Part shown: positions 1 through 64,000 of the stretch, one piece after another
Numbering within the stretch: the stretch's first letter is position 1
Layout: the number at the start of each line of letters is the position of its first letter
Assembly (NCBI GenBank): GCA_965203865.1
Contig: OZ241916.1
Coordinates: 861,548-925,547 of the forward strand
Length of the DNA: 64,000 bases
From: Arenicellales bacterium
GTDB taxonomy: Bacteria > Pseudomonadota > Gammaproteobacteria > Arenicellales > JAJDZL01
Reading direction: 5' to 3'
The notes under the pieces: generated by a model
The model's database searches: none
The model's input: the letters and a program-made list of their open reading frames with translations, nothing else
What the model was told of the DNA's origin: nothing
Program-made: the position numbers and the translations under genes

Positions 1-3000
1 TGCCCATTTGAAAAAACGATCCACTTGCCTTCAAAGTTCTTGATTGTTTTACAAGGCAAATCAACCGATTGCTTGGAAACCGTTCTGGCGAGGAAAAGCG
101 AGTGAACCGATTCAGTGCTGTTTTCCAAGCCTCCAAGCCATGAAATTGAATCAAATCCTGCAGTCTTCAGGTATTCAACCCATTTTGAACTTGGTTTGCA
201 CGGGGTATCGTTATGGCGGTCAGGGTCGGAATTATTCCACCAACCTTGCAAGATGCCAAAAACTAGCCGAGCCCATCCAGGTTCCCGGGTTAGCTCTACA
301 AAATGGAAGAAGCCCCCCGGCTTGAGCAGCCTGTTTATGAATGTGAGAGACTGTTTTGTATCCCGGAGTGTATGCAACGTATCCGAGCATATTACGATGT
401 CAAAGTAATGGTCCTTGTAGCCTTGTATAACCGGGTCGGCTTCTATATTCAATTCGCCAAATTTTATAAACTCAAATGCCTTGAATCTTTTTTGGGACTG
501 CTGAATAAAACGCTTTGATAAATCTGTAAATGTGTACTCGACCGACAGTGCTTTCAGTCTTGGTGCAAGCAGGGACAGCAAAGCACCAGTACCACCGCCG
601 ATTTCCAAAATTCGACAAGGCTCGGAATAAGGCCAATGATCAATAATTTCACGAATCGATTGGCATAGAAGCTTGTTGTAAAAACAGCAGGTGGGAGAAT
701 TCAGGTAAAGTAGCCGGAGTTCATCAATAGAACCATTGGGGAACAAGCAGTCGAGCCCGTTTTTTTCCCCTGCAAGTACCAGAGGCAGTTCACGACCGCA
801 CCGTTCAATTAATCTCAGCTCAGACAAGTACTCAGCAACTTCCGGCTTCCTGGAAACTTCGCGCCAGACCTCGATGCCTGAAGTTGAGTTCGAACATTGT
901 AAAGTCGACAGAATACCGTTCTTCAATTTGACGAAATTGTGTTTTGCAAGCAAGCCAAGCAGAGCATCAAAAAGCCGCGTCTGACCACAAGAAATACCAA
1001 GTGTTTCATGAACTTCTTCAATGTTCATTGATTGGCTATCGTGAAATACGAATCCGAGATTTTCAAATGCTTCGGCTATATAGGCAATAGCAATACGTTC
1101 AAGATCTTTTTCAATTGCCTGGTCGTATTCATTTCGATTTTCATCGTACAACAGTTGCTTGGAATAAATTTGAAGATTGTCGTAAATTTCAGTTGAACTG
1201 AACGCCTCTGCAAGAGCCATTGAGTCATTCTTTGGCTGCAATTTCCACTTGGGTTCCAATACATAAACAGGTTCTGTTCTGGAAGGGGCATGAGCCAAGG
1301 TATCCTGAGGCAATAAACAAAGTGTAATGTCTTGAATTGACAGTACTACTTCTTTTGATTCGTCAAAAACATTCAAGTCGAATTTCAACCTGCTTTTTTC
1401 TTCCTCGGGATTGCAGGCATGACACCAAACAACGTCGCCTGCTTTTTTCCAAAATCGAATTTTGTCTATCCCAACAGGCAACAGCATTTGATTGTTGCCT
1501 AACACTGCTATTCCCGCCCGAAAGCATAAGTCCAGCAATCCTGGATCTATTAATATATTTTCCTGAACCTCGAAAGCCGTACGCTGAACAGACAATTTCG
1601 CGAGAACATTGTGCTGGCCCCAAGATTGCAATTTTTCAATTTTATACGGCTCTTTGGCATGCGTGAATCCCAACTTGGAAAACATTTTGTTAAATTCTTG
1701 TACTGATATTGAACGGGTACACTGGTTCAATAGCCCCGCGATACTATCTGTAGGCGGGGAGTCGGAAAGAGGTTCAACTAATCCGCTGCATATCGGGAAA
1801 TGATCTTGTTCCCGCTTTGAGTTTACTGAATGAAATTCAAATTCGAGAACCGGTTTGGTGCCAGTAAATTCCAGGTTGAGGGAATTTGTGTGGCACTCAG
1901 GGTTGTAAAGTAGCAATAGTTCTTCAAACTTTATTTCGCTGATTTCAACGGGAAACTGCCCCAAAACATCTTCAGCAGCTTCAAGAACGGCTTCAATATA
2001 CCCAGTTGCCGGAAATACAGTATTGCCATGGATGCGATGATGGTCTAGCCACTGATATCTATCCCTTTTCAATAACATCTCCCATGAATTGGCAGAGGTA
2101 TGCTGAATTAAACGAGTTTCGGATTTTTGATGAATTGGATTTGCAGTCTTAGTTTCGGGGATTTCTTCAGGAGCGTTCCAAATTTTTTGAAGATTGAATT
2201 GAATGCCGGGAACATCCACTATTCGTGTTTTCCGGTTTACATTTTCCCAATGTACATTGAGCCCGACACAGTAGAGTTTGCCCAAAGTTGCAAGCATCGT
2301 TTGTTTATCCGGGAGATTGCGTCGAAGAGATGGAAAGACCTGTCCTTCGGATTCTGCGTCACCGAGGTTTTCCTGAATATTCATTGACAAGACCGGATGC
2401 GGGGCAATCTCGAGAAAGTGATGGTCGCCAGAATCAAAACAGTGATTCAAGGCGTTTAAAAACTGAACCGGCTGGCGAAAATTTTCCCACCAGTAGCTTG
2501 CTCGGACAAATTTGTTCTGCATGCTGTTTCCAGTTACAGTAGAAAACCAGGGAATTTTTGGGGAGGCGGCAGGTAAATCTTTCACAGCATCCAGAACGTT
2601 AGACCGAGCGCATTCAATCAGAGGCGAGTGAAACGGGATATCGATTTTCAGCTCTCGACAAAATACTTCTCTGCTTTCAAGATCCCGGGCAACGGCTCGA
2701 ATTGCTTCCGTGGTTCCGGAAAATGTTACAGAAGCAGGGCTGTTATAGGCGGCGATAAAGAGTTCATCAGGAAATTTGTCAAGAATTTGCACTGCTTCGT
2801 CAACTTCGATTGCGGCGGCGCACATCGCACCATGCACACCTGCATTTTCCAGAATTCGACTACGAATTACCAATGCCCGTATTGCATCTGGCAATGCAAT
2901 AGCACCGGAAGCATAAGCTGCAGTTACTTCACCTATACTATGACCAATGACCGCATCCGGATTTATCCCCCAATAATTCCAGAGTTCAACGAGTGCGATT

Positions 3001-4736
3001 TGCAACGCGAACAAACGAGAATGAGCGACAGTAATTTTGCTTTCCTTAACTGAACAGTCGCCGCTTCTGAAATAAGGCAGCACTGAAATATTGAACAGTT
3101 CCTTGAATATTGATTCACAGGTGTTGATGGTTGATCTGAATATCGGTTCTGTAGCGTAAAGTTCTTTCCCTGAATTTGACCAATGCGGGCCCATTCCGCA
3201 AAATACAAAAACCAATTTCGGGTCAATGCCTGCCTCAATACTCTGCTGAGGAGCAGTCCTCAAGTCTTCAAGTTCTTGGCAAACAATCGCATTGCGAAAG
3301 GATTTATGAGTCTTGCGGCTGGCAGTGCATGCTAGTTCGCTCAACTCAATTCCCTCAACTGATGAATACGACTCTTGAAGCTGCTGGACTGACTGAGGAG
3401 ACTGCGCAGAAACAGGGAGGAGCGAGACGGTTTTTTTTCGGATTTCATGTTTGACTGGATTCCGTGGTGCTTGGCGAATTATTGCGTGCGCGTTTGTACC
3501 GCCGAATCCAAATGAGTTGACGGCGGCAATTCGACACCGGTTTTTATTTTTGGGCCACTCCTGAAGGGAAACGGGAATTTGAATACCAAGCGACTCCATA
3601 TTGATCGCCGGGTTTGGACAGGAAAAGTGCAGATTTGGTGGAATTTTTCCATTTTCGACCATCAGTACTGCCTTGATGAATCCGGCAATGCCCGCTGCTC
3701 CTTCGGTGTGTCCGAAATTGGATTTTATCGACCCGACCCAGCAAGGGGCGGTCCCACCGTACACTCTGCCAATGGAATTCGCTTCTGCCAAATCACCGGA
3801 TTGGGTTCCGGTTCCATGCGCCTCCACATACCCTACATCGGTTGCATCAATTTCGGCTTTTTGAACAGCGGATTTCATCATTGTCTCTTGCGCTTCTGCA
3901 CTTGGGGACATCAGCCCCTGTGTCTTGCCATCTTGATTAACTGCCGTTGCAATGACCACTCCTCGTATTCGGTCGCGGTCTGCCAATGCGTTTGACAAGA
4001 GTTTCAGCAGGACTACTCCGCCTCCTTCTGCTCTCACAAATCCGTCAGCGCTTGCGTCGAACGGACGGCATCGCCCCGACTTTGAAAGCATGTTTGCCCG
4101 CCCGAATTCTATGTAGCTTTCGGGCATTACGATTGTGTTGGCGCCACCTGCAATCGCAACATCGCACTCGCCTTGAATCAGGGACTGGCAGGCACCATCA
4201 ACTGCGACCAGAGAAGATGAACATGCTGTGTCGTAACTAATACTTGGCCCTGTAAAGTTAAACGTGTAAGAAATTCGATTGGCTGCAATGCTTGTAGAAC
4301 GGCCTAGTCCGGTGTGGGGACCAATCCTGTTTTTTCTTGAAAGAACCAGGCGCTCGAAATCATGACTGATTACGCCGACAAAGACGCCAGTTTTCAAGTG
4401 CGCAAGATTGTCGACTGAAATTGCGGCATCTTCCATTGCCCGCCAAGAAAGCTCAAGCAAAATTCTCTGCTGAGGGTCAATGTCTTGTGCTTCCCGGGGG
4501 GATATACCGAAAAACACCGGGTCGAAGTCTTCAATACCGTCTATGAATCCCCCAACTTTGGCATAGTCTGAACCATGGTCCAGCACACTTGTGCTGAATC
4601 GCTCGCCAAGAATTCCTTCTATCGAGTCGATGCCGTTTTTTATGTTGCTCCAGAGCGTTTCAGGGTCGCGGGCATGGCCGGGAAACCGGCACGCCATACC
4701 GATTATTGCAACAGGGGGGTAGTATGTCTTGTTCAA
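1..4736 (-). CDS. Type I polyketide synthase, 5' part (KS-AT-DH-cMT, then the start of a probable KR/ER region); 3' end lies outside the window
   Basis: Absent from the ORF track because it has no stop inside the window. Manual minus-strand translation from TTG at 4736 gives LNKTYYPPVAIIGMACRFPG; KS motifs DTACSSSL, EAHGTGT, KSNFGHTEGAAG; AT motifs GHSIGE and IPFHS; DH motif HRIHGNTVFP; MT motifs ILEIGGGTG, SDTLH, LLKPGG..VE and FGILQGWW. The motifs checked are in the same frame. Confidence 0.92.
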   Translation of the reverse strand, partial: MNKTYYPPVAIIGMACRFPGHARDPETLWSNIKNGIDSIEGILGERFSTSVLDHGSDYAKVGGFIDGIEDFDPVFFGISPREAQDIDPQQRILLELSWRAMEDAAISVDNLAHLKTGVFVGVISHDFERLVLSRKNRIGPHTGLGRSTSIAANRISYTFNFTGPSISYDTACSSSLVAVDGACQSLIQGECDVAIAGGANTIVMPESYIEFGRANMLSKSGRCRPFDASADGFVRAEGGGVVLLKLLSNALADRDRIRGVVIATAVNQDGKTQGLMSPSAEAQETMMKSAVQKAEIDATDVGYVEAHGTGTQSGDLAEANSIGRVYGGTAPCWVGSIKSNFGHTEGAAGIAGFIKAVLMVENGKIPPNLHFSCPNPAINMESLGIQIPVSLQEWPKNKNRCRIAAVNSFGFGGTNAHAIIRQAPRNPVKHEIRKKTVSLLPVSAQSPQSVQQLQESYSSVEGIELSELACTASRKTHKSFRNAIVCQELEDLRTAPQQSIEAGIDPKLVFVFCGMGPHWSNSGKELYATEPIFRSTINTCESIFKELFNISVLPYFRSGDCSVKESKITVAHSRLFALQIALVELWNYWGINPDAVIGHSIGEVTAAYASGAIALPDAIRALVIRSRILENAGVHGAMCAAAIEVDEAVQILDKFPDELFIAAYNSPASVTFSGTTEAIRAVARDLESREVFCRELKIDIPFHSPLIECARSNVLDAVKDLPAASPKIPWFSTVTGNSMQNKFVRASYWWENFRQPVQFLNALNHCFDSGDHHFLEIAPHPVLSMNIQENLGDAESEGQVFPSLRRNLPDKQTMLATLGKLYCVGLNVHWENVNRKTRIVDVPGIQFNLQKIWNAPEEIPETKTANPIHQKSETRLIQHTSANSWEMLLKRDRYQWLDHHRIHGNTVFPATGYIEAVLEAAEDVLGQFPVEISEIKFEELLLLYNPECHTNSLNLEFTGTKPVLEFEFHSVNSKREQDHFPICSGLVEPLSDSPPTDSIAGLLNQCTRSISVQEFNKMFSKLGFTHAKEPYKIEKLQSWGQHNVLAKLSVQRTAFEVQENILIDPGLLDLCFRAGIAVLGNNQMLLPVGIDKIRFWKKAGDVVWCHACNPEEEKSRLKFDLNVFDESKEVVLSIQDITLCLLPQDTLAHAPSRTEPVYVLEPKWKLQPKNDSMALAEAFSSTEIYDNLQIYSKQLLYDENRNEYDQAIEKDLERIAIAYIAEAFENLGFVFHDSQSMNIEEVHETLGISCGQTRLFDALLGLLAKHNFVKLKNGILSTLQCSNSTSGIEVWREVSRKPEVAEYLSELRLIERCGRELPLVLAGEKNGLDCLFPNGSIDELRLLYLNSPTCCFYNKLLCQSIREIIDHWPYSEPCRILEIGGGTGALLSLLAPRLKALSVEYTFTDLSKRFIQQSQKRFKAFEFIKFGELNIEADPVIQGYKDHYFDIVICSDTLHTLRDTKQSLTFINRLLKPGGFFHFVELTREPGWARLVFGILQGWWNNSDPDRHNDTPCKPSSKWVEYLKTAGFDSISWLGGLENSTESVHSLFLARTVSKQSVDLPCKTIKNFEGKWIVFSNG

Positions 4737-5040
4737 ACCGAATGCTACAGTGAGAAGTTTCTGATTGATATTACAGGTTATTAAAAACGATTTCCCCCAG
4801 CTCGCGGATTCATTTCAACTAAAACAGGAATACTGATTAGTATTCAAATGTTTTTTTGTTTGTTCAAAATATCTGTAAAATTGCGAGAAATGAATTACAT
4901 GAAAATTATTTAATTTTTCAGTTTTAGACAATTTGGGTATACTTTTTCAATACGAGTCCATTCGTAGTGGAAATTTGGACGACGAATGTTATAGTTTCTA
5001 ATTTTCGTAAACGGTATTGTAAGGAAAATTTTTAATTGGT

Positions 5041-5430
5041 TTGAGGTCAAATCGGTTGTCAAGAAAATTCGCAGGCATATTCTCGATCGTAGGATTTACT
5101 TCACTATTGTGCGGTTTACTATTATTTTCTCATGCCAGTGTTGCAGACGAAGCTGCAACAGTTATCAAGCAAGGGAAAGAAATTGTCGTAGATCGTAAAA
5201 GGGGCAATTGTGTTGCATGTCACATCATTGAGGATGAAGAACTGCCTGGAACGAACGGCCCGCCACTGATTTTCATGAAGCAACGTTTTCCTGACAAGCA
5301 AAAACTCCGCGAACGAATTTACGATCCTACTGCATTTAATCCAAATTCGTTGATGCCTCCTTTTGGCCGTCACGGAATTTTGACGCCGGAGGAAATTGAC
5401 AAGGTTGTTGAATATATTCATTCACTGTAA
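5041..5430 (+). CDS. soxX: Sulfur oxidation c-type cytochrome SoxX
   Basis: Signal peptide; heme motif GNCVACH; GPPL and MPPFG motifs; first gene of the sox cluster. Confidence 0.9.
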   Translation: MRSNRLSRKFAGIFSIVGFTSLLCGLLLFSHASVADEAATVIKQGKEIVVDRKRGNCVACHIIEDEELPGTNGPPLIFMKQRFPDKQKLRERIYDPTAFNPNSLMPPFGRHGILTPEEIDKVVEYIHSL

Positions 5431-5443
5431 GAGGTTGAAAATT

Positions 5444-5920
5444 ATGAATGCCTTAGACCCTATGAGACGCAAAGTGCTGAAAGGCGTGCTGGTATCAAGC
5501 ATTGCAGGCCTGGCAGCTTCTTGGGGGATGCTGGGAGCAAATGCATATGCGGCGCGTCCCGAATCCGCCTTTCAGGCCGAAAACCTGGAATCCGCACTCA
5601 AGGAGCTATTCGGAGAGGATGGGATTGAGGAAAGCGCGGATATTATTGTGAAAGCACCGGACATTGCCGAGAATGGTGCAGTGGTACCCGTGCAAGTAAC
5701 TTCGAATATCCAAAATACAGAATCGGTGGCAGTACTGGTGACGGAAAATCCATTTCCAATGGCCGCTTCTTTTGATGTTTCTTCAGAAGTGATGCCGGAG
5801 TTTTCCATACGAATTAAAATGGGCAAGACGTCCGATGTGATTGCACTTGTAAAAGCGGAAGGAAAGATCTTCCGAGGAAGTAAATTGGTGGAGGTTACCA
5901 TCGGTGGATGCGGTGGATAG
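5444..5920 (+). CDS. soxY: Thiosulfate oxidation carrier protein SoxY
   Basis: Tat-like signal (MRRKVLKG); PDIAENGAVVPV; C-terminal swinging arm VTIGGCGG. Start moved to the ATG at 5444 because the track start overlaps soxX. Confidence 0.95.
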   Translation: MNALDPMRRKVLKGVLVSSIAGLAASWGMLGANAYAARPESAFQAENLESALKELFGEDGIEESADIIVKAPDIAENGAVVPVQVTSNIQNTESVAVLVTENPFPMAASFDVSSEVMPEFSIRIKMGKTSDVIALVKAEGKIFRGSKLVEVTIGGCGG

Positions 5921-5944
5921 ACGAGTACAACGAGGTAAAGAAAT

Positions 5945-6256
5945 ATGTCACTAAAAGCAAAAATGCGGGTAATTTCCGACGGAAGCACCGAAGTGAAGGT
6001 GTTAATCAAACATCCCATGGAAACAGGTTTTCGCAAGGATAGAAAAACAGGCAAAACAATTCCTGCCCATTATATTCAGCATGTTACATGTGAATGGCAG
6101 GGTCGGGAAGTAATGAAAACCCACTGGGGAGTATCTATTTCCAAGAATCCGTATTTGTCGTTCAAATTGAATGGGCCTGCGTCAGGAGATATGGTTAAGC
6201 TGAGCTGGGTCGACAATATGGGCGAGGGCGGCGAAGGAGAATACAAGGTTCGCTGA
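5945..6256 (+). CDS. soxZ: Thiosulfate oxidation carrier complex protein SoxZ
   Basis: HPMETGFRKD and SISKNPYLSF motifs; follows soxY. Confidence 0.95.
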   Translation: MSLKAKMRVISDGSTEVKVLIKHPMETGFRKDRKTGKTIPAHYIQHVTCEWQGREVMKTHWGVSISKNPYLSFKLNGPASGDMVKLSWVDNMGEGGEGEYKVR

Positions 6257-6298
6257 GAAATTTAGGTAACTTGTTGAATTGAAACGTAGAAATTTATA

Positions 6299-7132
6299 GT
6301 GAAAAAGCTTTTTCTTCTCATCGTAGTTGTTGTATTTTCGGGAGTGTCGGCAGTTGCATTTTCCACCCCTGAAGAAGACCGAATTGCTTTTCAGAACTAC
6401 TACTTCTCGAAGTTTCCGGACACTCCAAGAGAGGACTTTATTAATGGTGTCTATTCCATAAATAAGGATTTAAGAGAGCAGTGGCTGGAGCTGGAAGATT
6501 TTCCTCCGTATGAAATTGCAATTGACGATGGAAAAGAGTTATTCGAAACACCATTTGCAAACGGAAAAACTTACGCAGACTGCTTCGAAAATAACGGAAT
6601 TGAGATTCGTCAAAACTATCCCTATTTCGATTTGGAGCAGGGCCAGGTAATTACGCTGGAGTATGCAATTAACCAATGCCGCGAAGCGAACGGTGAAGAA
6701 CCTTTGCCGTATCGGAAAGGCGACCTCGCGGCAATTTCGGCTTATATGGCTTACACATCCAGAGGGCATACGATTGATGTTGAAATACCGGACGACCCTC
6801 GGGCACTTGCGGCTTATGAAATGGGCAAGCGGTTCTATTACACCAAGCGGGGGCAATTGAATTTCGCATGTTCAGACTGCCATGTTGTCAGCTCCGGTAC
6901 AAAACTTCGCTCTGAAACACTGAGCCCGGCTTTGGGTAACACAAGTCATTTTCCGGTTTATCGGCTGGAATGGAATGAAATCGGTACTCTGCATAGACGA
7001 TTTGTTGGTTGCAATCAGCAGGTACGCGCCAAGGCGTTCAAGCCTCAAAGCGAGGCATATCGAAATCTTGAATTCTTCCTGACTTACATGTCGAATGGTC
7101 TAAAATTTAACGGGCCCGGTGTTCGCAAGTAA
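6299..7132 (+). CDS. soxA: SoxA cytochrome c (monoheme type)
   Basis: Single heme motif FACSDCH; catalytic RRFVGCNQQVRA; C-terminal GPGVRK. Confidence 0.93.
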   Translation: MKKLFLLIVVVVFSGVSAVAFSTPEEDRIAFQNYYFSKFPDTPREDFINGVYSINKDLREQWLELEDFPPYEIAIDDGKELFETPFANGKTYADCFENNGIEIRQNYPYFDLEQGQVITLEYAINQCREANGEEPLPYRKGDLAAISAYMAYTSRGHTIDVEIPDDPRALAAYEMGKRFYYTKRGQLNFACSDCHVVSSGTKLRSETLSPALGNTSHFPVYRLEWNEIGTLHRRFVGCNQQVRAKAFKPQSEAYRNLEFFLTYMSNGLKFNGPGVRK

Positions 7133-7144
7133 TTGTATAAAGGC

Positions 7145-7477
7145 ATGAAAAAAAAATTAATCTCTCTTTGCTTTCTTTGGGTATTCGCCATGCCCGTGAT
7201 GCTGCTTGATTCAGGTACGGATGCTTTCGCACAAAGCGAAATGGAAAATTTTGTAGCCGCTTTTAACGAAGCGAATTTGAAGCGGAAAGAGGCCTCACGC
7301 TTGGGCCATGAGTGGCGGGATACCGCAAAACTTCTCAGAAAGGCCAAAAAAACGGCCGAAGCAGGCAAGCTGGCTGAAGCAATGGAATACGTTGAACAAG
7401 CCCGGTTTCAGAGCGAAATGGCAATTGTTCAGGCGCAAAGAGAAGAGAAGCTTTGGCGAGGCCGAATTATCCGCTAG
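7145..7477 (+). CDS. soxK: SoxAX-binding protein (SoxK-like)
   Basis: Signal peptide followed by a helical domain with GHEWRDT; sits between soxA and soxB, where SoxK/SAXB genes occur. Confidence 0.7.
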   Translation: MKKKLISLCFLWVFAMPVMLLDSGTDAFAQSEMENFVAAFNEANLKRKEASRLGHEWRDTAKLLRKAKKTAEAGKLAEAMEYVEQARFQSEMAIVQAQREEKLWRGRIIR

Positions 7478-7601
7478 TTGCAGGCTGGTTGTTTATAACA
7501 ATACAGTTCAAAATACAGCAAATCCAAGTTTTCCTGGATTACTGCCCAAGTTAAAAATCGCGGTGAATTTGATGCGCTTCAAGTAGAACTGGAGTTCTTG
7601 A

Positions 7602-9332
7602 GTGCATATCGACCGTCGGAATTTTATTCAAATCCTTGCGGCGGCATCCGCTGCCGGTATTCTGCCCAAGAGTTCTGTTCAATCAGCAGGTACAGGGCTG
7701 TACGATATTGAAAATTTCGGCGATGTACGTCTTCTTCACATAACCGATTGCCATGCTCAGCTTCATCCTGTTTACTATCGCGAGCCACATACGCATATAG
7801 GCGCGGGAAAGCTGTTTGGTTCATCGAATAATTTGGCAGGGCAAGCACTGCTTGATTTCTACGGCTTTCAGACTAGCAGTATGGAGGCGTATGCCTTTAC
7901 ACACCTGAATTTTGTTGAACTGGCAGAGAAGTACGGAAAAGTTGGAGGTTATGCGCAATTAAAGACACTGATTGACCAGTTGCGGGGAACATTTGGCAAC
8001 GAACGCTGCCTGTTGCTGGACGGCGGAGACAGTTGGCAAGGTTCGGGAACTGCCCTTTGGACCCGCGGAAAGGAAATGGTGGCAGCGAACAACCTGCTCG
8101 GGGTCGACATAGCCACTGGTCATTGGGAGTTTACCTACTCGCCTGAAGAGGTGCAAGAGAATCTTGAAGCGTCTGAAAGCGAATTCGTTGCGCAGAACAT
8201 ATTCTTGACTGAAGAAGCACAGTTCGAAAACAAGCCTGCCTACGATAGTTTCTCAGGAAGGGTATTTCCGCCCTACACTATTCGTAGACTGGGCAATTTT
8301 GAAATTGCAATCATCGGTCAAGCGTTTCCGTATACACCAATAGCCAATCCAAGTCGCCTTGTTCCTGACTGGACCTTTGGTATTCGCGTCGAGGAGCTTC
8401 AAAAGCTTGTGACGAAAGTTCGAAATACGAACAAACCGGATGCCGTGATTCTCCTGTCCCATAACGGGATGGCAATTGATTTAAAACTTGCAAGCATGGT
8501 TACTGGGATTGATGCGATTCTTGGTGGGCATACGCATGATGCTGTTCCCAAACCCATACCCGTATCCAATTCAAAGGGTACTACGCTGGTGACAAACGCC
8601 GGTTCCAATGGAAAGTTTCTGGGTGTATTGGACATTGCTTTCGGCAAGCGAGGAGTACGAGAGATGAATTATCGGTTGCTACCGGTTTTTAGCAATTACT
8701 TGAAGCCGGATACTGAAATGCAGTCGTTCATAAATGCATCTCGGCGGAAATATTCAAAAATACTTGAAGAGCCGCTCGCTGAAACCGAGTCTTTGTTATT
8801 CAGGAGAGGGAATTTCAATGGAACCTTCGATGAGATTATTTGCGGTGCGTTGCAAACAGTCGGCGATACGCAAATTGCCTGGTCGCCCGGATTCAGATGG
8901 GGGACAGCAGTAATGCCTAGACAACAAATTTTCATGGAAGATCTACTTTCAATGACCGCGATAACCTACCCGGAAATCTACATTCGGGAAATGTCGGGAG
9001 AGGCTTTGAAGCAAGGTCTGGAGGATTTGGCGAGCAGCGTATTCAATCCAGACTATTTTCATCATACAGGCGGGGACATGGTTCGGCTGTCTGGTCTTGC
9101 CTATACAATTGAGCCGTTCGCTGCAACCGGGAGCAGAATCTCGGAGATGCGCCTTGATAACGGGGAATTGATTGAAGCGAGGAAAAGGTATACTGTTACA
9201 GGCTGGGCGTCGGTAGGCGAAGTTTCAGATCTTCCGCCGGTGTGGGATATAGTGGCAGAGTATTTGCGTAACGAAGGAACGGTAAAAGTTGCAACCACAA
9301 ATAAGCCCAGATTGTTACTTGAAAAGAGATAA
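7602..9332 (+). CDS. soxB: Thiosulfohydrolase SoxB
   Basis: Tat signal DRRNFIQ; metallophosphoesterase motifs HITDCHAQL, GGDSWQGS, GHWEFT, LSHNG, GGHTHD. Confidence 0.93.
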   Translation: MHIDRRNFIQILAAASAAGILPKSSVQSAGTGLYDIENFGDVRLLHITDCHAQLHPVYYREPHTHIGAGKLFGSSNNLAGQALLDFYGFQTSSMEAYAFTHLNFVELAEKYGKVGGYAQLKTLIDQLRGTFGNERCLLLDGGDSWQGSGTALWTRGKEMVAANNLLGVDIATGHWEFTYSPEEVQENLEASESEFVAQNIFLTEEAQFENKPAYDSFSGRVFPPYTIRRLGNFEIAIIGQAFPYTPIANPSRLVPDWTFGIRVEELQKLVTKVRNTNKPDAVILLSHNGMAIDLKLASMVTGIDAILGGHTHDAVPKPIPVSNSKGTTLVTNAGSNGKFLGVLDIAFGKRGVREMNYRLLPVFSNYLKPDTEMQSFINASRRKYSKILEEPLAETESLLFRRGNFNGTFDEIICGALQTVGDTQIAWSPGFRWGTAVMPRQQIFMEDLLSMTAITYPEIYIREMSGEALKQGLEDLASSVFNPDYFHHTGGDMVRLSGLAYTIEPFAATGSRISEMRLDNGELIEARKRYTVTGWASVGEVSDLPPVWDIVAEYLRNEGTVKVATTNKPRLLLEKR

Positions 9333-9495
9333 TCAGGGCCGGACGATTATTTGCTTGGCTAAATCAAGTGAAAAATTTTGAACTTGCCTGTCAGGATTAA
9401 CAATTTGTAATTTGACAGAGTTGCATTGTCGCTTGATAATTTAAAAGTAGAATTTAATTTCTGTAATAATTAATACAATTGAGGAGATCCATAAT

Positions 9496-10050
9496 ATGAA
9501 TCAACTTTCCAGCTTTGCAAGGTCAATGGTTTCCTTGCTACTAGCGGTCTTCCTTACTATTGGTATCACTTTTTCGTCCTTTGCCGAAATTCGGGATGCG
9601 GACGAGTATTTCTTTCATCAAAGTTTTGGCGACCTGATGGAGGAAGTCGAAATTGCACAAGAAGAGGGCAAGGAATTTATTTTTATCATGTTCGAGCTGA
9701 TGCAGGGTTGTCCTTGGTGCATCAGGATGAAGAACGAAGTATTGAACCGGTCAGAGGTCCAGGATTTTTACCGCGAGAAATTCAGAGTGCTTAATTTCAG
9801 TGTGGTGGGAGATGATATTGTTACATTTTTTGATGGCAATGACTACAGCGAGAAGGAACTTGCTCAAGACCAGCTTCGATTGCGGGCTTCACCGGAATTT
9901 TTGTTTTATGATTTGAAAGGAAAACAGGTTGTCCGCTACACCGGTGCAGTTAAAAATCCAGAAGAATTTCTTTTGCTGGGAGAGTTTGTCGCCAACAGGG
10001 AATTTGAGAAAACCAATTTCAGAACCTATAAGCGTGAGAAACTGAATTAG
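9496..10050 (+). CDS. Exported thioredoxin-fold protein, SoxW-like
   Basis: Signal peptide; CPWC motif; directly downstream of soxB. Confidence 0.7.
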   Translation: MNQLSSFARSMVSLLLAVFLTIGITFSSFAEIRDADEYFFHQSFGDLMEEVEIAQEEGKEFIFIMFELMQGCPWCIRMKNEVLNRSEVQDFYREKFRVLNFSVVGDDIVTFFDGNDYSEKELAQDQLRLRASPEFLFYDLKGKQVVRYTGAVKNPEEFLLLGEFVANREFEKTNFRTYKREKLN

Positions 10051-10415
10051 GGCGTCATCATTGATGTGCATCCCTGAGGATTCTTTCTGATTGGACAGAA
10101 GAATGCTTTAATTCGCAAAGGAGAAAATTCAAGATTGGTACTGGTTTTACAAATAGGTCAGAATTAGGTTTCGGGTCGAATCACTAATTCGTATGCACAT
10201 GGAAGTCTTTGTATTATCACCTGCAATACTGTATTTCGCGGGTATTCGGATGCAAAAGAGGATTCCCGCAGGGTTTGTGTAAAGCATGTTGAACGCGAAG
10301 TCTCTGAAATTCAGAGTCGATTTTCACCCAGACTGGCAACAGCCTGCCGGTTTGGTTACAAGAACTTTAGTCTATCCGTTTTCCCCGGTGCGTAATTTGA
10401 ATATACAATCATCCC

Positions 10416-11717
10416 ATGAACAGAGCTTGCTTTAAAACTTCAAAACTGTGCTTCGGTTCGTTGTGGAGAACAATTGGTTATGCATCTCTCTTGTACGGAG
10501 TTCTGAATGTATTTCCTGCAACCGCGTTGTCAACGGAGAATATTCCGGAACCACCTGAACCGCTTACTCTGAAAGCGGCTCTTCAATACGCCGAATACTC
10601 TCATCCCGACACTGCACAAGCTGAATTGAATCTGGCGAAGGCAAAATTGAAGCTGGAACGCGTTCGGACCGGCTCCGACAAACAACTGTGGCGTGCTTTG
10701 ATCAAAGAATCCTGGGGGGAGCAAAGCAGTGGAGCCGCGGCAAGGCAATCCTTTCCTTCTCAATCAAGTCCTGACATGATAGATGCCAAGATTTCCATTG
10801 CTGAATCCTTGGTCAGGCAGGCTGAATTGGAACTGAGCGAAGCAAGGCAGTCACTGCGGATAAAAATTGCACAGCATTACTTCGACGTGTTATTTGCAGA
10901 TTACCACTATACACTGAAAAATGAAGAAAACACCATGGCATTTCTGCGATTTAACAGCAGGAAGAAAGGAGCGGATGAGTATGGGTTGCATAATGAAATT
11001 GAAGTGTTGAAATACGAGTCTGAGTATCAGAAAGCCTTTGTAGAGCGAGAAGCTGCTAGCATTAACCAGCGTGGAACGCGTGTACGGCTTGGAGTTGCAA
11101 TGGGACTGAAAGATTATGTTCCTTCAGATTTGCTTCGCCCCGATATGTCTGAATTCAAAGAAAAAGAATTGCCTGATTTTGATGAGATTTTAAGTAAGGT
11201 GATGGAGTCCAGTCTTGAGCTGGCACTGGCAAAGGAGATGTCAAGGCAAGCTGAACTAAGGAAAAAAGCCAAGGAGGAAAAATTGAAGGACAAGGTGGAT
11301 TTGATTCTTGCAAATTCAGGTTCAAGCGAAGTGGCGGCACCGGAAAAAATTCAACAGTTGGCGGAGAGCCAGCTCAAATTTCGCCAGCAATCTGCTGCAG
11401 TAGTGCTGGAGCGAAATAGACTTCGCGTAAATGAAGTGGAATTGATGCTGAAGGCGAAAGTGCTAGAGTTATGGGAAAAACTGTCCGTGCTTCAAATTGC
11501 GTACAAAGCTAGCAAAGTAAATGAATACTATAGAGACCGAGTCATGGACCGAAGCAGAACGAAGTTTGAACTGGAAATAAAAACGAGCCTGGGTGATGCA
11601 CGGGTTGAAATTTCGCGTGTAGAGACAGAGCAGGTGAAAATCTTGTATGACGCGGCAATGGCTTGGGCGAATCTGGATAAATTGATGGGCAAGCAGGTAT
11701 TTGCAAATGAAAATTAA
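10416..11717 (+). CDS. TolC-like outer-membrane efflux protein
   Basis: LTLKAALQYA start, long helical repeats and C-terminal AAMAWANLDKLMG pattern typical of outer-membrane factors. Confidence 0.65.
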   Translation: MNRACFKTSKLCFGSLWRTIGYASLLYGVLNVFPATALSTENIPEPPEPLTLKAALQYAEYSHPDTAQAELNLAKAKLKLERVRTGSDKQLWRALIKESWGEQSSGAAARQSFPSQSSPDMIDAKISIAESLVRQAELELSEARQSLRIKIAQHYFDVLFADYHYTLKNEENTMAFLRFNSRKKGADEYGLHNEIEVLKYESEYQKAFVEREAASINQRGTRVRLGVAMGLKDYVPSDLLRPDMSEFKEKELPDFDEILSKVMESSLELALAKEMSRQAELRKKAKEEKLKDKVDLILANSGSSEVAAPEKIQQLAESQLKFRQQSAAVVLERNRLRVNEVELMLKAKVLELWEKLSVLQIAYKASKVNEYYRDRVMDRSRTKFELEIKTSLGDARVEISRVETEQVKILYDAAMAWANLDKLMGKQVFANEN

Positions 11718-12489
11718 ATTTGTACGAGTGCATTTGATTCACTTGATTGTTGGCGTTTTTGGATTGCTGCACATTGCTGCGGCAAACGGTGAAGAACTCT
11801 CGGCAACGATTGACTTCACAACTCAGTGGGAAGTCAGCTCCCTTGCTACTGGAACCATACGATCGGTGAACGCAGAAGTTGGTGAACGAGTATCAGCTAA
11901 CGATATTTTGATTCAACTGCATGACCACCATGAGAAGCTTCATGTGCAATTCAGTGAGTACAGAGTAAAGCAACAGGAATTGGTGGTGGAGCAGATGCAG
12001 GGGGACTTTGACCGGTTGCAAGTTCTATACGACCAAGCAGACTTGTCTTTGACTGAATACGAGGAGGCTTTGCATTTGCTGGCCACCGAACAACATGAAC
12101 TTAACCGCGCGATGGTGGAACTTGAAATAGGCATAGCCAGATTGGAATGGACGAAAGTTTCTGCGGGTGTTGATGCAATCGTGGTTTCTCGCAACGCTGA
12201 GCCGGGCATGACTCTGACGCGTCACAATTCCTTCAATCTGATGACCTTGGCTGTCCCGAACGAATACACGGCGAATGTACTAGTTCCATACAGTATCCGA
12301 CAAAGACTTTCTAAAGACATTGAGTACCAGGTGGCGGTTGGTGACCAAGAATACTCCTCGAGGCTGGTGTTTTCAACACTGAAGCCAGTCATCGTGAACG
12401 ACGAAAGTTTGTTTCTGGTAGGTTTTTCTTTTCGTGAACCGGATTTGCTATTGCTGCCAGGTACACCTGCAATGGTAAGCATTGATTAG
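11701..12489 (+). CDS. Efflux periplasmic adaptor (membrane fusion protein)
   Basis: Lipoyl-like half motifs (GTIRSVNAEVGERV; AGVDAIVVSRNAEPG) flanking a coiled coil; overlaps the TolC-like gene. Confidence 0.7.
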   Translation: MQMKIKFVRVHLIHLIVGVFGLLHIAAANGEELSATIDFTTQWEVSSLATGTIRSVNAEVGERVSANDILIQLHDHHEKLHVQFSEYRVKQQELVVEQMQGDFDRLQVLYDQADLSLTEYEEALHLLATEQHELNRAMVELEIGIARLEWTKVSAGVDAIVVSRNAEPGMTLTRHNSFNLMTLAVPNEYTANVLVPYSIRQRLSKDIEYQVAVGDQEYSSRLVFSTLKPVIVNDESLFLVGFSFREPDLLLLPGTPAMVSID

Positions 12490-12527
12490 ACAGAGGAATT
12501 GGAAAATTAAGTGATTGGCCGGGCATC

Positions 12528-13406
12528 TTGCGCATGCGCCGAGCATTTCTGTGGATGACAGGTACGCTGCTGTCTTTTACCACTGCAGCCGTTGCCACAC
12601 GCGAAATTTCCCATGCAATTGATACGCCGTCAATACTGCTGTACCGCTCAATTCTGTCAATTGCTTTGGTTTTAATTGCCATTCAGCTGTCTCGTGAAAC
12701 TTTCCGGGAAATTTTTACAAGCAATTTGAAGCTTCATATCGTTCGCAACAGTTTTCACTTTGTCGGCCAATTTGCCTGGTTCTATTCTCTGACGGTAATT
12801 ACTTTGGCAGAAGTTTTTGCATTGGAGTTTACAATTCCGCTTTGGATTGCGTTGTTAGGGCCCATCTTTTTGAAAGAAAAACTTACATGGCAAAAAGCGA
12901 TATATACGGCGATAGGATTTTCCGGTGTGTTGATCATATTGCGACCGCTTGACTTGCAGGTAGAGACGGGGTCAATTGTGATGCTAATTGGTGCGGCCGG
13001 GTTTGCGATGTCGATAATTTGTACTCGCTACCTGATGCGGACCGATAGTGCGTTGTCTATTCTGTTCTACATGTCTGTCGTACAGTTTCCAATCGCCTTG
13101 GCAGTACAATTCTTTCACGGACCCTTGCCCATACCGGACTTGCTGACTTCGTGCTATGTAGTACTAATCGCCGTTTGCGGGCTTACCGCTCACTACTGCT
13201 TTGCAAATGCTCTGAAACTTGCCGAAGCCCTGACAGTGGCACCGATAGACTATCTGCGATTGCCTTTGATTATCGTAATCGGAGTTCTGCTGTATTCGGA
13301 AGCGGTCGATGCTGCAATTATCGCCGGGAGTATCTTAATCGTTGTTGGAAACTACATGAATATTCGGACAGCTTCCGGTTCAAGAAATGTATTGCCCCGC
13401 ATGTAA
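12528..13406 (+). CDS. DMT/EamA family transporter
   Basis: About 10 hydrophobic segments; LGPIFLKEK and APIDYLRL motifs. Confidence 0.85.
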   Translation: MRMRRAFLWMTGTLLSFTTAAVATREISHAIDTPSILLYRSILSIALVLIAIQLSRETFREIFTSNLKLHIVRNSFHFVGQFAWFYSLTVITLAEVFALEFTIPLWIALLGPIFLKEKLTWQKAIYTAIGFSGVLIILRPLDLQVETGSIVMLIGAAGFAMSIICTRYLMRTDSALSILFYMSVVQFPIALAVQFFHGPLPIPDLLTSCYVVLIAVCGLTAHYCFANALKLAEALTVAPIDYLRLPLIIVIGVLLYSEAVDAAIIAGSILIVVGNYMNIRTASGSRNVLPRM

Positions 13407-13430
13407 ATGTTCGGCGCTGCAAATCAAATT

Positions 13431-13505
13431 TGGTGGGCGATACTGGGATTGAACCAGTGACCTCTGCCGTGTGAAGGCAGCGCTCTTCCTCTGAGCTAAT
13501 CGCCC
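13431..13505 (-). tRNA. tRNA-Val (anticodon CAC)
   Basis: Reverse complement GGGCGATTAGCTCAGAGGAAGAGCGCTGCCTTCACACGGCAGAGGTCACTGGTTCAATCCCAGTATCGCCCACCA folds as a cloverleaf; anticodon stem CTGCC/GGCAG, loop TT-CAC-AC, encoded CCA. Confidence 0.95.
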
Positions 13506-13566
13506 ACAAGCAGTAATTATAGAATATGATGAACACTTTTCCTCAGAAGTCGGGAATCTTCAAGTT

Positions 13567-14283
13567 TTGGAAGGATTGGACATGCAGGACGTAAAGGCAG
13601 TTTTATTTGATGTGTTTGGCACAGTAGTGGATTGGCGAACCAGTATTGCAAGGGAAGTTCGACGAGTTCCAGAGTTGAATCACTTGGATAGTGAGCAATT
13701 TGCTGATCGTTGGCGTGCAAGGTATCAGCCAGCCATGGAGCAAATTCGCGATGGGTCGCGGCCATGGACCAAGCTGGATGACTTGCATTATGAAAACTTG
13801 CTTGAAGTGCTGAACGAATTTGAAATCCATGCACTAAGCGAAATTCAGATACGAGAATTGAATTTCGCATGGCATAGATTGACTCCATGGAAAGACGCTG
13901 TTAAAGGACTGACTCGAATCAAGGCCAAGTACATAATTGCCACTTTGTCAAACGGGAATGTTTCCTTGATTGTCAATATGGCAAAGAATGCAGGCTTGCC
14001 TTGGGACATGGTACTGGGTGCTGAGGTTGTCAAGCACTACAAGCCGCAACCTCAAGCGTATCTTAAATCTGCAGAAATGCTGGACTTGGCTCCGAATTCA
14101 TGCATGCTGGTGGCAGCGCACAACAGCGACTTGATAGCAGCTTCCAATTGCGGATTTCGAACAGCATTTGTTGCCAGACCAACCGAGCATGGTCCTGGTC
14201 AAACAAAAGATATCAAGGCTGATGTTCAATACGACATAGTGGCAAATAATTTCATAGCGTTGGCAGAACAGTTGGGCTGCTAA
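13567..14283 (+). CDS. Haloacid dehalogenase type II (HAD superfamily)
   Basis: FDVFGTVVDW; LSNG; HYKP; LVAAHNSDL. The true start may be the ATG at 13582. Confidence 0.85.
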   Translation: MEGLDMQDVKAVLFDVFGTVVDWRTSIAREVRRVPELNHLDSEQFADRWRARYQPAMEQIRDGSRPWTKLDDLHYENLLEVLNEFEIHALSEIQIRELNFAWHRLTPWKDAVKGLTRIKAKYIIATLSNGNVSLIVNMAKNAGLPWDMVLGAEVVKHYKPQPQAYLKSAEMLDLAPNSCMLVAAHNSDLIAASNCGFRTAFVARPTEHGPGQTKDIKADVQYDIVANNFIALAEQLGC

Positions 14284-14317
14284 AAATTTTTCGTGGTTTT
14301 CTTGTGTTTTCCGTGAA

Positions 14318-15529
14318 TTGCTGAATATGCGCTTGTCTCCCGATGGAATCGGCCCCACGCTGGCAATGCTGCTTACGCTTGCAGTTGTAAGCGCCTGCAT
14401 ACTGGCGGTAGCCGTGGTTGCCCCTGATGCTGCAGAGGATATAGGCTTGCCTGCTACAGCGGTTGGCTATTTCACCGGCACGGTATACATGGTGGCGGCA
14501 TTTGCCGGAAGCTTTTCAGCAATTTTCATTTCCCGGTTCGGACCGATTCGCGTCCTGCAGATTACCGCGATTCTTGGAATTTGCGGACTTGTGTCGTTCG
14601 TAGTTGGAAATCCACTGTTTGCGTTATTGTGTGCGATTCTGCTTGGATTTGCTTACGGACCAATTAATCCGGCCAATGCTGCTGTACTTGTTGAGGTCAC
14701 CCACGCGGGGAATCGTTCATTCATGTTTTCCATCAAGCAAACCGGCGTAACTATCGGCGGGATGTTTGCGGCAATCGTAGTGCCGCCGATTGTGGTTGCC
14801 TGGGCGTGGGAGGCGGCAATCTTGTCTGTAGCAATACTGGCGGTAATTTCTTTGTTTATCCTTCAGTCTCTTCAATCTCAGTTCGGCACTCGCAGGAACG
14901 TCGACAATACGCCTTGGTCCTTTACCGCCTTGCTGGAACCCGTAAAGGAGGTAATGAAGCTGCCGCTGCTTCGGGGCTTTTCTTTGGTTGGGTTTATCTA
15001 TGCCGGAGTTCAAACGAGCGTAGCCAGTTTTTTTGTTGTGTATTTGGTTGAACGAGACTTTGACCTGATTCAGGCAGGCGCCTGTTTTCTGTTTTTGAAT
15101 ATTGGCGGTTCGGCTTTCAGAATGATTTGGGGCTTTCTTGCCGATATATGGTCGTCAAAGTCAATACTCCTTGCCATCGGTGTTGTAACAACAGCATCCG
15201 TACTTGCCATGCTGTATATAAACACTGACTGGCCAGCTCAGGTCCTGTATCTGTATGCGTTTATCCTGGGGGGCAGTAGTCACGCCTGGAACGGGGTATA
15301 CCTGTCCGAAGTGGCTTATCGCGCGCCGGTCGGAGAAGCGGCGAAATGGACTGGAGGAATTCAGTTCATCTTTTACTTTGGTGTTGCCTGCATGCCGCCA
15401 TTATTTGGGGCAATAATCTGGATTACCGGGACTTACCACACATCGATAATTTTGACTGCAATGCTGGCATTGGCTGCCGGTCTTTACTTGCTACGGATAT
15501 TTCGCATGAACGAGCCGGCAGATGCATAG
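14318..15529 (+). CDS. MFS transporter
   Basis: About 12 TM segments; ISRFGPIR motif-A-like loop. Confidence 0.85.
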   Translation: MLNMRLSPDGIGPTLAMLLTLAVVSACILAVAVVAPDAAEDIGLPATAVGYFTGTVYMVAAFAGSFSAIFISRFGPIRVLQITAILGICGLVSFVVGNPLFALLCAILLGFAYGPINPANAAVLVEVTHAGNRSFMFSIKQTGVTIGGMFAAIVVPPIVVAWAWEAAILSVAILAVISLFILQSLQSQFGTRRNVDNTPWSFTALLEPVKEVMKLPLLRGFSLVGFIYAGVQTSVASFFVVYLVERDFDLIQAGACFLFLNIGGSAFRMIWGFLADIWSSKSILLAIGVVTTASVLAMLYINTDWPAQVLYLYAFILGGSSHAWNGVYLSEVAYRAPVGEAAKWTGGIQFIFYFGVACMPPLFGAIIWITGTYHTSIILTAMLALAAGLYLLRIFRMNEPADA

Positions 15530-15533
15530 GTTG

Positions 15534-16142
15534 CTAGCTATAGCTGTTCAGGTAAGGCAGTTTTTCACTGAGTTGTTTCACAAGATCCATATTGCCGAGC
15601 AGCAAGTCAGTACTGTCCCATGTACCGTTCATTAGTGCTTTTCTATGCTGGTCTGGAAGTTCAAGCTGAATATTGACCGAGTCTCCGGAAATAGATTGAG
15701 TAACCAGGTCAATCGTCCATTCCAGAGCGGGCATCTTCATAGCCTTTTCCTGCATTGTTTTGATGTGGTCTTCATTGACTCTTACCGCGGGAATGCCCAG
15801 TTTTACGCAGTTTCCTGCAAAAATTTCAGCGAATGACTCCCCCACAACTGCTTTGATGCCCCATCGCAGAAGGGACTGAGGCGCGTGTTCCCGGCTTGAC
15901 CCGCAACCAAAATTTTTATTTACAAGCAAAATACTTGATTTCTGGTATTCCTCCTTGTTGAACGGATGATCTTTGAGGTTGCCGCTAGAGTCAAAGCGCT
16001 CATCATAGAACGGATATTTGCCCAGATTCGAGAACGTAATTTCCTTAAGAAACCGTGCGGGAATAATTTGGTCCGTATCAATGTCATCGCCTTGCAACAC
16101 CATCGCCTTGCCAGACACCTGGAGAATTTTGTTTCCGGTCAT
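15534..16142 (-). CDS. leuD: 3-isopropylmalate dehydratase small subunit
   Basis: DIDTDQIIPARFL; NFGCGSSREHAPQ. Confidence 0.92.
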   Translation of the reverse strand: MTGNKILQVSGKAMVLQGDDIDTDQIIPARFLKEITFSNLGKYPFYDERFDSSGNLKDHPFNKEEYQKSSILLVNKNFGCGSSREHAPQSLLRWGIKAVVGESFAEIFAGNCVKLGIPAVRVNEDHIKTMQEKAMKMPALEWTIDLVTQSISGDSVNIQLELPDQHRKALMNGTWDSTDLLLGNMDLVKQLSEKLPYLNSYS

Positions 16143-16179
16143 ATTACCCCCTTTTCAGCTCATCAAGAATTGGTGAAGT

Positions 16180-17580
16180 TTACAGTTCGCGAATATCAGT
16201 TACTCGACCGGTTATTGCCGCCGCGGCCGCCATTTGCGGTGACATTAACAGTGTTCTGCCGTGCGGACTCCCTTGACGTCCAATGAAATTCCGATTGCTT
16301 GTACTTGCGCATACCTCGTCATTTTCCAGTTTGTCTGTATTCATTCCCAAGCACATGGAGCAGCCAGGTTCTCTCCATTGCAGGCCAGCGTCGGTAAAAA
16401 TCTGATCTAGCCCTTCTTTAACCGATTGTGCAGCTACTTGCTGTGAACCCGGTACAACAATTGCCTTGACATTCTTGGCAACGCGCTTGTTCTCAATAAC
16501 TTTGGCAGCAGCTCGCAGGTCTTCCATGCGGGAATTTGTACAACTTCCTATAAATACGACGTTGATGTTGATGTCTGTAATTCTTTGACCCGGAGTCAGT
16601 TTCATGTGATGGTATGCGCGTTCAGCAGTCTGCCTTTCCCCGTCCGGTAATGCTTCAGGGTCTGGTAGTTGCTCATCCACTCCCACACTTTGTCCGGGGT
16701 TGATGCCCCAAGTGACATGCGGTGCAATATCGGCCGCCTGAATACTGACAAGGTCATCGTATTGAGCATCTGAAGCCGAGCATACCGAATTCCAATACTC
16801 TTTTGCATTGTCCCAGGCAGAATCAGTCGGAGCATGCGGCCGTCCCTTCAGGTATTCATAGGTTGTTTGATCGGGATTTACATAGCCGGCTCGCGCACCG
16901 CCCTCGATAGACATGTTGCATACAGTCATTCGTTCTTCCATGCTCATTGACTCAATTGTTGAGCCGCCGTACTCATAGGCGAATCCGATGCCGCCCTTTA
17001 CGCCGAGCATTCGAATGATGTAAAGAATCACATCTTTTGCAAACACGCCCTTGCCCAAATCTCCTTCAACTTCAATTCTCCGGACTTTGAGTGGGTCCAA
17101 GCTAAGGCACTGTGTAGCGAGCACATCTTGTACCTGGGACGTGCCAATTCCGAAAGCCAGCGTACCGAATGCGCCGTGGGTTGAGGTATGCGAGTCGCCG
17201 CAAGCGATTGTCATGCCCGGATGCACCAGGCCAAGCTCGGGGCCGATTACATGCACAATACCTTGTTTATTTGAATCCGGGTCAAGGTATCGGATATTGA
17301 ATGAGCGGGTGTTTTTTTCCAAAGCCTGCACCATCGCTTCGGCCTGCTCATCAAGATAAGGTCGTTTGTGACTCGTAGTGGGAATTATGTGGTCAACTGT
17401 TGCGATTGTCTGCTCGGGAAAGGCTACCTTGAGCCCGCGTTCTCGAAGCATGTCGCAAGCCTGTGGACTGGTAACTTCGTGAATCAGATGCAAGCCGATA
17501 AATAGCTGGTATTGCCCGGTTGGCAATTGGCAAACAACATGGCGGTCCCAGATTTTATTGAATAAAGTGCCTGTGGCCAT
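16180..17580 (-). CDS. leuC: 3-isopropylmalate dehydratase large subunit
   Basis: HEVTSPQA; [13 protein letters not shown]; Fe-S ligands GSCTNSR and PGCSMC; [12 protein letters not shown]. Confidence 0.93.
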
Positions 17581-17823
17581 AGTCTTGATTGGTCAATGAA
17601 AAGTAGGAATTGTACATTGTTCAATGAAATTTTAACGGAAAATCTTGCAAAATTTGTTGCCGGAAGGATTATTGCGAGATTGCAAGCGCTGTGGAATTTT
17701 GGTGTGCATGGGAAAAATTGATTACTTATTCAATAAACTAATAGTATAAAATTCCTTTTATATCTTTCCAGTTTCATAAAATATATTCATAAACAACAAT
17801 ATAAGAAATAATTGTTGAAGCAA

Positions 17824-17849
17824 TATACATGAGTAAATACTCATGTATA
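17824..17849. promoter_or_regulatory. Perfect 12-bp inverted repeat, probable transcription-factor operator
   Basis: TATACATGAGTA-AA-TACTCATGTATA in the divergent intergenic region between leuC and the DUF1127 gene. Confidence 0.55.
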
Positions 17850-18034
17850 CAGGAAAATATATCCATTGTTTTTTTCCAGAATAGCATTATTCTATTATCA
17901 ACAGCTTTAACGAATTAAACGGAAGCTTTCGACAAGGATGAGATTTAGAGCAAGGAAGCTCTCCGGATTTTTCAAACGCCTTTGCTAGGCAAACAATTTT
18001 ACAACTGTAACTTGATTTTTTAGGAGTCGGAATA

Positions 18035-18121
18035 ATGTTGAAGGATATTTACAACAAAGTCGGTGTTGCTTTTATCACTGCTGTAACGGTGTTTGCAATT
18101 ATTGCAATGTTCGTTGCTTAG
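18035..18121 (+). CDS. Putative 28-aa single-pass membrane microprotein
   Basis: AGGAG at 18022-18026, ATG at 18035; MLKDIYNKVGVAFITAVTVFAIIAMFVA*. Below the ORF-track length cut-off. Confidence 0.5.
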   Translation: MLKDIYNKVGVAFITAVTVFAIIAMFVA

Positions 18122-18186
18122 CGGAACGCAAAATTTATTATTACGAATTTATTTATTACTTATTTTGAAATGGAGAAAAATTTACG

Positions 18187-18501
18187 ATGCTCAACAAGTC
18201 AGTAGAATTCAAGTTTAACGCCAATGCTGGAATTCGGGACGTAGATAGCCAGGTGCCCGCTGTAATGCGCTTGGCGAGTTGGTTTCACAAATGGAGAATC
18301 CGCAGGAACACTATTCGTCAACTTTCTGCTTTAACCAATCACCAGCTTGAAGACATAGGTATACAGCGGAGCGAAATTGCTCGGGTAGTTGATGGCATGA
18401 TAGAAATAAATCATCAGGATACCTTTCACAATGATGTTGACAGAGTCAACAGATGCAAGCAGTATATTGAAGCTGGACTCAGTTCCAAGGCACTGGCATA
18501 A
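18187..18501 (+). CDS. DUF1127 (YjiS-like) small protein
   Basis: WRIRRNTIRQLSALTNHQLEDIGIQRSEI matches the DUF1127 consensus; GGAG RBS upstream. Confidence 0.8.
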   Translation: MLNKSVEFKFNANAGIRDVDSQVPAVMRLASWFHKWRIRRNTIRQLSALTNHQLEDIGIQRSEIARVVDGMIEINHQDTFHNDVDRVNRCKQYIEAGLSSKALA

Positions 18502-18532
18502 ACAATCTGAAGCAAATCCTTGTCATAGTGAG

Positions 18533-18561
18533 AAAGACCACCCATCAGGGTGGTCTTTTTT
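18533..18561 (+). terminator. Rho-independent terminator
   Basis: AAAGACCACCC-ATCA-GGGTGGTCTTT followed by a T run, just after the DUF1127 stop. Confidence 0.8.
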
Positions 18562-18750
18562 ATTGGTTTGGATCTGTTGTGTCAAGTGCTGCCAGAATTC
18601 CAGTAAATTATTCAGCGACAAATCAATCGTTATGATACCATTTGAGAAATTGAAGTGAATTCTCAGATTTTTCATAATTAAATGAATAAACTTCCAATAA
18701 AATCAGTAAACTAAATCAATATTAATCTTAGGTATCAAGGAGTGTAAAAG

Positions 18751-20202
18751 TTGCTTCGAACTAGTCAGAATTATCGCGAATCACTGCAGGACGGTCGAGT
18801 TGTTTGGATGGACGGCGAACGAGTTGACGATGTGGCTACACACCCAGCATTTAAACCGCTGGTTGACGTAAGGGCGCATATTTACGATATGGCACAAAAT
18901 GCTGAGCACAAGAAATTGCTCACCTATAAAGACGATAGCGGGGAGCAGCATGCAGTACTTCAGAAATTGCCCTACAAGAAAAAGGATTGGTGGCACAGGG
19001 GAAAGGCGGTTGATATTATATTGAACGATATAGGAGGGGTCGTTACGCGTGTCGGCGATGAAACAGTAGGGGAGATGTGGTCGTTGTATGACGGGAGCGA
19101 CGTATTAGCCGAAATTGACCCGCGATTTGCAGATAATATCAAGAACCACATCGACAATGTCTTGCACAACGATGTATTCCATGTATCTGCAAACACTGAC
19201 CCCAAAGGCGACCGGTCAAAGCCGCCCCAAGAGCAGGACCCCGACATGCTGCTCCACGTGGTAAAGGAAACCGATGCAGGAATCGTAATTCGCGGAGCGA
19301 AATATGAAACTGCATCAGCATACGCAGACCAGGCATTTTTAAAACCCACAATCGCCAATTGGGGCGACCAAAAACTATCCGACTATGCAGTTGGCGTGAT
19401 TGTCAAGATGAATGCAAAGGGTTTGACCCATATTTGCCGCACTGGATTTGCAAAACGCGCACCAAAAGAAGACTACCCGCTAGCGAACAGGTTTGACGAA
19501 GTGGACACCCTCATGATATTCGACGACGTACTGATTCCGTGGGAGGATGTTCTTTTCTATCAGCATACCAGAGCTGCGGCGTTCATTCGGGCTACCTTGC
19601 ATCGCTACAGCGCCCATGCCTTTGTTCATAGAATTCAGAAGACCGCAGACATGATGATTGGAGCAGCAGTTTTCAATGTTCGGCAAACTGGTTTGGATAA
19701 GCAGCAAGCAGTTCGGGAGAAACTGGCGCAGCTTGTTTGCTATCGGGAAGGAATCAATGCCCACTTGACTGCATCAATCTCTTCCGCACAAAGAAGCCCG
19801 AAAGGCTTGCTTATGCCAAACCCGTCCCTGCTTTATACAGGTCGTGTTCTGGCATGCACACAGTTGCCGCACATGATGCACATTGCAAGAGAATTATGCG
19901 GTGGACAAATCTGTATCACACCTGACCACTCAAGTTTCGAGGCCGAAGAAATCAAGCCTTGGCTGGAAAAATACTATTCAATCAATGAAGAGTGGCATTA
20001 CGATGACCGGCGCAAGCTGTTAGCATTGGCGCGGGATCTGTTGAATTCCGACTATGCTGGACACAAGCTTACATTTCAGTTGTTCGCTCAATCACCGCCG
20101 TTTGCCCATTTGAATGCGGTCTACATGAACTTTGACTTTACTGACCCGATGCGATTTGTCAAGCGCGCAGCTGGATTGTCGGATCGAATCTCAATAGACT
20201 AG
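18751..20202 (+). CDS. 4-hydroxyphenylacetate 3-hydroxylase (HpaB/PvcC) family flavin monooxygenase, oxygenase component
   Basis: YRESLQDGRVVWMDGERV..HPAF; DPKGDRS; GAKYETAS; RFDEVD..IFDDVLIPWE. Confidence 0.8.
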   Translation: MLRTSQNYRESLQDGRVVWMDGERVDDVATHPAFKPLVDVRAHIYDMAQNAEHKKLLTYKDDSGEQHAVLQKLPYKKKDWWHRGKAVDIILNDIGGVVTRVGDETVGEMWSLYDGSDVLAEIDPRFADNIKNHIDNVLHNDVFHVSANTDPKGDRSKPPQEQDPDMLLHVVKETDAGIVIRGAKYETASAYADQAFLKPTIANWGDQKLSDYAVGVIVKMNAKGLTHICRTGFAKRAPKEDYPLANRFDEVDTLMIFDDVLIPWEDVLFYQHTRAAAFIRATLHRYSAHAFVHRIQKTADMMIGAAVFNVRQTGLDKQQAVREKLAQLVCYREGINAHLTASISSAQRSPKGLLMPNPSLLYTGRVLACTQLPHMMHIARELCGGQICITPDHSSFEAEEIKPWLEKYYSINEEWHYDDRRKLLALARDLLNSDYAGHKLTFQLFAQSPPFAHLNAVYMNFDFTDPMRFVKRAAGLSDRISID

Positions 20203-20220
20203 ATCTGGAGTGGGAAAACG

Positions 20221-20637
20221 ATGGACAAACACATTCGATTAAGAAAATTCAACACTAAAGACACATATCCGGAACAGGAACTGGACAATGATCTATGCCA
20301 GGTTGTAAAGGCGGGCAATTTGGTATTTCTCAGGGGTCAGGTTGGGAGTGATTTTGAAGGCAATGTAGTGGGTGTAGGCGACCCTGCCGCTCAGGCAGAC
20401 CAGGCTATGCGTAATGTAAAGCAACTACTTGAAGAAGCCGGAGCATCGCTTGAAGATATTTGCAGGATTACCGTCTACATTACAGACCGCGGTTATCGCG
20501 AACCCGTATATCGTACTATAGGTAAATGGTTGAAAGGGGTTTTTCCAGTGTCGACCGGATTAATTGTCCAAGGACTTGCAAAACCGGAGTGGGTCATGGA
20601 AATAGAGGTGACTGCTGTCATCTCTGATAACAATTAG
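20221..20637 (+). CDS. RidA/YjgF family enamine/imine deaminase
   Basis: GNLVFLRGQVG; AQADQAMRNVKQLLEEAG; C-terminal MEIEVTA. Confidence 0.85.
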   Translation: MDKHIRLRKFNTKDTYPEQELDNDLCQVVKAGNLVFLRGQVGSDFEGNVVGVGDPAAQADQAMRNVKQLLEEAGASLEDICRITVYITDRGYREPVYRTIGKWLKGVFPVSTGLIVQGLAKPEWVMEIEVTAVISDNN

Positions 20638-20670
20638 CAAAAATTTTATATTTTTCTTTGAGGAGGAAAA

Positions 20671-22071
20671 ATGGCATTAAGAAAAAACTACGATACTCAT
20701 TATCTTTGGGAAAAGGATCGGGACCATACGATTCATCCATGGACTGATTTTTCGGTTTTTCATGAAAAAGGGTCATTGGTTGTCGCCGAAGGACAAGGAG
20801 TTCACGTTTTTGACAGCGATGGCAACAAGTATATAGATGGCATCGGCGGCCTGTGGTGCGTGAATATTGGCTACGGGTCGGACGAGATGGCAGATGCAAT
20901 TGCCGAGCAGGTTCGCGCCATACCCTACTATTCCGTGTTTAACCACATTACGACACCACCGGCAGCGGAGCTCGCTTCCAAACTTGCCAGCATTGCTCCC
21001 GGGTCAATCAATCGGGTTTTCTATGGCACTGGCGGGTCTATGGCAAATGATACTGCGGTTCGCATTATTCACCACTATTTCAATATGCTAGGCCAGCAGT
21101 CCAAGAAGAAGATCATTTCGCGCTTCGATGCATATCACGGAAGTACCTACTTGGCAATGGCACTTACAGGCGTGGAGTTCGACCATACAAACTTCGACCA
21201 TGCACAAGGACTTGTAGAATATGTATCCTCGCCGAATCCCTACCGGAAACCTGACGGGATGACCGATGAGCAGTTCTGCGACTTTCTGGTCCAGGAACTT
21301 GATGAGAGAATTGAAGAATTGGGTGCTGAGAACGTGGCAGCATTTATTGCTGAGCCTGTCATGGGGGCAGGGGGTGTGATTGTTCCGCCGAGTGGCTACC
21401 ACAAGAGAACCCGGGAAGTCTGTACAAAGCACGATGTTATATATATATCCGACGAGGTTGTTACAGGTTTCGGCAGGCTGGGCCACATGCTCGCTTCAAA
21501 AGACGTGTTTGACCTGGAGCCGGACATAATTACTTGCGCCAAAGGAATCACCTCGGGTTATCTTCCACTCTCAGCGACATTAATCTCTGATGAAATTTAC
21601 GATGTTATCAGCAGGCCAAGAGATGATGGCACGCTGTTTACTCACGGATTTACTTATTCAGGACATCCGGTGTGCTGTGCGGCGGCGCTAAAGAACATTG
21701 AAATCATTGAAAGAAACGGGATTTGCGAGCATGTTCAGGAAGTCGGCCCCTACTTCGAGGAACGCTTGGCCACACTGAGCGATCTTCCAATTGTAGGGGA
21801 GGTGCGTGGCAAGTGTTTTATGATGTGCATTGAAAATGTGGCGAATACAGAAACAAAAGAACTGTTTGACCAATCCGTTCAAATTGGATATCGAATTGCC
21901 GAAAATTGCCAGAAATTCGGACTGATTGTTCGACCTGTTGGACATTTGAACGTACTGTCGCCCCCGTTGACACTGACGCGTAGCCAAATTGACGAAGTCG
22001 TTGAGATTCTGCGCAAAGGCATTGAAGCCACTATGGACGATTTGGTTCGGGAAGGTATTTGGAATTCATAG
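20671..22071 (+). CDS. Class III PLP-dependent aminotransferase (amine:pyruvate type)
   Basis: YIDGIGGLWCVNIGYG; AYHG; AFIAEPVMGAGG; ISDEVVTGFGR; CAKGITSG. Confidence 0.88.
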   Translation: MALRKNYDTHYLWEKDRDHTIHPWTDFSVFHEKGSLVVAEGQGVHVFDSDGNKYIDGIGGLWCVNIGYGSDEMADAIAEQVRAIPYYSVFNHITTPPAAELASKLASIAPGSINRVFYGTGGSMANDTAVRIIHHYFNMLGQQSKKKIISRFDAYHGSTYLAMALTGVEFDHTNFDHAQGLVEYVSSPNPYRKPDGMTDEQFCDFLVQELDERIEELGAENVAAFIAEPVMGAGGVIVPPSGYHKRTREVCTKHDVIYISDEVVTGFGRLGHMLASKDVFDLEPDIITCAKGITSGYLPLSATLISDEIYDVISRPRDDGTLFTHGFTYSGHPVCCAAALKNIEIIERNGICEHVQEVGPYFEERLATLSDLPIVGEVRGKCFMMCIENVANTETKELFDQSVQIGYRIAENCQKFGLIVRPVGHLNVLSPPLTLTRSQIDEVVEILRKGIEATMDDLVREGIWNS

Positions 22072-22115
22072 AATTTGGCATTTTCCAGATTGGTTGAAAT
22101 CCGATTTTTCATGGC

Positions 22116-24197
22116 ATGGCCCGAGACTCGCGCTACGATGTCCTGTTTGAACCCGTTCAAATAGGACCTGTTACAGCGCCAAATCGTTTCTATCAGGTTC
22201 CACACTGTAGCGGAATGGGGCATGCGCGTCCGAATTCCGCAGCAACCATGCGAGCTGTCAAGGCGGAAGGTGGCTGGGGCGTTGTTTCAACCGAACAATG
22301 CGATATTCACCATACCTCGGACATAACCCCTTATGTAGAGCAAAGACTTTGGGACGATTCCGACGTGCCGATGCATGCGAAGATGGTAGATGCGGTGCAT
22401 AAGCATGGTGCACTGGCAGCAGTTGAACTGTCCTATGGTGGCATAGAATCTCCTAATCTCTTGACCCGGGCGGTGACGGTGGCTCCGTCTGCCGGCCCCT
22501 ACCCCGGCTACTACCCGATTTATGCTCGAGAAATAACGAAAGAAGACATTCGGGATATTCTCGCTATATACAGAAAAGGCGCAGCAAGGGCTATGCAGGC
22601 AGGTTTCGACATCATTTATGTTTATTCCGCGCATGCGTTATCTCTCCCCACCCAGTTTTTGTCAAAAAAATTCAACCGGCGTACGGATGAATACGGGGGT
22701 TCTCTGGAGAATCGTACCCGGTTTCTGAAAGAAATTCTTGAAGTGACGAAAGATGAAGTTGGAAATCGCTGTGCAGTTGCTTTGAGATTTTCAATTGACG
22801 AGCTGTGCGGGCAGGATGGAATGGAGCACGACAAGGAGGGAATCGAAGTGGTCAAGTTGCTTGCAGAGTTGCCAGACCTGTGGGATGTGAACATAAGTGA
22901 CTGGGACAACGATTCTGCAACATCCCGGTTTCAATCTGAGGGTTTTCAGGAGAAATATATCAGTCAAGTAAAGAACGCAACTTCCAAGCCTGTCGTTGGT
23001 GTCGGGCGATTTACGTCGCCGGATACCATGGTATCGCAGATCAATAGAGGGGTCCTGGATTTTATCGGTGCTGCGCGTCCGTCAATTGCCGACCCTTTTC
23101 TACCCAAAAAAATAGAAGAAGGAAGAATTGATGATATTCGAGAGTGTATTGGTTGCAATATTTGCGTCACCGGCGACTACACTGTTTCTTCGTCTCGGTG
23201 CACCCAGAATCCGACCTTCGGTGAGGAGTGGCGCAGAGGGTGGCATCCAGAGTATATTGAATCTGCCACAAGCAAGGATAATGTGCTCATAGTCGGTGCC
23301 GGGCCGGCTGGCTTGGAATGCGCCGCCTGGCTTGGAAAAAGAGGTTTTCAGGTAACACTTGTTGATGCCGAAAAGACACTTGGTGGGCGAGTCAACCACG
23401 AGAGTGTCCTGCCTGGCTTGTCATCATGGATTCGCGTTCGAGATCATCGAATGCAGCAAATTTCCAACTTGACCAATGTTGAAGTTTTTCCAGCGAGCAA
23501 AATGAGTGTTCAGGACATATACGATTTTGGAGCGAAGCGTGTAGTGGTCGCAACGGGTGCCAGATGGCGAAAAGACGGATTGGGGAGAAACCACTACTCT
23601 ACAGTTGAAATTCCAGATTCGTTGAAAGTATGGACACCAGATGATTTTTGGGGGCAATCCGACCTGAAGGGCAGAGTTTTGATTTACGACGACGACCACT
23701 TTTACATGGGCGGGTTGATTGCAGAGTTGATTTGCGCCGGTGGTGCTGAAACTGCTCTTGTAACTCCCGCACCAGACGTGTCCCACTGGACGCACTATAC
23801 TCTGGAGCAACATCAAATTCAATCGAAGCTTCTGGAAATGGGAGTTTCCATTTATCCCCATTTGCATTTTCATTCAGTTGCTGATGGCCTGGCGGAATTC
23901 CAAGATGAATATACAAGCGGGGTTACTGAAATTCCGTTTGATCATATTGTTCTGGTAACTTCAAAGATTTCGGAAGACAAGTTGTACAGGCAAATAGTCT
24001 CGGACTCCGAAAAGTTGCTTGATTCAGACTTGAAAGCAGTTGATAAAATTGGGGATTGCCTGGTTCCGGGTACAATTGCAGCAGCAGTATACTCCGGGCA
24101 TAAATGGGCGAGAAATCTAGGCGAATCCGAACTTGCCGACGGTACACCTTTTTTACGGGAACTTGTTGCGGTTTCTAGTCCGGAATTTCCTGCTTGA
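22116..24197 (+). CDS. Histamine/trimethylamine dehydrogenase family flavoprotein (FMN, 4Fe-4S)
   Basis: NRFYQVPHC with the 6-S-cysteinyl-FMN Cys; cluster motif RECIGCNIC...RCTQNP; GAGPAGLE dinucleotide fold. Confidence 0.85.
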   Translation: MARDSRYDVLFEPVQIGPVTAPNRFYQVPHCSGMGHARPNSAATMRAVKAEGGWGVVSTEQCDIHHTSDITPYVEQRLWDDSDVPMHAKMVDAVHKHGALAAVELSYGGIESPNLLTRAVTVAPSAGPYPGYYPIYAREITKEDIRDILAIYRKGAARAMQAGFDIIYVYSAHALSLPTQFLSKKFNRRTDEYGGSLENRTRFLKEILEVTKDEVGNRCAVALRFSIDELCGQDGMEHDKEGIEVVKLLAELPDLWDVNISDWDNDSATSRFQSEGFQEKYISQVKNATSKPVVGVGRFTSPDTMVSQINRGVLDFIGAARPSIADPFLPKKIEEGRIDDIRECIGCNICVTGDYTVSSSRCTQNPTFGEEWRRGWHPEYIESATSKDNVLIVGAGPAGLECAAWLGKRGFQVTLVDAEKTLGGRVNHESVLPGLSSWIRVRDHRMQQISNLTNVEVFPASKMSVQDIYDFGAKRVVVATGARWRKDGLGRNHYSTVEIPDSLKVWTPDDFWGQSDLKGRVLIYDDDHFYMGGLIAELICAGGAETALVTPAPDVSHWTHYTLEQHQIQSKLLEMGVSIYPHLHFHSVADGLAEFQDEYTSGVTEIPFDHIVLVTSKISEDKLYRQIVSDSEKLLDSDLKAVDKIGDCLVPGTIAAAVYSGHKWARNLGESELADGTPFLRELVAVSSPEFPA

Positions 24198-24894
24198 CCG
24201 CTTCTGCCATTTCTGCCATTGATTCAAAACGGAATTGATAGGTAATTTTTTCTGCAACTTCAGGCGTAGCGCCTGAACCAGACTGCTTTCCACGCCTGTC
24301 TATCCAGCATCTTGCAAGACCTGCCTTAGTGGCAGGAACCATATCATGATGAAGACTTTGGGCGGTATGCAGAATTTCGCTGTTGGCAATTCCTTCATGT
24401 TCAAGCTGCTTCAACATGTAGTGGAAATTTTTCAACGAGGGTTTATATGACCCAATATCTTCGGCGGTGTATACAGCATCAAATTCTACTTTCAATTTTT
24501 CATTGCTCTTCGCAAACGAGCGGTTGTCAACATTGGAAAGAATGACAAGTTTGAAGTGATTCTTCAGAAATTCAAGTGCCGTTGCCGAGTCAAGGAACGC
24601 CGGCCAGCTGCCGACTGCATTCAAACTGAGTTCACGGGCATTGTCCGGAAGAGACTCTTCGAACTGTTTTGCGATTTCAAGAAGGGCATCTGCCACAAGT
24701 TCCGAATACTTCATATTTGGATTTGCTGTTTGCAAGCGGGATTCCGTATTTGAATACAACTGCAGCAATTCATTCCTGGGAGGGAGTCGAGATTTTGAAA
24801 TTAGCGAAGAAAGCGAGTTGGCAATGCCGGTTTCCCAATCAATCAGGGTGCCGTAACAGTCGAATGTCAAAGTTGAAAACTGGGTGATTTTCAT
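24175..24894 (-). CDS. Second HAD-superfamily hydrolase, haloacid dehalogenase type II-like
   Basis: TFDCYGTLIDWE; ILSNVD; GSYKP; HTAQSLHHD. Confidence 0.82.
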   Translation of the reverse strand: MKITQFSTLTFDCYGTLIDWETGIANSLSSLISKSRLPPRNELLQLYSNTESRLQTANPNMKYSELVADALLEIAKQFEESLPDNARELSLNAVGSWPAFLDSATALEFLKNHFKLVILSNVDNRSFAKSNEKLKVEFDAVYTAEDIGSYKPSLKNFHYMLKQLEHEGIANSEILHTAQSLHHDMVPATKAGLARCWIDRRGKQSGSGATPEVAEKITYQFRFESMAEMAEAVKQEIPD

Positions 24895-25107
24895 ATTAGT
24901 TTGCTACTATATTTCATGTTTGATGTTATACAATGGAATCAGGTGTTGTTTTTCACCACGGCGATTTGAGTCGGTAAAATGCCTGAATTGATTTGCCGAA
25001 AAGCTTCCGCGGTGCAAGCATGTAGTAAATAGTAGCAGTTTTGTAGTAGTATTTTTAGCAAAGTTGGCGACCTACGACAAGAGCGAGAACATATTGGTAT
25101 TAGTCCC

Positions 25108-25989
25108 ATGTTAAGTATAAGACATCCTGATGAATCCAGAAACGTCGAAGTAGACGGATACAACATCGTTACCTATAGCTACGGCTCAGGCGATGAAATT
25201 CTGTTTCTTCTAAACGGCGGACCTGGTCTTCCATGCGATTATCTTCGCGATCCGCATATTCATTTGGCCGATGAAGGCTACCGGGTTGTTGCTTTTGACC
25301 AACTAGGATGCGGCAAGTCCGACCGTCCAGAAGACCCGTCTCTGTGGAATATCACACGATATGTTGAGGAAGTCGAAACAGTACGAAAATCCTTGGGGCT
25401 TGAAAACGTACATTTGCTCGGACAGTCATGGGGTGGTTGGCTAAGTATTGAATACGCACTTACCTATCCGGATTCAATTCGCACCCTCATTCTTGCTAAT
25501 ACATGCGGAGATTTGCCGCACTTGACTGTTGAGTTGAATCGGATGCGAAATGCTCTTGGCAGTGAAACAGAAGCAATGATGCTGCATCACGAAGCGATGG
25601 GAACAATTGATCATCCTGAATATCAAGCTGCAGTAACCATTCTGAACTACCGGCATGTTTGCCGATTAAAGGAATGGCCTGCTTCCCTGCTAGCTTCTGT
25701 AAATGACTGGAATATGGGGCCTTACGGAACCATGCAGGGACCAAATGAGTTTCTGTACATTGGAAACCTGAAAGACTGGAACCGCATTCCAGATATGCAC
25801 CAATTAACCATGCCCGCTCTAATTGTTACCGGAACGCATGATGAAATTGGTCCGGCATGCGCACTGAAAATGCACAACGTACTGCCAAACTCGAAGGTAG
25901 TGGTGCATCACAACAGTTCGCATGTACCGTTTTATGAGGAACCCGAAGAATATTTTGCCTCTCTGAAAATGTTTCTTGAAGCCCACTAG
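25108..25989 (+). CDS. Proline iminopeptidase / L-amino acid amidase family alpha/beta hydrolase
   Basis: NGGPG; FDQLGCGKSD; nucleophile elbow GQSWGG; SSHVPF. Confidence 0.82.
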   Translation: MLSIRHPDESRNVEVDGYNIVTYSYGSGDEILFLLNGGPGLPCDYLRDPHIHLADEGYRVVAFDQLGCGKSDRPEDPSLWNITRYVEEVETVRKSLGLENVHLLGQSWGGWLSIEYALTYPDSIRTLILANTCGDLPHLTVELNRMRNALGSETEAMMLHHEAMGTIDHPEYQAAVTILNYRHVCRLKEWPASLLASVNDWNMGPYGTMQGPNEFLYIGNLKDWNRIPDMHQLTMPALIVTGTHDEIGPACALKMHNVLPNSKVVVHHNSSHVPFYEEPEEYFASLKMFLEAH

Positions 25990-26016
25990 TCAAGACAGGT
26001 CGACCGAAATATAGAT

Positions 26017-27003
26017 TCAAGATGTCGCTAATAGTACGACTGTGGTTTGAACGATGTCTTGAACTGTCGCCCCTCTGGACAAGTCTGCGATTGGATGGGC
26101 AAATCCTTGCAACACGGGACCGATAGCATGTGCCCCTGCCAAGTATTGGGTAATCTTGTAGGCAATGTTGCCTGAATTCAAGTCTGGAAATATCAAAACA
26201 TTTGCCTGGCCTGCAACAGGTCCGGTTTCCCCCAACTTCAATGCCGCGCTTCTTGGGTCCAGCGCAGCATCCAATTGAAGCTCACCGTCAATTAAAATTT
26301 TCGAATCCTTCTCTCGGACATGAACGAGTGCCTGATTGATTCGTTCAATGAGACCATGCCTGGCACTTCCCTTGGTAGAAAACGAAAGCAAGGCAACTTT
26401 GGGTTCTTCTGGCAGAAGCCCCTTGGCATTATTTGCCGCACTGATTGCAATGTCTGCCAACTGCTCGGGTGTCGGGTCGACATTAACAGCGCAATCGGCA
26501 AATATTAGCTGTCTTGCGGGTCGATTATTGTGTGCAGGTACAACCATAAGGAAGTAGCTTGACGGTGTTTTGATGCCGCGCTCCGGGCCAATCATCATCA
26601 AGCCGGCTTCAATGACTTTGGCAGTGGGAACCGAGGCACCCGCAATCATCGCGTGAGCCTCTCCGAGCCGCACCATCAAGGCCCCGATCATCAGTGGCTT
26701 GCGTAGCAAGCGGCTAGCGATTCCGGGTTTGAGCGGGCGCGGACCGGATGCACAGGCTTGTACATACCGGTCCGGTTCAATTTCTGACGCGGGGTCAACA
26801 ATTTGAATGCCATCCAATGACAAGTCATTTTCTGCTGCAATCAAGGATATTGCAGATCGGTCGCCGGTTAAAATCGGCAGTGCGACCTGATCATCAGCCA
26901 ATATCCGTGCAGCGCGTATAACTCGCTCGTCCGCAGCATCGGCAAGGACGACTTTTCGAGGCTTGGACCTCGCAGTATCTGTCAACCTGTTCAGAAATTC
27001 CAA
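26017..27003 (-). CDS. pta: Phosphate acetyltransferase
   Basis: FADCAVNVDP; LLSFSTKGS; DGELQLDAAL; FPDLNSGNIAYK; DLSRG; directly downstream of xsc. Confidence 0.88.
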   Translation of the reverse strand: MEFLNRLTDTARSKPRKVVLADAADERVIRAARILADDQVALPILTGDRSAISLIAAENDLSLDGIQIVDPASEIEPDRYVQACASGPRPLKPGIASRLLRKPLMIGALMVRLGEAHAMIAGASVPTAKVIEAGLMMIGPERGIKTPSSYFLMVVPAHNNRPARQLIFADCAVNVDPTPEQLADIAISAANNAKGLLPEEPKVALLSFSTKGSARHGLIERINQALVHVREKDSKILIDGELQLDAALDPRSAALKLGETGPVAGQANVLIFPDLNSGNIAYKITQYLAGAHAIGPVLQGFAHPIADLSRGATVQDIVQTTVVLLATS

Positions 27004-27006
27004 ACG

Positions 27007-28758
27007 CTATACGTACTGCTTGTATTTCTCAAGATGTCGTACGGGTGCACTCAAAGCGTCTCGCCGAAACGGGTCGCCAAGCTCTCTTGTGCACATAATT
27101 TCAACAACGGTGGTTTTACCGTCGTTCTGGGCTGCACACGCCTGATGCAACGCATCGCCAACCATGTCAAGCTTGTCTACCACAATACCTTCGGCACCCA
27201 TGGATTTTGCAATGTTCGCCCAGCTTGGATTTTCCAGGTTGACTCCCTCGAAACGGCGGCCATAGAAGTCCACCTGATTCTTCTTTTCCGCGCCCCATTG
27301 ACGATTGTTGAATACAACCGGCGTAACCGGAATGTTTTCTCTTACACAGGTAAGCAACTCACCCATGCTCATTGCCCATGCACCGTCGCCAACGTATGCA
27401 ATGGCAGTCCTGTCGGGTCGGGCAACTTTCACTCCCATAATCGTCGGAAATGCGTATCCGCAATTGCCAAAACTCATTGCGGCGAAAAAACTGCGGGATT
27501 TCTCAAATCGCAAGTAACTATTGGATACCGAGCAAATATTGCCAATATCGGTTGAAATTGCAGCGTTTGCTGGTGTTGCTTTCTCCAGCTCGCGCAAGAC
27601 TTGGCGAGGATGAAGCAAATCTTTATCCTCTTCAACAACGGATTGGCTCCATTCATCGGACTCTTGTGTCCAGCTATTAAGTTCCGACTCCCAATTCTGC
27701 TTTTCTACTGCAATTTCCTTGACACGCGAGTCCTTGTTTTGAAGACATGCAATTTTTTCGCGATTTTTTAGCCGTTCAAGTATGGCATTTGCTGCCTCGC
27801 CGGAGTCTCCGCAAATGCCTACAGAAATTGGTTTGACAAGTCCCAGCATTCGATGGTCGATATCCACCTGAATAATTTTTGCATCCACGGGCCAGTAGTC
27901 AATTCCGTGCTGAGGCAGAGTCCCGAACGGGCCCAGTCGCGTTCCCAAGGCAAGAACCACATCCGCCTTGGACATCAATCGCATTCCTGCCTTGGAACCC
28001 TGATATCCCAGAGGGCCCGCCCACAGTGGGTGACTGGCAGGAAACGAATCGTTATGCAGATAGCTATTCACCACCGGGGCAGAAAGATACTCTGCAAGCT
28101 CAATACAGTTGTCGACTGCATTTGCCATTATTACACCGCCTCCTGAAACAATCACCGGAAATTCGGCTTCCGCCAAGATTCTGGCTGCATCATCAAGAGC
28201 ATTGCCACCGCCCGGACCTCTTTCAATCGGTTGGGGCTTCGGTATGTTTATGTTAATATCGCCGTAGAAATAATCTCTCGGGATGTTCAATTGCGTGGGT
28301 CCGTTTTCCGCCATAGCCATGTCAAAACAGCGACCTGTGATTTCGGCCATTCTGCCAGGTCCGTTAACATGCCCCTGAAATTTTGTAATCTTTGAAAAAA
28401 TTGGCAATTGCTCGGTTTCCTGAAAGCCGCCAAGACCGATTGTGCCGCTGCCTGTTTCCGGGGTAATCGCCACCACTGGTGAGTGCGCCCAGTATGCCGC
28501 TGCAACAGCAGTTACAAAATTTGTTATTCCTGGCCCGTTCTGGCCAATGCAGACTCCGTGTTTTCCGCTAACTCTTGCGTAACCGTCTGCCATATGGGCA
28601 GAGCCCTGTTCATGTACTGTGGGTATAAAGCGAATGCCGGCTGCCGGAAATATGTCCAGTGCGTCCATATAGGCGGAGCCGACAATTCCAAAAACGTCGG
28701 TTACACCGAAAGAAACCAGTGTTTCAACAAACGCTTCGCTTGGTGTCATGCGTGGCAT
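27007..28758 (-). CDS. xsc: Sulfoacetaldehyde acetyltransferase
   Basis: MTPSEAFVETL; GSAYMDALD; HEQGSAHMADGYARVSG; QNGPGITN; ThDP motif GDGAWAMS..NRQWGAEKKNQ; ELGDPFRRDAL. Confidence 0.92.
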   Translation of the reverse strand: MPRMTPSEAFVETLVSFGVTDVFGIVGSAYMDALDIFPAAGIRFIPTVHEQGSAHMADGYARVSGKHGVCIGQNGPGITNFVTAVAAAYWAHSPVVAITPETGSGTIGLGGFQETEQLPIFSKITKFQGHVNGPGRMAEITGRCFDMAMAENGPTQLNIPRDYFYGDININIPKPQPIERGPGGGNALDDAARILAEAEFPVIVSGGGVIMANAVDNCIELAEYLSAPVVNSYLHNDSFPASHPLWAGPLGYQGSKAGMRLMSKADVVLALGTRLGPFGTLPQHGIDYWPVDAKIIQVDIDHRMLGLVKPISVGICGDSGEAANAILERLKNREKIACLQNKDSRVKEIAVEKQNWESELNSWTQESDEWSQSVVEEDKDLLHPRQVLRELEKATPANAAISTDIGNICSVSNSYLRFEKSRSFFAAMSFGNCGYAFPTIMGVKVARPDRTAIAYVGDGAWAMSMGELLTCVRENIPVTPVVFNNRQWGAEKKNQVDFYGRRFEGVNLENPSWANIAKSMGAEGIVVDKLDMVGDALHQACAAQNDGKTTVVEIMCTRELGDPFRRDALSAPVRHLEKYKQYV

Positions 28759-28810
28759 TAGTAGTAATCTCCTAAGTAAACTGTGGATTTAAGTATGTCA
28801 AATTTGCTCG

Positions 28811-29932
28811 CTATACAGATTGTAGTGCATCCATCGGCGGGTAGTAATCGTAGTTCAAATTGTTGGCAACTTCTTCGTAGGTAATACGCCCTTTGCATAC
28901 ATTCAGTCCGTTCAGCAAGTGAATGTTCTGTTCAAGTGCGTCTTTGTAGCCTTTGTTTGCCAGTTCAACCGCAAATGGCAGCACAACATTGTTCAGTGCA
29001 TAGGTTGAAGTACGCGGCACGGCGCCAGGCATATTGGTAACACAATAGTGAACGACTCCGTTTACGGTATAGGTAGGTTCGGAGTGAGTAGTTGGTTTGG
29101 ATGTTTCGAAGCACCCGCCTTGGTCAATGGCCACATCAACGATAGCTGACCCGGGACGCATCCCTTCAATCATGCTCTTGGTAACCAGCTTTGGTGCTTG
29201 CGCACCCGGGATCAGGACTGAGCCAACCACCAGATCTGCGTCCAAAACATGGTTCTCCAAAGAAGAGCGGGTAGAAAATACCGTGTTGGTTGTACGTCCG
29301 AATTGCGTCCAGTGGTACTCCAGAACATTCACGTTGTTGTCGACAACCCAAACGTCTGCTCCCATTCCGACCGCAATATGAGTTGCATGGGTTCCAACAA
29401 CCCCTCCGCCGAGGATTACAACTTTCGCCGGGTCCACGCCTGGAACGCCTCCGAGAAGTATGCCTTTGCCGCCGTGCGTACGCTCCAGGCACCAGGCACC
29501 GACCTGAATTGCCATTCTTCCGGCCACTTTGGACATGGGAGCAAGCAAAGGCAACCCGCCCTTGCCATCGTCAACAGTTTCATATGCAATGCAAATTGCT
29601 CCGCTGTCAACCAGATCTTTGGTCTGGTCCGGGTCCGGCGCAAGATGCAAAAAAGTAAACAGTATCTGGTTTTCCCGCAGCAACTTTCGTTCCGATGCCA
29701 GAGGTTCTTTTACCTTTACGACCATATCGGCAAATTCAAATATGTCTTCCGGTGTGTCAAGAACTTTGGCTCCAGAATTTCTATAGTCATCGTCCGAAGC
29801 TTGAATTCCGATTCCGGCATTTGTTTCAACAGCCACTTCGTGGCCGTAATGAACGAGCTCCCGTACGCTACCGGGAATCAGCCCAACTCTGAACTCGTCC
29901 TGTTTCGTCTCTTTTGGAACACCAATTCGCAT
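28811..29932 (-). CDS. ald: Alanine dehydrogenase
   Basis: MRIGVPKE; VKVKEP; FLHLA; APMSKVAGRM; DVAIDQGGC; HYCVTNMPG. Confidence 0.93.
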   Translation of the reverse strand: MRIGVPKETKQDEFRVGLIPGSVRELVHYGHEVAVETNAGIGIQASDDDYRNSGAKVLDTPEDIFEFADMVVKVKEPLASERKLLRENQILFTFLHLAPDPDQTKDLVDSGAICIAYETVDDGKGGLPLLAPMSKVAGRMAIQVGAWCLERTHGGKGILLGGVPGVDPAKVVILGGGVVGTHATHIAVGMGADVWVVDNNVNVLEYHWTQFGRTTNTVFSTRSSLENHVLDADLVVGSVLIPGAQAPKLVTKSMIEGMRPGSAIVDVAIDQGGCFETSKPTTHSEPTYTVNGVVHYCVTNMPGAVPRTSTYALNNVVLPFAVELANKGYKDALEQNIHLLNGLNVCKGRITYEEVANNLNYDYYPPMDALQSV

Positions 29933-30222
29933 AATTTTCTCGTGATTGATTGAATAAAAATGCAGTGCTTGTATTTGCCATGTATGATAACGAAATAATG
30001 TTAAAAATAAAGCAGATTTTCATAGTGAATACAAAAAATTCACTCAAAAACATGTAGATCGTATTGAAAGAAGCGATGTTGATTGAATAAAGAGGCTTGC
30101 AGCGGTAGTTTGACTCGTACAATTCTCTATAGAAGAAGCAAAATATTTTTTATAAAAAACAAAATTTTTCTTGCTACTCGGTCGTCAAGCAAACATAATA
30201 GGGACTTAATGAGAGGACAATT

Positions 30223-30248
30223 TTTTACTCAGTGAATACTCAGTAAAA
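30223..30248. promoter_or_regulatory. Near-perfect inverted repeat upstream of the omega-aminotransferase gene, possible operator
   Basis: TTTTACTCAGT-GAAT-ACTCAGTAAAA (1 mismatch), about 40 bp before the ATG at 30288. Confidence 0.45.
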
Positions 30249-30287
30249 ACAAGTTGTTATTTTGTTGTTATTGGAGGAAGAAATTTA

Positions 30288-31598
30288 ATGCGGCACAATG
30301 CTGAATTATTGAAGAATCACTGGATGCCGTTCACGAGCAATCGGGACTTCAAATCCAGTCCTCGGCTCATTATGCGCGGTGAGGGTGTTTATTTATATAC
30401 TCCGGACGGTGACAAGATTATCGATGCCTCGTCGGGACTGTTTTGTTGTTCCGCCGGCCATAGTCGCAAAGAGATCGCCGATGCGGTGCATCAGCAACTT
30501 CGCGAGTTGGCCTACACCGCACCTTTTCAAATGGGACACTTGCACTCCTTCAGATTTGCACAAAAACTCTCGAAGATCACTCCTGCAGGACTTGACAAGA
30601 TATTTTTTGTCAACTCGGGGTCGGAATCGATTGACACTGCGATCAAGATAGCAGTGGCTTACCACTATGCACGAGGAGAAGGCCAGCGGCAAAGGCTAGT
30701 TTCGCGAGAACGCGCCTATCACGGTGTAAACATAGGTGGCACTTCCCTTAGCGGAATGATCAAGAATCGGCAGGCGTTCGGGGTTGGCATGCCGGCAGTT
30801 TCCCACATGCGTCACACATGGTTGCCAGAGAACCGGTTTGCACGCGGCCAACCCGAAAAAGGTGCAGAACTGGCAAACGACCTTGAGCGAATTGTACAGA
30901 ACTTCGGTGCAGATACGATTGCAGCCTGCTTTGTTGAGCCGATAGCAGGGTCAACTGGTTGCCTTGTCCCGCCTGTTGGATATCTGGAACGATTACGGGA
31001 AATTTGCGACGAGTACAACATACTTCTGGTGTTTGATGAAGTTATTTGCGGTTTTGGGCGAACCGGCAAGCCTTTTGCGTCCCAGAGCTTTGGCGTAACG
31101 CCAGATATGATGACGATGGCGAAGGCTTTGACCAATGCGGCGCAGCCCATGGGTGCCGTTGCGGTAAATCAGGATGTTCATGACACGATCGTGGAAGCAG
31201 CTCCTGAAAAATCAGTTGAACTGTTTCATGGCTATACTTATTCAGGTCATCCGGGTGCCTGCGCCGCGGGTTTATCGACGCTGGATATCTATGAGAAAGA
31301 AAACTTGTTCGACCGCGGTGCAAAATTGTCCGACTATTTCCTGGATAGAGTATTTGAGTTGCGAGCCTACGATAAAGTCACCGATATACGCGGCTATGGC
31401 ATGATTGCCGGACTGGATATTGTCCCGGATGGCTCCCCCGGCAAGGCCGGCCTGGAATTTCAGAAAAGACTTTTTGCCGCAGGGTTGCACGCCAAGGCAA
31501 CAGGAGATGCAATCATCCTTGCGCCGCCGTTGATTTCCGAACAGTCCCACATTGACGAAATCTGCGGAATTTTGGGGAAAGTCCTTGGTCAAATGTAG
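30288..31598 (+). CDS. Omega-amino acid:pyruvate aminotransferase (beta-alanine/taurine type, BauA/AptA-like)
   Basis: HWMPFTSNRDFK; DASSGLFC; SGSESIDTAIK; YHGVNIGG; EPIAGSTG; FDEVICGFGR; AKALTN; HGYTYSGHP. Confidence 0.88.
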   Translation: MRHNAELLKNHWMPFTSNRDFKSSPRLIMRGEGVYLYTPDGDKIIDASSGLFCCSAGHSRKEIADAVHQQLRELAYTAPFQMGHLHSFRFAQKLSKITPAGLDKIFFVNSGSESIDTAIKIAVAYHYARGEGQRQRLVSRERAYHGVNIGGTSLSGMIKNRQAFGVGMPAVSHMRHTWLPENRFARGQPEKGAELANDLERIVQNFGADTIAACFVEPIAGSTGCLVPPVGYLERLREICDEYNILLVFDEVICGFGRTGKPFASQSFGVTPDMMTMAKALTNAAQPMGAVAVNQDVHDTIVEAAPEKSVELFHGYTYSGHPGACAAGLSTLDIYEKENLFDRGAKLSDYFLDRVFELRAYDKVTDIRGYGMIAGLDIVPDGSPGKAGLEFQKRLFAAGLHAKATGDAIILAPPLISEQSHIDEICGILGKVLGQM

Positions 31599-31854
31599 GC
31601 ATGTCGATTTTGTTATTTGCCTAATACAGGCAGCTGTCTGATGAGCGAAGAAAATTTCAAAATTAATTGCTCATTGTGCGAGCAGAACCAGCAAGGCGGA
31701 TTTGTTAAAAGACAGGTTGAATTCGGTGGGTATTTCAATTCTGAGTAAAGGAATAAAATATTTGCCATGAAGTTGTGCTTGAAATTGTAAAATCGTATAT
31801 TATGGAATTTATATTCTTTATTCAATTACGTTCAATTAAGGAGGTTTCTCTGCT

Positions 31855-33003
31855 ATGAAACGAGATTGCGCTGGCGGCGTGAGTCGCCGGAAATTTCTGA
31901 AGACCAGTGGTGCAGCAGGAGCGACTGCTGCAATAGGCCCGTGGATTGTTAGTTCCAAAGTGTTGGCGCAATCATCGGGCGAAGTCAATGTCTTGATGTG
32001 GTCTGACTATCTACCGCCAGGCTACCTGGATTCTTTCACAGCTGAAACCGGTATTGCTGTGAACTACACGGGAATCGGTTCCAACGAGGAAATTATCAAC
32101 AAGATGAAGGCAACAAAAGGAAAGGGCGTCGATATTTGCTCCCCGACCAATGTTCGTTCTGGACAGTGGGTCGATCTGGAATTGCTGCAGCCTTGGGATT
32201 ACAGCAAAATTCCAAATCTCGCCAATGTCAATCCGGCGATGCTTAAAGTCGGTGACAACGAGTGGAATTTTGGTGGCAAGGGCTCACACTGGCTTCCCCA
32301 TATTTGGGGAACCGAAGGAATGGGTTGGCGTACAGACCTTTATTCGCCTCCCGGTGGGCAGCCAAGCTACGGCAATGTCTGGGACGGTTCCGGCAATGGC
32401 AACACCATGATACGGCCGCATTCGGGAATGCTGGGTGCAGGTCTTTATATGGAAACCATTGGCGAGCTGGAGCCAGGCGATGTATGGCGCGCTTATGACA
32501 ATGAGGAAACCATGCGTCCAATCTGGCAAAAGATTACTGACTATTGCATCAAGAACAAGAAGGAAGTCAAGTTGTTCTGGAACGATGCGGATAGTCAGAA
32601 GAACGGTTTCCTGAACGACGGTGTTCTTGTTGGGCAAACTTGGGACGGTCCGCCTTTGGCAATGAAGAACAGTGGCGAACCGGTTCACTATCAGGCTCCC
32701 AAAGAAGGTTCAATGGCGTGGGTGGACGGCATGTCGCTTTCTGTTAGTGCTGACAACATGGACCAGGCGTATGCCTTCGTCGAGTATGCTTTCAGGAAGG
32801 AACCCGGCGGCAAGGCAATTGATACGCACGGCTATAATTCTGCTGTTATTGGTGCTGATGCCTTTGCTGGTGCTCAATACAAAAAGAACTTTTCAGAAGC
32901 TTATCCGGATGACTCTTTGGCCAATCTGAATCCATGGCCTGCTGAGCCGGCATGGTATGCTGATGTCCGAACCGAGTATCGGAACAAGTTCGTAAACGCT
33001 TAA
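31855..33003 (+). CDS. Polyamine-type (PotD/PotF-like) ABC transporter substrate-binding protein, Tat-exported
   Basis: SRRKFLK Tat signal; WSDYLP; SNEEIINK; PKEGSMAWVDG. Confidence 0.85.
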   Translation: MKRDCAGGVSRRKFLKTSGAAGATAAIGPWIVSSKVLAQSSGEVNVLMWSDYLPPGYLDSFTAETGIAVNYTGIGSNEEIINKMKATKGKGVDICSPTNVRSGQWVDLELLQPWDYSKIPNLANVNPAMLKVGDNEWNFGGKGSHWLPHIWGTEGMGWRTDLYSPPGGQPSYGNVWDGSGNGNTMIRPHSGMLGAGLYMETIGELEPGDVWRAYDNEETMRPIWQKITDYCIKNKKEVKLFWNDADSQKNGFLNDGVLVGQTWDGPPLAMKNSGEPVHYQAPKEGSMAWVDGMSLSVSADNMDQAYAFVEYAFRKEPGGKAIDTHGYNSAVIGADAFAGAQYKKNFSEAYPDDSLANLNPWPAEPAWYADVRTEYRNKFVNA

Positions 33004-33026
33004 ATTGACAGTTTTGTCAATTGCAT

Positions 33027-33068
33027 GAAGGGTGCGCACATTGAATTTAATTTGATGTGCGCATCTTC
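33027..33068 (+). terminator. Stem-loop after the binding-protein gene (terminator or mRNA-stabilising hairpin)
   Basis: TGCGCACAT (33033-33041) pairs with ATGTGCGCA (33055-33063), extended by GAAG/CTTC. Confidence 0.45.
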
Positions 33069-33129
33069 TTTGAGTTACAATAAATTTTTCTTGTAGAAAA
33101 CTTTCAATAAATCAGAAAGGTGAGGTTTT

Positions 33130-34230
33130 ATGAGTGCAGATGTCCGACTGGAGAATGTTTGGATTAGATTTGGAGATTTTATCGCAGCAAAAGAGGTAAA
33201 TCTGCATATTCAGGAAGGGGAGTTTTTTACTATTTTAGGGCCTTCCGGCTGCGGCAAAACAACTTTGCTTCGAGCGGTTTCAGGATTTTTGGAGCCGTCC
33301 GAAGGAGATGTTTTGATCGGCGGCAACAATGTCGCCGGAATTGGGCCGAATCGCCGTCCTACGGCCCTGATATTTCAAAACCTCGCTTTGTTTCCATTGA
33401 TGACCATCTGGGAGAACATTACATTTTCTCTGGAGGTTAAGGGAGCTGGCAAATCAGAACGAAGGAAAAAAGCAGAAGAGCTCCTTGAATTAATTGCTCT
33501 GCCCGGACAAGGGGACAAAATGGTGAACGAATTGTCGGGCGGGCAAAAGCAGCGTGTTGCGATTGCCCGGGCCTTGTGTGCACAACCGGATGTATTGCTG
33601 CTTGATGAACCACTAAGTGCACTCGACCTGAAGTTGCGACAACATATGCGCACCGAACTGCGGTCAATTCAGCAGCAGGTAGGAATTACATTTATCTATA
33701 TTACTCACGACCAGGGTGAAGCGCTAACGATGTCTGACAACGTCGCTGTCATGCGCGAGGGGATTATTGAGCAAGTTTGCGACGGAACGACGTTGTACGA
33801 TCATCCGGACACGGCGTTTGTTGCTTCGTTTGTCGGAGAAAACAACCTGTTTCGAGGGAAGGTGACCGATGTAAGCAATGGTGTCGCGGCAGTTGAAACA
33901 CCGGAAGGCACTTTGACCGGCATGGTTGGTGCCAAAGAAGAATCTGTAGTTAAAAAAGGGGACAATGCGTTCCTGTTTGTGCGTCCTGAATCATTCCGCT
34001 ATGCGAATGGCGGCGATTCCGGCAACACAGTCACTGCAAAAGTCTTTTACCAGGAGTTTGAAGGTCACTTTTGGCAGGTGTTTTTAGATACTCTGTCTCA
34101 AAAACGGGTGAAAATGTCCTTTGTCAATGACGGCGAAGAGCCGGAGCATAAAAAGGGAGACGAGGTGACCATCTCGTTTAATGAAAAGGTAGCAACCGTA
34201 CTTCCGGAAGGACCACTAGCAGCAGAGTAA
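33130..34230 (+). CDS. ABC transporter ATP-binding protein, PotA-like
   Basis: Walker A GPSGCGKT; signature LSGGQ; Walker B LLLDEP; C-terminal TOBE-like region. Confidence 0.9.
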   Translation: MSADVRLENVWIRFGDFIAAKEVNLHIQEGEFFTILGPSGCGKTTLLRAVSGFLEPSEGDVLIGGNNVAGIGPNRRPTALIFQNLALFPLMTIWENITFSLEVKGAGKSERRKKAEELLELIALPGQGDKMVNELSGGQKQRVAIARALCAQPDVLLLDEPLSALDLKLRQHMRTELRSIQQQVGITFIYITHDQGEALTMSDNVAVMREGIIEQVCDGTTLYDHPDTAFVASFVGENNLFRGKVTDVSNGVAAVETPEGTLTGMVGAKEESVVKKGDNAFLFVRPESFRYANGGDSGNTVTAKVFYQEFEGHFWQVFLDTLSQKRVKMSFVNDGEEPEHKKGDEVTISFNEKVATVLPEGPLAAE

Positions 34231-34256
34231 TCTTCTATTATTCGGATTCCAGTGAA

Positions 34257-35186
34257 ATGAACGTCGCAGCATACTGGCAGGATTTTTTCCGGCGCAACGG
34301 TTTAGCTGTTGCACTGTTTCTGCTGATTAGTGTGGGGTTCTGGGTCTTTATGATGATCCTGCTACCCCAACTATTTATGCTTGATTTTTCAATTCGAGCC
34401 AATGTACCCCCGCCGAAATTCGGCAGCGAGGAGCATTACTATACGATTGAGCATTATCAATACATGATTTTCGGTAGCGCCCAGTCGACAGATTCCTACA
34501 ATATCATTGACCTTACAGTTTTCTTCAGAACCATAATTGCCGCCATTACGGTGACTATCATTGATCTGGCCCTATGCTATCCGATAGCCTACTATCTTGC
34601 TCACGTGGCGAGAGGCGGCTGGAGCCGGCTTATGGTGCTGTCTCTAATCGTGCCGTTCTGGGTGAACGAGATTCTAAGGGCATTTGCATTTAAAATAATT
34701 TTCGGTTCAACCGGGGTGATAAACAACTTTCTGGTTGCAGTTGGAATACTGTCGGAGCCTTACGACTTCATACGAAACGATGTCGCGTTGTGGGCAGGCT
34801 TGAGCTACGCCTTTATTCTGCTTATGATCTTTCCAATCTACAATGCAGTAGAAAGCCTGGACAAGAATCAGATTGAAGCTGCCCGGGACTTGGGTTCTCC
34901 GTGGTGGCGAATTCACTGGCGAATTGTAGTGCCGCATGCAAAGCCCGGGATTTCATCCGGTTGTACTATGGTGTTCATGCTGACAGCAGGAGCATTGGCG
35001 GCACCACAAATTCTCGGCGGCCCCAGTAGTTTGTGGTTTACTCAAATCATCTATCAAGGCTTCAATCAGGCCGGCAACTGGGCCCGAGGCTCAGCATACG
35101 CGATTATCCTGCTAATTGCCTGTATCGCGTTTGTTCTCATTATGATGAGGATTTTCAAAGTCAAGTTTGGAGAGTTAATGCGATGA
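34257..35186 (+). CDS. ABC transporter permease, PotB-like
   Basis: CYPIAYY; VPFW; EAA loop IEAARDLG; PHAKPGI. Confidence 0.88.
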   Translation: MNVAAYWQDFFRRNGLAVALFLLISVGFWVFMMILLPQLFMLDFSIRANVPPPKFGSEEHYYTIEHYQYMIFGSAQSTDSYNIIDLTVFFRTIIAAITVTIIDLALCYPIAYYLAHVARGGWSRLMVLSLIVPFWVNEILRAFAFKIIFGSTGVINNFLVAVGILSEPYDFIRNDVALWAGLSYAFILLMIFPIYNAVESLDKNQIEAARDLGSPWWRIHWRIVVPHAKPGISSGCTMVFMLTAGALAAPQILGGPSSLWFTQIIYQGFNQAGNWARGSAYAIILLIACIAFVLIMMRIFKVKFGELMR

Positions 35187-36526
35187 TGCAGGAACGAGTC
35201 CAGCGAATCGTGGTATTGGCATTCGTCTTGCTGTTCTTTCTCTACTTGTTCGGTCCGCTGATCGTGATGGGCGTAACAGCTTTCAATACATCATCTTTTC
35301 CGAGGGTGGCGCCTTGGGATTGCTTTTCTGTAGAGTGGTTTAACATTCTTGCCCAAGACACGCGGCTTATGGTTGGCTTGCGCAATAGTGTGCTTATTGG
35401 TCTGGGTGTTGTGCTGCTCGCTGTTCCCATCGGTCTTGCTGGAGCACTGATGCTTATGCAAATCAGTGCTCGCGTGCGACCTTGGTACTACACCATAGTG
35501 ATTTCACCAATTTTGGTTCCTGGAGTCGTACTCGGCATATCGACTTTGCTGTTTTGGGACCGAATCGGTGTGATGCTGGGATTCTCTGCAGAGTCACTTT
35601 TCTACAACGGTATCTTTCTAACCATTGTCGGGCAGGCGACGTTTATTTCGGCTTATGCAATGCTTATATTCATTGCTCGGTTGCAGCGGTTTGATCCGGT
35701 TCTGGAGGAAGCCGCTTTGGATCTTGGTGCAACGCATGTTCAAACTTTTCGCAAAGTGCTCCTGCCTTTTTTGAAGCCGGCAATCGGTTCCGCGGCTGTG
35801 CTGGCGTTTCTGGCTTCGTTTGAAAATTACAACACTACTATTTTTACAATTGTTTCAGAAAGCACGCTCACAACTGTGCTTGCAAGCAAAGTGCGATATG
35901 GAATCGATCCATCGATTAGTGCATTGGCGGTACTCATTGTATTTTTGACTCTTGTCGGTGCCATTGCATATGAAATCTCGCAACGCCGCGAAGGACGAAG
36001 GCAAAAGAGAGCCGCAGCAGTTGCGAGAGGGGAAATTACGGAGGGTGCAAGAGTAAAGAGCAAGGAACGTTCATTCTTCGCTGAACCGGCATTTATCATG
36101 TCAGCTCTGATCATTGTCGGCGGACTTGGAATTGTGTATTTTTCAGGAACAATCGGTGTTGACGAATGCAAAGCTGCAGTAAAAGAAACCAAGCGTGTCG
36201 AGGTGCAGCGACGAGTAGAAAAAATGCAGCAGAAGCAAATGTTTCAATCTGCAGTCGAGCAGCAGTCAACGGAATCAAAAGCCAGGGGAACAGAAGGTTA
36301 CGAAGGTGTATTTTCTCCACAAAATCTTCAAGAGCAAACGGCTTCTCCTGATACTGAAACAACCGCAAAAGGAACAGAAGGATATCAATCCATTTTTGCT
36401 CCTAGTAATTTAGAAGATCAGTCCGGGGCAGAGGAGAGTTCGAGTGCAAAAGGCACTGAAGGATACCAGTCTATCTTCGCACCGAATAACCTTACGGAGC
36501 AGGCAGGGACAGAACAAGGGAATTGA
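35183..36526 (+). CDS. ABC transporter permease, PotC-like, with an extra TM helix and a repeat-bearing C-terminal extension
   Basis: EAA loop LEEAALDLGA; FLASFENY. Start set at the ATG at 35183, which overlaps the upstream stop (ATGA) and is in frame with the track ORF. Confidence 0.85.
   Translation: MMQERVQRIVVLAFVLLFFLYLFGPLIVMGVTAFNTSSFPRVAPWDCFSVEWFNILAQDTRLMVGLRNSVLIGLGVVLLAVPIGLAGALMLMQISARVRPWYYTIVISPILVPGVVLGISTLLFWDRIGVMLGFSAESLFYNGIFLTIVGQATFISAYAMLIFIARLQRFDPVLEEAALDLGATHVQTFRKVLLPFLKPAIGSAAVLAFLASFENYNTTIFTIVSESTLTTVLASKVRYGIDPSISALAVLIVFLTLVGAIAYEISQRREGRRQKRAAAVARGEITEGARVKSKERSFFAEPAFIMSALIIVGGLGIVYFSGTIGVDECKAAVKETKRVEVQRRVEKMQQKQMFQSAVEQQSTESKARGTEGYEGVFSPQNLQEQTASPDTETTAKGTEGYQSIFAPSNLEDQSGAEESSSAKGTEGYQSIFAPNNLTEQAGTEQGN
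36281..36502 (+). repeat. Three in-frame imperfect repeats of a 19-aa unit
   Basis: ARGTEGYEGVFSPQNLQEQ / AKGTEGYQSIFAPSNLEDQ / AKGTEGYQSIFAPNNLTEQ, spaced 28 and 27 codons apart. Confidence 0.9.
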
Positions 36527-36541
36527 CGCGTTCCCTTTGTA

Positions 36542-37612
36542 TTGAAACGGTCATTTAAGTTGAAAACCACCTGCATCGGGGCGTATCCAAAACCGGATTA
36601 TCTGCACTTGCCCGACTGGTTCAATTCTCCAGAAGGACCGGACTCTTCTGACCCGACCAGCAGTTGGGAAGCGGCTCTTGCATCCATGGGCGAATCTGCC
36701 GAATCAATTATTGAAAATGCCACTCGCGATGTTGTTAACGATCAACTTGAAGCGGGGATTGATATTCTTACAGATGGCGAAGTCCGCCGGGAAAACTACA
36801 TTCACTACCATTGTCGCCATATCAAGGGAATAGACTTTTCAGTACTGACATTGCGGGAACTTCGCGGCGGTGCATATTCAGCAAAACTACCCACGATTAC
36901 TGGCAAGGTTAGTGCACGGGACACGGGATTTTTAGTGAGTGACTGGAAGCTGGCTCAGTCATTTTCGGACAAGCCGGTGAAGATTACCCTGCCGGGTCCG
37001 ATGACAATTACCGATACAACAGCTAACGACTACTATGCTACAGAGCAAGAGTTGGGAGCAGACTTGGCAGATGCACTGAATCAAGAGGTGCTGGCACTGG
37101 CGGATGCCGGTTGCTCAATAATTCAGGTTGATGAACCGATATTCGCACGTAAACCGGACAAGGCACTGGAGTATGGAGTAGAAAATCTGGAAAGAGTTTT
37201 TCACGGCATACCGGAACCTGTAACTTCGACCATGCACATGTGTTGCGGATATCCCGACAAGCTGGATAATTTGGATTATCCGAAAGCAGACCGAAACGCA
37301 TATTTTCAAATTGCAGGTGCAGTGAACCAGTCTAGCATCCATACGGTTTCGATTGAAGATGCTCACCGACATAACGATTTGAGCTTGCTGGAGATATTTG
37401 CGGATACCAACGTGATTCTGGGAGTTGTGGCAATTGCCTTGAGTCGCATAGAGACGATTGAAGAAATTCATAGTAGAATTGAATCTGCACTGGAGCATAT
37501 AGATCGAGATCGATTGATTGCGGCTCCTGATTGCGGGTTGGGACTATTGGGTCGAGAATTGGCCGTAAAGAAATTGAAGAACATGTGCCAGGCAGCGCAT
37601 TTGTTTCACTAG
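36542..37612 (+). CDS. Cobalamin-independent methionine synthase catalytic-domain (MetE-core) family protein
   Basis: TDGEVRRENY; ITLPGPMT; IQVDEP; Zn ligands HMC and PDCGLG; lacks the N-terminal half of full-length MetE. Confidence 0.8.
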   Translation: MKRSFKLKTTCIGAYPKPDYLHLPDWFNSPEGPDSSDPTSSWEAALASMGESAESIIENATRDVVNDQLEAGIDILTDGEVRRENYIHYHCRHIKGIDFSVLTLRELRGGAYSAKLPTITGKVSARDTGFLVSDWKLAQSFSDKPVKITLPGPMTITDTTANDYYATEQELGADLADALNQEVLALADAGCSIIQVDEPIFARKPDKALEYGVENLERVFHGIPEPVTSTMHMCCGYPDKLDNLDYPKADRNAYFQIAGAVNQSSIHTVSIEDAHRHNDLSLLEIFADTNVILGVVAIALSRIETIEEIHSRIESALEHIDRDRLIAAPDCGLGLLGRELAVKKLKNMCQAAHLFH

Positions 37613-37647
37613 AACATTTATTAGACAAATTAATCAGTTGAGTATGA

Positions 37648-39171
37648 ATGATGGACGTACAAGTTAAAGAAACACTTTATCACTATGTTAATGGTCAGCG
37701 TGTCGAAGGCACCAGTGGCCGATTCGGAGACATCTACAATCCGGCAATCGGAGCAGTTGTAAAGCAAACACCGCTTGCAAGCGAGGAAGAAGTCGGTGCC
37801 GCGATAGATGCGGCGGCGGACGCATTGCCGGGATGGTCAGCTGTTCCGCCGGCGAGTCGAACGCAAGTTCTGTTTAATTTCCGTGAAATTTTGAAGAAAA
37901 ATATTGAGGAGCTAGCAGCTGCACTGTCTGCCGAGCATGGAAAAACAATTGAAGATGCGAAGGGTTCCATAGGTCGCGGACTGGAAGTAGTCGAATTTGC
38001 TTGCGGGATCCCCCAGCTTCTGAAAGGTGAGATGTCCGAACGTGTTGCCAAAGGTGTGGAAAGTTATTCTATTCGTCAGCCGGTGGGCGTGTGCGCAGGA
38101 ATAACCCCTTTTAACTTTCCGGCAATGGTTCCGATGTGGATGTTTCCAATGGCGATTGCGTGTGGAAATACGTTTGTCTTAAAACCGTCTGAAAAGGATC
38201 CCAGTTGTCCTTTGATGCTCGCAGAATTCATGAAAGAGGCGGGATTGCCTGACGGCGTACTGAATGTCGTGAACGGAGACAAGGTTGCAGTGGATACCAT
38301 TCTCAGTCATCCCAAAGTTGCCGCAGTCAGTTTTGTTGGTTCAACAGCGGTCGGTGAGTACATCTACAAGACCGGTTGCAGTTACGGCAAGCGGGTTCAG
38401 GCACTGTGCGGAGCAAAGAATCACATGGTCGTTATGCCAGATGCTGATATGGATCAAGTGGTCGATGCGGCTATTGGTGCTGGATACGGTTCTGCCGGTG
38501 AGCGTTGCATGGCTGTTTCGGTAGTTGTGGCAGTTGGCGATGAGGCAGCAGATGAACTGGTTCAACGATTGAAGCCGCGTGTAAAAGAACTCGCAGTTGG
38601 GCCGTATACAGATTCAAGCGCTGAAATGGGTCCATTGGTCACTCCCGAGCATTGCGACAAGGTTCGATCCTATGTCGATATTGGGGTTGAAGAAGGAGCG
38701 GATCTGGTTGTTGACGGACGAGATTTATCGGTTCAAGGCTATGAGCACGGAGCATTTCTGGGTGGATGCTTGTTTGACAATGTCAAACCCGATATGAAAA
38801 TCTACAAGGAGGAAATATTTGGGCCGGTCCTCAGTGTAGTTCGAGCGGGAAGCTATGAAGAAGCAGTTCAACTTGTTAGTGACCACGAGTATGGGAACGG
38901 TGCGGCGATATTTACGCGCGATGGCGGCCGGGCACAGGATTTCATTTCCAATGTGAAAATTGGAATGGTCGGTGTCAATGTTCCGATTCCGGTACCTGTG
39001 GCGTACCACAGTTTTGGCGGCTGGAAACGCTCGCTTTTCGGAGACCATTACATGCACGGACCGGAAGGTGTGAGATTCTATACGAGAATGAAAACTATCA
39101 CAGCTCGGTGGCCGGAGGCAATTCAAGCGGGTGCGCAATTTAATTTCAAGCGCGGCAGCGACGATAATTAA
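37648..39171 (+). CDS. mmsA: CoA-acylating (methyl)malonate-semialdehyde dehydrogenase
   Basis: ITPFNFPAMVPMW; KPSEKDP; FVGST; GAKNH; AGERCMA; EEIFGPV; GVNVPIPVP. Confidence 0.9.
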   Translation: MMDVQVKETLYHYVNGQRVEGTSGRFGDIYNPAIGAVVKQTPLASEEEVGAAIDAAADALPGWSAVPPASRTQVLFNFREILKKNIEELAAALSAEHGKTIEDAKGSIGRGLEVVEFACGIPQLLKGEMSERVAKGVESYSIRQPVGVCAGITPFNFPAMVPMWMFPMAIACGNTFVLKPSEKDPSCPLMLAEFMKEAGLPDGVLNVVNGDKVAVDTILSHPKVAAVSFVGSTAVGEYIYKTGCSYGKRVQALCGAKNHMVVMPDADMDQVVDAAIGAGYGSAGERCMAVSVVVAVGDEAADELVQRLKPRVKELAVGPYTDSSAEMGPLVTPEHCDKVRSYVDIGVEEGADLVVDGRDLSVQGYEHGAFLGGCLFDNVKPDMKIYKEEIFGPVLSVVRAGSYEEAVQLVSDHEYGNGAAIFTRDGGRAQDFISNVKIGMVGVNVPIPVPVAYHSFGGWKRSLFGDHYMHGPEGVRFYTRMKTITARWPEAIQAGAQFNFKRGSDDN

Positions 39172-40040
39172 TCAGTCGAATCCAGTCTTAAATTATCGAT
39201 TAGTCTTGTGCTGCCCACATGAGCAGCAATCAAGGCTACAGCACTTTCCATTTTTTTAGCAGGAGAGTCAGGCATCCAGTTGCCAGGATTTCGAAGATCT
39301 GCGTAGTCTATCCGAATTTCAGGGGCCTGCAATTGCTGGACCATGGTGCTTCGGAGTGTCTCTGGGTTGCGCTCGCCGGACTGCCAGGCATTTTTTGCGG
39401 CCATCAACGAGCGGTAAATACTACTGGCAACTACTCTTTCGCGAATGCCAAGTAAAGCATTTCGGGATGAAAGTGCCAGTCCATCACTGTCTCGAATGGT
39501 TGGGCAGGCGACAATTTTCGGATAACCAATCTGGCGGGCCAAGTCGCGGATTACCAGCAGTTGCTGGTAATCTTTCATTCCGAAGTATGCCCTGCAGTCG
39601 CCGACGAATTGAAACAGTTGATGGACGATTGTGCAAACCCCTTCAAGATGTCCAGGACGGAATTCTCCTTCCAGTCCTCTTCCGTAGATTCCAGGATCGC
39701 GTAGTGGAATTTTCCCGAAATCGTCTTCTCCGTTGAAGTAGTCGGCAATGGTTCCCAGGAAGACCATATTGCAGCCAGTTTGCCGTAATTTTTCAAAATC
39801 CGAATTATGGTTTCTGGGATATCTATCAAAATCCTTGGGGTCATTGAACTGAAGAGGATTCACAAAAATGCTCGCACAAGTAACATCATTTTCATTTATG
39901 GATTGGTGAAGAAGCGATAGATGCCCTTTGTGCAACGCACCCATTGTGGGTACGAAGCCAATTGAGTTTTTCTTGCTTCGATGGTGGTCGCACCATTCGG
40001 AAGCAGCCGTGGGATTAGCAAGGATTTCTAGCGTGGGCAT
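39168..40040 (-). CDS. panC: Pantoate--beta-alanine ligase
   Basis: GFVPTMGALHKGH; IFVNPLQF; RPGHLEGV; FGMKDYQQ; GLALSSRN; RLIDN. Confidence 0.93.
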   Translation of the reverse strand: MPTLEILANPTAASEWCDHHRSKKNSIGFVPTMGALHKGHLSLLHQSINENDVTCASIFVNPLQFNDPKDFDRYPRNHNSDFEKLRQTGCNMVFLGTIADYFNGEDDFGKIPLRDPGIYGRGLEGEFRPGHLEGVCTIVHQLFQFVGDCRAYFGMKDYQQLLVIRDLARQIGYPKIVACPTIRDSDGLALSSRNALLGIRERVVASSIYRSLMAAKNAWQSGERNPETLRSTMVQQLQAPEIRIDYADLRNPGNWMPDSPAKKMESAVALIAAHVGSTRLIDNLRLDSTD

Positions 40041-40072
40041 GTTCCGCCAGAAGAGTTTTATGTCAAGTCAAA

Positions 40073-41077
40073 TCAATTGAATGTCAATACGATTTTGCCA
40101 ATATGCTGACCTGACTCCAAGTGCAAGTGTGCTTCCTTTACTTGTTCAACCGGGAACACAGAATCAATGACTGGATAAACAGTATTGTTTTCCAGTAGTG
40201 GCCAAACCTTTTCTCGCAATTCATCAGCGATCGCGGCTTTTTGCTCTACGGAGCGCCCTCGCAGTGTGGATCCTGTCAAAGTCAATCGCTTCATCATAAT
40301 GGGCAGTATGTTGATTTCCGACTTCAATCCACCTTGCGTTGCGATGATGACTGCGCGTCCTTCCATGGCGAGGCACTTCAAATTTCTCGGTACATAGTTG
40401 CCGCCTACTATGTCAAGTATTACATCAACCCCTTTTCCATTAGTGATGTTCAGCACTTCCTCTACAAAGTCTTTCTCTTTGTAGTTGATTGCAATGTCGG
40501 CTCCAAGTTCAATTGACCTGTTGCATTTCTTGTCAGACCCGGCGGTAGTCAGCACTGTGGCACCGAATGCTTTCGCCAATTGTATTGCGGTTGTTCCGAT
40601 TCCACTGCTTCCCCCATGAATCAGAATGGATTCGCCTTTACTCAGATTCCCCCGAGTGAATACGTTCGTCCATACTGTAAAAAAGGTTTCAGGGACTGCT
40701 CCGGCTCCAACAATATCGAGGCTGTCTGGAACCGGAAGACAAGACGAGGCAGGTGCCAGACAATACTCTGCATAGCCGCCGCCTGCAACCAGTGCGCAAA
40801 CCTTGTTGCCTATGGATAAATTTTCTGTATCTTTGCCTAATGCAACAACAGTTCCAGAAACTTCCAGTCCAAGTAGGTCAGATGCTCCGGGTGGCGGCGG
40901 GTACTTTCCTTCTCGCTGCATAATATCCGCTCGATTCATTCCGGCACCAGCGACCCGAATCAATACTTCTTCACCATCAGGTTCCGGAGTAGGTCGTTCT
41001 CCAAATACCAGAACATCTGCACCGCCGGGTTGCGGAACTTCAATGACTTTCATTTTTTCTGGAACATTAGTGGTCAT
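40073..41077 (-). CDS. NAD(P)H:quinone oxidoreductase (zeta-crystallin/PIG3 family)
   Basis: NRADIMQREGKYPPPPGAS; GLEVSG; IHGGSSGIGT; HIGKIVL. Confidence 0.88.
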   Translation of the reverse strand: MTTNVPEKMKVIEVPQPGGADVLVFGERPTPEPDGEEVLIRVAGAGMNRADIMQREGKYPPPPGASDLLGLEVSGTVVALGKDTENLSIGNKVCALVAGGGYAEYCLAPASSCLPVPDSLDIVGAGAVPETFFTVWTNVFTRGNLSKGESILIHGGSSGIGTTAIQLAKAFGATVLTTAGSDKKCNRSIELGADIAINYKEKDFVEEVLNITNGKGVDVILDIVGGNYVPRNLKCLAMEGRAVIIATQGGLKSEINILPIMMKRLTLTGSTLRGRSVEQKAAIADELREKVWPLLENNTVYPVIDSVFPVEQVKEAHLHLESGQHIGKIVLTFN

Positions 41078-41597
41078 GGGGCATTTCTTTCAATGTGGTT
41101 TTGTATCGCCGAATTTTGTCAATGTACGACTGATTGAATTTCAGCAGCATGGTTTTTTCGCTTTCTTTCAATTTTCGAACTACCCGGCCCGGAGAACCAA
41201 CAACCAGGCTATTGTCGGGAATTTTCTTGCCTTCAGCAATCAACGCGTTTGCACCAATCAGGCAATTTTTTCCAATTGATGCGTTGTTCAAAATTACTGA
41301 GTTGATTCCAATCAAGGTTCCATCGCCGATCGTGCAACCGTGCAACATCGCCTTGTGTCCTATGCTGACGTTGTTGCCGATATTGAGTTTGATACCAGGG
41401 TCAGTATGCAGTACGCAGCAATCTTGCACATTGGAGCCGTGGCCAATTGAAATTGTGTCATTGTCTCCTCGAATTACAGCGCCGAACCAAATGCCAACAT
41501 CATCGCCTAAAACCACATCGCCGACCACTGTTGCTGTGTTGGCGATATAAACATTTGAGCCGTAGCGAACCGGTCCGATGTCAAGGGAATACATCAC
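41067..41597 (-). CDS. Gamma-carbonic anhydrase family protein
   Basis: Hexapeptide repeats; IRGD; NVQDCCVLH; IGHKAMLHGC. Confidence 0.88.
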   Translation of the reverse strand: MMYSLDIGPVRYGSNVYIANTATVVGDVVLGDDVGIWFGAVIRGDNDTISIGHGSNVQDCCVLHTDPGIKLNIGNNVSIGHKAMLHGCTIGDGTLIGINSVILNNASIGKNCLIGANALIAEGKKIPDNSLVVGSPGRVVRKLKESEKTMLLKFNQSYIDKIRRYKTTLKEMPHDH

Positions 41598-41604
41598 TGT
41601 TCAA

Positions 41605-42633
41605 TCAATATCGGTCAATAATCCTTGAATCAGTGAATCGATTTCGTATTACTGATGGTAGAAGTGATTCCATGGCTGGATTAATGCGTTCCAGGAGTTT
41701 CTTCTTGCGAACATACTTCACTTCAAGAATATTATGTTCCTTACTGGCTTCCAGAAGATACTGGTCGCTGGTAATTAGTTCGTCGACCAAATCTCGTTCA
41801 AGTGCGCGGGTGCCAAACCAGAACTCTCCTGTCGCAACCTTGTCAATGTCAACTTTGGGTCTGTTCAAGTGGATGAAATCCTTGAAAAGAGTATGTGTAT
41901 CCTCTATTTCTTCTTTGAATTTTGCTGTGCCTTTTTCAGTCGGAGGGCTAAACATGCCAACTGTTCTTTTGTACTCGCCGGCAGTGAATTCCTGGTATTC
42001 AATGTCATGCTTTTCCAGTACGCGACTCAGGTTGGGGACTTGCGCCAGTACTCCGATTGAACCAACAATAGCAAAAGGCGCAGCAAGTATAGTGTCTGCC
42101 ACGCAGGCCATCAAATATCCCCCGCTTGCAGCTACTTTGTCGACTGTCACAATAAGCCGAATTCCCTTGCTTTTGATGCGACTCAATTGAGATGCAGCCA
42201 GTCCGTAGGCATGCACGGCACCGCCTTGGCTTTCAATTTTTACTACGACTTCATCTGTTGGCTCAGCTACAGTCAGTACAGCAGTAATTTCTTCTCGGAT
42301 TCGGTCGATTTGACTTGCCTGGATGTCGCCATGAAAATTAATGACATAAATGTTTTTTAAACTTTCGTCCTTTGCTTCTTTCTCGGATTTTTTATCTTCC
42401 TTTTTTCGAGACTTTACATTCTCCTTGTATGATTTCTTGGAAAGTACTGTTGAATTTATTGCATCTGCCATTGCCTCGTAGCGTTTGTTCAACTGGTTTA
42501 CTTCAAGATGTTCCTTTTGATGCAACTTTTGCTTGGAAGATATCGCCATTAAAAACAGCAAGGGGATAAAAATGCACAAAACAACAATAATTGTTTTGGC
42601 GAAAAATAATAAAAAATCGAGTAGATATTCCAT
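41605..42633 (-). CDS. sohB: S49 protease SohB
   Basis: N-terminal TM anchor; FHGDIQAS; ESQGGAVHAYGLAASQL; VAASGGY; GSIGV; TAGEYKRT; VATGEFW. Confidence 0.9.
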   Translation of the reverse strand: MEYLLDFLLFFAKTIIVVLCIFIPLLFLMAISSKQKLHQKEHLEVNQLNKRYEAMADAINSTVLSKKSYKENVKSRKKEDKKSEKEAKDESLKNIYVINFHGDIQASQIDRIREEITAVLTVAEPTDEVVVKIESQGGAVHAYGLAASQLSRIKSKGIRLIVTVDKVAASGGYLMACVADTILAAPFAIVGSIGVLAQVPNLSRVLEKHDIEYQEFTAGEYKRTVGMFSPPTEKGTAKFKEEIEDTHTLFKDFIHLNRPKVDIDKVATGEFWFGTRALERDLVDELITSDQYLLEASKEHNILEVKYVRKKKLLERINPAMESLLPSVIRNRFTDSRIIDRY

Positions 42634-42743
42634 TTTGCTGTGATGAGAAAATTTGAAGGAAAATTATAGCAGGTGAATCAAGACTTGTTGCACTGTGTCA
42701 ATGCAAAATTATTTGGGATGCCAATCTAGAAAAGCAGGAATTT

Positions 42744-43151
42744 CTAGAGTAGTCTTCTCATATATTCAGAAGCTAATGCAGTAACTGCGGCACTTGTAAC
42801 TATGTTCTCGAGTTCGTCGAATTGCTGGGCACTTGGAAAATGAATGCTATGCGGTGCAACTAAATGATATTTTAGTGCCAATATCATGGAAATCAATACA
42901 AATAACCACTAATCAAAGAACATGCCTATAACTATTATAAAGGGTTGTCGAATCATACAACGAAACGATCTGAATGAGTATGCTGGCGAGTTTGTTTTCC
43001 CCTTCAATATCCGCTACTGAAAACCTCAGTAGCCGGAACGAACGCCGCAAACCGCCGTTGTTCATGTGCTGATTCGGGCTTTCCTTACTTATAGTTAGAG
43101 GCATGTCAAAGAATTGTGCCTTTTTTCATCTCGTGGCTAGTCAGGAGCCAT
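42744..43151 (-). pseudogene. Possible decayed partner (toxin-like membrane protein) gene of the Panacea antitoxin
   Basis: A frame starting at the ATG overlapping the DUF4065 3' end has 7 internal stops but a clean hydrophobic 3' part (WLFVLISMILALKY...VTSAAVTALASEYMRRLL*). Confidence 0.3.
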
Positions 43152-43530
43152 ACCTTTGGTAAAGTCGGGCATAATGGTCTTCTATCAATTGATCTGAAAT
43201 CACCGGACTTCGACTATGTCCGTTATAAATTAGATCCCATGGTGAGTTTGGTGAATGCGTCAATTGTGAAAGCTGTATTGCCGTACGCTTTCCGTAGATT
43301 TCAAGAGTTTCATCCATTACACTAGATTCGTATTCATCAAATGATTCATCATTCAATCCAGGAAAAACTTCATCCGCGCGTACAGGCTTTGAGCGAAATT
43401 TCTTCACTTTTAAATAAAGCTCTGGGATTACCGGCCCGTAGCGCCATGCCTCAGCATTTTCCCGAATTAGTGGTCGCCCATAAAGACCTAGCATCCAGCC
43501 GTGTGAAATATAGACGAGTTTTATAAGCTT
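43141..43530 (-). pseudogene. Panacea/DUF4065 (SocA-like) antitoxin, 3' fragment
   Basis: KLIKLVYISHGW..AWRYGPVIPELY..QLSQLTH..SPW are hallmark DUF4065 motifs. Confidence 0.88.
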
Positions 43531-44771
43531 GGGAATTATATACATTGATAACCAGACCACTGTATACTGTTCTGCGCAGTGGGCATTCCAATGAATGCTT
43601 TAAGTCTTCCTTCTTCCTGCGCTTCGGGCCGCCCGCCCAAAGTGCCGGTCAACCCGACACGAAGAACATTTATAGCAGCGTTTACATCCCTGTCTTCAGT
43701 ATAGCCACAAGCTTTGCAAAGATAAGTCCTATCGCTTAGTTTTATCTTTTCCTTAGGCTTGCTGCCGCATTTGGAGCAAGTCTGGGATGTAAACTTAGGA
43801 TTGACTTTAGATACGAAGCCACCGGCACTCTCAGCCTTGTAGCTTAGCATCTCATTAAAGTCTCCCCATGTCTGGTCAAGTATTGACCTGTTTAATCCTG
43901 TTTTACAGCTACCGCCAGTAGCTGTCATATTCTTAACTTTCAAGTCTTCCACGTAAAACTTGGAAGTGCAGTCTTTCACTAAACTTGTAGTCAGCTCGTG
44001 CAAGTAGCCTTTGTTTCTTTCCCTTGCCCTCTGCCACTCTTTATTCAAAGACAGAATCTTCTTTTTTCTGCTGTTTGAACCCTTTACAGACTTGGAAACT
44101 TTCTTCTGTAAAGTTCTTAGTTTGGTTCTGTCTACATTCCTTTTAGGAATTTGCACTCCATTGGACAAGGAAATCCTGTTTAACACTCCAGCATCCACTC
44201 CTACAGGAGCTCTTGCATCCTCTACTTGTACATCCGGAAGCTGACAAACCAGTTGTAGCTTAACTCTAATTGGAGTCTTTACTATCCTAAGTATCTTGGC
44301 TTCTCCCTTTAGTTTTCCTTTATACCTGAACTTTCCAATTCCTTTTACCCGAATACAGTTCCAGGAAACTGCCTTTTTTATCTTAAAGTCGCTTGTCTCA
44401 AAAGACTTGACTCCCCTGTTCCTCGACTTGAACCTTGGAAACCCTGGCTTCTCCCCTTTCTTTTCTCTGTCAAAGAATCTTTTGAACGCTTTATCCAGTC
44501 TTCTCAGGCAGGTTCTCTGAGATGAGCAGTGAAACTTCTCAAACCACTCGTCTTCTTGCCTTATTGTTGTTAAGGACTTTTGCTGGTCAAGATAGGAAAT
44601 GCCTATATTCTGCTTCTTGTAGGCATCTATTCTTTCCTGCAAGGCACAGTTCCACAATAGTGTTTCCTGATTCAGAAACTCTTCCAAGTTTCTATGACAC
44701 CCTTTGGAAATCTTTGCAGTGTAGGTATAAGTTCTAATCATGGTAATTGGTTATCATTGTATATAAGTCCC
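43531..44771 (-). mobile_element. Non-autonomous TnpB-carrying element with 24-bp terminal inverted repeats and an 8-bp target-site duplication
   Basis: TIRs GGGAATTATATACATTGATAACCA (43531-43554) and, on the minus strand, GGGACTTATATACAATGATAACCA (44771-44748), 22/24 identical. ATAAGCTT flanks both sides (43523-43530 and 44772-44779). Excision restores the DUF4065 reading frame. Confidence 0.93.
43536..44741 (-). CDS. tnpB: RNA-guided endonuclease TnpB (IS200/IS605 OrfB family)
   Basis: N-terminal HTH region (TYTY...LWNCALQER); PGFPRFK; RuvC-I GVDAG, RuvC-II VEDL, zinc finger CSKC/CKAC, RuvC-III DRDVNAAIN. Confidence 0.93.
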   Translation of the reverse strand: MIRTYTYTAKISKGCHRNLEEFLNQETLLWNCALQERIDAYKKQNIGISYLDQQKSLTTIRQEDEWFEKFHCSSQRTCLRRLDKAFKRFFDREKKGEKPGFPRFKSRNRGVKSFETSDFKIKKAVSWNCIRVKGIGKFRYKGKLKGEAKILRIVKTPIRVKLQLVCQLPDVQVEDARAPVGVDAGVLNRISLSNGVQIPKRNVDRTKLRTLQKKVSKSVKGSNSRKKKILSLNKEWQRARERNKGYLHELTTSLVKDCTSKFYVEDLKVKNMTATGGSCKTGLNRSILDQTWGDFNEMLSYKAESAGGFVSKVNPKFTSQTCSKCGSKPKEKIKLSDRTYLCKACGYTEDRDVNAAINVLRVGLTGTLGGRPEAQEEGRLKAFIGMPTAQNSIQWSGYQCI

Positions 44772-44860
44772 ATAAGCTTCATCGGTGAGAGTGCCATTTT
44801 TCTCTCTTCTGCATGATCAAGCAAATATCTGGCTACTTCAGTACATGGGTGTCCAAACAT
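44772..44860 (-). pseudogene. Panacea/DUF4065 antitoxin, 5' fragment
   Basis: AAGGAG RBS then ATG at 44860: MFGHPCTEVARYLLDHAEERKMALSPMKL, which joins IKLVYISHGW after removal of the insertion. Confidence 0.85.
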
Positions 44861-45128
44861 AGATTATCTCCTTGCTTTTTACCTTATACCGACATTTTTT
44901 GGCAATAATAATGGGTATTCGTCCTATCTATCAGATTTAATTTGTATGGCTAAACAAGAGTGGTTATCACGATACTTATACTCCATTTTTCGAGTAAAGT
45001 GTAAATCACAATTCCTTGTAAGAATCCGCCTGCAAGTTTTCCACTGTATCAACCAAGGTGTCGAAATTTGTATTGATTCAGGTGTCAAACCAAGTAAAGC
45101 GACCTATGAACCAGAAGCAACTTCAAGG

Positions 45129-45563
45129 TCAAAACGGAATATCGGGTACCCAGGTATATCCATCGTCATCTACGATATAAGCCTCTCGAAGTTGATGCGC
45201 ATCTTTGCTGGTAGCCTCTTGTAAAACAAGATAATTCCACTTGCGAGCATTTTCAACGGCAATGTCGGGATTTCGCCCATGCAGGCGAAGCTCAATTCCT
45301 ATTCCGCGTTTTGATGCTTGGGTTGTTTCAATGTAAATTGGGTTTTCTTCGTAGGTATGGTCGGTATGCAGCATCCACTCTGAACCGCAACCTCGTACAA
45401 CAGCAAAATCCGGGTCAGAATATACAACCGAATTTGAAAGTACTCTGGTTTGAAATTCCAGCGCCTTCTCCATGTTCTTGACCAGTAGATTTACTGTCAA
45501 GCCTCTCAGTGAGTGTGCATATTTTGGGGCTGGCATCCATGGGTCGCCTTTTCTGAGTTTCAA
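45129..45563 (-). CDS. VOC/glyoxalase-like family protein
   Basis: NLLVKNMEKALEFQ; RGIGIELRL; HQLREAYIVDDDGYTW. Confidence 0.65.
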   Translation of the reverse strand: MKLRKGDPWMPAPKYAHSLRGLTVNLLVKNMEKALEFQTRVLSNSVVYSDPDFAVVRGCGSEWMLHTDHTYEENPIYIETTQASKRGIGIELRLHGRNPDIAVENARKWNYLVLQEATSKDAHQLREAYIVDDDGYTWVPDIPF

Positions 45564-45589
45564 TGTACTTCCCTCATGAATTGAGTCGA

Positions 45590-47254
45590 CTACTTTTCGA
45601 TCTTTGACCAGGAATCCCTCAGTGAAACCGTGCGATGAAAAATAGCATTGTTGTTATCGGTGGACGGCTGAGCCAGATAGTAGTAGCCGTTTCTTTCAAA
45701 CTGAAACCGACTGCCTGCAGGTGCCCGAGCTGCATCAACTTCAACTTTGGTATCTCCAACGACTTGAAGCGAGTCAGGGTTAATGATATTGCTAAATTCT
45801 TCCCAACTGTATGAATTCGGGTTGGGCACTGAGAACAATCGGTCATACAGGTTGACTGTCGCTGATTGACAATGGGATTCCGAAACCCAGTGAATGGTTC
45901 CTCTTACCTTCCTTCCATCCGGGGCGATACCACCGCGACTATCAGGGTCAATTGTGCAATTGACTTGTGTAATCTCGCCACTGCTATCTTTCACTACGCT
46001 TGTACAAGTAATCAAGTAAGCATAGCGCAATCGAACTTCAGCACCTGGAGCAAGCCGAAAGTATTTTCTCGGAGGTGCTTCCATAAAGTCGTCTTTTTCA
46101 ATATAAATCGTTTTTGAAAATGGCACTTTACGAGTGCCAAGTTCGGGTCTCTTCGGGTGAATTTGAGCATCTAGCCATTCGACCTTGTCCTCAGGGTAGT
46201 TTTCAACCACGAGTTTCAACGGATTTAAAACTGCCATTGTTCTGGGTGCAGCATGGTCCAAATGCAGTCGTGCCGAATTTTCAAGAACACCCATTTCCAC
46301 TTCATTGAAATTCTTGGTGATTCCGATTCTTTCGCAGAAATCGCGAATAGATTCGGGAGTGTAGCCCCGGTTCCGCAAACCCGCAAGGGTAGGCATTCTT
46401 GGGTCGCCCCAACCATCAACAAGCCCTTCGTCGACAATCCGGGTCAGGAGTCGCTTACTCAGAACTGTGTACTCCAAAGACAAGCGGGAAAATTCAATTT
46501 GCTTCGGCTTGCTTGGTGCCGTCACATTATCAATCAGCCAATCGTAAAGCGGACGATGGTCTTCGAACTCCATAGTACAAAGTGAATGCGTTACGCCTTC
46601 AATGGCATCCGATAACCCGTGAGCCATATCATACAAAGGATAGATACACCAGTCGGCCCCGGTTATTGGGTGAGATTCGTGCCGAACTCGGTAGAGTACC
46701 GGGTCGCGCATATTGATGTTGCCAGACGACATACTAATTTTCGCCCGGAGTACATGTTCGTTTTCCTTGAATTCCCCATTTCGCATTCGGGTGAACAAGT
46801 CCAGATTCTCTTCAATAGTCCGATTTCGATAGGGGCTGTCTTTACCGGGTTCAGTCAGCGTTCCTCTGTACTCCCTTATCTGTTCGGGAGACAAGCTGTC
46901 TACGTATGCTTTGCCCTGTTCGATTAATTCAACAGCAAATGAATAAAGCTGTTCAAAGTAACTTGATGCATGCAGGGGGGCATCATTCAGGCTGTAGCCA
47001 AGCCACCTGACATCCTCTATGATGGAGTTAACGTAATCAATATTCTCCTTGCTGGGATTGGTGTCATCAAACCGAAAGTTGCACTTTCCGTGATAATCTT
47101 CGGCGATTCCAAAATTCAGGCAAATTGATTTTGCGTGGCCTATATGCAAATAGCCGTTGGGCTCCGGCGGAAATCGGGTAGTAACGGGGCCTTTGACTGC
47201 ACCATTCTCGATGTCCTTGTCTATGGCTTGTCGAATAAAATTAGTTGATTTCAA
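45590..47254 (-). CDS. glnS: Glutamine--tRNA ligase
   Basis: RFPPEPNGYLHIGH; RFDDTNP; IYPLYD; VLSKR; FQFERNGYY. Confidence 0.96.
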   Translation of the reverse strand: MKSTNFIRQAIDKDIENGAVKGPVTTRFPPEPNGYLHIGHAKSICLNFGIAEDYHGKCNFRFDDTNPSKENIDYVNSIIEDVRWLGYSLNDAPLHASSYFEQLYSFAVELIEQGKAYVDSLSPEQIREYRGTLTEPGKDSPYRNRTIEENLDLFTRMRNGEFKENEHVLRAKISMSSGNINMRDPVLYRVRHESHPITGADWCIYPLYDMAHGLSDAIEGVTHSLCTMEFEDHRPLYDWLIDNVTAPSKPKQIEFSRLSLEYTVLSKRLLTRIVDEGLVDGWGDPRMPTLAGLRNRGYTPESIRDFCERIGITKNFNEVEMGVLENSARLHLDHAAPRTMAVLNPLKLVVENYPEDKVEWLDAQIHPKRPELGTRKVPFSKTIYIEKDDFMEAPPRKYFRLAPGAEVRLRYAYLITCTSVVKDSSGEITQVNCTIDPDSRGGIAPDGRKVRGTIHWVSESHCQSATVNLYDRLFSVPNPNSYSWEEFSNIINPDSLQVVGDTKVEVDAARAPAGSRFQFERNGYYYLAQPSTDNNNAIFHRTVSLRDSWSKIEK

Positions 47255-47414
47255 AACAAATTGAATTGATTGTGCAATTGATAGTAATCAGGAATACCAT
47301 ATTCCCAAGGGAGTGCAGGGTGCAAGCCAACTCGGTTCTCCGTCCATATCAGAACAAATTTGATATACAAAGAGGTATATTTTACGCGTAGATTTGTAAA
47401 TACAGGATTGAATT

Positions 47415-48368
47415 TTGAAATTTGCTTTCTTGATGGATCCTTTGGAGTCAGTCAAGGCTTACAAGGACACAACCTATTTTTTGATGCTGGCTGCACGCGA
47501 ACGCGGGCATAGTGTATTTTATTTCGGCGCGGGTTCCATGAAAGCGAACAATGAAACAGTAAGTGCCGTAGTGTCGGAAGTAGATGTGCACACAACGATT
47601 GAAAAGCCGTTTACTGTTCTGAAATTCGATGAATTGGATCTTGCCTGCATGGATGCAATATTGATTCGAACTGATCCCCCGTTTGATCGAGGATATCTGT
47701 ATTCGACACTGCTTTTGGATTTGCTAAGATCAAACACTGTGGTTGTCAACTCACCCACCGGTATTCGCAATTGGAATGAAAAACTGGCGGCAATGTTCTA
47801 TCCCGACCTGACTCCGTATACATTGATTAGCAACAGTAAACGAGAGATTCTTGAATGCGCAGAGCAAATGGGAAGATTGACTCTCAAGCCAATTGACGGG
47901 CACGGGGGGAAGGGCATTGTATTTCTGGAAGTTGATGACCCCGAAGCTGACGAAAAAATTGAACAGATAACAATGTCTGGTAAACATTGGGTTCTTGCTC
48001 AGCAATATCTTTCAGCTGCTGTTGATGGTGATAAACGAATATTGCTAGTCAATGGAGATCCGATAGGTGCGATACTTCGAGTGCATGCAGAAGGTGTAGA
48101 GTTGAACAACCTGGACCAAGGAGCAGTTGCTCAACCGAGTGAACTGAGTGAAAGAGACTTGGAAATTTGCAAGGCAATTAAGCCTGGTTTGCTGGAGCAG
48201 GGCATCTTTTTTTGCGGGATTGACATAATCGGTGGAATGCTTATGGAAGTCAATGTAACCAGTCCCACCGGATTGCAGGAACTATGCCGGTTTTCCGGTA
48301 GTCCATTCCATCATGAAATAATCCACCAGTTAGAATTGAAAATCGAATCTGTTCGCAATACCGAGTAG
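47415..48368 (+). CDS. gshB: Glutathione synthetase
   Basis: FLMDP; KDTT; IRTDPPFD; LKPIDGHGG; GDKRI; EVNVTSPTG. Confidence 0.92.
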   Translation: MKFAFLMDPLESVKAYKDTTYFLMLAARERGHSVFYFGAGSMKANNETVSAVVSEVDVHTTIEKPFTVLKFDELDLACMDAILIRTDPPFDRGYLYSTLLLDLLRSNTVVVNSPTGIRNWNEKLAAMFYPDLTPYTLISNSKREILECAEQMGRLTLKPIDGHGGKGIVFLEVDDPEADEKIEQITMSGKHWVLAQQYLSAAVDGDKRILLVNGDPIGAILRVHAEGVELNNLDQGAVAQPSELSERDLEICKAIKPGLLEQGIFFCGIDIIGGMLMEVNVTSPTGLQELCRFSGSPFHHEIIHQLELKIESVRNTE

Positions 48369-48376
48369 CCAATATT

Positions 48377-49792
48377 ATGACTGTTGTAACACGCTTTGCA
48401 CCAAGCCCGACTGGCAATCTTCATATTGGAACTGTGCGTACCGCACTTTTTTCATGGTTGTATGCGCGCAAGCACAAGGGCAGTTTTTTGCTGAGAATTG
48501 AAGATACAGACAGGTTGCGCTCTACACCAGAAGCCACTCAACTAATTTTTGATACTCTTGACTGGCTAGGACTGAATATAGATGAACCCCCAGTTTACCA
48601 ATCCCAGCGGTTTACTGCATACGACAGAGTTGCCACGAGACTCATTGATGAAGGAAATGCGTACTACTGCGATTGTTCATCGGAGCGTTTGGAGAAACTG
48701 AGAGAGGAGCAGCAGGCCAAAGGTTTAAAGCCTCGATATGACAACAAGTGCCGCGACCGGCAACTGAGTCGTTCAAAAGACAATCCCGTGGTGATTCGGT
48801 TTAAGAGCCCGTTGGATGGTGAAGTAAGGGTCAAGGACATGGTTCAAGGGGAAGTTGCCTACAAAAATTCGGAATTGGACGATTTGATAATTGTTCGTTC
48901 AGATGGTTCGCCAACATACAATTTTTCGGTTGTAGTAGATGAAATAGAAATGGGTGTAACGCATGTAATCAGAGGAGACGATCACTTGAACAATACTCCC
49001 CGGCAGATAAACTTGTTTCAGGCACTAGGTGCAAAGCTTCCTCAATTCGGGCATGTGCCCATGATTCTGTCTTCCAGTGGCAAGAAGATTTCAAAACGCG
49101 AAGGTGCTTCAGGGGCTTTGGATTTGCGAAAACAGGGATACTTGCCGGAAGCAGTGTTGAACTATCTCGTTCGATTAGGATGGTCGCACGGCGACCAGGA
49201 AATTTTCTCCGTAGAAGAAATGATTGAGTTGTTTGATGTAGTGAGCATTAATCGCTCTCCTGCAAAGCTTGATGAAAAGAAACTGGAGTGGTTGAACCAT
49301 CAGTACATGATGGCGGGAGATGCCCCCAGAATTTGCGAGTTGGCAAAGCCGTTTTTTCAGAATGCCGGGATCGATACTGAAGATACTGGTCCGTCTTTGA
49401 TTGACCTGTTTGAGGTAATGAAGCAACGTTCAAGAACTCTTGTGCAATTTGCTGAAAGCTCCGAGTTCTTTTTTAAAGAGCTCGCTGAATATGATGAGAA
49501 AGCTACGAGTAAATACCTAACTTCCGAAGCAGGCATAGTGCTGAAAGAACTTCGGAGTAGATTAAACGAGTTGCCAGAGTGGACAAGTACCCGAATTCAT
49601 GAAATATTTCAGGCTATTGTTGATGAGCATGAAATTAAATTTGGTGATATCGCACAACCGGCCCGAGTTGCTTTGACGGGGAGAACAGTGTCGCCGGGAA
49701 TTGATGTGACTATGGAACTACTAGGTCGTGAACAAGCACTAACCAGAATTGAGTATGCAATACAATGGATTCAAGACAAAAAACATGCATAG
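48377..49792 (+). CDS. gltX: Glutamate--tRNA ligase
   Basis: TRFAPSPTGNLHIG; RIEDTD; IRGDDHLNNT; KISKR. Confidence 0.96.
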   Translation: MTVVTRFAPSPTGNLHIGTVRTALFSWLYARKHKGSFLLRIEDTDRLRSTPEATQLIFDTLDWLGLNIDEPPVYQSQRFTAYDRVATRLIDEGNAYYCDCSSERLEKLREEQQAKGLKPRYDNKCRDRQLSRSKDNPVVIRFKSPLDGEVRVKDMVQGEVAYKNSELDDLIIVRSDGSPTYNFSVVVDEIEMGVTHVIRGDDHLNNTPRQINLFQALGAKLPQFGHVPMILSSSGKKISKREGASGALDLRKQGYLPEAVLNYLVRLGWSHGDQEIFSVEEMIELFDVVSINRSPAKLDEKKLEWLNHQYMMAGDAPRICELAKPFFQNAGIDTEDTGPSLIDLFEVMKQRSRTLVQFAESSEFFFKELAEYDEKATSKYLTSEAGIVLKELRSRLNELPEWTSTRIHEIFQAIVDEHEIKFGDIAQPARVALTGRTVSPGIDVTMELLGREQALTRIEYAIQWIQDKKHA

Positions 49793-50151
49793 TACGAAAA
49801 AGAGAATAAGGAACTCAAGCTAACCTAGCTTTCAAAATCACCTCCAATGCAAGAAATCTCTTGAATACAAAAGCTGAATTCAACTTATAAAATCTTTTTT
49901 CGCGGAAATGGAATGTAATTTTTCTTTGATTCTCTAATCGCTCTTTCTGCTAACAAGCTAGACAACGAAATTTGCTTGTTAGTAATTACAGGTTGTTCAA
50001 CAACCGGCTGTTTTTTCCTGTCTTGCATCGCAATCACGCAATCTCCCTATTACGGTTAGTTCATTCATGAATGGTAATATTTCTGTAAAGGTTCGTCAAT
50101 TTTGTCTTTAGGAGCTTCTGCTTCAAGACCAATTGATTCTTTGATCGTACA

Positions 50152-50925
50152 CTATCCTGCAAGCTGTTCAATTTTCTCATCCTTATCGGACCACAGAATC
50201 GGATCAATATTGTACTGTTCCAAAGCGGAAGTAACGTTTTCTTCGACCTGTTGGTCTGAATTATTCAATATTGCGTAAGCACTGGAATTGATTGGCCGTT
50301 TTTCTTTTGTGTCTATCCATGCGAAAACCGTATTTTGTATTGCATTGCGATTTGGACGGTTAATTATGCGAACCGCCCGTTCTGGCATTTTTTCAGATTG
50401 CGGAATTACAAAGTCATAACGGTGATCAAATCCACTTTGGCCTGTAAACTTTAAGTTTGTAATATTTCGAATATTAAGATCTTCAAGCCATTGCAACACC
50501 GTCTCAGTGAACACGTTAGTTCTAGTTGGTGACGACAACAAAAACAGGTCGTTAACCGCAAGCATTGCTTGCACCAGATTGTGCTTTTTCAAAGCAAAAT
50601 TTTCTGGTGAAGTTCGTATTTCAAGTGCCTCTCCATTTGCACCGCTAGTTTTTACCCCAAAACCGTTTATCATTGTTTTGAGTAAAGCTTGCCTATTTTC
50701 GGTATTGATTTTGTATCCAGATTGTTCCAAATCTGCCAGAGTATATCCATCATCCGTCAAAATAATTTCTTCGTCTTGGTACTTTGCATAAATTTGTATA
50801 TAGTCATTATGCCTGTCAAGAAATGGAGTTGTAATTTCTATCCAATCATCGCATTCCCGAAGGTGTGTTCTATCTTTTAACCACTTCCAATATTCATCCA
50901 GTAAGGGCTGAATTTCGGCGATCAT
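50152..50925 (-). CDS. DUF1828/DUF1829 family protein
   Basis: ITTPFLDRHNDYIQIY; LTDDGYTL; GQSGFDHRYDFVIP; FAWID. Recognised from memory of the family. Confidence 0.7.
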   Translation of the reverse strand: MIAEIQPLLDEYWKWLKDRTHLRECDDWIEITTPFLDRHNDYIQIYAKYQDEEIILTDDGYTLADLEQSGYKINTENRQALLKTMINGFGVKTSGANGEALEIRTSPENFALKKHNLVQAMLAVNDLFLLSSPTRTNVFTETVLQWLEDLNIRNITNLKFTGQSGFDHRYDFVIPQSEKMPERAVRIINRPNRNAIQNTVFAWIDTKEKRPINSSAYAILNNSDQQVEENVTSALEQYNIDPILWSDKDEKIEQLAG

Positions 50926-51121
50926 AGTATTAACTCTCTTTGAATTGCTTATTTGCTTCGGTTTGAGTAAGATTTTGAATTACCATTTCAAAGTATTAGT
51001 AATAGAATTTATGCTGAATTCACTTTATGTCTTGTAGCGTATCAATGACTAGCAGTTTGAATAAATATTTCCTGTCCAGTTTATGTTTTATAAAGATTAT
51101 TGGTACAACAGTTAAAAAGTG

Positions 51122-51476
51122 TTACCTTGTTGGTCTTACTTCTTCAGTCAGTCGTAGCGCATGATGAAAGACTTCGTTGAATAAATCTAGTTGAACATTT
51201 CTATCATCGGTGATTTCGCGTAGAAGATAGTATTTTGTTAGGCCCTCAAGTTTTTTGAGTGATTTTTCCATTTCTTTTGTAATTACACCTGCGATTATAA
51301 AGTTTGCTGAACGGGTTGGACTATTTCGAAGACTTTTCTGCAATGCGCCAAGTCGTTCCATAGCCCCGGCAGGGTCAACTCCACCTTTAATCTCAATTGT
51401 GCAAACGATTTCACCACCTTGGCTAAAACTGATATCTGGTTCAGAACCGAATTTCATAACGTAGTCGTTTTTCAAT
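51122..51476 (-). pseudogene. Type II restriction endonuclease (XcyI-like), 3' fragment
   Basis: FGSEPDISF..IEIKGG is a PD-(D/E)xK catalytic motif; separated from its 5' half by the IS. Confidence 0.72.
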
Positions 51477-52457
51477 CATGCATCTAAACTGAATTAAGGC
51501 AATCTCGAATTGGCACATGATCGACAGCGGCTTGCAGCAATCGGTCCGGCAATTGAGGTTCCCAGAATCGACGATTGAAGCGAAACACAAATTCGTCAAT
51601 GTATTCCTGAAGGTATCGATGCGACACCCCGTGGAAGGTTCCCGCCAGAAAACTCTTGAAGTTGCTGATGACGATATGAACCTTCGGAAGCCATTCATCC
51701 ACTTTTTCCGGCGGGGTGGATTTGGCTTGGTGGCGATGCGATTCGCCCAGAACTCGCAAGGCATTCAATGCGTCGGTGCGAATTTCTGAATTCGGCGAAA
51801 TTCGCTTGGCAAATTCCCGCACCTGTTCCGAATTCACCTGCTCCACCAGACGAGCCGCCATGAAGCCCATGCCTTTTTCTTGCTGCTCAACGGCGAAAAT
51901 CACCGGCTTTTTGCCCTCGCTCCCGCGACCTCTCTTGCCCGGCTTGCGTCCCCCAACGAAAGCATCGTCCAACTCCACAAGCCCTTCAAGCCAGTAACTT
52001 CGGTCGCGATCCCCCATGGACTGGCGCAAAATCCTCAGCATTCGATAGGCCGTCGGCCAAGACACCCCAATCGTCTTGGAAAGCCGCTGTGCCGAAATCC
52101 CGCCCTTGTCCGTGGCCATCAAGTAAATCGCCGCAAACCATTTGGGCAGCGGCAGACGCGTATGCTCGAATACCGTACCTGCCGTGGGCGAAACTTGACG
52201 ACCGCAATTCGTGCACTCGTGCAAATATCGATGCTTTAGCTGGTAGGACTTGTCGTGACCGCACTTCGGGCAGATGAATCCGTCTTTCCAGCGCCGCCAG
52301 CTCAACTCTTCCAGGCAGGCCTCCTGAGTCGAATACTTTTGGCTCCAGTCGAAAAAATTGGTAGGGTTCTGTTGCATTTGGAAGTTCCTCTCTTGCAGGT
52401 TCAATCAGATCGTTACATGCTATTATATGACAATCCTTAATTTAATTGAGAGGCATG
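51477..52457 (-). mobile_element. IS1595-family insertion sequence (probably ISSod11 group), 981 bp
   Basis: 23-bp imperfect TIRs CATGCATCTAAACTGAATTAAGG / CATGCCTCTCAATTAAATTAAGG (4 mismatches); 8-bp TSD TTTTCAAT at 51469-51476 and 52458-52465. Confidence 0.9.
51484..52404 (-). CDS. IS1595-family DDE transposase
   Basis: Zinc ribbon CPKC/CTNC; TAGTVFEHT; VELDDAFVGG; IRTD; WLPKVHIVISN; YIDEFVFRFNRR. Possible start at the ATG at 52377. Confidence 0.92.
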   Translation of the reverse strand: MNLQERNFQMQQNPTNFFDWSQKYSTQEACLEELSWRRWKDGFICPKCGHDKSYQLKHRYLHECTNCGRQVSPTAGTVFEHTRLPLPKWFAAIYLMATDKGGISAQRLSKTIGVSWPTAYRMLRILRQSMGDRDRSYWLEGLVELDDAFVGGRKPGKRGRGSEGKKPVIFAVEQQEKGMGFMAARLVEQVNSEQVREFAKRISPNSEIRTDALNALRVLGESHRHQAKSTPPEKVDEWLPKVHIVISNFKSFLAGTFHGVSHRYLQEYIDEFVFRFNRRFWEPQLPDRLLQAAVDHVPIRDCLNSV

Positions 52458-53055
52458 TTTTCAATTCAAATTTAGTTTGACTTGTGTTGTAGTCTTCAAT
52501 CAAGTTTTGACAATATAGCCACTTCAAAATAATTCTTCTAATTTCCAATTCAGCTTCTTGTCCTGCCAAATTACGAGCTGAACCGTCTAATGAAATTGAA
52601 ATTGTAGCAATGATATTCTTGTACCCGTTTTCTAAAGTCCAATCTGAGGAATTAACAATTATTGACGAAATGACGGTATTGTAAAGTTGTGCAACTTTGA
52701 GTAAATTTTCAGACGTGATTTTTTTCACTGTGTCATTTTCCCAGCTTCCAACCTGCGTTGCCAATGTCTGAACACGCTTGAGGGGCAAGCAGGCGATGCC
52801 TCTGTAGTGAATTGAACAGTTCGGATAAATTCTGAGCAGTTCAGGATGGGCAAAAACGAGGCGTGGTTGAATATTTGCCCCAGCAATTTGATTCCATGCC
52901 TCTTCACTGATCATTAGGTTCGTTAGCTCTGAATAATCAAGCGGAAGATCGAACTCTTCAATAAGTTGCCAAATATTTGAGGATGTGCGTTCCTTCAGTT
53001 GCTTGGCGATATAAATGGAGCGCCGTAGAGCGAGCTCTAATTCTTTCGAATTCAA
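52458..53055 (-). pseudogene. Type II restriction endonuclease, 5' fragment
   Basis: Translationally coupled to the MTase. Removing the IS plus one TSD joins TKFELK to NDYVMKFGSEPD in frame (315 codons in total). Confidence 0.75.
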
Positions 53056-54464
53056 AATTTACGAACCCAGTGATAAATACATTTTCGCAATTCACGGCGG
53101 CCGAAAAGCCCCATCTGTTGACTAGCATTTCCTTTGCCGCGAGGCAGTTTCCAAATTTTTTTGCATTGAAATCCCATTTGCTCTGCAAAGTCCGAAAGAA
53201 TTAAGTCAACAGGAATTTCTTCTCCGTAGTATTGAACATTATCATTTACAACAAATACATTACCATTTGGGGAAACAATTCGCCCCAATTCAGCGACAAG
53301 CACGGCCATTTCGAGAAAATAATTTTCCAGTAAACGAATTACGTTTGGATTTCCAAGTTTATTAGTGTTATCGCGAAGAATTACTAGTGCTTCATGTAAT
53401 GCAGATTGAGAATCATATACGCCAAACGCAAGATTAATTAATCGAGAATTTGCGTAGTAGTCTTGTAGCCAAGATCTTTTTGAATGATTTTCAACAGTTG
53501 CAGATAACAATGCTTGGCGTAGATTCCGAAAATTATCTTGATCGTAACCAAGATAAGCCAGTTCTAATGCATAAGTACGTGTGTAGTCGTAACGATTGGC
53601 ATAAGGTGGGGATGTAATCACAGTATCAAATGAGTTATCTTCAAAAGTCGCCAACTTTTCCAAGCATGACCCGTTGACAAATTTTGGATTTCGTCCGCCA
53701 AATCTTTGTTTTAACTGGTCCATATCATTGCATATCTGGCTTAATCGAATAGATAGGGCATCTGAGAATGGTATTATTGATTTTTTTTCCATTTTAGTGC
53801 GAAGGTTTCTGCCCGACCGGTGGTCCCATCTCAAATATTGGCCATCCTTACTGGTATAGCTCACATCTTCCAATACGCTCATACACGCGAAATTCAAAAC
53901 ATCTCCAATATTTTTACTCGTACATTCACTTAAAAATTCTCTGGCTTTGGCAATGTCGTCTTCTGTTCGTTCAGGGAAGGCTTTTTCAGTTATTGCCACA
54001 TGCCGAAATCGGTACTTTGAATTTGTTTGTGGATATCGAATACGAGAAAGAAGATCTTTCCCCGCTTTTTCGAACTCTGATTTAATCAAACCGTTAGCAG
54101 TATGTGAAATCGCCTTGGCAGCCGATATTCCGACAGGCATAATCTCAATACCCATTGCATCCAGATTCACTCCAGTAGCTACCAATGGAACTGTGCCGAT
54201 CCCCGCAAACGGGTCTAAAACTCTCTTTGCGTTTACTTGTCCTAATAGTTTTTCAATAAGCTGAGCTGAAAATCCTTCTTTGTATTTCAACCATCGTAAT
54301 CCAGGTTCCTCCTTATTTGCCTGGTAAGAAACTAATCGACGGTTCAATCCTTGATTTTCAGCAATTCGCGATTGAAATCTTTGATATAGGGCTTTTCTAG
54401 CACCAATCTCTCTTCCGTTTGAAGAAAAATCATCGGCGATAAATGGGTCGGTATTAGGTTTCAT
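53052..54464 (-). CDS. Type II DNA methyltransferase (probably N4-cytosine, alpha motif order)
   Basis: Motif I DPFAGIGT precedes motif IV ITSPPY. Confidence 0.85.
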   Translation of the reverse strand: MKPNTDPFIADDFSSNGREIGARKALYQRFQSRIAENQGLNRRLVSYQANKEEPGLRWLKYKEGFSAQLIEKLLGQVNAKRVLDPFAGIGTVPLVATGVNLDAMGIEIMPVGISAAKAISHTANGLIKSEFEKAGKDLLSRIRYPQTNSKYRFRHVAITEKAFPERTEDDIAKAREFLSECTSKNIGDVLNFACMSVLEDVSYTSKDGQYLRWDHRSGRNLRTKMEKKSIIPFSDALSIRLSQICNDMDQLKQRFGGRNPKFVNGSCLEKLATFEDNSFDTVITSPPYANRYDYTRTYALELAYLGYDQDNFRNLRQALLSATVENHSKRSWLQDYYANSRLINLAFGVYDSQSALHEALVILRDNTNKLGNPNVIRLLENYFLEMAVLVAELGRIVSPNGNVFVVNDNVQYYGEEIPVDLILSDFAEQMGFQCKKIWKLPRGKGNASQQMGLFGRRELRKCIYHWVRKF

Positions 54465-54640
54465 CTAACCAGTAAATGTTAAGTTGATTTGGATTATTCG
54501 CTGGCCATGATTCCTGTTTTTTAAAAGTTCATTTATCTTGATGAATAGAAGATAAGTCCCCAAATTTCCATTAATTATAATGCTATGTACGTCAAAATTA
54601 AAATTTGATTTAATCATAATGCGACATTTTTTGACGAGTT

Positions 54641-56008
54641 TTACGGGTCATCTGTTTTGCTTGAAAAATCATAAGCAATTTCAGCGGGTTGAATCTCTGG
54701 TGTTCCCCCGAAACGCCCTTGCAGATAGTTTTTCCTTATTTCTTTGTCGTAGCGAATGTCTTTAAACTCGCCAAGAGAATATAAACTGGATGCACCGCTT
54801 GCATCCATTTGGGCAAACCAGATTTCATCTCTCCGAAACAACCCTTGGTCTATCAATGAATTGTCATGAGATGTGAATAATAATTGCGTTCTTGAATCTG
54901 CATCGCAATTGTTTAAATACGTTTCAATTAGAGTTTTCGTCAAATTACTGTGTAGACAACGGTCCAATTCATCAATCACATAGACTTTCGCACTGTTCGC
55001 AATCAATTGTTGAGTTGCTGAAAGGTCAAGAAATGCCGGCAGGAGTTCAATTACACGTTGCGAGCCATGGGATTCATGATAAATTTCAAATGCTACTTCC
55101 GTGTCATCTTGCGTGCGATGATAGGAAATTAATTTTTTGGCAACAATTCTGTCGTGCCTACGCGAAATTACATAACGTGCGCAATTCGGTTCCGCTATCA
55201 AACGGAGGCTTTGATTTTCTTTTAACTCCTTTTCAATGTCAGATTTCACCTGTTCGGGAAGCGCAAGATCTTCATACGGAATTTCCTTGCTGCCCAACCG
55301 AATAATTCCAGTATCCAGATGCTGAAGAATATCGTTCATTTTTCCGTAGAGAAGGCTCTCTTCATCAATAAATTGCTCCGAGTTCGCAAATCGACTATCT
55401 GGTGCAACCAAGACAAGTGTCTTTTTAAACCAGTTGTAAACCGCCTTGAATTCTTTGTACTGTTTGTATATGGATTTGTGTGATACTGCATTAGTGAGAA
55501 GTAGCTGGTTGTCCCAGAGCCCATTAATCAGGAATTTCAAATACTTGCTCTTCAGAGGAGACTTGTGAAGGTTTACCTTGCCATTTTTACGCTCAAACAG
55601 GACTTTCTCGCTACTGCTATTCATCACCGCCAACTTTTCCTCGGACACGAATTTCCTGTTTACCGAAAAACTGTATTTATAAATCAGATTATCGATTAAC
55701 AATTCAAACTTGAAATCAGATACATCGTCCATGGCTCTGGAATCTAAGAGAAATGGTTCCACAGGAATTCTCTGGTCTGTATCCACACCTCCTACAATCA
55801 GTGTTTTGGCGAAATTTAGCGCCGTAAACAGATTGGTCTTGCCTGAGGCATTTCCTCCAAATATTGCCGCAACTGGAAGGATTTTGATTTGATACTTTTT
55901 CAATTTGGTAATTCGCACACCATGTTGCCGCTCTCGGGTTGCAATCATAGAGAGTGTGGTACTGTTGCGAAAAGAACTCCAGTTTTTTATTGTAAAATTT
56001 AACAGCAT
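54641..56008 (-). CDS. AAA_21 / RloA-like ATPase
   Basis: FTIKNWSSF; Walker A GGNASGKTN; ESHGSQR; Walker B VIDELDRCLH; QLLFTSHD; RRDEIWF; YLQGRFGG. Confidence 0.8.
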   Translation of the reverse strand: MLLNFTIKNWSSFRNSTTLSMIATRERQHGVRITKLKKYQIKILPVAAIFGGNASGKTNLFTALNFAKTLIVGGVDTDQRIPVEPFLLDSRAMDDVSDFKFELLIDNLIYKYSFSVNRKFVSEEKLAVMNSSSEKVLFERKNGKVNLHKSPLKSKYLKFLINGLWDNQLLLTNAVSHKSIYKQYKEFKAVYNWFKKTLVLVAPDSRFANSEQFIDEESLLYGKMNDILQHLDTGIIRLGSKEIPYEDLALPEQVKSDIEKELKENQSLRLIAEPNCARYVISRRHDRIVAKKLISYHRTQDDTEVAFEIYHESHGSQRVIELLPAFLDLSATQQLIANSAKVYVIDELDRCLHSNLTKTLIETYLNNCDADSRTQLLFTSHDNSLIDQGLFRRDEIWFAQMDASGASSLYSLGEFKDIRYDKEIRKNYLQGRFGGTPEIQPAEIAYDFSSKTDDP

Positions 56009-56415
56009 TTTTATTCCAAAATGTAATTAAAATCGTTTAAAAAAGATAATTTATTGCTAATAATGTAATTTTAATTATTTATTATGAGTATAATTCTCTT
56101 AAAGTAAAGAGAATTATTATTTTTCTGATGCTGAATTTTCAAATTGGGGGCAGAGGGTTTATATACGGTACCCTCACAAATGTTTTTTGAAAACGATCTA
56201 TATCGTGCAGGGACAATGGAAAGCAGTCTCCTTTTTCATAGTAAATGAGAATTGCTGAAAATTTGCTTTTGGCTATTGCTACAACTGCAACAAATCATTA
56301 TAATTTGGATCTTGATTTGGACATCAATCAGGTTGGGTATTAGTTTTCTACGTTGTCCGTCGTATTTCCCTTGATTACGGTATTTGTACGACAATGCTGT
56401 TATGCTGATAGCCAT

Positions 56416-56491
<76 letters not shown>

Positions 56492-56538
56492 ATATTGAAG
56501 TCGGTTCACAAATTGATGAATAGATGGAGAGTGAAATT

Positions 56539-56616
56539 GTCCCCATCGTCTAGCCCGGTTTAGGACACCAGCCTTTCACGCTGGCGACGGGGGTTCGAAT
56601 CCCCCTGGGGACGCCA
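56539..56616 (+). tRNA. tRNA-Glu (anticodon TTC)
   Basis: GTCCCCATCGTCTAG..; stem CCAGC/GCTGG, loop CT-TTC-AC; GGTTCGAATCC; CCA end. Confidence 0.95.
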
Positions 56617-56708
56617 CACTTTTCAACTGCTACGGCATCTTTCATTTGATGCCGGCATTTCTCCCCGTACTTATTGAAACTTAAACACATGTAAACTTGT
56701 AAACTTGT

Positions 56709-59663
56709 TTGTGTGAGTATCATCAAGTTTTTTGGAAAACTTCAGGAATGACACTTTTTAATCAAATCAATTCCGGCATTTTCGGAAAAATCTATATTCG
56801 AGTTGTCCTCTCGCTAGTTGTACTCGCCTGGATTGCTCCAGTATTTGGAGAATTTCAGAAAAGCCCAAGCGACCATCGCGAATATCTTGCGATTCAGTTG
56901 GATAATGAAATGAGGGTTCTTTTGATTTCGGACCCCGAAACAGATATTGCTACGGCTTCTATGAGCGTTAAAATTGGCGGCGGCAGCGATTTCGACAACA
57001 GGCCCGGGCTCGCCCACTTTCTTGAGCACATGCTTTTCCTGGGTAGCGAAAAGTATCCGGAATTGGACGGCTTCAGAGATTTTGTAGAGCGTCATGGAGG
57101 CTCTACAAACGCATATACTTCAATCGACAGAACCAACTATAACTTTTCGGTTGATCCTGGATATTTGCAACCTGCGCTGGACCGATTTGCCCAGTACTTC
57201 ATTGCACCGTTGATGCAAGCAGAAAGTGCGGAGCGAGAACGAAGTGTTGTGGATGCAGAATTTCAAATGAGGGCGCAAAGCGATGGTGCCAGACGCTGGG
57301 ATGTACTGAGACAGGTCTATAACCAGAAACACCCGGCATCGAAATTCATTGCCGGTAACGCCAAAACGCTGGAAGGAGAAGTGCACGAAGATCTTCTTCG
57401 ATTTTATGAGAAGTTCTACAGTTCAAATCTGATGGCACTGGTCGTTCTGGGGCAGGAACCTTTGGAAGAACTACAGAAGTTTGCAGAAAATATGTTCGCC
57501 AGCGTTGAAAATTCAGATGTCAAGGACCCGGTAATTTCAGAACACTTGTTTGAACCGGGGAAGTTGCCGGCGCGAGTTACGATCAAGACTTTAAAGGATG
57601 ATCCGAGAATGTCCTTAGTGTTTCCAGTCATGTACTTGCTTCCCCACTGGAAAGAAAAGCCGGCGGTGTATGTTTCCTACCTGATTGGGCATGAAGGCGA
57701 GGGTAGCCTTCTCTCAGAATTGAAAAACAGAGGCTGGGCAGCAGGATTGTACGCAGGCCAAGGTCTGGCGGTTTATCAGACTTCCACATTCAATATTTCA
57801 ATAACACTGACTCAAGATGGCCTAGAACATTGGGAAGATGTAGCCGCGCTTGTGTTCCAGTACATTCGCGTCGTTCGACAACGCGGTATTGACAAGTGGA
57901 GATACGACGAGCGCAAGATGCTGGATGAAATTGAATATCGCTTTAGCGAAGTCACGAACGATCGCAGGTTTGTTACAAATTTGGCCGATGTTTTGCATCT
58001 GTATCCGGCGAACGAAGTTTATCCGGCACTGTACCTGACTCAAAACTACGCTCCAGACTTGATTGCAGAGTTGATGGACTATCTGGTACCGGAGAATGTA
58101 CTGATAACAATCGGTACAGCAGATGCTGAAACGGATCAGGTTACCCCGGATTTAAAAGTAGAGTATGCGCTTGCCCCGATATCGGAAAGCACGATTCAAA
58201 AATGGAAAACAGATGTTGCCAATTCCCAAAACTGGCTGCCGTCACCAAATGAGTTTCTTCCCCAGGATCTCACACTTGAGCCTGAATCTCAGGCCGACAT
58301 TCCAGAACTGGTGATTTCAATACCCAGATTTGACCTATGGCACCAGACAGATACATCGTTTGAAAATCCTCGTGCGAGTTTTTACATCAGTGTACGGTCA
58401 TCGTTACCGAAACTCAGTGCCAAAAGCAGCGAGTTGCTCAATTTGTATGTGGAGGGTGTCAACGACTTGCTCAATGAATTTGCATATCCGGCATTGATGG
58501 CGGGGCTGAGTTACAGTCTGTATCAGCATTCGCGCGGATTTAGCATCAGAATTTCCGGCTATGACGATAATCAGGAAGTGTTGCTAAGAAGAATCATTGA
58601 AGTGGCCACATCCCCGCAGTTCATTCCAGAACGCTTTGAACAGCATCGCGAAGACGCAATACTGGCAATCAAAAACAACAACAAAGATGATGCCTATCAT
58701 CAGACAACCGAAGAAGTTTACGCGATGGTGCTTGAGAAGTACTGGAGCGACGAAGAGAGATTAAAGGTGCTTGAAGAATTAACTTTGGTGGAACTTGAAC
58801 TTTTCGCCCAGGAGTTCTTTGCTGATGAAATTCAGATTGTTGCACTGTCGCACGGAAATGTTTCAAGAGACGGTGCGGTCAAGATGGGAGAAATCGTGGC
58901 AACCGGATTTCTGGGATTGGACAACCCAATCGGGTCAACCAGCTTGCTGGAGTTGGATAGTCCTGTTGAAATTGGAAAAGGGCGAATGGTCATCGTGCCA
59001 GAGAAAGGCCCGCATTACAGACGAATTAATGTTGAAAATGAAGATTGGGCTATTACAGTGTTTCTTCAAGGCTCGGAACGCTCCATTGAAGAACGGGTGC
59101 AATTCGGGCTTTTGGCTCAAATCATCGGACCGCCATTTTTCACTGAATTGCGAACCGTTCAGGAACTTGGCTATGTTGTTCATGCTTACCATATGCCGAT
59201 ACTCGGGATTCCGGGAATGGTATTTGTAATTCAGTCTCCCGAAGTTGACCCCGGAACTCTTGGAAACACCATCAATGATTTCCTGAAAGAATTTCCTTCA
59301 CAGCTTTCTGAAATGTCAGATGATGAGTTTGAAGCGCACCGGGACGGGCTGCTTAGTAGAATATCGGCAAAGGATGAAACACTAACCCAGCGATCCGGTC
59401 GTTATTGGCGAGAGATTGATGACAAGGAGTACAAGTTTGATACCCGGGAGCAGCTGGTCAGTGAGCTGAAACGTCTTGACAGAACATCTTTTGAAAAGTT
59501 TGTCCTTGAATTGCTTGTCGATAATGTTGCCAGTCGGCTCGTAATTGAGGCGTATGACAGAAATACAGATCTGTCCAACTTGCCCATGCCCGAAGACGGT
59601 GTTTTGGTGCAAAGCAGGACAAAATTCAAAGCCGGTCAAGAATACTTCCCTGAAATCAAGTGA
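56709..59663 (+). CDS. Insulinase (M16A) family peptidase, pitrilysin-like
   Basis: GLAHFLEHMLF (HxxEH); NAYT; FTELRTVQELGYVV. The start is uncertain and probably downstream of 56709. Confidence 0.88.
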   Translation: MCEYHQVFWKTSGMTLFNQINSGIFGKIYIRVVLSLVVLAWIAPVFGEFQKSPSDHREYLAIQLDNEMRVLLISDPETDIATASMSVKIGGGSDFDNRPGLAHFLEHMLFLGSEKYPELDGFRDFVERHGGSTNAYTSIDRTNYNFSVDPGYLQPALDRFAQYFIAPLMQAESAERERSVVDAEFQMRAQSDGARRWDVLRQVYNQKHPASKFIAGNAKTLEGEVHEDLLRFYEKFYSSNLMALVVLGQEPLEELQKFAENMFASVENSDVKDPVISEHLFEPGKLPARVTIKTLKDDPRMSLVFPVMYLLPHWKEKPAVYVSYLIGHEGEGSLLSELKNRGWAAGLYAGQGLAVYQTSTFNISITLTQDGLEHWEDVAALVFQYIRVVRQRGIDKWRYDERKMLDEIEYRFSEVTNDRRFVTNLADVLHLYPANEVYPALYLTQNYAPDLIAELMDYLVPENVLITIGTADAETDQVTPDLKVEYALAPISESTIQKWKTDVANSQNWLPSPNEFLPQDLTLEPESQADIPELVISIPRFDLWHQTDTSFENPRASFYISVRSSLPKLSAKSSELLNLYVEGVNDLLNEFAYPALMAGLSYSLYQHSRGFSIRISGYDDNQEVLLRRIIEVATSPQFIPERFEQHREDAILAIKNNNKDDAYHQTTEEVYAMVLEKYWSDEERLKVLEELTLVELELFAQEFFADEIQIVALSHGNVSRDGAVKMGEIVATGFLGLDNPIGSTSLLELDSPVEIGKGRMVIVPEKGPHYRRINVENEDWAITVFLQGSERSIEERVQFGLLAQIIGPPFFTELRTVQELGYVVHAYHMPILGIPGMVFVIQSPEVDPGTLGNTINDFLKEFPSQLSEMSDDEFEAHRDGLLSRISAKDETLTQRSGRYWREIDDKEYKFDTREQLVSELKRLDRTSFEKFVLELLVDNVASRLVIEAYDRNTDLSNLPMPEDGVLVQSRTKFKAGQEYFPEIK

Positions 59664-59669
59664 AGAGCA

Positions 59670-60161
59670 ATGAATTCCCGAATTGAACGGTTGGCAGAAG
59701 AAGCAGGGCAGTTGCTGAAAAAAAGAAACTATTCGCTGGTCACTGTTGAATCCTGTACAGGCGGATGGATCTCACAATCAATCACCGGCATTGCAGGTAG
59801 TTCCGAGTGGTTTGATCGAGGGTATGTTACTTACAGCAATGAAGCCAAGCAGGAACTAGGTGTATCTGCTGCTTCGCTGGAATTGTACGGAGCGGTAAGC
59901 AAGCAAGTTGCACAGGAGATGGTGCTGGCAGGCTTGAAAAGAAGCGAAGCCGATATCGCAGTTTCAGTTACAGGTATTGCCGGGCCCGACGGTGGCACGA
60001 CTGAAAAGCCAGTTGGCACTGTTTGGATTGCCTGGGGCGACAAGTCAAATCAAGTTGTTGCCGAGCATTTTCAATTTTCAGGGGGTCGTGAAGTGGTACG
60101 ACGTGAATCGGTTGAATCTGCTTTAACCGGTGTTTTGAAATTTCTACATAAAAATGGATGA
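59670..60161 (+). CDS. pncC: CinA C-terminal domain / nicotinamide-nucleotide amidohydrolase PncC
   Basis: ESCTGG; GSSEWF; YSNEAK; GAVS; TGIAGPDGG; KPVGTVW. Confidence 0.88.
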   Translation: MNSRIERLAEEAGQLLKKRNYSLVTVESCTGGWISQSITGIAGSSEWFDRGYVTYSNEAKQELGVSAASLELYGAVSKQVAQEMVLAGLKRSEADIAVSVTGIAGPDGGTTEKPVGTVWIAWGDKSNQVVAEHFQFSGGREVVRRESVESALTGVLKFLHKNG

Positions 60162-60690
60162 CAAAAGCAAAGCAAGGCAAACGAAAAAACTGTTTTTCGC
60201 ACTCTGGCCGGATGATGATGTCCGCAACCGTTTAACCAAAGTTCAAGAAAATGCAAACCTTGGTCAGCACGGAAATCCAACACTCGCCGAAAAGTTCCAT
60301 ATTACGCTTCTTTTTCTTGGACACATCAAGTCGGATAGAGTTTCAGAGCTTGAATCGTTCACACGAGAAATCAGGTTCAACCCCTTCACGATTGAGTTGA
60401 ATCAAATCGGATTTTTTCGACAGGCTGATATTGTATGGTGCGGAACAAGCCAGTCCAGCGACGAGTTGAATTCTTTGGTGCAAACAATTCGCACCGGTTC
60501 GCCTGTTCTCCCCAAGAAAAAAATACAGAAAAAATTTGTGCCGCATGTTACTCTTGCACGCAAGGTACGCCGCAAGATTACACAAGAAATCGATTCAATT
60601 TACTGGACAGTAGAATCGTGTTGCCTTGTTTGTTCTGTTCCAGCTGGCGGAGGTGTGGAATACAAAATTATCGCAAGTTCGGCGGATTGA
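60154..60690 (+). CDS. thpR: RNA 2',3'-cyclic phosphodiesterase (2H phosphoesterase)
   Basis: LFFALWP; two HxT motifs (HITL, PHVTL). Confidence 0.85.
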   Translation: MDDKSKARQTKKLFFALWPDDDVRNRLTKVQENANLGQHGNPTLAEKFHITLLFLGHIKSDRVSELESFTREIRFNPFTIELNQIGFFRQADIVWCGTSQSSDELNSLVQTIRTGSPVLPKKKIQKKFVPHVTLARKVRRKITQEIDSIYWTVESCCLVCSVPAGGGVEYKIIASSAD

Positions 60691-60702
60691 GTAGCAAGAA
60701 AA

Positions 60703-61491
60703 CTAGTCGACAAGCGTTGCTGTTGCCGTTCCGAACCTTCCCAAGTCCGAAGTTACTCTGTCGCCTCTGCGTATCGGAGAGGGCAGGCCGCATACGCCGG
60801 TTGTAACAAATTGCCCTGCCTCAATTGCAATTCCTCGTGCAGACAATCGATTGACGACCCATTCAAGAGCAATCAACGGACTTTCAAGAGCATCTGCGCC
60901 CGTTCCTGAAGTTACCACTTCATCATTCACAATAAGCTGAACTTCGCATTCGGCAAGATTGATGTTTTTCCAGTCTTCAGTTGTTGCTGGACCCAGTACG
61001 CAATCCCTCGCGCACGCACAATCCGCTAGCAATCCTGCTGCTCCTGCGTCTCTATAGTTCAATATTCTGGAATCTGGAAATTCAAGGCTTGGTACAAGGC
61101 TGTCAACCGAATCAAGAATTTCTTCCTGGGAATAGGGTTTGCCCCGGCTTGGCATGCTTCTCCCGAAAACAAAAGCAAATTCGGCTTCTGCCACCGCCAT
61201 GTTGTTTCCAGTCATTGACAGCGTTGCTCCAGAATCGTGCGTCTTGGATGCCAGATACGGACCCTCCAGCGGATGACTTACATTGATGTGATTTTGTCCT
61301 CCTGAACTGGTCGCCGCAATCTTCCAGCCGCGAAGCGTGTCCTGAGCAAGTTCTGGAAAATAGATCTGAGCGTTTTGCCCATCTGATTCATTTCTGGGCT
61401 TGCAATCTTCCGGCAAGTCGGCAATAGCTTCTCCGGCTTGCCATAGTCCCCACAGAACCGCGGCGGTTCGTTTTGGTAAGTTTTCCGACAT
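60703..61491 (-). CDS. 2-keto-4-pentenoate hydratase / FAH superfamily protein
   Basis: GWKIAATS; AEAEFAF; EFPDSR; LEWVVN; GQFVTTG. Confidence 0.8.
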   Translation of the reverse strand: MSENLPKRTAAVLWGLWQAGEAIADLPEDCKPRNESDGQNAQIYFPELAQDTLRGWKIAATSSGGQNHINVSHPLEGPYLASKTHDSGATLSMTGNNMAVAEAEFAFVFGRSMPSRGKPYSQEEILDSVDSLVPSLEFPDSRILNYRDAGAAGLLADCACARDCVLGPATTEDWKNINLAECEVQLIVNDEVVTSGTGADALESPLIALEWVVNRLSARGIAIEAGQFVTTGVCGLPSPIRRGDRVTSDLGRFGTATATLVD

Positions 61492-61525
61492 GAAATCTAC
61501 TTCTTGAAATACTCAACTTCCGAAG

Positions 61526-61849
61526 TCAACGCTCCAAGTACTGTTTCTTGTCTTTGATTTCTTCCCACTCGGCTGCGTCGGGCGGTGCCGGTTTCATGGC
61601 ACTGATCACAGGCCACACAAGGCTTAGATCTGTATTCAACTCGAGAAACTCTTGCTGGTCGGCGGGCAGATCGTCTTCGGCGTAGATGGCTGTAACCGGA
61701 CATTCCGGCTCGCACAAACTGCAGTCAATGCATTCTTCAGGATCTATAACAAGCATGTTTGGTCCTTCGTGAAAGCAGTCGACCGGACACACTTCAACAC
61801 AATCAGTGTACTTGCAGCGAATGCACGACTCGGTAACAACGTAGGTCAT
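61526..61849 (-). CDS. fdxA: 7Fe ferredoxin (FdxA type)
   Basis: [38 protein letters not shown]. Confidence 0.95.
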
Positions 61850-61981
61850 TCAGATTAACTTATCAGGCAATTGGAAATAGAAAATTTGTAATTTACTGTA
61901 AAAGCACCGCATATTCTATTCAATTTCGCAGGATTTATTCAATCCGATGTTCATCCCCGTCTAGTAAATTCAATTTCAATT

Positions 61982-64000
61982 CTATGTATGCAGCTTTTTG
62001 AGCTGATACAAAGCTTCCAATGCTTCGCGGGGACTCATCTCATCTGGATTGATTTCTCCGAGTTTTGCAAGAGCGGGAGAAGGTTTATCAACGGGCGGTT
62101 CAAACAACAGTGGTTGGCGAACAGGTTTGCTGGTAGACGAGACCTGCAGACTCGCGACTGCGGTCAGTTCGTTGAGTTTTGACCGGGCACTGCTGATGAC
62201 ATTGTCGGAGATGCCTGCAAGCTTCGCTACCTGCAGGCCGTAGCTTTGGTTTGCAGCACCAGGTTTAACCTCGTACATGAATACAATCTTTTCATCGTAT
62301 TCAACTGCATCCAAATGAACATTCTTCGCATGTTTCATCTGTGCTTCCAGAGCAGTAATTTCGTAATAGTGGGTGGAGAACATCGTCAATGCCTTCACAT
62401 CCTCGAGTAGACTGCTTGCGCAGGCCCAAGCTAGCGACAAGCCGTCGAAAGTGCTGGTGCCTCGTCCGATTTCATCTACGATGACCAGGCTTTTATCGGT
62501 TGCGTTGTGAAGAATTGTTGCCATCTCCGTCATTTCAACCATAAACGTGGAACTGCCGCCAGTAAGATCGTCAGATGAGCCAATTCGTGTAAATATCCGA
62601 TCTATCGGTCCAATTACAGCTTCGTTTGCCGGAACGTATGAGCCGATGTGCGCCAGGAAAGTAATAACCGCAGTTTGCCGCATATATGTACTTTTGCCAC
62701 CCATGTTTGGGCCGGTTATCAATAATAGTCGGTTATTTTCGTTTAGTTCAGTGTTATTCGGCACAAATGGTCGATTCATTGAATTTTCAACAAGCGGGTG
62801 TCGACCGCCTTTGATGCTGATGCCCGGAGTTTCGCTTAATTCCGGCCGATTCAAGTTCAACGTAAATGCCCGTTCAGCGAAGTTGCAAAGAACATCCACT
62901 TCCGCCAAGGCTTGCGCAGTTTGCTGAATCTGGTCAATGTAGTCGATCAGATTTTGAAGCAACGCGTCGTACAGTTGTTTTTCGCGGCCAATGGCCTTGT
63001 CCTTTGCTCCCAGAATCTGGCTTTCGAATTCCCTGAGCTCCGGCGTAATGTAGCGTTCATTGTTCTTCAAGGTTTGGCGGCGTATGTAGTCTTCCGGCAC
63101 CTGTTCCGCCACTAGTCTGGACACTTCAATGTAGTAACCGTGCACCCGGTTGTACTGAATGCGAAGATTCTTGATGCCGGTTCGATTCCGTTCCCGATTC
63201 TCCATTTCAATCAAAGCTTGTCCAGAATCGTTACGTAGTCTTACAAGTTCGTCCAGCTCGCTATCGTATCCCGGTTTTATGACCCCGCCATCCCGTATAG
63301 TCGATGCGGGTTCATCAAGAATAGCGCGTTCCAGTAATTCATGAACTTCTGGCAGCGGGTCGATTTTTTCACAAAGAATTGCAAGCTCATGGCAGTCCGC
63401 ACTTTCGGATACATGCACTAGTTCCGGGATGTATTCCAAAGATGATCGAAGACTTACGAGGTCAGCGGGCTTTGCAGTTTTTGTTGCCAGTCTGGATACG
63501 ATTCGCTCAAGGTCACCAATCTTGCGCAATTGCGGCTTGATTTTGTCCTGTCGCCGTTTGCTTGAAAAGTGATCTATGACTTGATGGCGGCGCAGAATTT
63601 CTTTGTGGTCTCGCACCGGATTACGAAACCAACGCCTTAGTTGGCGAGCCCCCATCACTGTGGCGCAGTGGTCCAAAAGGTAGAAAAGACTGCCCCTCGA
63701 TTTTCCCGCAAGAGTTGATTCAATTTCAAGATTTCTCCAGCTGTGACTATCGAAAAGCAGGTACTGGTCAGAAATCTCAATATCGAGTTTTCGAATGTGA
63801 GGAAGTTCTGCGCCGTACACATCCTTTGCGTACTGGATTAATCCTCCTGATACGGCCATTGCCGCTGGAAAGCGGTCGCAACCGAACACGGCAAGGTCAC
63901 GCAAGTTGAACTGGGTCTTTAGTAGCTCAGAAGCGCGTTCGCTACTGAAATACCATCCTGGAACTTCCTGAACACGAGGTAAATTCAATAGTTCAACTAG
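61982..64000 (-). CDS. mutS: DNA mismatch repair protein MutS, 3' part (5' end outside the window)
   Basis: RRQTLKNNERY; GRHPLVE; Walker A TGPNMGGKSTYMRQ; STFMVEM; DEIGRGTST; SYGLQVA. Confidence 0.95.
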   Translation of the reverse strand, partial: LVELLNLPRVQEVPGWYFSSERASELLKTQFNLRDLAVFGCDRFPAAMAVSGGLIQYAKDVYGAELPHIRKLDIEISDQYLLFDSHSWRNLEIESTLAGKSRGSLFYLLDHCATVMGARQLRRWFRNPVRDHKEILRRHQVIDHFSSKRRQDKIKPQLRKIGDLERIVSRLATKTAKPADLVSLRSSLEYIPELVHVSESADCHELAILCEKIDPLPEVHELLERAILDEPASTIRDGGVIKPGYDSELDELVRLRNDSGQALIEMENRERNRTGIKNLRIQYNRVHGYYIEVSRLVAEQVPEDYIRRQTLKNNERYITPELREFESQILGAKDKAIGREKQLYDALLQNLIDYIDQIQQTAQALAEVDVLCNFAERAFTLNLNRPELSETPGISIKGGRHPLVENSMNRPFVPNNTELNENNRLLLITGPNMGGKSTYMRQTAVITFLAHIGSYVPANEAVIGPIDRIFTRIGSSDDLTGGSSTFMVEMTEMATILHNATDKSLVIVDEIGRGTSTFDGLSLAWACASSLLEDVKALTMFSTHYYEITALEAQMKHAKNVHLDAVEYDEKIVFMYEVKPGAANQSYGLQVAKLAGISDNVISSARSKLNELTAVASLQVSSTSKPVRQPLLFEPPVDKPSPALAKLGEINPDEMSPREALEALYQLKKLHT

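Follow-up and report, generated by a model that had tools for sequence, protein, structure and literature searches.

Four open reading frames, all on the + strand and separated by intergenic gaps of 18, 33 and 44 bp, lie together in the 64,000-nucleotide stretch of Arenicellales DNA that we analysed (the window), and they encode an HpaB-type oxygenase, a RidA-family protein, a class III aminotransferase and an FMN/4Fe-4S amine dehydrogenase (Table 1). An earlier reading, made from the sequence only, had described four co-oriented, tightly spaced genes as a putative operon for the catabolism of histamine or imidazole-acetate, and the genes fall exactly where that reading placed them. The 5′ limit of the operon is marked by a terminator-like hairpin with a 10-bp G+C-rich stem, a 4-nt loop and a T run, a hairpin absent from the listing of the consensus scan. 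The sigma-70-like site upstream of the first gene is weak evidence only for a promoter; we counted 18 such sites in the region, versus 12.4 expected from shuffling. The operon itself contains no gene for an aldehyde dehydrogenase, HinH, HinG, a transporter or a regulator. A taurine cluster adjoins it.

The same gene order recurs, with its tight spacing, in 14 related Arenicellales loci, and thus is not a chance juxtaposition; among the loci found, it is confined to one Arenicellales family. This is the conservation of neighbourhood that the earlier reading had named as a check. Of the four gene products, the dehydrogenase varies most among these loci, with 61–70% identity compared to 79–87% for the oxygenase.

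Table 1. Genes and flanking signals of the operon (positions in the window)
Feature	Position	Strand	Details
Terminator-like hairpin after upstream DUF1127 gene	18534..18561	+	direct sequence reading
Sigma-70-like promoter candidate TTGAAG-17-CATAAT	18650..18678	+	72 bp 5′ of first gene; 9/12 matches
HpaB-family flavin-dependent oxygenase component	18751..20202	+	483 aa; TTG start, AGGAG ribosome-binding site
RidA-family protein, HinL orthologue	20221..20637	+	PF01042
Class III omega-amine:pyruvate-type aminotransferase, PRK07036 subfamily	20671..22071	+	NF005447
Histamine-dehydrogenase-type enzyme, TMADH family	22116..24197	+	693 aa; PDB matches

Products of the four genes

The oxygenase contains both Pfam domains of the HpaB family (HpaB_N and HpaB, 279.7 and 189.7 bits) and is similar to Thermus thermophilus HpaB (PDB 2YYG-2YYM) in domain content, length (483 versus 481 aa) and sequence (181 bits). 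However, it scores below both NCBIfam cut-offs for HpaB (228.6 versus 480.2 for TIGR02309 and 158.1 versus 885.2 for TIGR02310), and its pocket differs. The residues of the T. thermophilus enzyme that align with the pocket are R100, Y104, H142 and T198, the first three of which we take to be the phenol-binding residues. In the window oxygenase, Arg100 and Thr198 have retained equivalents (R100 and T200), but Tyr104 is replaced by Glu (E104) and His142 by Ser (S146), and all four residues are invariant in the 55 of 55 orthologues examined.

The RidA-family protein (Ribonuc_L-PSP, 74.3 bits) is an orthologue of HinL, the Hin protein to which the name enamine deaminase has been given (PMC6467879). 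It is 66–67% identical to HinL of Pseudomonas hin loci with an FMO-type oxygenase and 69% identical to the copy in the Pseudomonas locus L064, described below. Its resemblance to a Pseudomonas hin protein had been suspected from the N-terminal sequence FNTKDTYPEQELDNDLCQ, which is indeed present as residues 10–27.

The aminotransferase (Aminotran_3, 300.9 bits) passes the NF005447 model for PRK07036 omega-aminotransferases (747.6, cut-off 618) and fails the HinC-type model NF009068 (363.4, cut-off 817), to which the genes in the HinC position of Pseudomonas belong (991.7). It is 35–37% identical to these Pseudomonas proteins, and its best solved relatives are 3i5t, the putrescine aminotransferase 6gwi and 5ti8. 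We propose that it is a histamine aminotransferase, one that would be analogous rather than orthologous to HinC.

The dehydrogenase combines an Oxidored_FMN domain with a Pyr_redox_2/OYE-like second domain (254.5 bits) and has the features of a protein with 6-S-cysteinyl-FMN, a 4Fe-4S cluster and an ADP-binding fold. It had been judged from sequence motifs to be closer to histamine dehydrogenase than to trimethylamine dehydrogenase (TMADH); all of these motifs (TEQ, PYVEQRLW, ELPDLWD and WDNDSATSRF) are present, and the bit scores agree, with 763.8 for the histamine dehydrogenase of Rhizobium sp. 4-9 (6DE6) and 743.9 for that of Nocardioides simplex (3K30), 658.2 for 6l6j, and 557.6 for TMADH (1djn). 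The alignment to the two histamine dehydrogenases is full-length and includes the flavinylated Cys, the Fe–S Cys residues and the Tyr/His/Asp triad; in the window enzyme these are C31, C344/C347/C350/C362 and Y170/H173/D266, invariant in 15 of 15 sequences.

The pocket agrees in part with that of the characterised enzyme. Eight residues have been proposed for the histamine site of the N. simplex enzyme: Gln65, Ile74, Phe77, Glu79, Asn115, Tyr181, Trp267 and Asp358 (PMC10180351). Five of the eight are identical in the window enzyme (Q61, I70, E75, W263 and D354, equivalent to Gln65, Ile74, Glu79, Trp267 and Asp358), while Y73 stands in place of Phe77, E111 in place of Asn115 and L175 in place of Tyr181. 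Among related Arenicellales enzymes, position 61 is Glu, not Gln, position 111 varies (Glu, Met, His or Gln) and L175 is invariant. We propose that the dehydrogenase would convert histamine to imidazole-acetaldehyde.

The earlier reading had seen no flavin reductase in the window, and this extends to the genome: the complete sequence (3.15 Mb; completeness, 98%) gave no match to PF01613 (HpaC-type), although the same search matched 13 of 14 control genomes. Of 24 further genomes of the family that we searched, 8 likewise gave no HpaC-type match. A PF01613 reductase gene adjoins the HpaB-type gene in 31 other loci. Two FMN_red and four Fre/FNR-type genes in the window's genome are candidate donors of reduced flavin to the oxygenase.

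Exchange of the oxygenase

In Pseudomonas putida U and P. aeruginosa PAO1, the Hin pathway is encoded by hinFLHG (PA5393–PA5390), hinDAC and hinK (PMC8231116, PMC6467879); from other Pseudomonas genomes and the wording of these papers (‘FAD-monooxygenase’), we infer that HinF of both strains is of the FMO type. In two annotated Pseudomonas loci, the gene upstream of hinL encodes a flavoprotein of ∼540 aa of the Pyr_redox_3/FMO type, and an HpaB-like gene is found in none of 20 Pseudomonas hin loci. In a set of 101 Pseudomonas genomes, the FMO type is present in 71 and the HpaB type in a single one; the two never occur together, the HpaB-type genome having no FMO type, and every one of the 101 genomes with a close HinH has either the FMO or the HpaB type. 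The Pseudomonas locus L064 consists of genes for a reductase, an HpaB-type protein, RidA, DUF1028, M20, LysR, an aldehyde dehydrogenase and an aminotransferase, which is the layout hinFLHG-hinK-hinD-hinC with the oxygenase alone exchanged. In the window's genome, we found no homologue of FMO-type HinF at E ≤ 0.001. Thus, by position and mutual exclusion, the HpaB-type gene replaces FMO-type HinF, which upholds the suggestion that an HpaB-type enzyme had taken the place of a single-component monooxygenase. We found no description of this exchange in the searchable literature.

The HpaB-type clade extends well beyond these genomes. A search with the HpaB-type query recovered 80 loci, spread over several phyla, whose HpaB-type products are orthologues with 69–87% identity. 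Of these 80 loci, 79 also have HinL nearby, 59 have HinH (DUF1028), 31 a PF01613 flavin reductase and 26 HinG. More broadly, at least 591 stretches of the species-genome collection contain a relative, and 5364 proteins match at E ≤ 1e-50. In public records, the clade is named ‘4-hydroxyphenylacetate 3-hydroxylase family’, sometimes ‘anthranilate 3-monooxygenase’, but its gene context points to imidazole-acetate, and we propose that the window oxygenase is an imidazole-4-acetate monooxygenase that does the work of FMO-type HinF without being homologous to it. Beside the oxygenase/HinL module, different lineages have amine oxidisers of different and unrelated kinds, three in all: the aminotransferase together with the dehydrogenase in Arenicellales, the dehydrogenase in two alphaproteobacterial loci, and a copper amine oxidase in seven Gaiellales/actinomycete loci.

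A predicted histamine route and its alternatives

We consider it probable that the four genes specify the upper and middle steps of a pathway for histamine breakdown, one related to the Hin pathway of Pseudomonas; the substrate of each enzyme is predicted from sequence and gene context. Two enzymes would each be able to form imidazole-4-acetaldehyde from histamine: the histamine-dehydrogenase-type FMN/4Fe-4S enzyme, releasing ammonium and passing electrons to an acceptor, and the omega-aminotransferase, with pyruvate as the probable amino acceptor; two routes of deamination are plausible on these gene assignments. An aldehyde dehydrogenase encoded elsewhere would form imidazole-4-acetate, and the HpaB-type protein, supplied with reduced flavin by a reductase also encoded elsewhere, is predicted from its context to hydroxylate the imidazole ring, the reaction of FMO-type HinF (EC 1.14.13.5). 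By orthology, the HinL protein would act on the imidazolone (enamine/imine) intermediate, towards formiminoaspartate, and unlinked HinH-like (DUF1028) and HinG-like (M20) hydrolases could complete the route to aspartate.

The four genes might instead be two unrelated modules on one transcript, the aminotransferase and dehydrogenase acting on putrescine, agmatine or a taurine-related amine and the HpaB-type/HinL pair on imported imidazole-acetate. The putrescine aminotransferases among the best solved relatives of the aminotransferase and its position outside the HinC subfamily would fit such a division, as would the three altered residues of the histamine site, the variability of position 111, the lower conservation of the dehydrogenase and the neighbouring taurine cluster. 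We nevertheless regard it as unlikely, given gaps of 18–44 bp and an order kept in 14 loci, the three unrelated kinds of amine oxidiser that accompany this oxygenase/HinL module across other phyla, and the two characterised histamine dehydrogenases as top PDB matches of the dehydrogenase.

Two further readings would change the substrate. The dehydrogenase could be an oxidative N-demethylase that attacks N-methylated histamines by chemistry of the TMADH type and leaves histamine to the aminotransferase, so that the two enzymes would be sequential rather than redundant. Its family does include tri- and dimethylamine dehydrogenases, its active-site differences are fixed in the clade (L175 invariant, positions 61 and 111 altered), and this order of events would account for two ‘deaminases’ staying together in 14 genomes; but the enzyme retains Glu75, Trp263 and Asp354, residues that set histamine dehydrogenase apart, the TMADH score is much lower, and the operon contains no formaldehyde-handling gene, which makes this reading quite improbable. 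We see a similarly slim chance that the clade-specific pocket belongs to an N-demethylase or oxidase for modified histamines, through which the operon would funnel derivatives into one ring-opening route. An ordinary arylethylamine route, in which tyramine or a related amine yields 4-hydroxyphenylacetate for hydroxylation by a true HpaB, would suit the Pfam HpaB domains and the public family name, but we find it scarcely credible, in view of the TIGR02309 and TIGR02310 scores, the Glu and Ser at the Tyr104 and His142 equivalents in all 55 orthologues, the constant partnership with HinL, HinH and HinG, and Pfam and NCBIfam annotation that reveals no homoprotocatechuate ring-cleavage genes around the operon.

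If the histamine route is correct, many genomes, including those of marine Arenicellales and SAR11-type bacteria, are predicted to use histamine or imidazole-acetate as sources of carbon and nitrogen, and EC 1.14.13.5 would comprise two unrelated enzyme solutions. The operon would also supply a physiological context for histamine-dehydrogenase-type enzymes, the study of which has mostly concerned their use as biosensor reagents. The gain would be one of annotation and pathway knowledge, with no new principle.

Comparison with known pathways

The oxygenase differs from HpaB/HpaC systems in its Hin gene context, in place of hpa genes, and in a genome that lacks an HpaC-type partner. As in Pseudomonas, the HinL orthologue is encoded directly after the oxygenase, 18 bp away, the HinL-next-to-oxygenase arrangement of hinFLHG, and the genome has HinH-like (50–56% identity) and HinG-like (48–50%) genes. 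Unlike in Pseudomonas, the operon is not linked to genes for HinH, HinG or the aldehyde dehydrogenase: relative to the window start, the HinH and HinG homologues are found ∼152 kb downstream and 333 kb upstream, and the best match to HinD (42%) is encoded 3.6 kb past the window end. The HinH and HinG homologues are each preceded by a gene for a PhyH-family dioxygenase and could belong to a different pathway. The M20 protein also scores above the cut-offs of NCBIfam models for ‘acetylornithine deacetylase’, and the same is true of the M20 protein in the HinG position of L064. There is no adjacent HinK-like LysR gene, the best match in the genome being 30% identical and far away.

The sequence-only assignment to histamine and imidazole-acetate is supported in that the pathway is probably of the Hin type, with a non-homologous oxygenase and two putative entry enzymes; it is qualified in that the operon is partial and its aminotransferase is of a subfamily other than that of HinC. 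The oxygenase is of the two-component HpaB family in the window and a single-component FMO/Pyr_redox_3 HinF in Pseudomonas, the aminotransferase is PRK07036 rather than PRK12403, and a histamine-dehydrogenase-type enzyme is added. What is new is the arrangement of a known pathway, not the kind of system.

Layout and enzymes of the operon

The window is part of a complete 3.15 Mb chromosome whose closest public relatives are metagenome-assembled genomes of Arenicellales (Gammaproteobacteria). The operon is best read, from its sequence and gene content, as a lineage-specific assembly for a Hin-like histamine/imidazole-acetate route (Hin is the histamine pathway of Pseudomonas), to which it would contribute a non-homologous oxygenase, an orthologue of the RidA-type protein HinL and two entry enzymes, the aminotransferase and the dehydrogenase. 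The four tightly spaced, co-oriented genes described in the sequence-only reading are borne out, with spacers of 18, 33 and 44 bp, and the motifs quoted there (TEQ, PYVEQRLW, ELPDLWD, WDNDSATSRF and the RidA N-terminal motif) were all found as quoted.

Several neighbouring genes were recorded as well. The haloacid-dehalogenase-family (HAD) gene is convergent with the dehydrogenase gene, overlaps it by 23 bp at the 3' end of the operon and holds the same place in 13 of 14 related loci. A taurine-type dissimilation cluster adjoins the operon; beyond it, an ABC transporter, made up of a Tat-signal binding protein, an ATPase and two permeases, is followed 3' by a short MetE-like protein that scores under all cut-offs, and the stretch ends with a methylmalonate-semialdehyde dehydrogenase. 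The genes of this last stretch possibly serve a beta-alanine or related amine route.

Features of the window in and around the operon
Feature	Coordinates	Strand	Basis or remark
Sulfur-oxidation genes: SoxA-type cytochrome c, SoxB-like 5'-nucleotidase-family protein	6299-9332		5' of operon
DUF1127-domain ORF, 104 aa	18187-18501	+	In AT-rich long intergenic stretch, leuC to operon
Terminator-like hairpin	18534-18561	+	3' end of DUF1127 gene; read from sequence
Weak promoter-like site	18650-18678	+	5' of operon
HpaB-family oxygenase component	18751-20202	+	Pfam, NCBIfam
RidA-family protein	20221-20637	+	Pfam, NCBIfam
Class III aminotransferase, PRK07036 subfamily	20671-22071	+	747.6 bits vs cut-off 618
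TMADH-family FMN/4Fe-4S enzyme	22116-24197	+	Pfam, NCBIfam
Type II HAD-family hydrolase	24175-24894	-	TIGR01428, 131.3 vs cut-off 125.4
Taurine-type dissimilation cluster	26017-31598		Next four rows
Phosphate acetyltransferase	26017-27003	-	
Sulfoacetaldehyde acetyltransferase Xsc	27007-28758	-	TIGR03457, 935 bits vs cut-off 676
Alanine dehydrogenase	28811-29932	-	
AptA-type omega-aminotransferase	30288-31598	+	Divergent; NF052567, 595 vs 500
ABC transporter to aldehyde dehydrogenase	31855-39171		
CoA-acylating methylmalonate-semialdehyde dehydrogenase	37648-39171		TIGR01722, 704.8 vs 448.5

When the dehydrogenase was compared with all solved structures, it scored 763.8 bits against the histamine dehydrogenase of Rhizobium (6DE6), 743.9 against that of Nocardioides simplex (3K30), 658.2 against 6L6J and 557.6 against trimethylamine dehydrogenase (TMADH), in agreement with the earlier placement of the enzyme nearer to histamine dehydrogenase than to TMADH. 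Residues were located by counting along the structure alignment and then checked by script: C31, the site of flavinylation, the four cysteines of the cluster (C344, C347, C350 and C362) and the catalytic triad Y170, H173 and D266 are all kept. Eight histamine-site residues have been proposed for the N. simplex enzyme (PMC10180351); five are identical in the window enzyme (Q61, I70, E75, W263, D354) and three are changed (Phe77 to Tyr, Asn115 to Glu, Tyr181 to Leu). Among 14 orthologues from related Arenicellales (L011-L023, L028), Leu175 is invariant, position 111 is E, M, H or Q, and position 61 is Glu, while the window enzyme shares Gln with the characterised histamine dehydrogenases (Gln65 in N. 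simplex); thus the TEQ motif is present, but it is peculiar to this genome and does not mark its relatives. By these scores and residues the enzyme is of the histamine-dehydrogenase type, with histamine as its putative substrate. That the two entry enzymes act instead on an amine other than histamine is unlikely, and it is quite improbable that modified histamines undergo demethylation and then transamination, in sequence.

An ordinary tyramine/4-hydroxyphenylacetate route would be a very improbable reading of the operon. The oxygenase scores far below the cut-offs of both curated TIGR models for HpaB (228.6 versus 480.2, and 158.1 versus 885.2) and is a member of the HpaB family but no true HpaB. 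Aligned with the Thermus thermophilus HpaB, it retains Arg100 and Thr198, whereas Tyr104 and His142, which hold the phenol hydroxyl in the Thermus enzyme, are replaced with Glu and Ser; the 55 aligned orthologues all share Arg100, Glu104, Ser146 and Thr200. A carboxylate site partly kept beside an altered phenol site would fit a non-phenolic aryl-acetate, which is supportive of the histamine/imidazole-acetate route and not decisive. A distant second HpaB-family paralogue (24% identity; G000:C1:251064-252473, - strand of the own genome) is found in most genomes of the family and lies ∼7 kb from one of two FMN_red-family genes (259127-259543, +).

Distribution of the oxygenase/HinL module

Relatives of the HpaB-type protein, sought in one genome per species, are encoded by at least 591 stretches. 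The best 80 of these are 69-87% identical to the window oxygenase and span Gammaproteobacteria, Alphaproteobacteria (including a Pelagibacteraceae genome), Acidobacteriota, Actinomycetota and Chloroflexota. A RidA gene resembling that of the window is present at 79 of these 80 loci and a DUF1028 gene (the HinH family) at 59; a PF01613 flavin reductase (31/80), an M20 hydrolase (26/80), a LysR regulator (22/80), a PhyH-family dioxygenase (8/80) and a copper amine oxidase (7/80) are found at fewer.

All 14 loci from the Arenicellales family to which the window belongs have the four-gene form, with an aminotransferase 74-82% and a dehydrogenase 61-70% identical to the window proteins. Beyond this family, the aminotransferase and dehydrogenase do not follow the oxygenase/HinL pair among the best 80 loci, except that the alphaproteobacterial loci L043 and L081 have a dehydrogenase homologue (52-53%) next to the module; in other Arenicellales families the module is joined instead to PhyH, HinH and an ABC transporter. 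Since three unrelated amine-oxidising enzymes (aminotransferase, FMN/Fe-S dehydrogenase and copper amine oxidase) have joined the module in different lineages, its distribution supports a substrate that would derive from an amine.

PhyH genes (Fe/2-oxoglutarate dioxygenase) lie between HinL and HinH in Kiloniellaceae (L026), Pelagibacteraceae (L044), Kiloniellales (L061) and MarineAlpha5 (L082) loci and occur also at L053, L115 and L120; an adjacent flavin reductase is absent from seven of the eight PhyH-bearing loci. In some Pseudomonas genomes, PhyH stands beside a second HinH/HinG pair without HinL.

Remaining pathway genes and the flavin donor

The remaining pathway is plausible but would be dispersed, and the assignment of the unlinked HinH-, HinG- and HinD-like genes is its weakest link. 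A DUF1028 gene lies ∼152 kb downstream of the window start (50% identical to the copy in the Pseudomonas sp. UMAB-08 locus L064, and 53-56% to those of loci with a flavoprotein monooxygenase of FMO type), an M20 gene ∼333 kb upstream of it (48-50% identical), and a HinD-like aldehyde dehydrogenase (best match 42%) 3.6 kb past the window end. The M20 protein also exceeds the NCBIfam acetylornithine-deacetylase cut-offs, a match without discriminating power because the M20 protein in the HinG position of L064 passes them too. A PhyH-family gene stands directly 5' of both the DUF1028 and the M20 gene (L091:596-2178, L092:348-2643); the two PhyH paralogues are 32% identical. Two other candidates were set aside: the aldehyde dehydrogenase of the window as HinD, which is the methylmalonate-semialdehyde dehydrogenase, and the closest own-genome homologue of the aminotransferase HinC (50%), which adjoins PbfA, a phosphonate gene, and probably has no part in this route.

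The window had been said to hold no flavin reductase partner; this holds, and the complete genome encodes neither a PF01613 flavin reductase nor a member of the nitroreductase (PF00881) family. PF01613 is also absent from 8 of 24 other family genomes searched, all 24 of which have the oxygenase. HpaB-family oxygenases take free reduced flavin from unrelated reductases, so the missing PF01613 is a gap and not a contradiction; candidates are two FMN_red and four Fre/FNR-type (NAD_binding_1) proteins, all unlinked to the operon. We dropped the dehydrogenase as the source of reduced flavin, because L081 has both dehydrogenase and reductase and because the redox potentials of TMADH-family centres are far above that of free flavin.

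The HinF position in Pseudomonas and in the window

The published Hin pathway (PMC8231116, PMC6467879) consists of hinFLHG, for a monooxygenase (called an ‘FAD-monooxygenase’), an enamine deaminase and two amidases, together with the genes for a LysR regulator (hinK), an aldehyde dehydrogenase (hinD) and an aminotransferase (hinC). At two annotated Pseudomonas hin loci (L102 and L108), a gene for a Pyr_redox_3/FMO-type flavoprotein of ∼540 aa, a single-component class with direct NAD(P)H use, lies directly 5' of hinL. We sampled 101 Pseudomonas genomes, counting one flagged unpublished (G140): a DUF1028 match at E ≤ 1e-30 occurs in 74, where it is a close HinH homologue (≥64% identity) in 72 and a distant one (37%) in two. 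The FMO-type gene is present in 71 of the 101, usually ≤1-2 kb from HinH, and the HpaB type in one, which lacks the FMO type. No FMO-type homologue was found in the window's genome, and the window RidA, earlier likened to a hin-associated Pseudomonas protein, is indeed 66-67% identical to HinL of FMO-type loci.

Given hin loci with the FMO type, the exclusive occurrence of the two types in Pseudomonas and the HinL orthology, the HpaB-type gene stands in the place of HinF as its non-homologous replacement, and the replacement of a single-component monooxygenase proposed in the sequence-only reading is upheld. From the genus majority and the wording ‘FAD-monooxygenase’, we infer an FMO-type HinF for P. 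putida U and PAO1; the Brevibacterium supplement leaves the family of HinF unstated, and no description of an HpaB-type enzyme for the imidazole-acetate oxygenation step was found in the searchable literature. The layout of L064 had suggested that the HpaB-type protein is HinF itself, which we rejected because the HpaB-type gene is absent from 20 further Pseudomonas hin loci, retrieved via HinH, and an FMO-type gene takes its position in the two annotated ones. Compared with the published Pseudomonas Hin pathway, L064 has a complete hin-like layout, in the order reductase, HpaB-type oxygenase, RidA, DUF1028, M20, LysR, aldehyde dehydrogenase and aminotransferase, with the HpaB-type gene lying within it.

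Follow-up and report, generated by a model that had tools for sequence, protein, structure and literature searches.

A tnpB cassette bounded by IS1595-type inverted repeats and 8-bp target site duplications in an Arenicellales genome

RESULTS

Organization of the interrupted locus

The window, i.e., the whole stretch of 64,000 nucleotides from an Arenicellales bacterium that was analyzed, contains a SocA/Panacea-domain (DUF4065) gene which is split by a 1241-bp unit. The coordinates of all observed and predicted features are compiled in Table 1. The two arms of the terminal inverted repeats (TIRs) are complementary at 22 of 24 positions and constitute the longest inverted repeat of the region. 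The TAA stop codon of tnpB is located inside the right-end (RE) TIR, 5 nt from the tip of the element. An earlier note on this DNA had described such a unit with 24-bp TIRs (22/24) and an exact 8-bp target site duplication (TSD), and all of these elements were found to be present.

Table 1. Features of the tnpB cassette and its insertion site (positions refer to the window; LE, left end)
Feature	Position	Strand	Remarks
Whole unit	43531-44771		1241 bp; TIR + 6 bp + tnpB + TIR, no transposase gene
RE TIR	43531..43554	-	Inward GGGAATTATATACATTGATAACCA; overlaps tnpB stop codon
LE TIR	44748..44771	-	Inward GGGACTTATATACAATGATAACCA
TSD, RE (tnpB 3') side	43523..43530		ATAAGCTT; on tnpB strand AAGCTTAT
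TSD, LE (tnpB 5') side	44772..44779		ATAAGCTT, perfect 8-bp copy
LE TIR-to-ATG spacer	44742..44747	-	6 bp
tnpB	43536..44741	-	401 aa; ISDra2-like RNA-guided endonuclease by profile and structure-database matches
Candidate omegaRNA scaffold	43531..43691	-	~160 nt; covers last ~50 tnpB codons and RE TIR
Predicted guide-encoding flank	43511..43530	-	TSD and ~12 nt of 3' flank; by analogy
Candidate TAM	44780..44782	-	CAT on + strand, ATG on tnpB strand; TG abuts LE-side TSD
Split host SocA/Panacea-domain (DUF4065) gene	43141..44860	-	Pieces 44860-44772 and 43530-43141

Removal of the unit together with one TSD copy had been claimed to restore a DUF4065 gene of 157 codons. In silico, this deletion yielded an open reading frame of 156 amino acids (157 codons including the stop) that matches Pfam SocA_Panacea/DUF4065 at 7.8e-18, and in a sister species (G001) the homologous SocA/Panacea gene runs unbroken across the insertion point. 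An assembly artifact was rejected, as both junctions are spanned by contigs from two public sequencing runs (X1 and X2), although these runs possibly derive from the genome's own source sample.

The encoded nuclease

The TnpB protein contains the Pfam domains PF01385 (OrfB_IS605) and PF07282 (Cas12f1-like_TNB). It scored 218 bits against the NCBIfam model guided_TnpB (cutoff, 100) and matched the structures 8EXA, 8BF8, and 8H1J in the PDB with an E value of 1e-39, with residues 22 to 365 being aligned. Alignment to ISDra2 TnpB (8EXA) bore out the proposal that all three acidic RuvC residues and the zinc finger are present: the triad D183/E265/D352 is intact, and both CxxC pairs of the zinc finger are kept (C322/C325 and C342/C345). 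Among the copies described below, dN/dS values for tnpB range from 0.10 to 0.20, indicating that the gene, with its unbroken RuvC triad, is under purifying selection. Some genome copies hold stop codons, e.g., those at 2122209 and 951983.

Copies and homologues of the cassette

A search for further copies with different 8-bp TSDs, as proposed in the earlier note, returned many. The genome harbors at least 18 full-length copies that fall into four subfamilies, most of them flanked by their own TSD. The TSDs of this multicopy element are 8 bp long and AT-rich, and in most copies the TIRs are held at 22 to 24 of 24 positions; the TSD is mismatched at three copies (1098821, 2205086, and 1355814). 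Across this and other genomes, TIRs accompanied by a TSD matching at 7 or 8 of 8 positions were found at 33 independent insertions of related elements, which rejects a chance occurrence of TIR and TSD. We confirmed that the 1241-bp unit is a real, multicopy mobile cassette without a transposase of its own. Solo RE modules without tnpB and derivative miniature inverted-repeat elements (MITEs) also occur elsewhere in the genome.

The same TIR and TSD arrangement surrounds TnpB in metagenome-assembled genomes of Boseongicola, in ENA contigs, and in genomes of the same genus and family. Close homologues therefore retain TIR and TSD, rather than displaying IS605-type hairpin ends with no TIR. Pattern scans of metagenome contigs gave 0 and then 7 matches. 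The plasmid collection contained one distant match, in Bosea, and the phage collection contained none. In public assemblies, more than 3,800 homologues were counted at E <= 1e-20.

When TnpB was placed in a phylogeny and the neighborhoods of its homologues were compared, the TIR/TSD-bounded proteins formed one clade (SH-aLRT, 92), extending down to 37% identity and across several bacterial classes. The adjoining group, from Chloroflexia, is of the canonical IS605 type, with TTAC and hairpin ends.

Transposase partner

No match to a Y1 TnpA (PF01797) was obtained in the 98%-complete genome. IS1595-family DDE elements (PF12762/NF033547) are present at 1699134-1701811 and 2154512-2157459, with termini GGGAATTATAT and 8-bp TSDs. 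An IS1595 transposase of 316 aa is among those encoded in this genome. The IS1595 transposases match NF033547 at 187 to 194 bits, and the TSD is likewise 8 bp long in the controls, comprising 18 insertions of autonomous IS1595 insertion sequences (ISs). The terminus GGGAATTATATA is common to the TnpB cassettes and the in-genome DDE elements. The start of the TIR, GGGAATTAT, fits what we take to be the ISNwi1 end consensus, ggnnatTAT, and the assignment to this subgroup rests on that match.

In two genomes of the same bacterial family (G018 and G019), elements that combine a DDE transposase with a DNA methyltransferase have TIRs which are 21 to 22 of 24 positions identical to those of the TnpB cassettes, i.e., nearly the whole TIR is shared. 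For the in-genome DDE elements, identity is confined to the outer 11 to 12 nt and a displaced GATAAC. Transposase and tnpB were never found inside one element. The genome contains five intact IS1595 transposase genes. Screening their surroundings for TIRs by k-mers returned nothing, and the ends were recognized by means of the terminal motif and copy alignment. A three-copy IS with a 306-aa IS1595 transposase, also located in the window, was rejected as a partner because its ends (CATGC...) are unrelated.

The earlier proposal that tnpB has been captured between DDE-type ends and moves in trans gained support from the copies and their TSDs, the absence of Y1 TnpA, and the shared IS1595 termini, and none of the observations named in the earlier note as refuting it was made. 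To judge from these sequences, the cassette probably is a non-autonomous, ISNwi1-like unit of the IS1595 family that is mobilized in trans. Recent activity, as suggested in that note, is not demonstrated by the data. The closest copies are 97% identical, dS lies between 0.5 and 1 for most pairs and reaches ~1, and contigs from the sequencing runs displayed neither an empty-site allele nor an empty-site joint. Moreover, no transposase element with the same inner TIR as the cassettes was found in the genome, and hence current mobility there is uncertain.

A candidate omegaRNA at the right end

The block from 43531 to 43691 is 93 to 96% identical among copies, compared to ~78% for the remaining sequence. 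Correspondingly, dS in the tail of tnpB is 0 to 0.09, as opposed to 0.7 to 1.1 in the core. The block contains conserved hairpins, with covarying pairs between an internal GAAC.GTATAC and the TIR sequence GTATATAATTC, and in the predicted fold of the last ~160 nt the RE TIR provides the 3' arm of the covarying terminal stem. These ~160 nt likely represent an omegaRNA that is specified jointly by the 3'-terminal part of tnpB and the right TIR. An Rfam scan of positions 43300 to 45000 (E <= 1) yielded two chance matches only. By analogy to characterized TnpB/omegaRNA systems, the putative omegaRNA would extend beyond the RE, with the adjacent DNA specifying the guide.

A one-sided TG motif beside the insertions

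The dinucleotide TG directly precedes the TSD on the side of the tnpB start at 20 of the 33 independent insertions (16/28, plus 4/5 in further ENA contigs). Within the set of 28, TG at positions -2/-1 of the LE side is highly enriched (P = 6e-12) and G occupies position -1 in 22 cases, whereas CA, the mirror image of TG at the RE, was observed in none (0/28). TnpB-less IS1595 controls, comprising 18 insertions of two ISs, displayed TG on the left in 0/18 and CA on the right in 2/18 cases, equivalent to 2 of 36 flanks. The difference between TnpB cassettes and TnpB-less controls is significant (Fisher P = 8e-6). A second clade exhibits a one-sided motif of its own, shifted by one base, with A at position -1 in 11 of 11 insertions.

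Being one-sided and rare beside TnpB-less IS1595 insertions, TG (as RTG, possibly TGA) adjoining the LE-side TSD is a candidate TAM, and its presence suggests that the nuclease aids persistence of the cassette. It should be noted that TG occurs in just ~60% of the insertions and is very short for a TAM, both of which count against this assignment. The register is ambiguous as well, since the motif may be read either as TG followed by A/T inside the TSD or as TGA. An ATG, GTG, or TTG in the flank was also considered as a possible translation start leading into the element. This was rejected because it lies 41 nt upstream in a frame other than that of tnpB and encounters a stop codon in the LE.

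DISCUSSION

Proposed mechanism

We consider it probable (approximately 0.7) that the element is an IS1595-family cassette which carries an OMEGA module as its sole cargo, is moved in trans, uses TG as its TAM, and is retained with the aid of TnpB. Acting in trans, a DDE transposase of the IS1595 family would move the cassette and create the 8-bp duplication. Transcription of the omegaRNA would cross the right TIR and proceed into the flank, such that the guide would comprise the TSD as its first 8 nt, followed by 3' flank. An empty site would read TAM-TSD-flank and represent a perfect target. The occupied site would be immune, because the left TIR breaks the guide match after 8 nt. Cleavage by TnpB of element-free alleles or of precisely excised donor sites may lead to recombinational re-copying of the cassette; alternatively, cells that lost the cassette may be eliminated. 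Given the lack of a TG preference of the DDE enzyme, the enrichment would reflect preferential survival of those insertions that landed by a TAM. Against this model, it has been argued in a review (PMC13565253) that TnpB homing seems redundant where excision produces a double-strand break; cut-and-paste enzymes usually excise in this way, and IS1595 may do so as well.

A further idea, to which we give slightly less than even odds, is that this whole bacterial TnpB clade switched from a peel-and-paste IS605 to a cut-and-paste IS1595-type DDE carrier and arrived at an undescribed solution of the guide/TAM problem. The guide would carry the variable 8-bp duplication at its 5' side, NTG or TGA would act as a minimal TAM just beyond the duplication, and the omegaRNA would incorporate the right TIR into its terminal stem. 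On this account the DDE enzyme has no TG preference. If true, the finding of insertions next to TG in 10-fold excess would amount to direct evidence from genomes that TnpB homing or retention is at work, and of consequence, for a TSD-making bacterial DDE transposon.

Alternative explanations

The TG motif could instead reflect the target preference of an unseen transposase, or an orientation-dependent selection independent of TnpB, with TnpB being mere cargo of an IS1595-type cassette that is nevertheless moved in trans. The control ISs encode transposases that share only ~50 to 55% identity with the in-genome one, and have inner TIRs unlike those of the cassettes; consequently, the cognate enzyme could behave differently. 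The ~40% of insertions that lack TG are compatible with such a preference, as are cassette TSDs that are somewhat less AT-pure than control TSDs. With LE and RE TIRs that are near-identical, however, any preference of a symmetric transpososome would be expected to be palindromic, and the motif is strictly one-sided (16/28 versus 0/28). The separate clade with a different, equally one-sided motif also speaks against this explanation, as do the intact active site of TnpB and the strong purifying selection, and we regard it as unlikely.

Less probable still is that the TnpB copies are domesticated or decaying, e.g., as TldR-like regulators or relics, and that TIR and TSD are the fossil of one ancient capture. 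Divergence among the copies (dS up to ~1), the stops in some of them, and the lack of an in-genome transposase with an identical inner TIR would be expected on this view. The catalytic D/E/D residues and the zinc finger are intact, however, and known TldRs have reportedly lost nuclease residues. Furthermore, the copies lie at different loci, each with a TSD of its own, and must thus stem from repeated transposition; the TIRs are mostly preserved, and derivative MITEs exist.

A Y1-moved IS200/IS605 (IS1341-type) solo tnpB with its own hairpin ends, lying inside or bracketed by an unrelated MITE, would account for the hairpin in the RE, which resembles IS605 right ends, and for the closest non-TIR relatives being canonical IS605-type elements, but this reading is already contradicted by the data and was rejected as very improbable: the 6-bp LE spacer and the stop codon in the RE TIR leave no room for separate IS605 ends, the LE has no hairpin, the RE hairpin uses the TIR as an arm and covaries with it, the same architecture extends across the clade down to 37% identity and through several bacterial classes, and the genome has no Y1 TnpA.

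Relation to known systems

TnpB within DDE transposons has precedent. Altae-Tran et al. (2023, PNAS; PMC10691335) describe, for their branches DDE-1 to DDE-6, prokaryotic TnpBs carried by DDE transposons that terminate in inverted repeats, with the tnpB 3' terminus lying within 250 bp of the transposon end. They also report ends of solo TnpB elements near-identical to those of transposase-bearing copies, suggesting mobilization in trans. The present cassette is similar in its inverted ends, in the position of the tnpB 3' end, and in having a solo TnpB. It differs from those branches in its variable 8-bp TSD, in the TAM-like motif outside the TSD, and in that the transposase was never found in the tnpB element. 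The partners named are IS630 in the main text of PMC10691335 and ISL2 and IS1031 in a review (PMC13565253), with IS1595 not being named there. The novelty that the earlier note had left to be checked thus does not extend to the general concept, which is already found in PMC10691335; relative to these sources, the IS1595 partner and the TAM/TSD geometry are new.

Like the cassette, members of the ISNwi1/ISNwi1+ group of IS1595 (ISfinder; Siguier et al. 2009) generate 8-bp TSDs in AT-rich targets. IS1595 relatives carry passengers, here DNA methyltransferases beside an NF033547 transposase, whereas the passenger of the cassette is an RNA-guided nuclease and the transposase is missing. The same catalytic triad and zinc finger are found in ISDra2 TnpB from an IS200/IS605 element (PDB 8EXA), and, as in that family, the omegaRNA, here putative, would cover the 3'-terminal part of the gene and stop at the right end of the element. 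IS200/IS605 elements have neither TIRs nor TSD; they are moved by Y1 TnpA, and a fixed tetra- or pentanucleotide lies 5' of each insertion (PMC13565253; PMC7290912). The cassette, in contrast, has TIRs and TSD, no LE hairpin, and no fixed 4- to 5-mer at the LE.

Fanzors (Bao and Jurka 2013, PMC3627910; Saito et al. 2023) provide another parallel, being TnpB-type nucleases carried as cargo by DDE transposons with TIRs and TSD. Fanzor TSDs reportedly have other roles, with the 5' copy contributing to the TAM and the 3' copy to the omegaRNA scaffold (PMC13565253). The TSD of the cassette, on the other hand, is long and variable and would serve as guide, with the conserved motif upstream, and its TnpB is not specifically related to Fanzors. 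The locus and its clade represent a counterpart in bacteria, of independent origin, to the TIR transposons that carry Fanzors.

The mobile insertion cassettes (MICs) of Bacillus cereus and other hosts, with MIC231 of the IS231/IS4 group as an example from B. cereus, consist of IS-type inverted repeats and a passenger gene, have no transposase, and are moved in trans by the transposase of the cognate IS. Compared to MICs, the IS family is a different one and the nuclease passenger may itself promote retention. Cas12 descends from TnpB, a compact genome-editing enzyme whose accepted role in transposon retention by homing has been worked out on IS605 and IS607, which excise without a scar. Whether DDE cut-and-paste elements profit from an OMEGA module is described as open in a 2026 review, which urges study of prokaryotic OMEGA systems beyond IS200/IS605 and IS607 (PMC13565253). 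The proposed mechanism makes concrete, testable predictions for guide, TAM, and occupied-site immunity, and a TnpB with a short TAM would, if confirmed, be attractive for editing. The cassettes offer a clean natural system, in which numerous copies can be set against TnpB-less control ISs and transposase-bearing relatives, both of them matched.

Structure of the TnpB cassette and its insertion site

The longest inverted repeat between positions 43400 and 44900 of the window has arms at 43530/1-43554 and 44748-44771/2, which are 22/24 complementary over 24 nt and delimit the TnpB cassette. tnpB starts 6 bp past the left terminal inverted repeat (TIR; left denotes the tnpB start side) and stops at a TAA within the right TIR, 5 nt from its tip. 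Joining the flanks with one copy of the 8-bp target site duplication (TSD) yielded a 156-aa ORF matching the Pfam family SocA_Panacea (DUF4065; 7.8e-18). In G001, the sister species within the genus, the homologous SocA_Panacea gene is unbroken over the insertion point (...TTTATGAGTTTCATTGG... versus ...TTTATAAGCTTCATCGG...). The unit, TIRs, TSD, tnpB, and empty-site ORF described in the earlier note were all recovered by the repeat, ORF, and joined-flank analyses.

Both cassette junctions are spanned by contigs assembled from public runs, which may share their sample with the genome and so are not fully independent of it; these contigs argue against a mis-join. Loose contig ends at 43528-43531 carry several alternative flanks, as expected of a dispersed repeat with its boundary exactly at the TIR tip.

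Table. Coordinates and properties of the TnpB cassette, its relatives, and IS1595-type elements (C1, contig of the source genome; G018 and G019, genomes of other members of the bacterial family)
Feature	Location	Size	TIR	TSD	Content or remark
TnpB cassette	window 43531-44771	1241 bp		ATAAGCTT (43523-43530 and 44772-44779)	TIR, tnpB, TIR
tnpB	window 44741-43536, minus strand	401 aa			sole long ORF within the unit
Conserved block (sliding window)	window 43531-43691 (element 1081-1241)				
Subfamily A		1241 bp			
Subfamily B		1328 bp			
Subfamily C		1247-1261 bp			
Subfamily D		1264 bp			
Full-length cassettes with unmatched flanks	C1:1098821-1100148, 2205086-2206413, 1355814-1357077				
Solo right-end modules	C1:1151721-1151883, 2159790-2159935, 587236-587410, 2157486-2157590, 573215-573358, 640157-640237				
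DDE element	C1:1699134-1701811	2678 bp		TTTTATAA	316-aa transposase, DNA methyltransferase
DDE element	C1:2154512-2157459	2948 bp		AAAAATTA	307-aa transposase, methyltransferase-HNH protein
DDE element	G018:C4:276896-279758		GGGAATTATATCCAATCCTAACCA, 22/24 versus subfamily B right TIR		IS1595 transposase, methylase, HNH-like gene
DDE element	G019:C2:848157-851237		GGGAATTATATACAATAGTAACGA, 21/24 versus subfamily A, 22/24 versus C		frameshifted transposase, methylase
Methylase-only cassette	C1:2134261-2135726		GGGAATTATATACTTGATTATATT		
306-aa IS1595 IS	window 51477-52457	981 bp	CATGCNTCT...AATTAAGG	8 bp, here ATTGAAAA	

IS1595-type ends and candidate transposases

The Y1 transposase (PF01797) had no match in the source genome, a 98%-complete single contig from which positive controls were recovered, so this genome offers no IS200/IS605-type partner. 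The IS1595 DDE domain gave 13 matches there, five of them intact. Two IS1595 transposase genes lie inside elements bounded by TIRs and TSDs, and both proteins match NCBIfam transpos_IS1595 with 187-194 bits. The termini of these elements start with GGGAATTATAT, as in the TnpB cassettes, and diverge from them past position 12. The cassette terminus also fits ggnnatTAT, which we take to be the ISfinder consensus for ISNwi1. Both DDE-methyltransferase elements are ISNwi1+-like, one methyltransferase being HNH-tailed and the other GIY-YIG/T5orf172-like-tailed.

Elsewhere in the bacterial family, DDE elements match the cassette TIRs more closely than do those of the source genome (Table). One TIR variant encloses different cargo, occurring around the methylase-only cassette of the source genome, which has ends of the kind seen in the two DDE-methyltransferase elements, and around the TnpB cassette of an ENA contig (L224). 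The 306-aa IS1595 insertion sequence (IS), present in three copies, was rejected as a partner because its ends (CATGC...) are unrelated to those of the cassette.

Copies and derivatives in the source genome

In the complete genome (3.15 Mb), 14 full-length relatives with 79-100% DNA identity were found, along with four copies of a more distant subfamily (55% protein identity); together they make up subfamilies A-D (Table). Of these copies, 15 have 24-bp TIRs and an 8-bp TSD of their own, among them CTCGTATT, CTATTAAT, CATAAAAT, TTTCATTT, CGTAAAAT, and TTTCTTTT. The left and right 8-bp flanks of three full-length cassettes do not match, which is most simply explained by recombination between copies and suggests that the cassette family mediates chromosomal rearrangements. 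Shorter TIR-bounded derivatives keep the ends only, such as the 421-bp element at 1151720-1152140.

The proposal of the earlier note that tnpB lies between IS1595-type DDE ends and is moved in trans is supported, except for recent activity and the novelty of the concept. Recent activity was not borne out: the nearest copies in the source genome are 97% identical, contigs from public runs yielded no empty-site allele at the window insertion, and the source genome has no transposase with an inner TIR identical to that of the TnpB cassettes.

The nuclease and a putative omegaRNA overlapping its gene

The TnpB protein matches the OrfB_IS605 and TNB domains and NCBIfam guided_TnpB. Its best solved relative is ISDra2 TnpB (8EXA/8BF8/8H1J; E = 1e-39, residues 22-365), with which D183, E265, D352, and both CxxC pairs are conserved. 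Among source-genome copies, codons 1-365 show a dN/dS of 0.10-0.20 at a dS of up to 0.7-1.1; strong purifying selection therefore acts on TnpB, and the copies are of considerable age. Over the last 36 codons and the TIR, nucleotide identity is 92-99% and dS is 0-0.09. A sliding window delimited this conserved block (Table). Such conservation is the hallmark of a functional nucleic acid that overlaps the ORF, as in omegaRNAs, and we infer that the block encodes the omegaRNA (putative guide RNA) of the cassette.

When 14 right ends representing all lineages were aligned, two conserved hairpins emerged, together with an invariant motif, G.AGAAC.GTAT, whose partner in pairing is the TIR (GUAUAC-GUAUAU and GAA-UUC). 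The innermost pairs of this stem vary on both sides between lineages (C-G to G-C, A-U to C-G), and single-sequence folding gave a z score of -2.2. The right TIR thus seems to form part of the terminal stem of the putative omegaRNA. No hairpin of this kind was present at the left end, and an Rfam scan gave no family for the putative RNA.

The tnpB frame is open throughout the putative omegaRNA region (window 43536-43646) up to its TAA within the TIR, 5 nt from the tip, as it is in nearly every lineage of related elements, including those with 46% identity; the tail spans about 36 aa, its synonymous sites are frozen, and it may be functional or just tolerated. Elsewhere in the source genome, six solo right-end modules occur without tnpB, some within 150- to 420-bp TIR-bounded MITEs. 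They could provide extra guides for TnpB in trans.

A one-sided flanking motif

Flanks were tabulated after every insertion had been oriented by tnpB, giving 28 independent insertions (15 from the source genome, 13 from elsewhere). TG directly preceded the left-side TSD in 16 of these (7% expected; binomial p = 6e-12), with G at -1 in 22/28 and T at -2 in 19/28, and the mirrored CA was found at the right side in 0/28. Five more ENA insertions, four with TG, raised the total to 20/33. The controls were 18 insertions of two autonomous IS1595 ISs that lack TnpB and occur in related genomes; their TIRs, of 24/24 and 23/24 identity, start with GGGAATTAT or GGGAATAAT, and their 8-bp TSDs are AT-rich and perfect. 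The left flank carried TG in 0/18 and the right flank CA in 2/18 (cassettes versus controls, Fisher p = 8e-6). The motif could reflect a target preference of the transposase, but this source is unlikely, given the near identity of left and right TIRs within a cassette and the lack of any TG preference in the control transposases. The TG motif behaves like a candidate TAM, the motif 5' of the target needed by TnpB. The motif may read NTG, or it may extend into the first TSD bases as TGA(W); the latter would resemble TTGAT of ISDra2.

A separate TnpB subclade in a second genus (L173-L193, from G014, G018, G021, G024, and G050; TIR GGGAAYTATGTAYTTGACGATCC) had a different motif that is just as one-sided, with A at -1 in 11/11 insertions and a TSD beginning with T in 10/11. 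This motif, also on the tnpB start side, is a one-base shift of GA in the clade of the window. In several copies of this subclade, the TSD repeats match poorly.

In the geometry we propose, a transcript continuing past the right TIR would enter the TSD and then the 3' flank, and the TSD would serve as guide sequence. An empty site (TG-TSD-flank) would present the TAM and the full target. An occupied site (TG-TSD-TIR) would be immune because its match would be limited to 8 nt. In Fanzors, the 5' TSD is reported to contribute to the TAM and the 3' TSD to the scaffold (PMC13565253), whereas here the candidate TAM would lie outside a long variable TSD that would itself be the guide.

Relation to known TnpB carriers

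The textbook carriers of tnpB, IS200/IS605 and IS607, have neither TIRs nor TSDs (PMC13565253, PMC7290912, PMC6188088). The article text of Altae-Tran et al. 2023 (PMC10691335) ties six large TnpB branches to DDE transposases, all with inverted terminal repeats and several judged mobile, and describes solo TnpBs with ends matching transposase-bearing copies; IS630 is the sole DDE family named in its main text. A 2026 review (PMC13565253) adds ISL2 and IS1031 and regards the DDE association as rare and mechanistically puzzling, since cut-and-paste excision already leaves a break. The literature searched, including the main text of PMC10691335, yielded no TnpB-IS1595 link in the present sense. 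The general concept of TnpB in DDE-type transposons is thus already published; the IS1595 partner, the apparent use of the TIR in the stem of the putative omegaRNA, and the one-sided TG motif specific to TnpB cassettes set this case apart, and a concrete, testable mechanism comes with it.

Distribution and phylogeny

No TIR or TSD was found in the more distant homologues searched (Bacillus, Halanaerobium, clostridia). The closest homologues in the genome collection, at 43-46% identity, come from sponge MAGs of Boseongicola (Alphaproteobacteria) and have GGGGnnTTATATxC TIRs and perfect 8-bp TSDs. The same architecture was found in ENA contigs with 48-86% identical TnpBs, in G001, and in four genomes of the second genus. 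GGGnnTTAT-type ends are likewise present around a 37%-identical TnpB (G020), and a plasmid of Bosea encodes a 35%-identical TnpB bounded by another TIR (GGCACTCCGG...) and a perfect 8-bp TSD. Maximum-likelihood analysis united the 25 TnpBs that have GGGnnTTAT-type ends in one clade (SH-aLRT 92), which formed a three-way polytomy with the Bosea sequence and a Chloroflexia group. The Chloroflexia elements are of the canonical IS605 type: they lack TIR and TSD, have TTAC at their left boundary, and carry subterminal hairpins at either end. The end types of the homologues and the tree placement together indicate that the TnpB-TIR association is derived, old, and spread over bacterial classes. Within the bacterial family it is patchy, being carried by 7/41 relatives.

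The Chloroflexia loci (L046-L056, MAG CAVYFB01) are a multicopy IS605-type solo-tnpB family. Among relatives without TIRs it is the one nearest to the TIR clade, and it would make a useful outgroup for dating the carrier switch. The Bosea locus (L203; Bosea sp. ANAM02 plasmid pANAM02, NZ_AP022849.1, ~667.4-668.8 kb) is a 1372-bp unit with tnpB, TIR GGCACTCCGGCATCCGAGGTTGAT (22/24), and TSD CTTTGTTA, and it may represent a second IS1595-like end type carrying tnpB. Bosea sp. ANAM02 is a sponge isolate, and the MAGs with the closest relatives likewise come from sponges.

Follow-up and report, generated by a model that had tools for sequence, protein, structure and literature searches.

The best-described relative of the system reported here is the IS200/IS605 element ISDra2, whose TnpB (structures PDB 8BF8, 8EXA and 8H1J) uses an omegaRNA with a 116-nt scaffold (PMC10097598) and recognises the TAM TTGAT (PMC10097598, PMC13565253). 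TnpB genes inside DDE transposons with inverted repeats, as well as solo copies, are also a known kind of arrangement (PMC13565253, PMC10691335), and Altae-Tran et al. 2023 (PMC10691335) divide the DDE-associated TnpBs into branches DDE-1 to DDE-6. What TnpB does for such elements is less obvious: DDE excision itself leaves a break at the donor site, so that TnpB is not obviously needed (as argued in PMC13565253). In eukaryotes, Fanzor1 and Fanzor2* are carried by TIR transposons, and the TIR has been predicted to contribute to the scaffold of the guide RNA (Yoon et al. 2023, PMC10711439).

The window analysed in this study, a 64,000-nt stretch of an Arenicellales bacterium contig, contains a tnpB-only element of 1241 bp on the minus strand (43531..44771). 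Its sole ORF is tnpB (43536..44741, 401 aa), and no DDE_Tnp_IS1595 transposase lies inside. The ends are 24-bp TIRs of the IS1595/ISNwi1 type, the left one at 44748..44771 (GGGACTTATATACAATGATAACCA) and the right one at 43531..43554 (coding strand TGGTTATCAATGTATATAATTCCC), identical at 22/24 positions. They are flanked by an exact 8-bp TSD with its left copy at 44772..44779 and its right copy at 43523..43530, which reads AAGCTTAT on the coding strand and opens the predicted guide region; the right flank on this strand is AAGCTTATAAAACTC. ISDra2, as an IS200/IS605 element, has hairpin ends and makes no duplication, whereas this element has TIRs and an 8-bp TSD and resides in a genome lacking Y1 TnpA: PF01797 found no match anywhere in the 3.15 Mb, while the controls did match. 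IS200/IS605 elements, the tnpB-only IS1341 group included, lack both TIRs and a TSD, have hairpin ends and insert 3′ of a motif of 4-5 nt; this element does not fit that description.

IS1595-family transposases (PF12762) are present elsewhere in the genome, and one 2948-bp element that bears such a transposase likewise generates an 8-bp duplication and has repeat tips whose first 12-13 bases, GGGAATTATATA(G), are those of the tnpB elements. The tnpB element thus has both the TIR type, with tips identical over 12 bp, and the TSD length of the IS1595 family. From the shared tips, the 8-bp TSD and the lack of an internal transposase it is classified here, on sequence grounds, as a non-autonomous IS1595-type transposon with TnpB as cargo, and the common tips and TSD length suggest that an IS1595 transposase would mobilise it. 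It may belong to the ISNwi1 subgroup, going by the ISfinder tip consensus. Like transposase-bearing members of the ISNwi1-like group in this genome and in relatives, it has tips GGGnnTTATATA and an AT-rich 8-bp TSD; it differs from them in having no transposase inside, in its cargo of tnpB and a predicted RNA, and in an extra one-sided motif, RTG^A (the caret marks the boundary between flank and TSD), that is missing from the autonomous copies. It resembles the DDE-TnpB and solo elements of PMC10691335, where inverted terminal repeats enclose tnpB and the 3′ end of the gene is ≤250 bp from the end of the transposon, and the solo TnpBs of the same source in that these are presumably mobilised in trans. 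It differs from them in transposon family, as the accessible part of PMC10691335 names IS630 and the review PMC13565253 names ISL2, IS630 and IS1031, with IS1595 absent from both to that extent, and the accessible part of PMC10691335 describes neither a one-sided target motif nor a scaffold model. A literature search found no paper naming IS1595 as a TnpB carrier, nor one reporting a one-sided target motif for such elements.

TnpB is not the only cargo found between tips of this type. In the same genome, DNA methyltransferases are the cargo of IS1595-type elements with these tips at G000:C1:2154512-2157459, ~1699135-1701810 and 2134261-2135726 (a transposase with a 502-aa methyltransferase-HNH protein; a transposase with a 472-aa methyltransferase; a methyltransferase only, 1466 bp). 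Within the window, 7 kb from the tnpB element, a 306-aa IS1595-family transposase (51574-51990, minus strand; PF12762, 96.8 bits) is one of three near-identical genome copies; it probably belongs to a different IS1595 subgroup, because no GGGAATTATATA-type repeats were found around it.

The genome holds 18 full-length copies of the tnpB element at different sites, in three subfamilies, plus three remnants. DNA identity among the full-length copies is 79-100% with none identical, the youngest pairs being already 0.4-1% diverged, and 15/18 are flanked by their own 8-bp duplication with repeats matching at 7 or 8 positions. Two family-C elements (G000:C1:1098821-1100148 and 2205086-2206413) have unrelated 8-mers at their two ends, which suggests post-insertion recombination between copies, by inversion or deletion. 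Across the order as sampled, tnpB elements with the same kind of ends were found in 24/201 genomes, with TnpB proteins only 24-56% identical, and such elements also occur in two Boseongicola MAGs.

In the window, the element has split a SocA/Panacea-domain gene (43141..44860, minus strand; Pfam SocA_Panacea, 5.5e-18), an antitoxin-domain gene destroyed by the insertion and now left as 43141-43530 plus 44772-44860. Taking out the element together with one TSD copy restores a SocA/Panacea frame of 157 codons, and an uninterrupted homologue in a genome of the same genus spans the junction contiguously at 73% identity. The N-terminal fragment (44741-44860, minus strand) runs into the left repeat and ends at a TGA that overlaps the tnpB start (ATGA). 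In this particular copy, tnpB could share the transcription of the host gene and be translationally coupled to it. As a general feature of the elements, translational coupling to an upstream frame was rejected, since the family B TIR holds an in-frame TAG.

The TnpB protein (Pfam Cas12f1-like_TNB, 5.5e-25; OrfB_IS605, 2.2e-10) aligns with the solved ISDra2 TnpB over residues 22-365 with E = 1.1e-39. The complete RuvC D-E-D triad is in place (GVDAG, D183; YVEDLK, E265; DRDVNAAINV, D350/D352), as is the C4 zinc finger with both CxxC pairs (CSKCG and CKACG), so the protein has the two features expected of an OMEGA-module nuclease. In 14 copies, diversity over codons 1-355 is 0.13/0.086/0.324 by codon position, which is the usual signature of selection on the protein. 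These data bear on the idea that TnpB is a passenger, either passive or domesticated (a nuclease dead in practice, or a regulator), and that the 3′ end is conserved for the needs of transposition only. The divergence among the copies, 1-20% with none identical, gives no sign of recent activity and would suit such a passenger; intact catalytic residues and zinc finger, open frames in most copies and the codon-position signature of purifying selection speak against it, and I regard it as highly improbable.

The last RuvC motif occupies aa 350-359, and the frame continues to aa 401 and a TAA within the right TIR. Since the alignment ends at residue 365, nothing in the solved ISDra2 protein corresponds to the last 36-38 codons of this frame, and here the diversity by codon position is flat (0.126/0.102/0.128 over codons 366-401 in the same 14 copies). 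Elements of the g2 family end their frame at a TAG located in the 3′ strand of a helix described below as H2; in the family of the window's element the T of this TAG is replaced by C, with a compensating A-to-G change in the partner strand, and the frame extends to the TAA inside the repeat. The flat diversity, together with the g2 stop in H2 and its compensated change, shows that the tail is shaped at the nucleotide level.

A reading made from the sequence alone had proposed an omegaRNA scaffold at this 3′ end, on the basis of three pairings on the coding (minus) strand. All three exist at the coordinates given for them, but they did not fare equally when related elements were compared. GCATTC-ATTG-GAATGC (43583..43598; hereafter P3) and the long-range pairing of GCGCAG (43617-43622) with CTGCGC (43574-43579; H2, 43574..43622) are conserved and show compensatory changes, whereas CCACTG/CAGTGG (43557-43562 with 43577-43582) overlaps H2, is not kept in families B or g2 and was discarded. 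Folding agrees with this sorting: the 150-nt stretch reaches -53 kcal/mol (z = -2.8 against dinucleotide shuffles, with 1/200 shuffles as good), and its minimum-energy fold includes the GCAUUC hairpin and the GCGCAG/CUGCGC helix and leaves out CCACUG/CAGUGG. Comparison added two further helices, namely H1 (43623..43641; 43636-43641 with 43623-43628), whose GGG(C/A) loop at 43631-43634 is the candidate 5′ strand of a pseudoknot, and H4 (43538..43567), which pairs GTATACA (43561-43567) with TGTATAT (43538-43544) inside the right TIR. Taken together, they outline a candidate omegaRNA scaffold core of ~114 nt (43531..43644, minus strand; from RNAalifold, pair counts and a covariance model), with a possible extension to ~43680 by another hairpin at 43642-43660. 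An Rfam scan of 42500-45500 (E ≤ 10) returned chance-level matches only and no omegaRNA-type family.

Covariation was assessed on the terminal 110-150 nt of 30 distinct elements. From a plain MAFFT alignment, RNAalifold predicted three helices, with compensatory changes in 12/18 pairs. With a cleaner MAFFT alignment of 19 sequences and a hand-written structure, 99% of cells were paired, as opposed to 31-62% when the partners were slid by 1-3 columns; seven pairs had changed on both sides, and 0/500 shuffles attained the observed covariation. A covariance model built from this 19-sequence alignment found 46 instances among the loci searched, and in a model-based alignment of 42 distinct sequences 18/24 pairs had compensatory changes, a figure that leans towards the structure since the alignment is fitted to the model. 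H2 had compensatory changes in 6/6 pairs, with 96.8% of cells paired, and its strands differ from family to family: GCGCAG/CUGCGC in the family of the window's element, GCACAG/CUGUGC in B, ACGCAG/CUGCGU in g2, UCCGG/CCGGG in C and GCGUCC/GGACGC in L101. P3, whose counterpart in g2 is GGAACUGC/GCAGUUCC, was paired in 67% of cells, which understates it, as neither MAFFT nor the model gave one register. Much of the covariation signal stems from a handful of deep family splits, and the independent events are fewer than the cells. The comparative model from homologous 3′ ends, which the sequence-only reading had named as a check, therefore supports a conserved structured scaffold over the 3′ end of tnpB, predicted to extend across the TIR up to the element's final base.

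The contribution of the TIR was also visible without the alignment: when 21 sequences were folded independently, every minimum-energy structure closed with a hairpin that takes its 3′ strand from the inner half of the right repeat, while the left repeat has no matching hairpin or partner strand. At the outermost tip, UCCC is nearly invariant and could pair with the GGGA loop of H1 as a candidate pseudoknot in 97% of cells, although the window's own copy has the loop GGGC and can form only 3 Watson-Crick pairs. Families with the tip GUCCC carry GGGAC(U) at -105 (4/4) and g2 elements with the tip UUCCC carry GGGAA at -101/-102, and the two classes never cross, which makes this the one covariation between families observed for the candidate pseudoknot.

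Counting positions back from the last base of the element allows a comparison with the solved ISDra2 omegaRNA. Stem 1 lies at -116 to -111 with -91 to -86 in ISDra2 and at -111 to -106 with -98 to -93 here (H1), and the 5′ strand of the pseudoknot at -103 to -105 in ISDra2, with the GGG(A/C) loop at -104 to -101 as its candidate counterpart here. The long-range stem 2 joins -84 to -81 with -35 to -32 in ISDra2 and -92 to -87 with -48 to -43 here (H2), and in both cases stem 3, here P3, is nested in stem 2. Stem 4 is a hairpin near the 3′ end in ISDra2 and corresponds to H4 (-36 to -30 with -13 to -7), followed by the 3′ strand of the pseudoknot at -5 to -3 in ISDra2, for which the UCCC tip at -4 to -1 is the candidate here. 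In ISDra2, one unpaired A precedes the guide, and by analogy the near-invariant A at the first TSD base of these elements could correspond to this unpaired -1 A. The two systems therefore share a homologous TnpB and a scaffold, predicted in the present case, of ~115 nt that overlaps a dispensable C-terminal coding region, with the same order of parts at similar distances. They differ in that, in the element described here, TIR sequence bound by the transposase provides stem 4 with its 3′ strand and also forms the candidate pseudoknot strand.

This double use of the TIR raises the question of whether the conserved pairings act on DNA instead, for example as a right-end-specific structure bound by the transposase or a host factor. 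H4 and the tip are indeed TIR sequence and must be transposase-bound. H1, H2 and P3, on the other hand, lie well away from the TIR, 40-110 nt into the element; the conserved G-U pairs occur on the sense strand only and would be C-A mismatches on the opposite strand; the left end has no such hairpin; and the whole layout is that of the ISDra2 omegaRNA. A role at the DNA level is thus very unlikely, and an RNA scaffold remains the preferred explanation of the pairings.

If the right repeat is scaffold, the guide should begin at the flank, that is, at the first base of the duplicated target or 1-2 nt into it. With the scaffold ending at 43531 and the ISDra2 layout as a template, the predicted guide region is 43511..43530 (minus strand, AAGCTTATAAAACTCGTCTA), starting at TSD base 1, 2 or 3; the earlier proposal of a flank-derived guide that begins with the duplicated target follows from this layout. 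The same proposal had also raised a fixed internal guide overlapping the TIR. Here, the scaffold would end at AGAACAGU and the TIR would serve as a guide aimed at transposon ends, for which there is room, as the most conserved block (CUGCGCAGAACAGU) lies ~38 nt away from the end of the element. These ~38 nt, however, form a covarying hairpin in every family examined, and the solved ISDra2 omegaRNA has stem 4 and the pseudoknot strand at this position, so that the TIR appears as base-paired scaffold. An internal guide would moreover match the element's own right end in the same sequence context and target its own gene, and would leave the one-sided flank motif without a role. It is hardly credible, and a guide read from the flank is assumed below.

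A flank-derived guide poses a problem that had already been recognised from the sequence, namely how a TAM would be guaranteed next to the insertions of an IS1595-type transposase; a relaxed TAM, TAM-biased insertion and a fixed internal guide had been offered as ways out. As had been suggested at the time, the sequence 5′ of the TSD was aligned across independent insertions (38 tnpB-element insertions with duplications matching at 7 or 8 positions, 15 from the same genome and 23 from other genomes, with g2 excluded), and a one-sided motif, RTG^AW, emerged. The three bases before the TSD on the tnpB-upstream side are R in 33/38, T in 31/38 and G in 35/38 insertions, and the first two TSD bases are A in 30/38 and A/T in 35/38. 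TG directly 5′ of the left TSD was found in 28/38 insertions compared to a genomic frequency of 7.2% (P = 2e-24), and in 12/15 of those in the same genome, while the mirrored position on the right side had TG in 1/38 (Fisher 4e-11). The 25 control insertions came from four IS1595 lineages that carry only a transposase, have tips of the same kind and are flanked by perfect duplications; they showed a preference for AT-rich 8-mers, and TG stood in 0/25 of them on the left side and in 2/25 on the right side (Fisher 1e-9). At the five g2 sites, (T)GA^T takes the place of RTG^AW. In the window, the motif reads ATG^AA (44778..44782, minus strand; three flank bases and the first two TSD bases).

Two other explanations of the motif were tried and rejected. 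RTG does not stem from start codons of host genes, as Shine-Dalgarno-like words lie upstream in 3/38 tnpB sites and 3/25 control sites. Nor does the flank provide tnpB with a -35 box: by inspection, R stands at position -3 instead of T and the spacing to any -10-like hexamer in the left TIR is unsuitable, and a promoter scan showed nothing notable.

The motif probably represents the TAM signal needed by the nuclease. The candidate TAM RTGAW has the TGA core of TTGAT, and differs from the ISDra2 arrangement in that it straddles the TSD boundary. At an occupied site, the right junction has UUCCC at the motif position and no more than 8 bases match at the left junction, whereas in the empty allele the motif lies directly 5′ of the sequence matched by the predicted flank-derived guide. 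In silico, the TAM puzzle thereby largely dissolves in favour of TAM-biased insertion sites.

How the motif came to be one-sided is a separate matter: the preference of the transposase may be asymmetric, TnpB may affect insertion, or copies next to a TAM may survive preferentially. The ages of the copies do not separate a bias at insertion from later filtering, because even the youngest pairs are already 0.4-1% diverged. RTG^AW may be an intrinsic asymmetric target preference of the mobilising IS1595 transposase and not a TAM, or coincide with one only by co-adaptation. The 1466-bp methyltransferase-only element, which has the same tip, shows GATG^AAATTTTA at one end; the mobilising transposase could itself be asymmetric; and in IS200/IS605 elements the transposase target and the TAM are the same sequence (PMC13565253). 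Against this stand the mirrored side, where 1/38 defies the palindromic expectation, the four autonomous lineages with the same kind of tips, which select AT-rich 8-mers only (TG 0/25 and 2/25), and the match of the TGA core to the TAM of the closest solved TnpB. DDE transpososomes are two-fold symmetric and normally lead to palindromic target preferences. On balance, a mere transposase preference is unlikely. An active role of TnpB in placing the element, in which TnpB, bound to the TAM or acting via the right-end RNA, biases the site and orientation of DDE insertion, similar to a guide-independent forerunner of Cas12k transposons, or else acts as a strong retention or homing device such that only TAM-adjacent insertions persist, is decidedly unlikely as well. 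Either of these active-TnpB readings, if true, would explain a one-sided motif that is unexpected from a symmetric transposase.

The explanation that I favour, and with reasonable confidence, is that the 3′ end of tnpB encodes a guide-RNA scaffold built in part from the IS1595-type TIR, with a guide read from the flank and RTG(AW) as the TAM. The element would be a non-autonomous IS1595-type cut-and-paste transposon with a TnpB/omegaRNA module as its sole cargo, and transcription through the 3′ end of tnpB would yield an omegaRNA with a ~114-nt scaffold of ISDra2 layout. In this RNA, stem 1 would bear the GGGA-type loop, the long-range stem 2 (GCGCAG/CUGCGC) would enclose stem 3 (the GCAUUC hairpin), the inner half of the right TIR would supply the 3′ strand of stem 4, and UCCC at the TIR tip would pair back to the loop of stem 1 as a pseudoknot. 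The flank would then supply the guide, which would begin with the TSD copy or 1-2 nt inside it, and with RTG(AW) 5′ of the TSD TnpB would recognise the empty allele and neither junction of the occupied site. The TAM would be available because surviving insertions adjoin RTG^AW in one orientation only.

The scaffold model also has matches elsewhere. A 205-bp miniature element outside the window (G000:C1:573155-573359), with degenerate IS1595-type repeats and a remnant of the tnpB 3′ end, matches the model in full (50 bits) and resembles an omegaRNA that stands alone, with no nuclease gene. A second, inverted scaffold match in another genome of the family lies ~1.7 kb from a full tnpB element (L096:3233-3344 and L119:3225-3335); the two loci share a common left flank, and their elements may be nested or paired.

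The nearest parallel to a repeat with two functions is found in the Fanzors, where the TIR likewise enters the predicted scaffold of a TnpB-type nuclease on a non-autonomous cut-and-paste element (PMC10711439). There, the whole TSD enters the scaffold and doubles as the TAM (PMC10711439), whereas the present element is bacterial, its 8-bp TSD varies and the conserved motif lies mostly outside it. The rarity and the workings of TnpB/omegaRNA in bacterial cut-and-paste transposons are an open question (PMC13565253), for which this family provides a concrete case with many natural copies. Its predicted guide-RNA scaffold appears to have absorbed the repeat bound by the transposase, as has been proposed for the eukaryotic Fanzors. 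The one-sided TAM-like motif reduces the relation between landing site and nuclease specificity to a simple bench test, and the family supplies compact pairs of TnpB and scaffold with a predicted short TAM.
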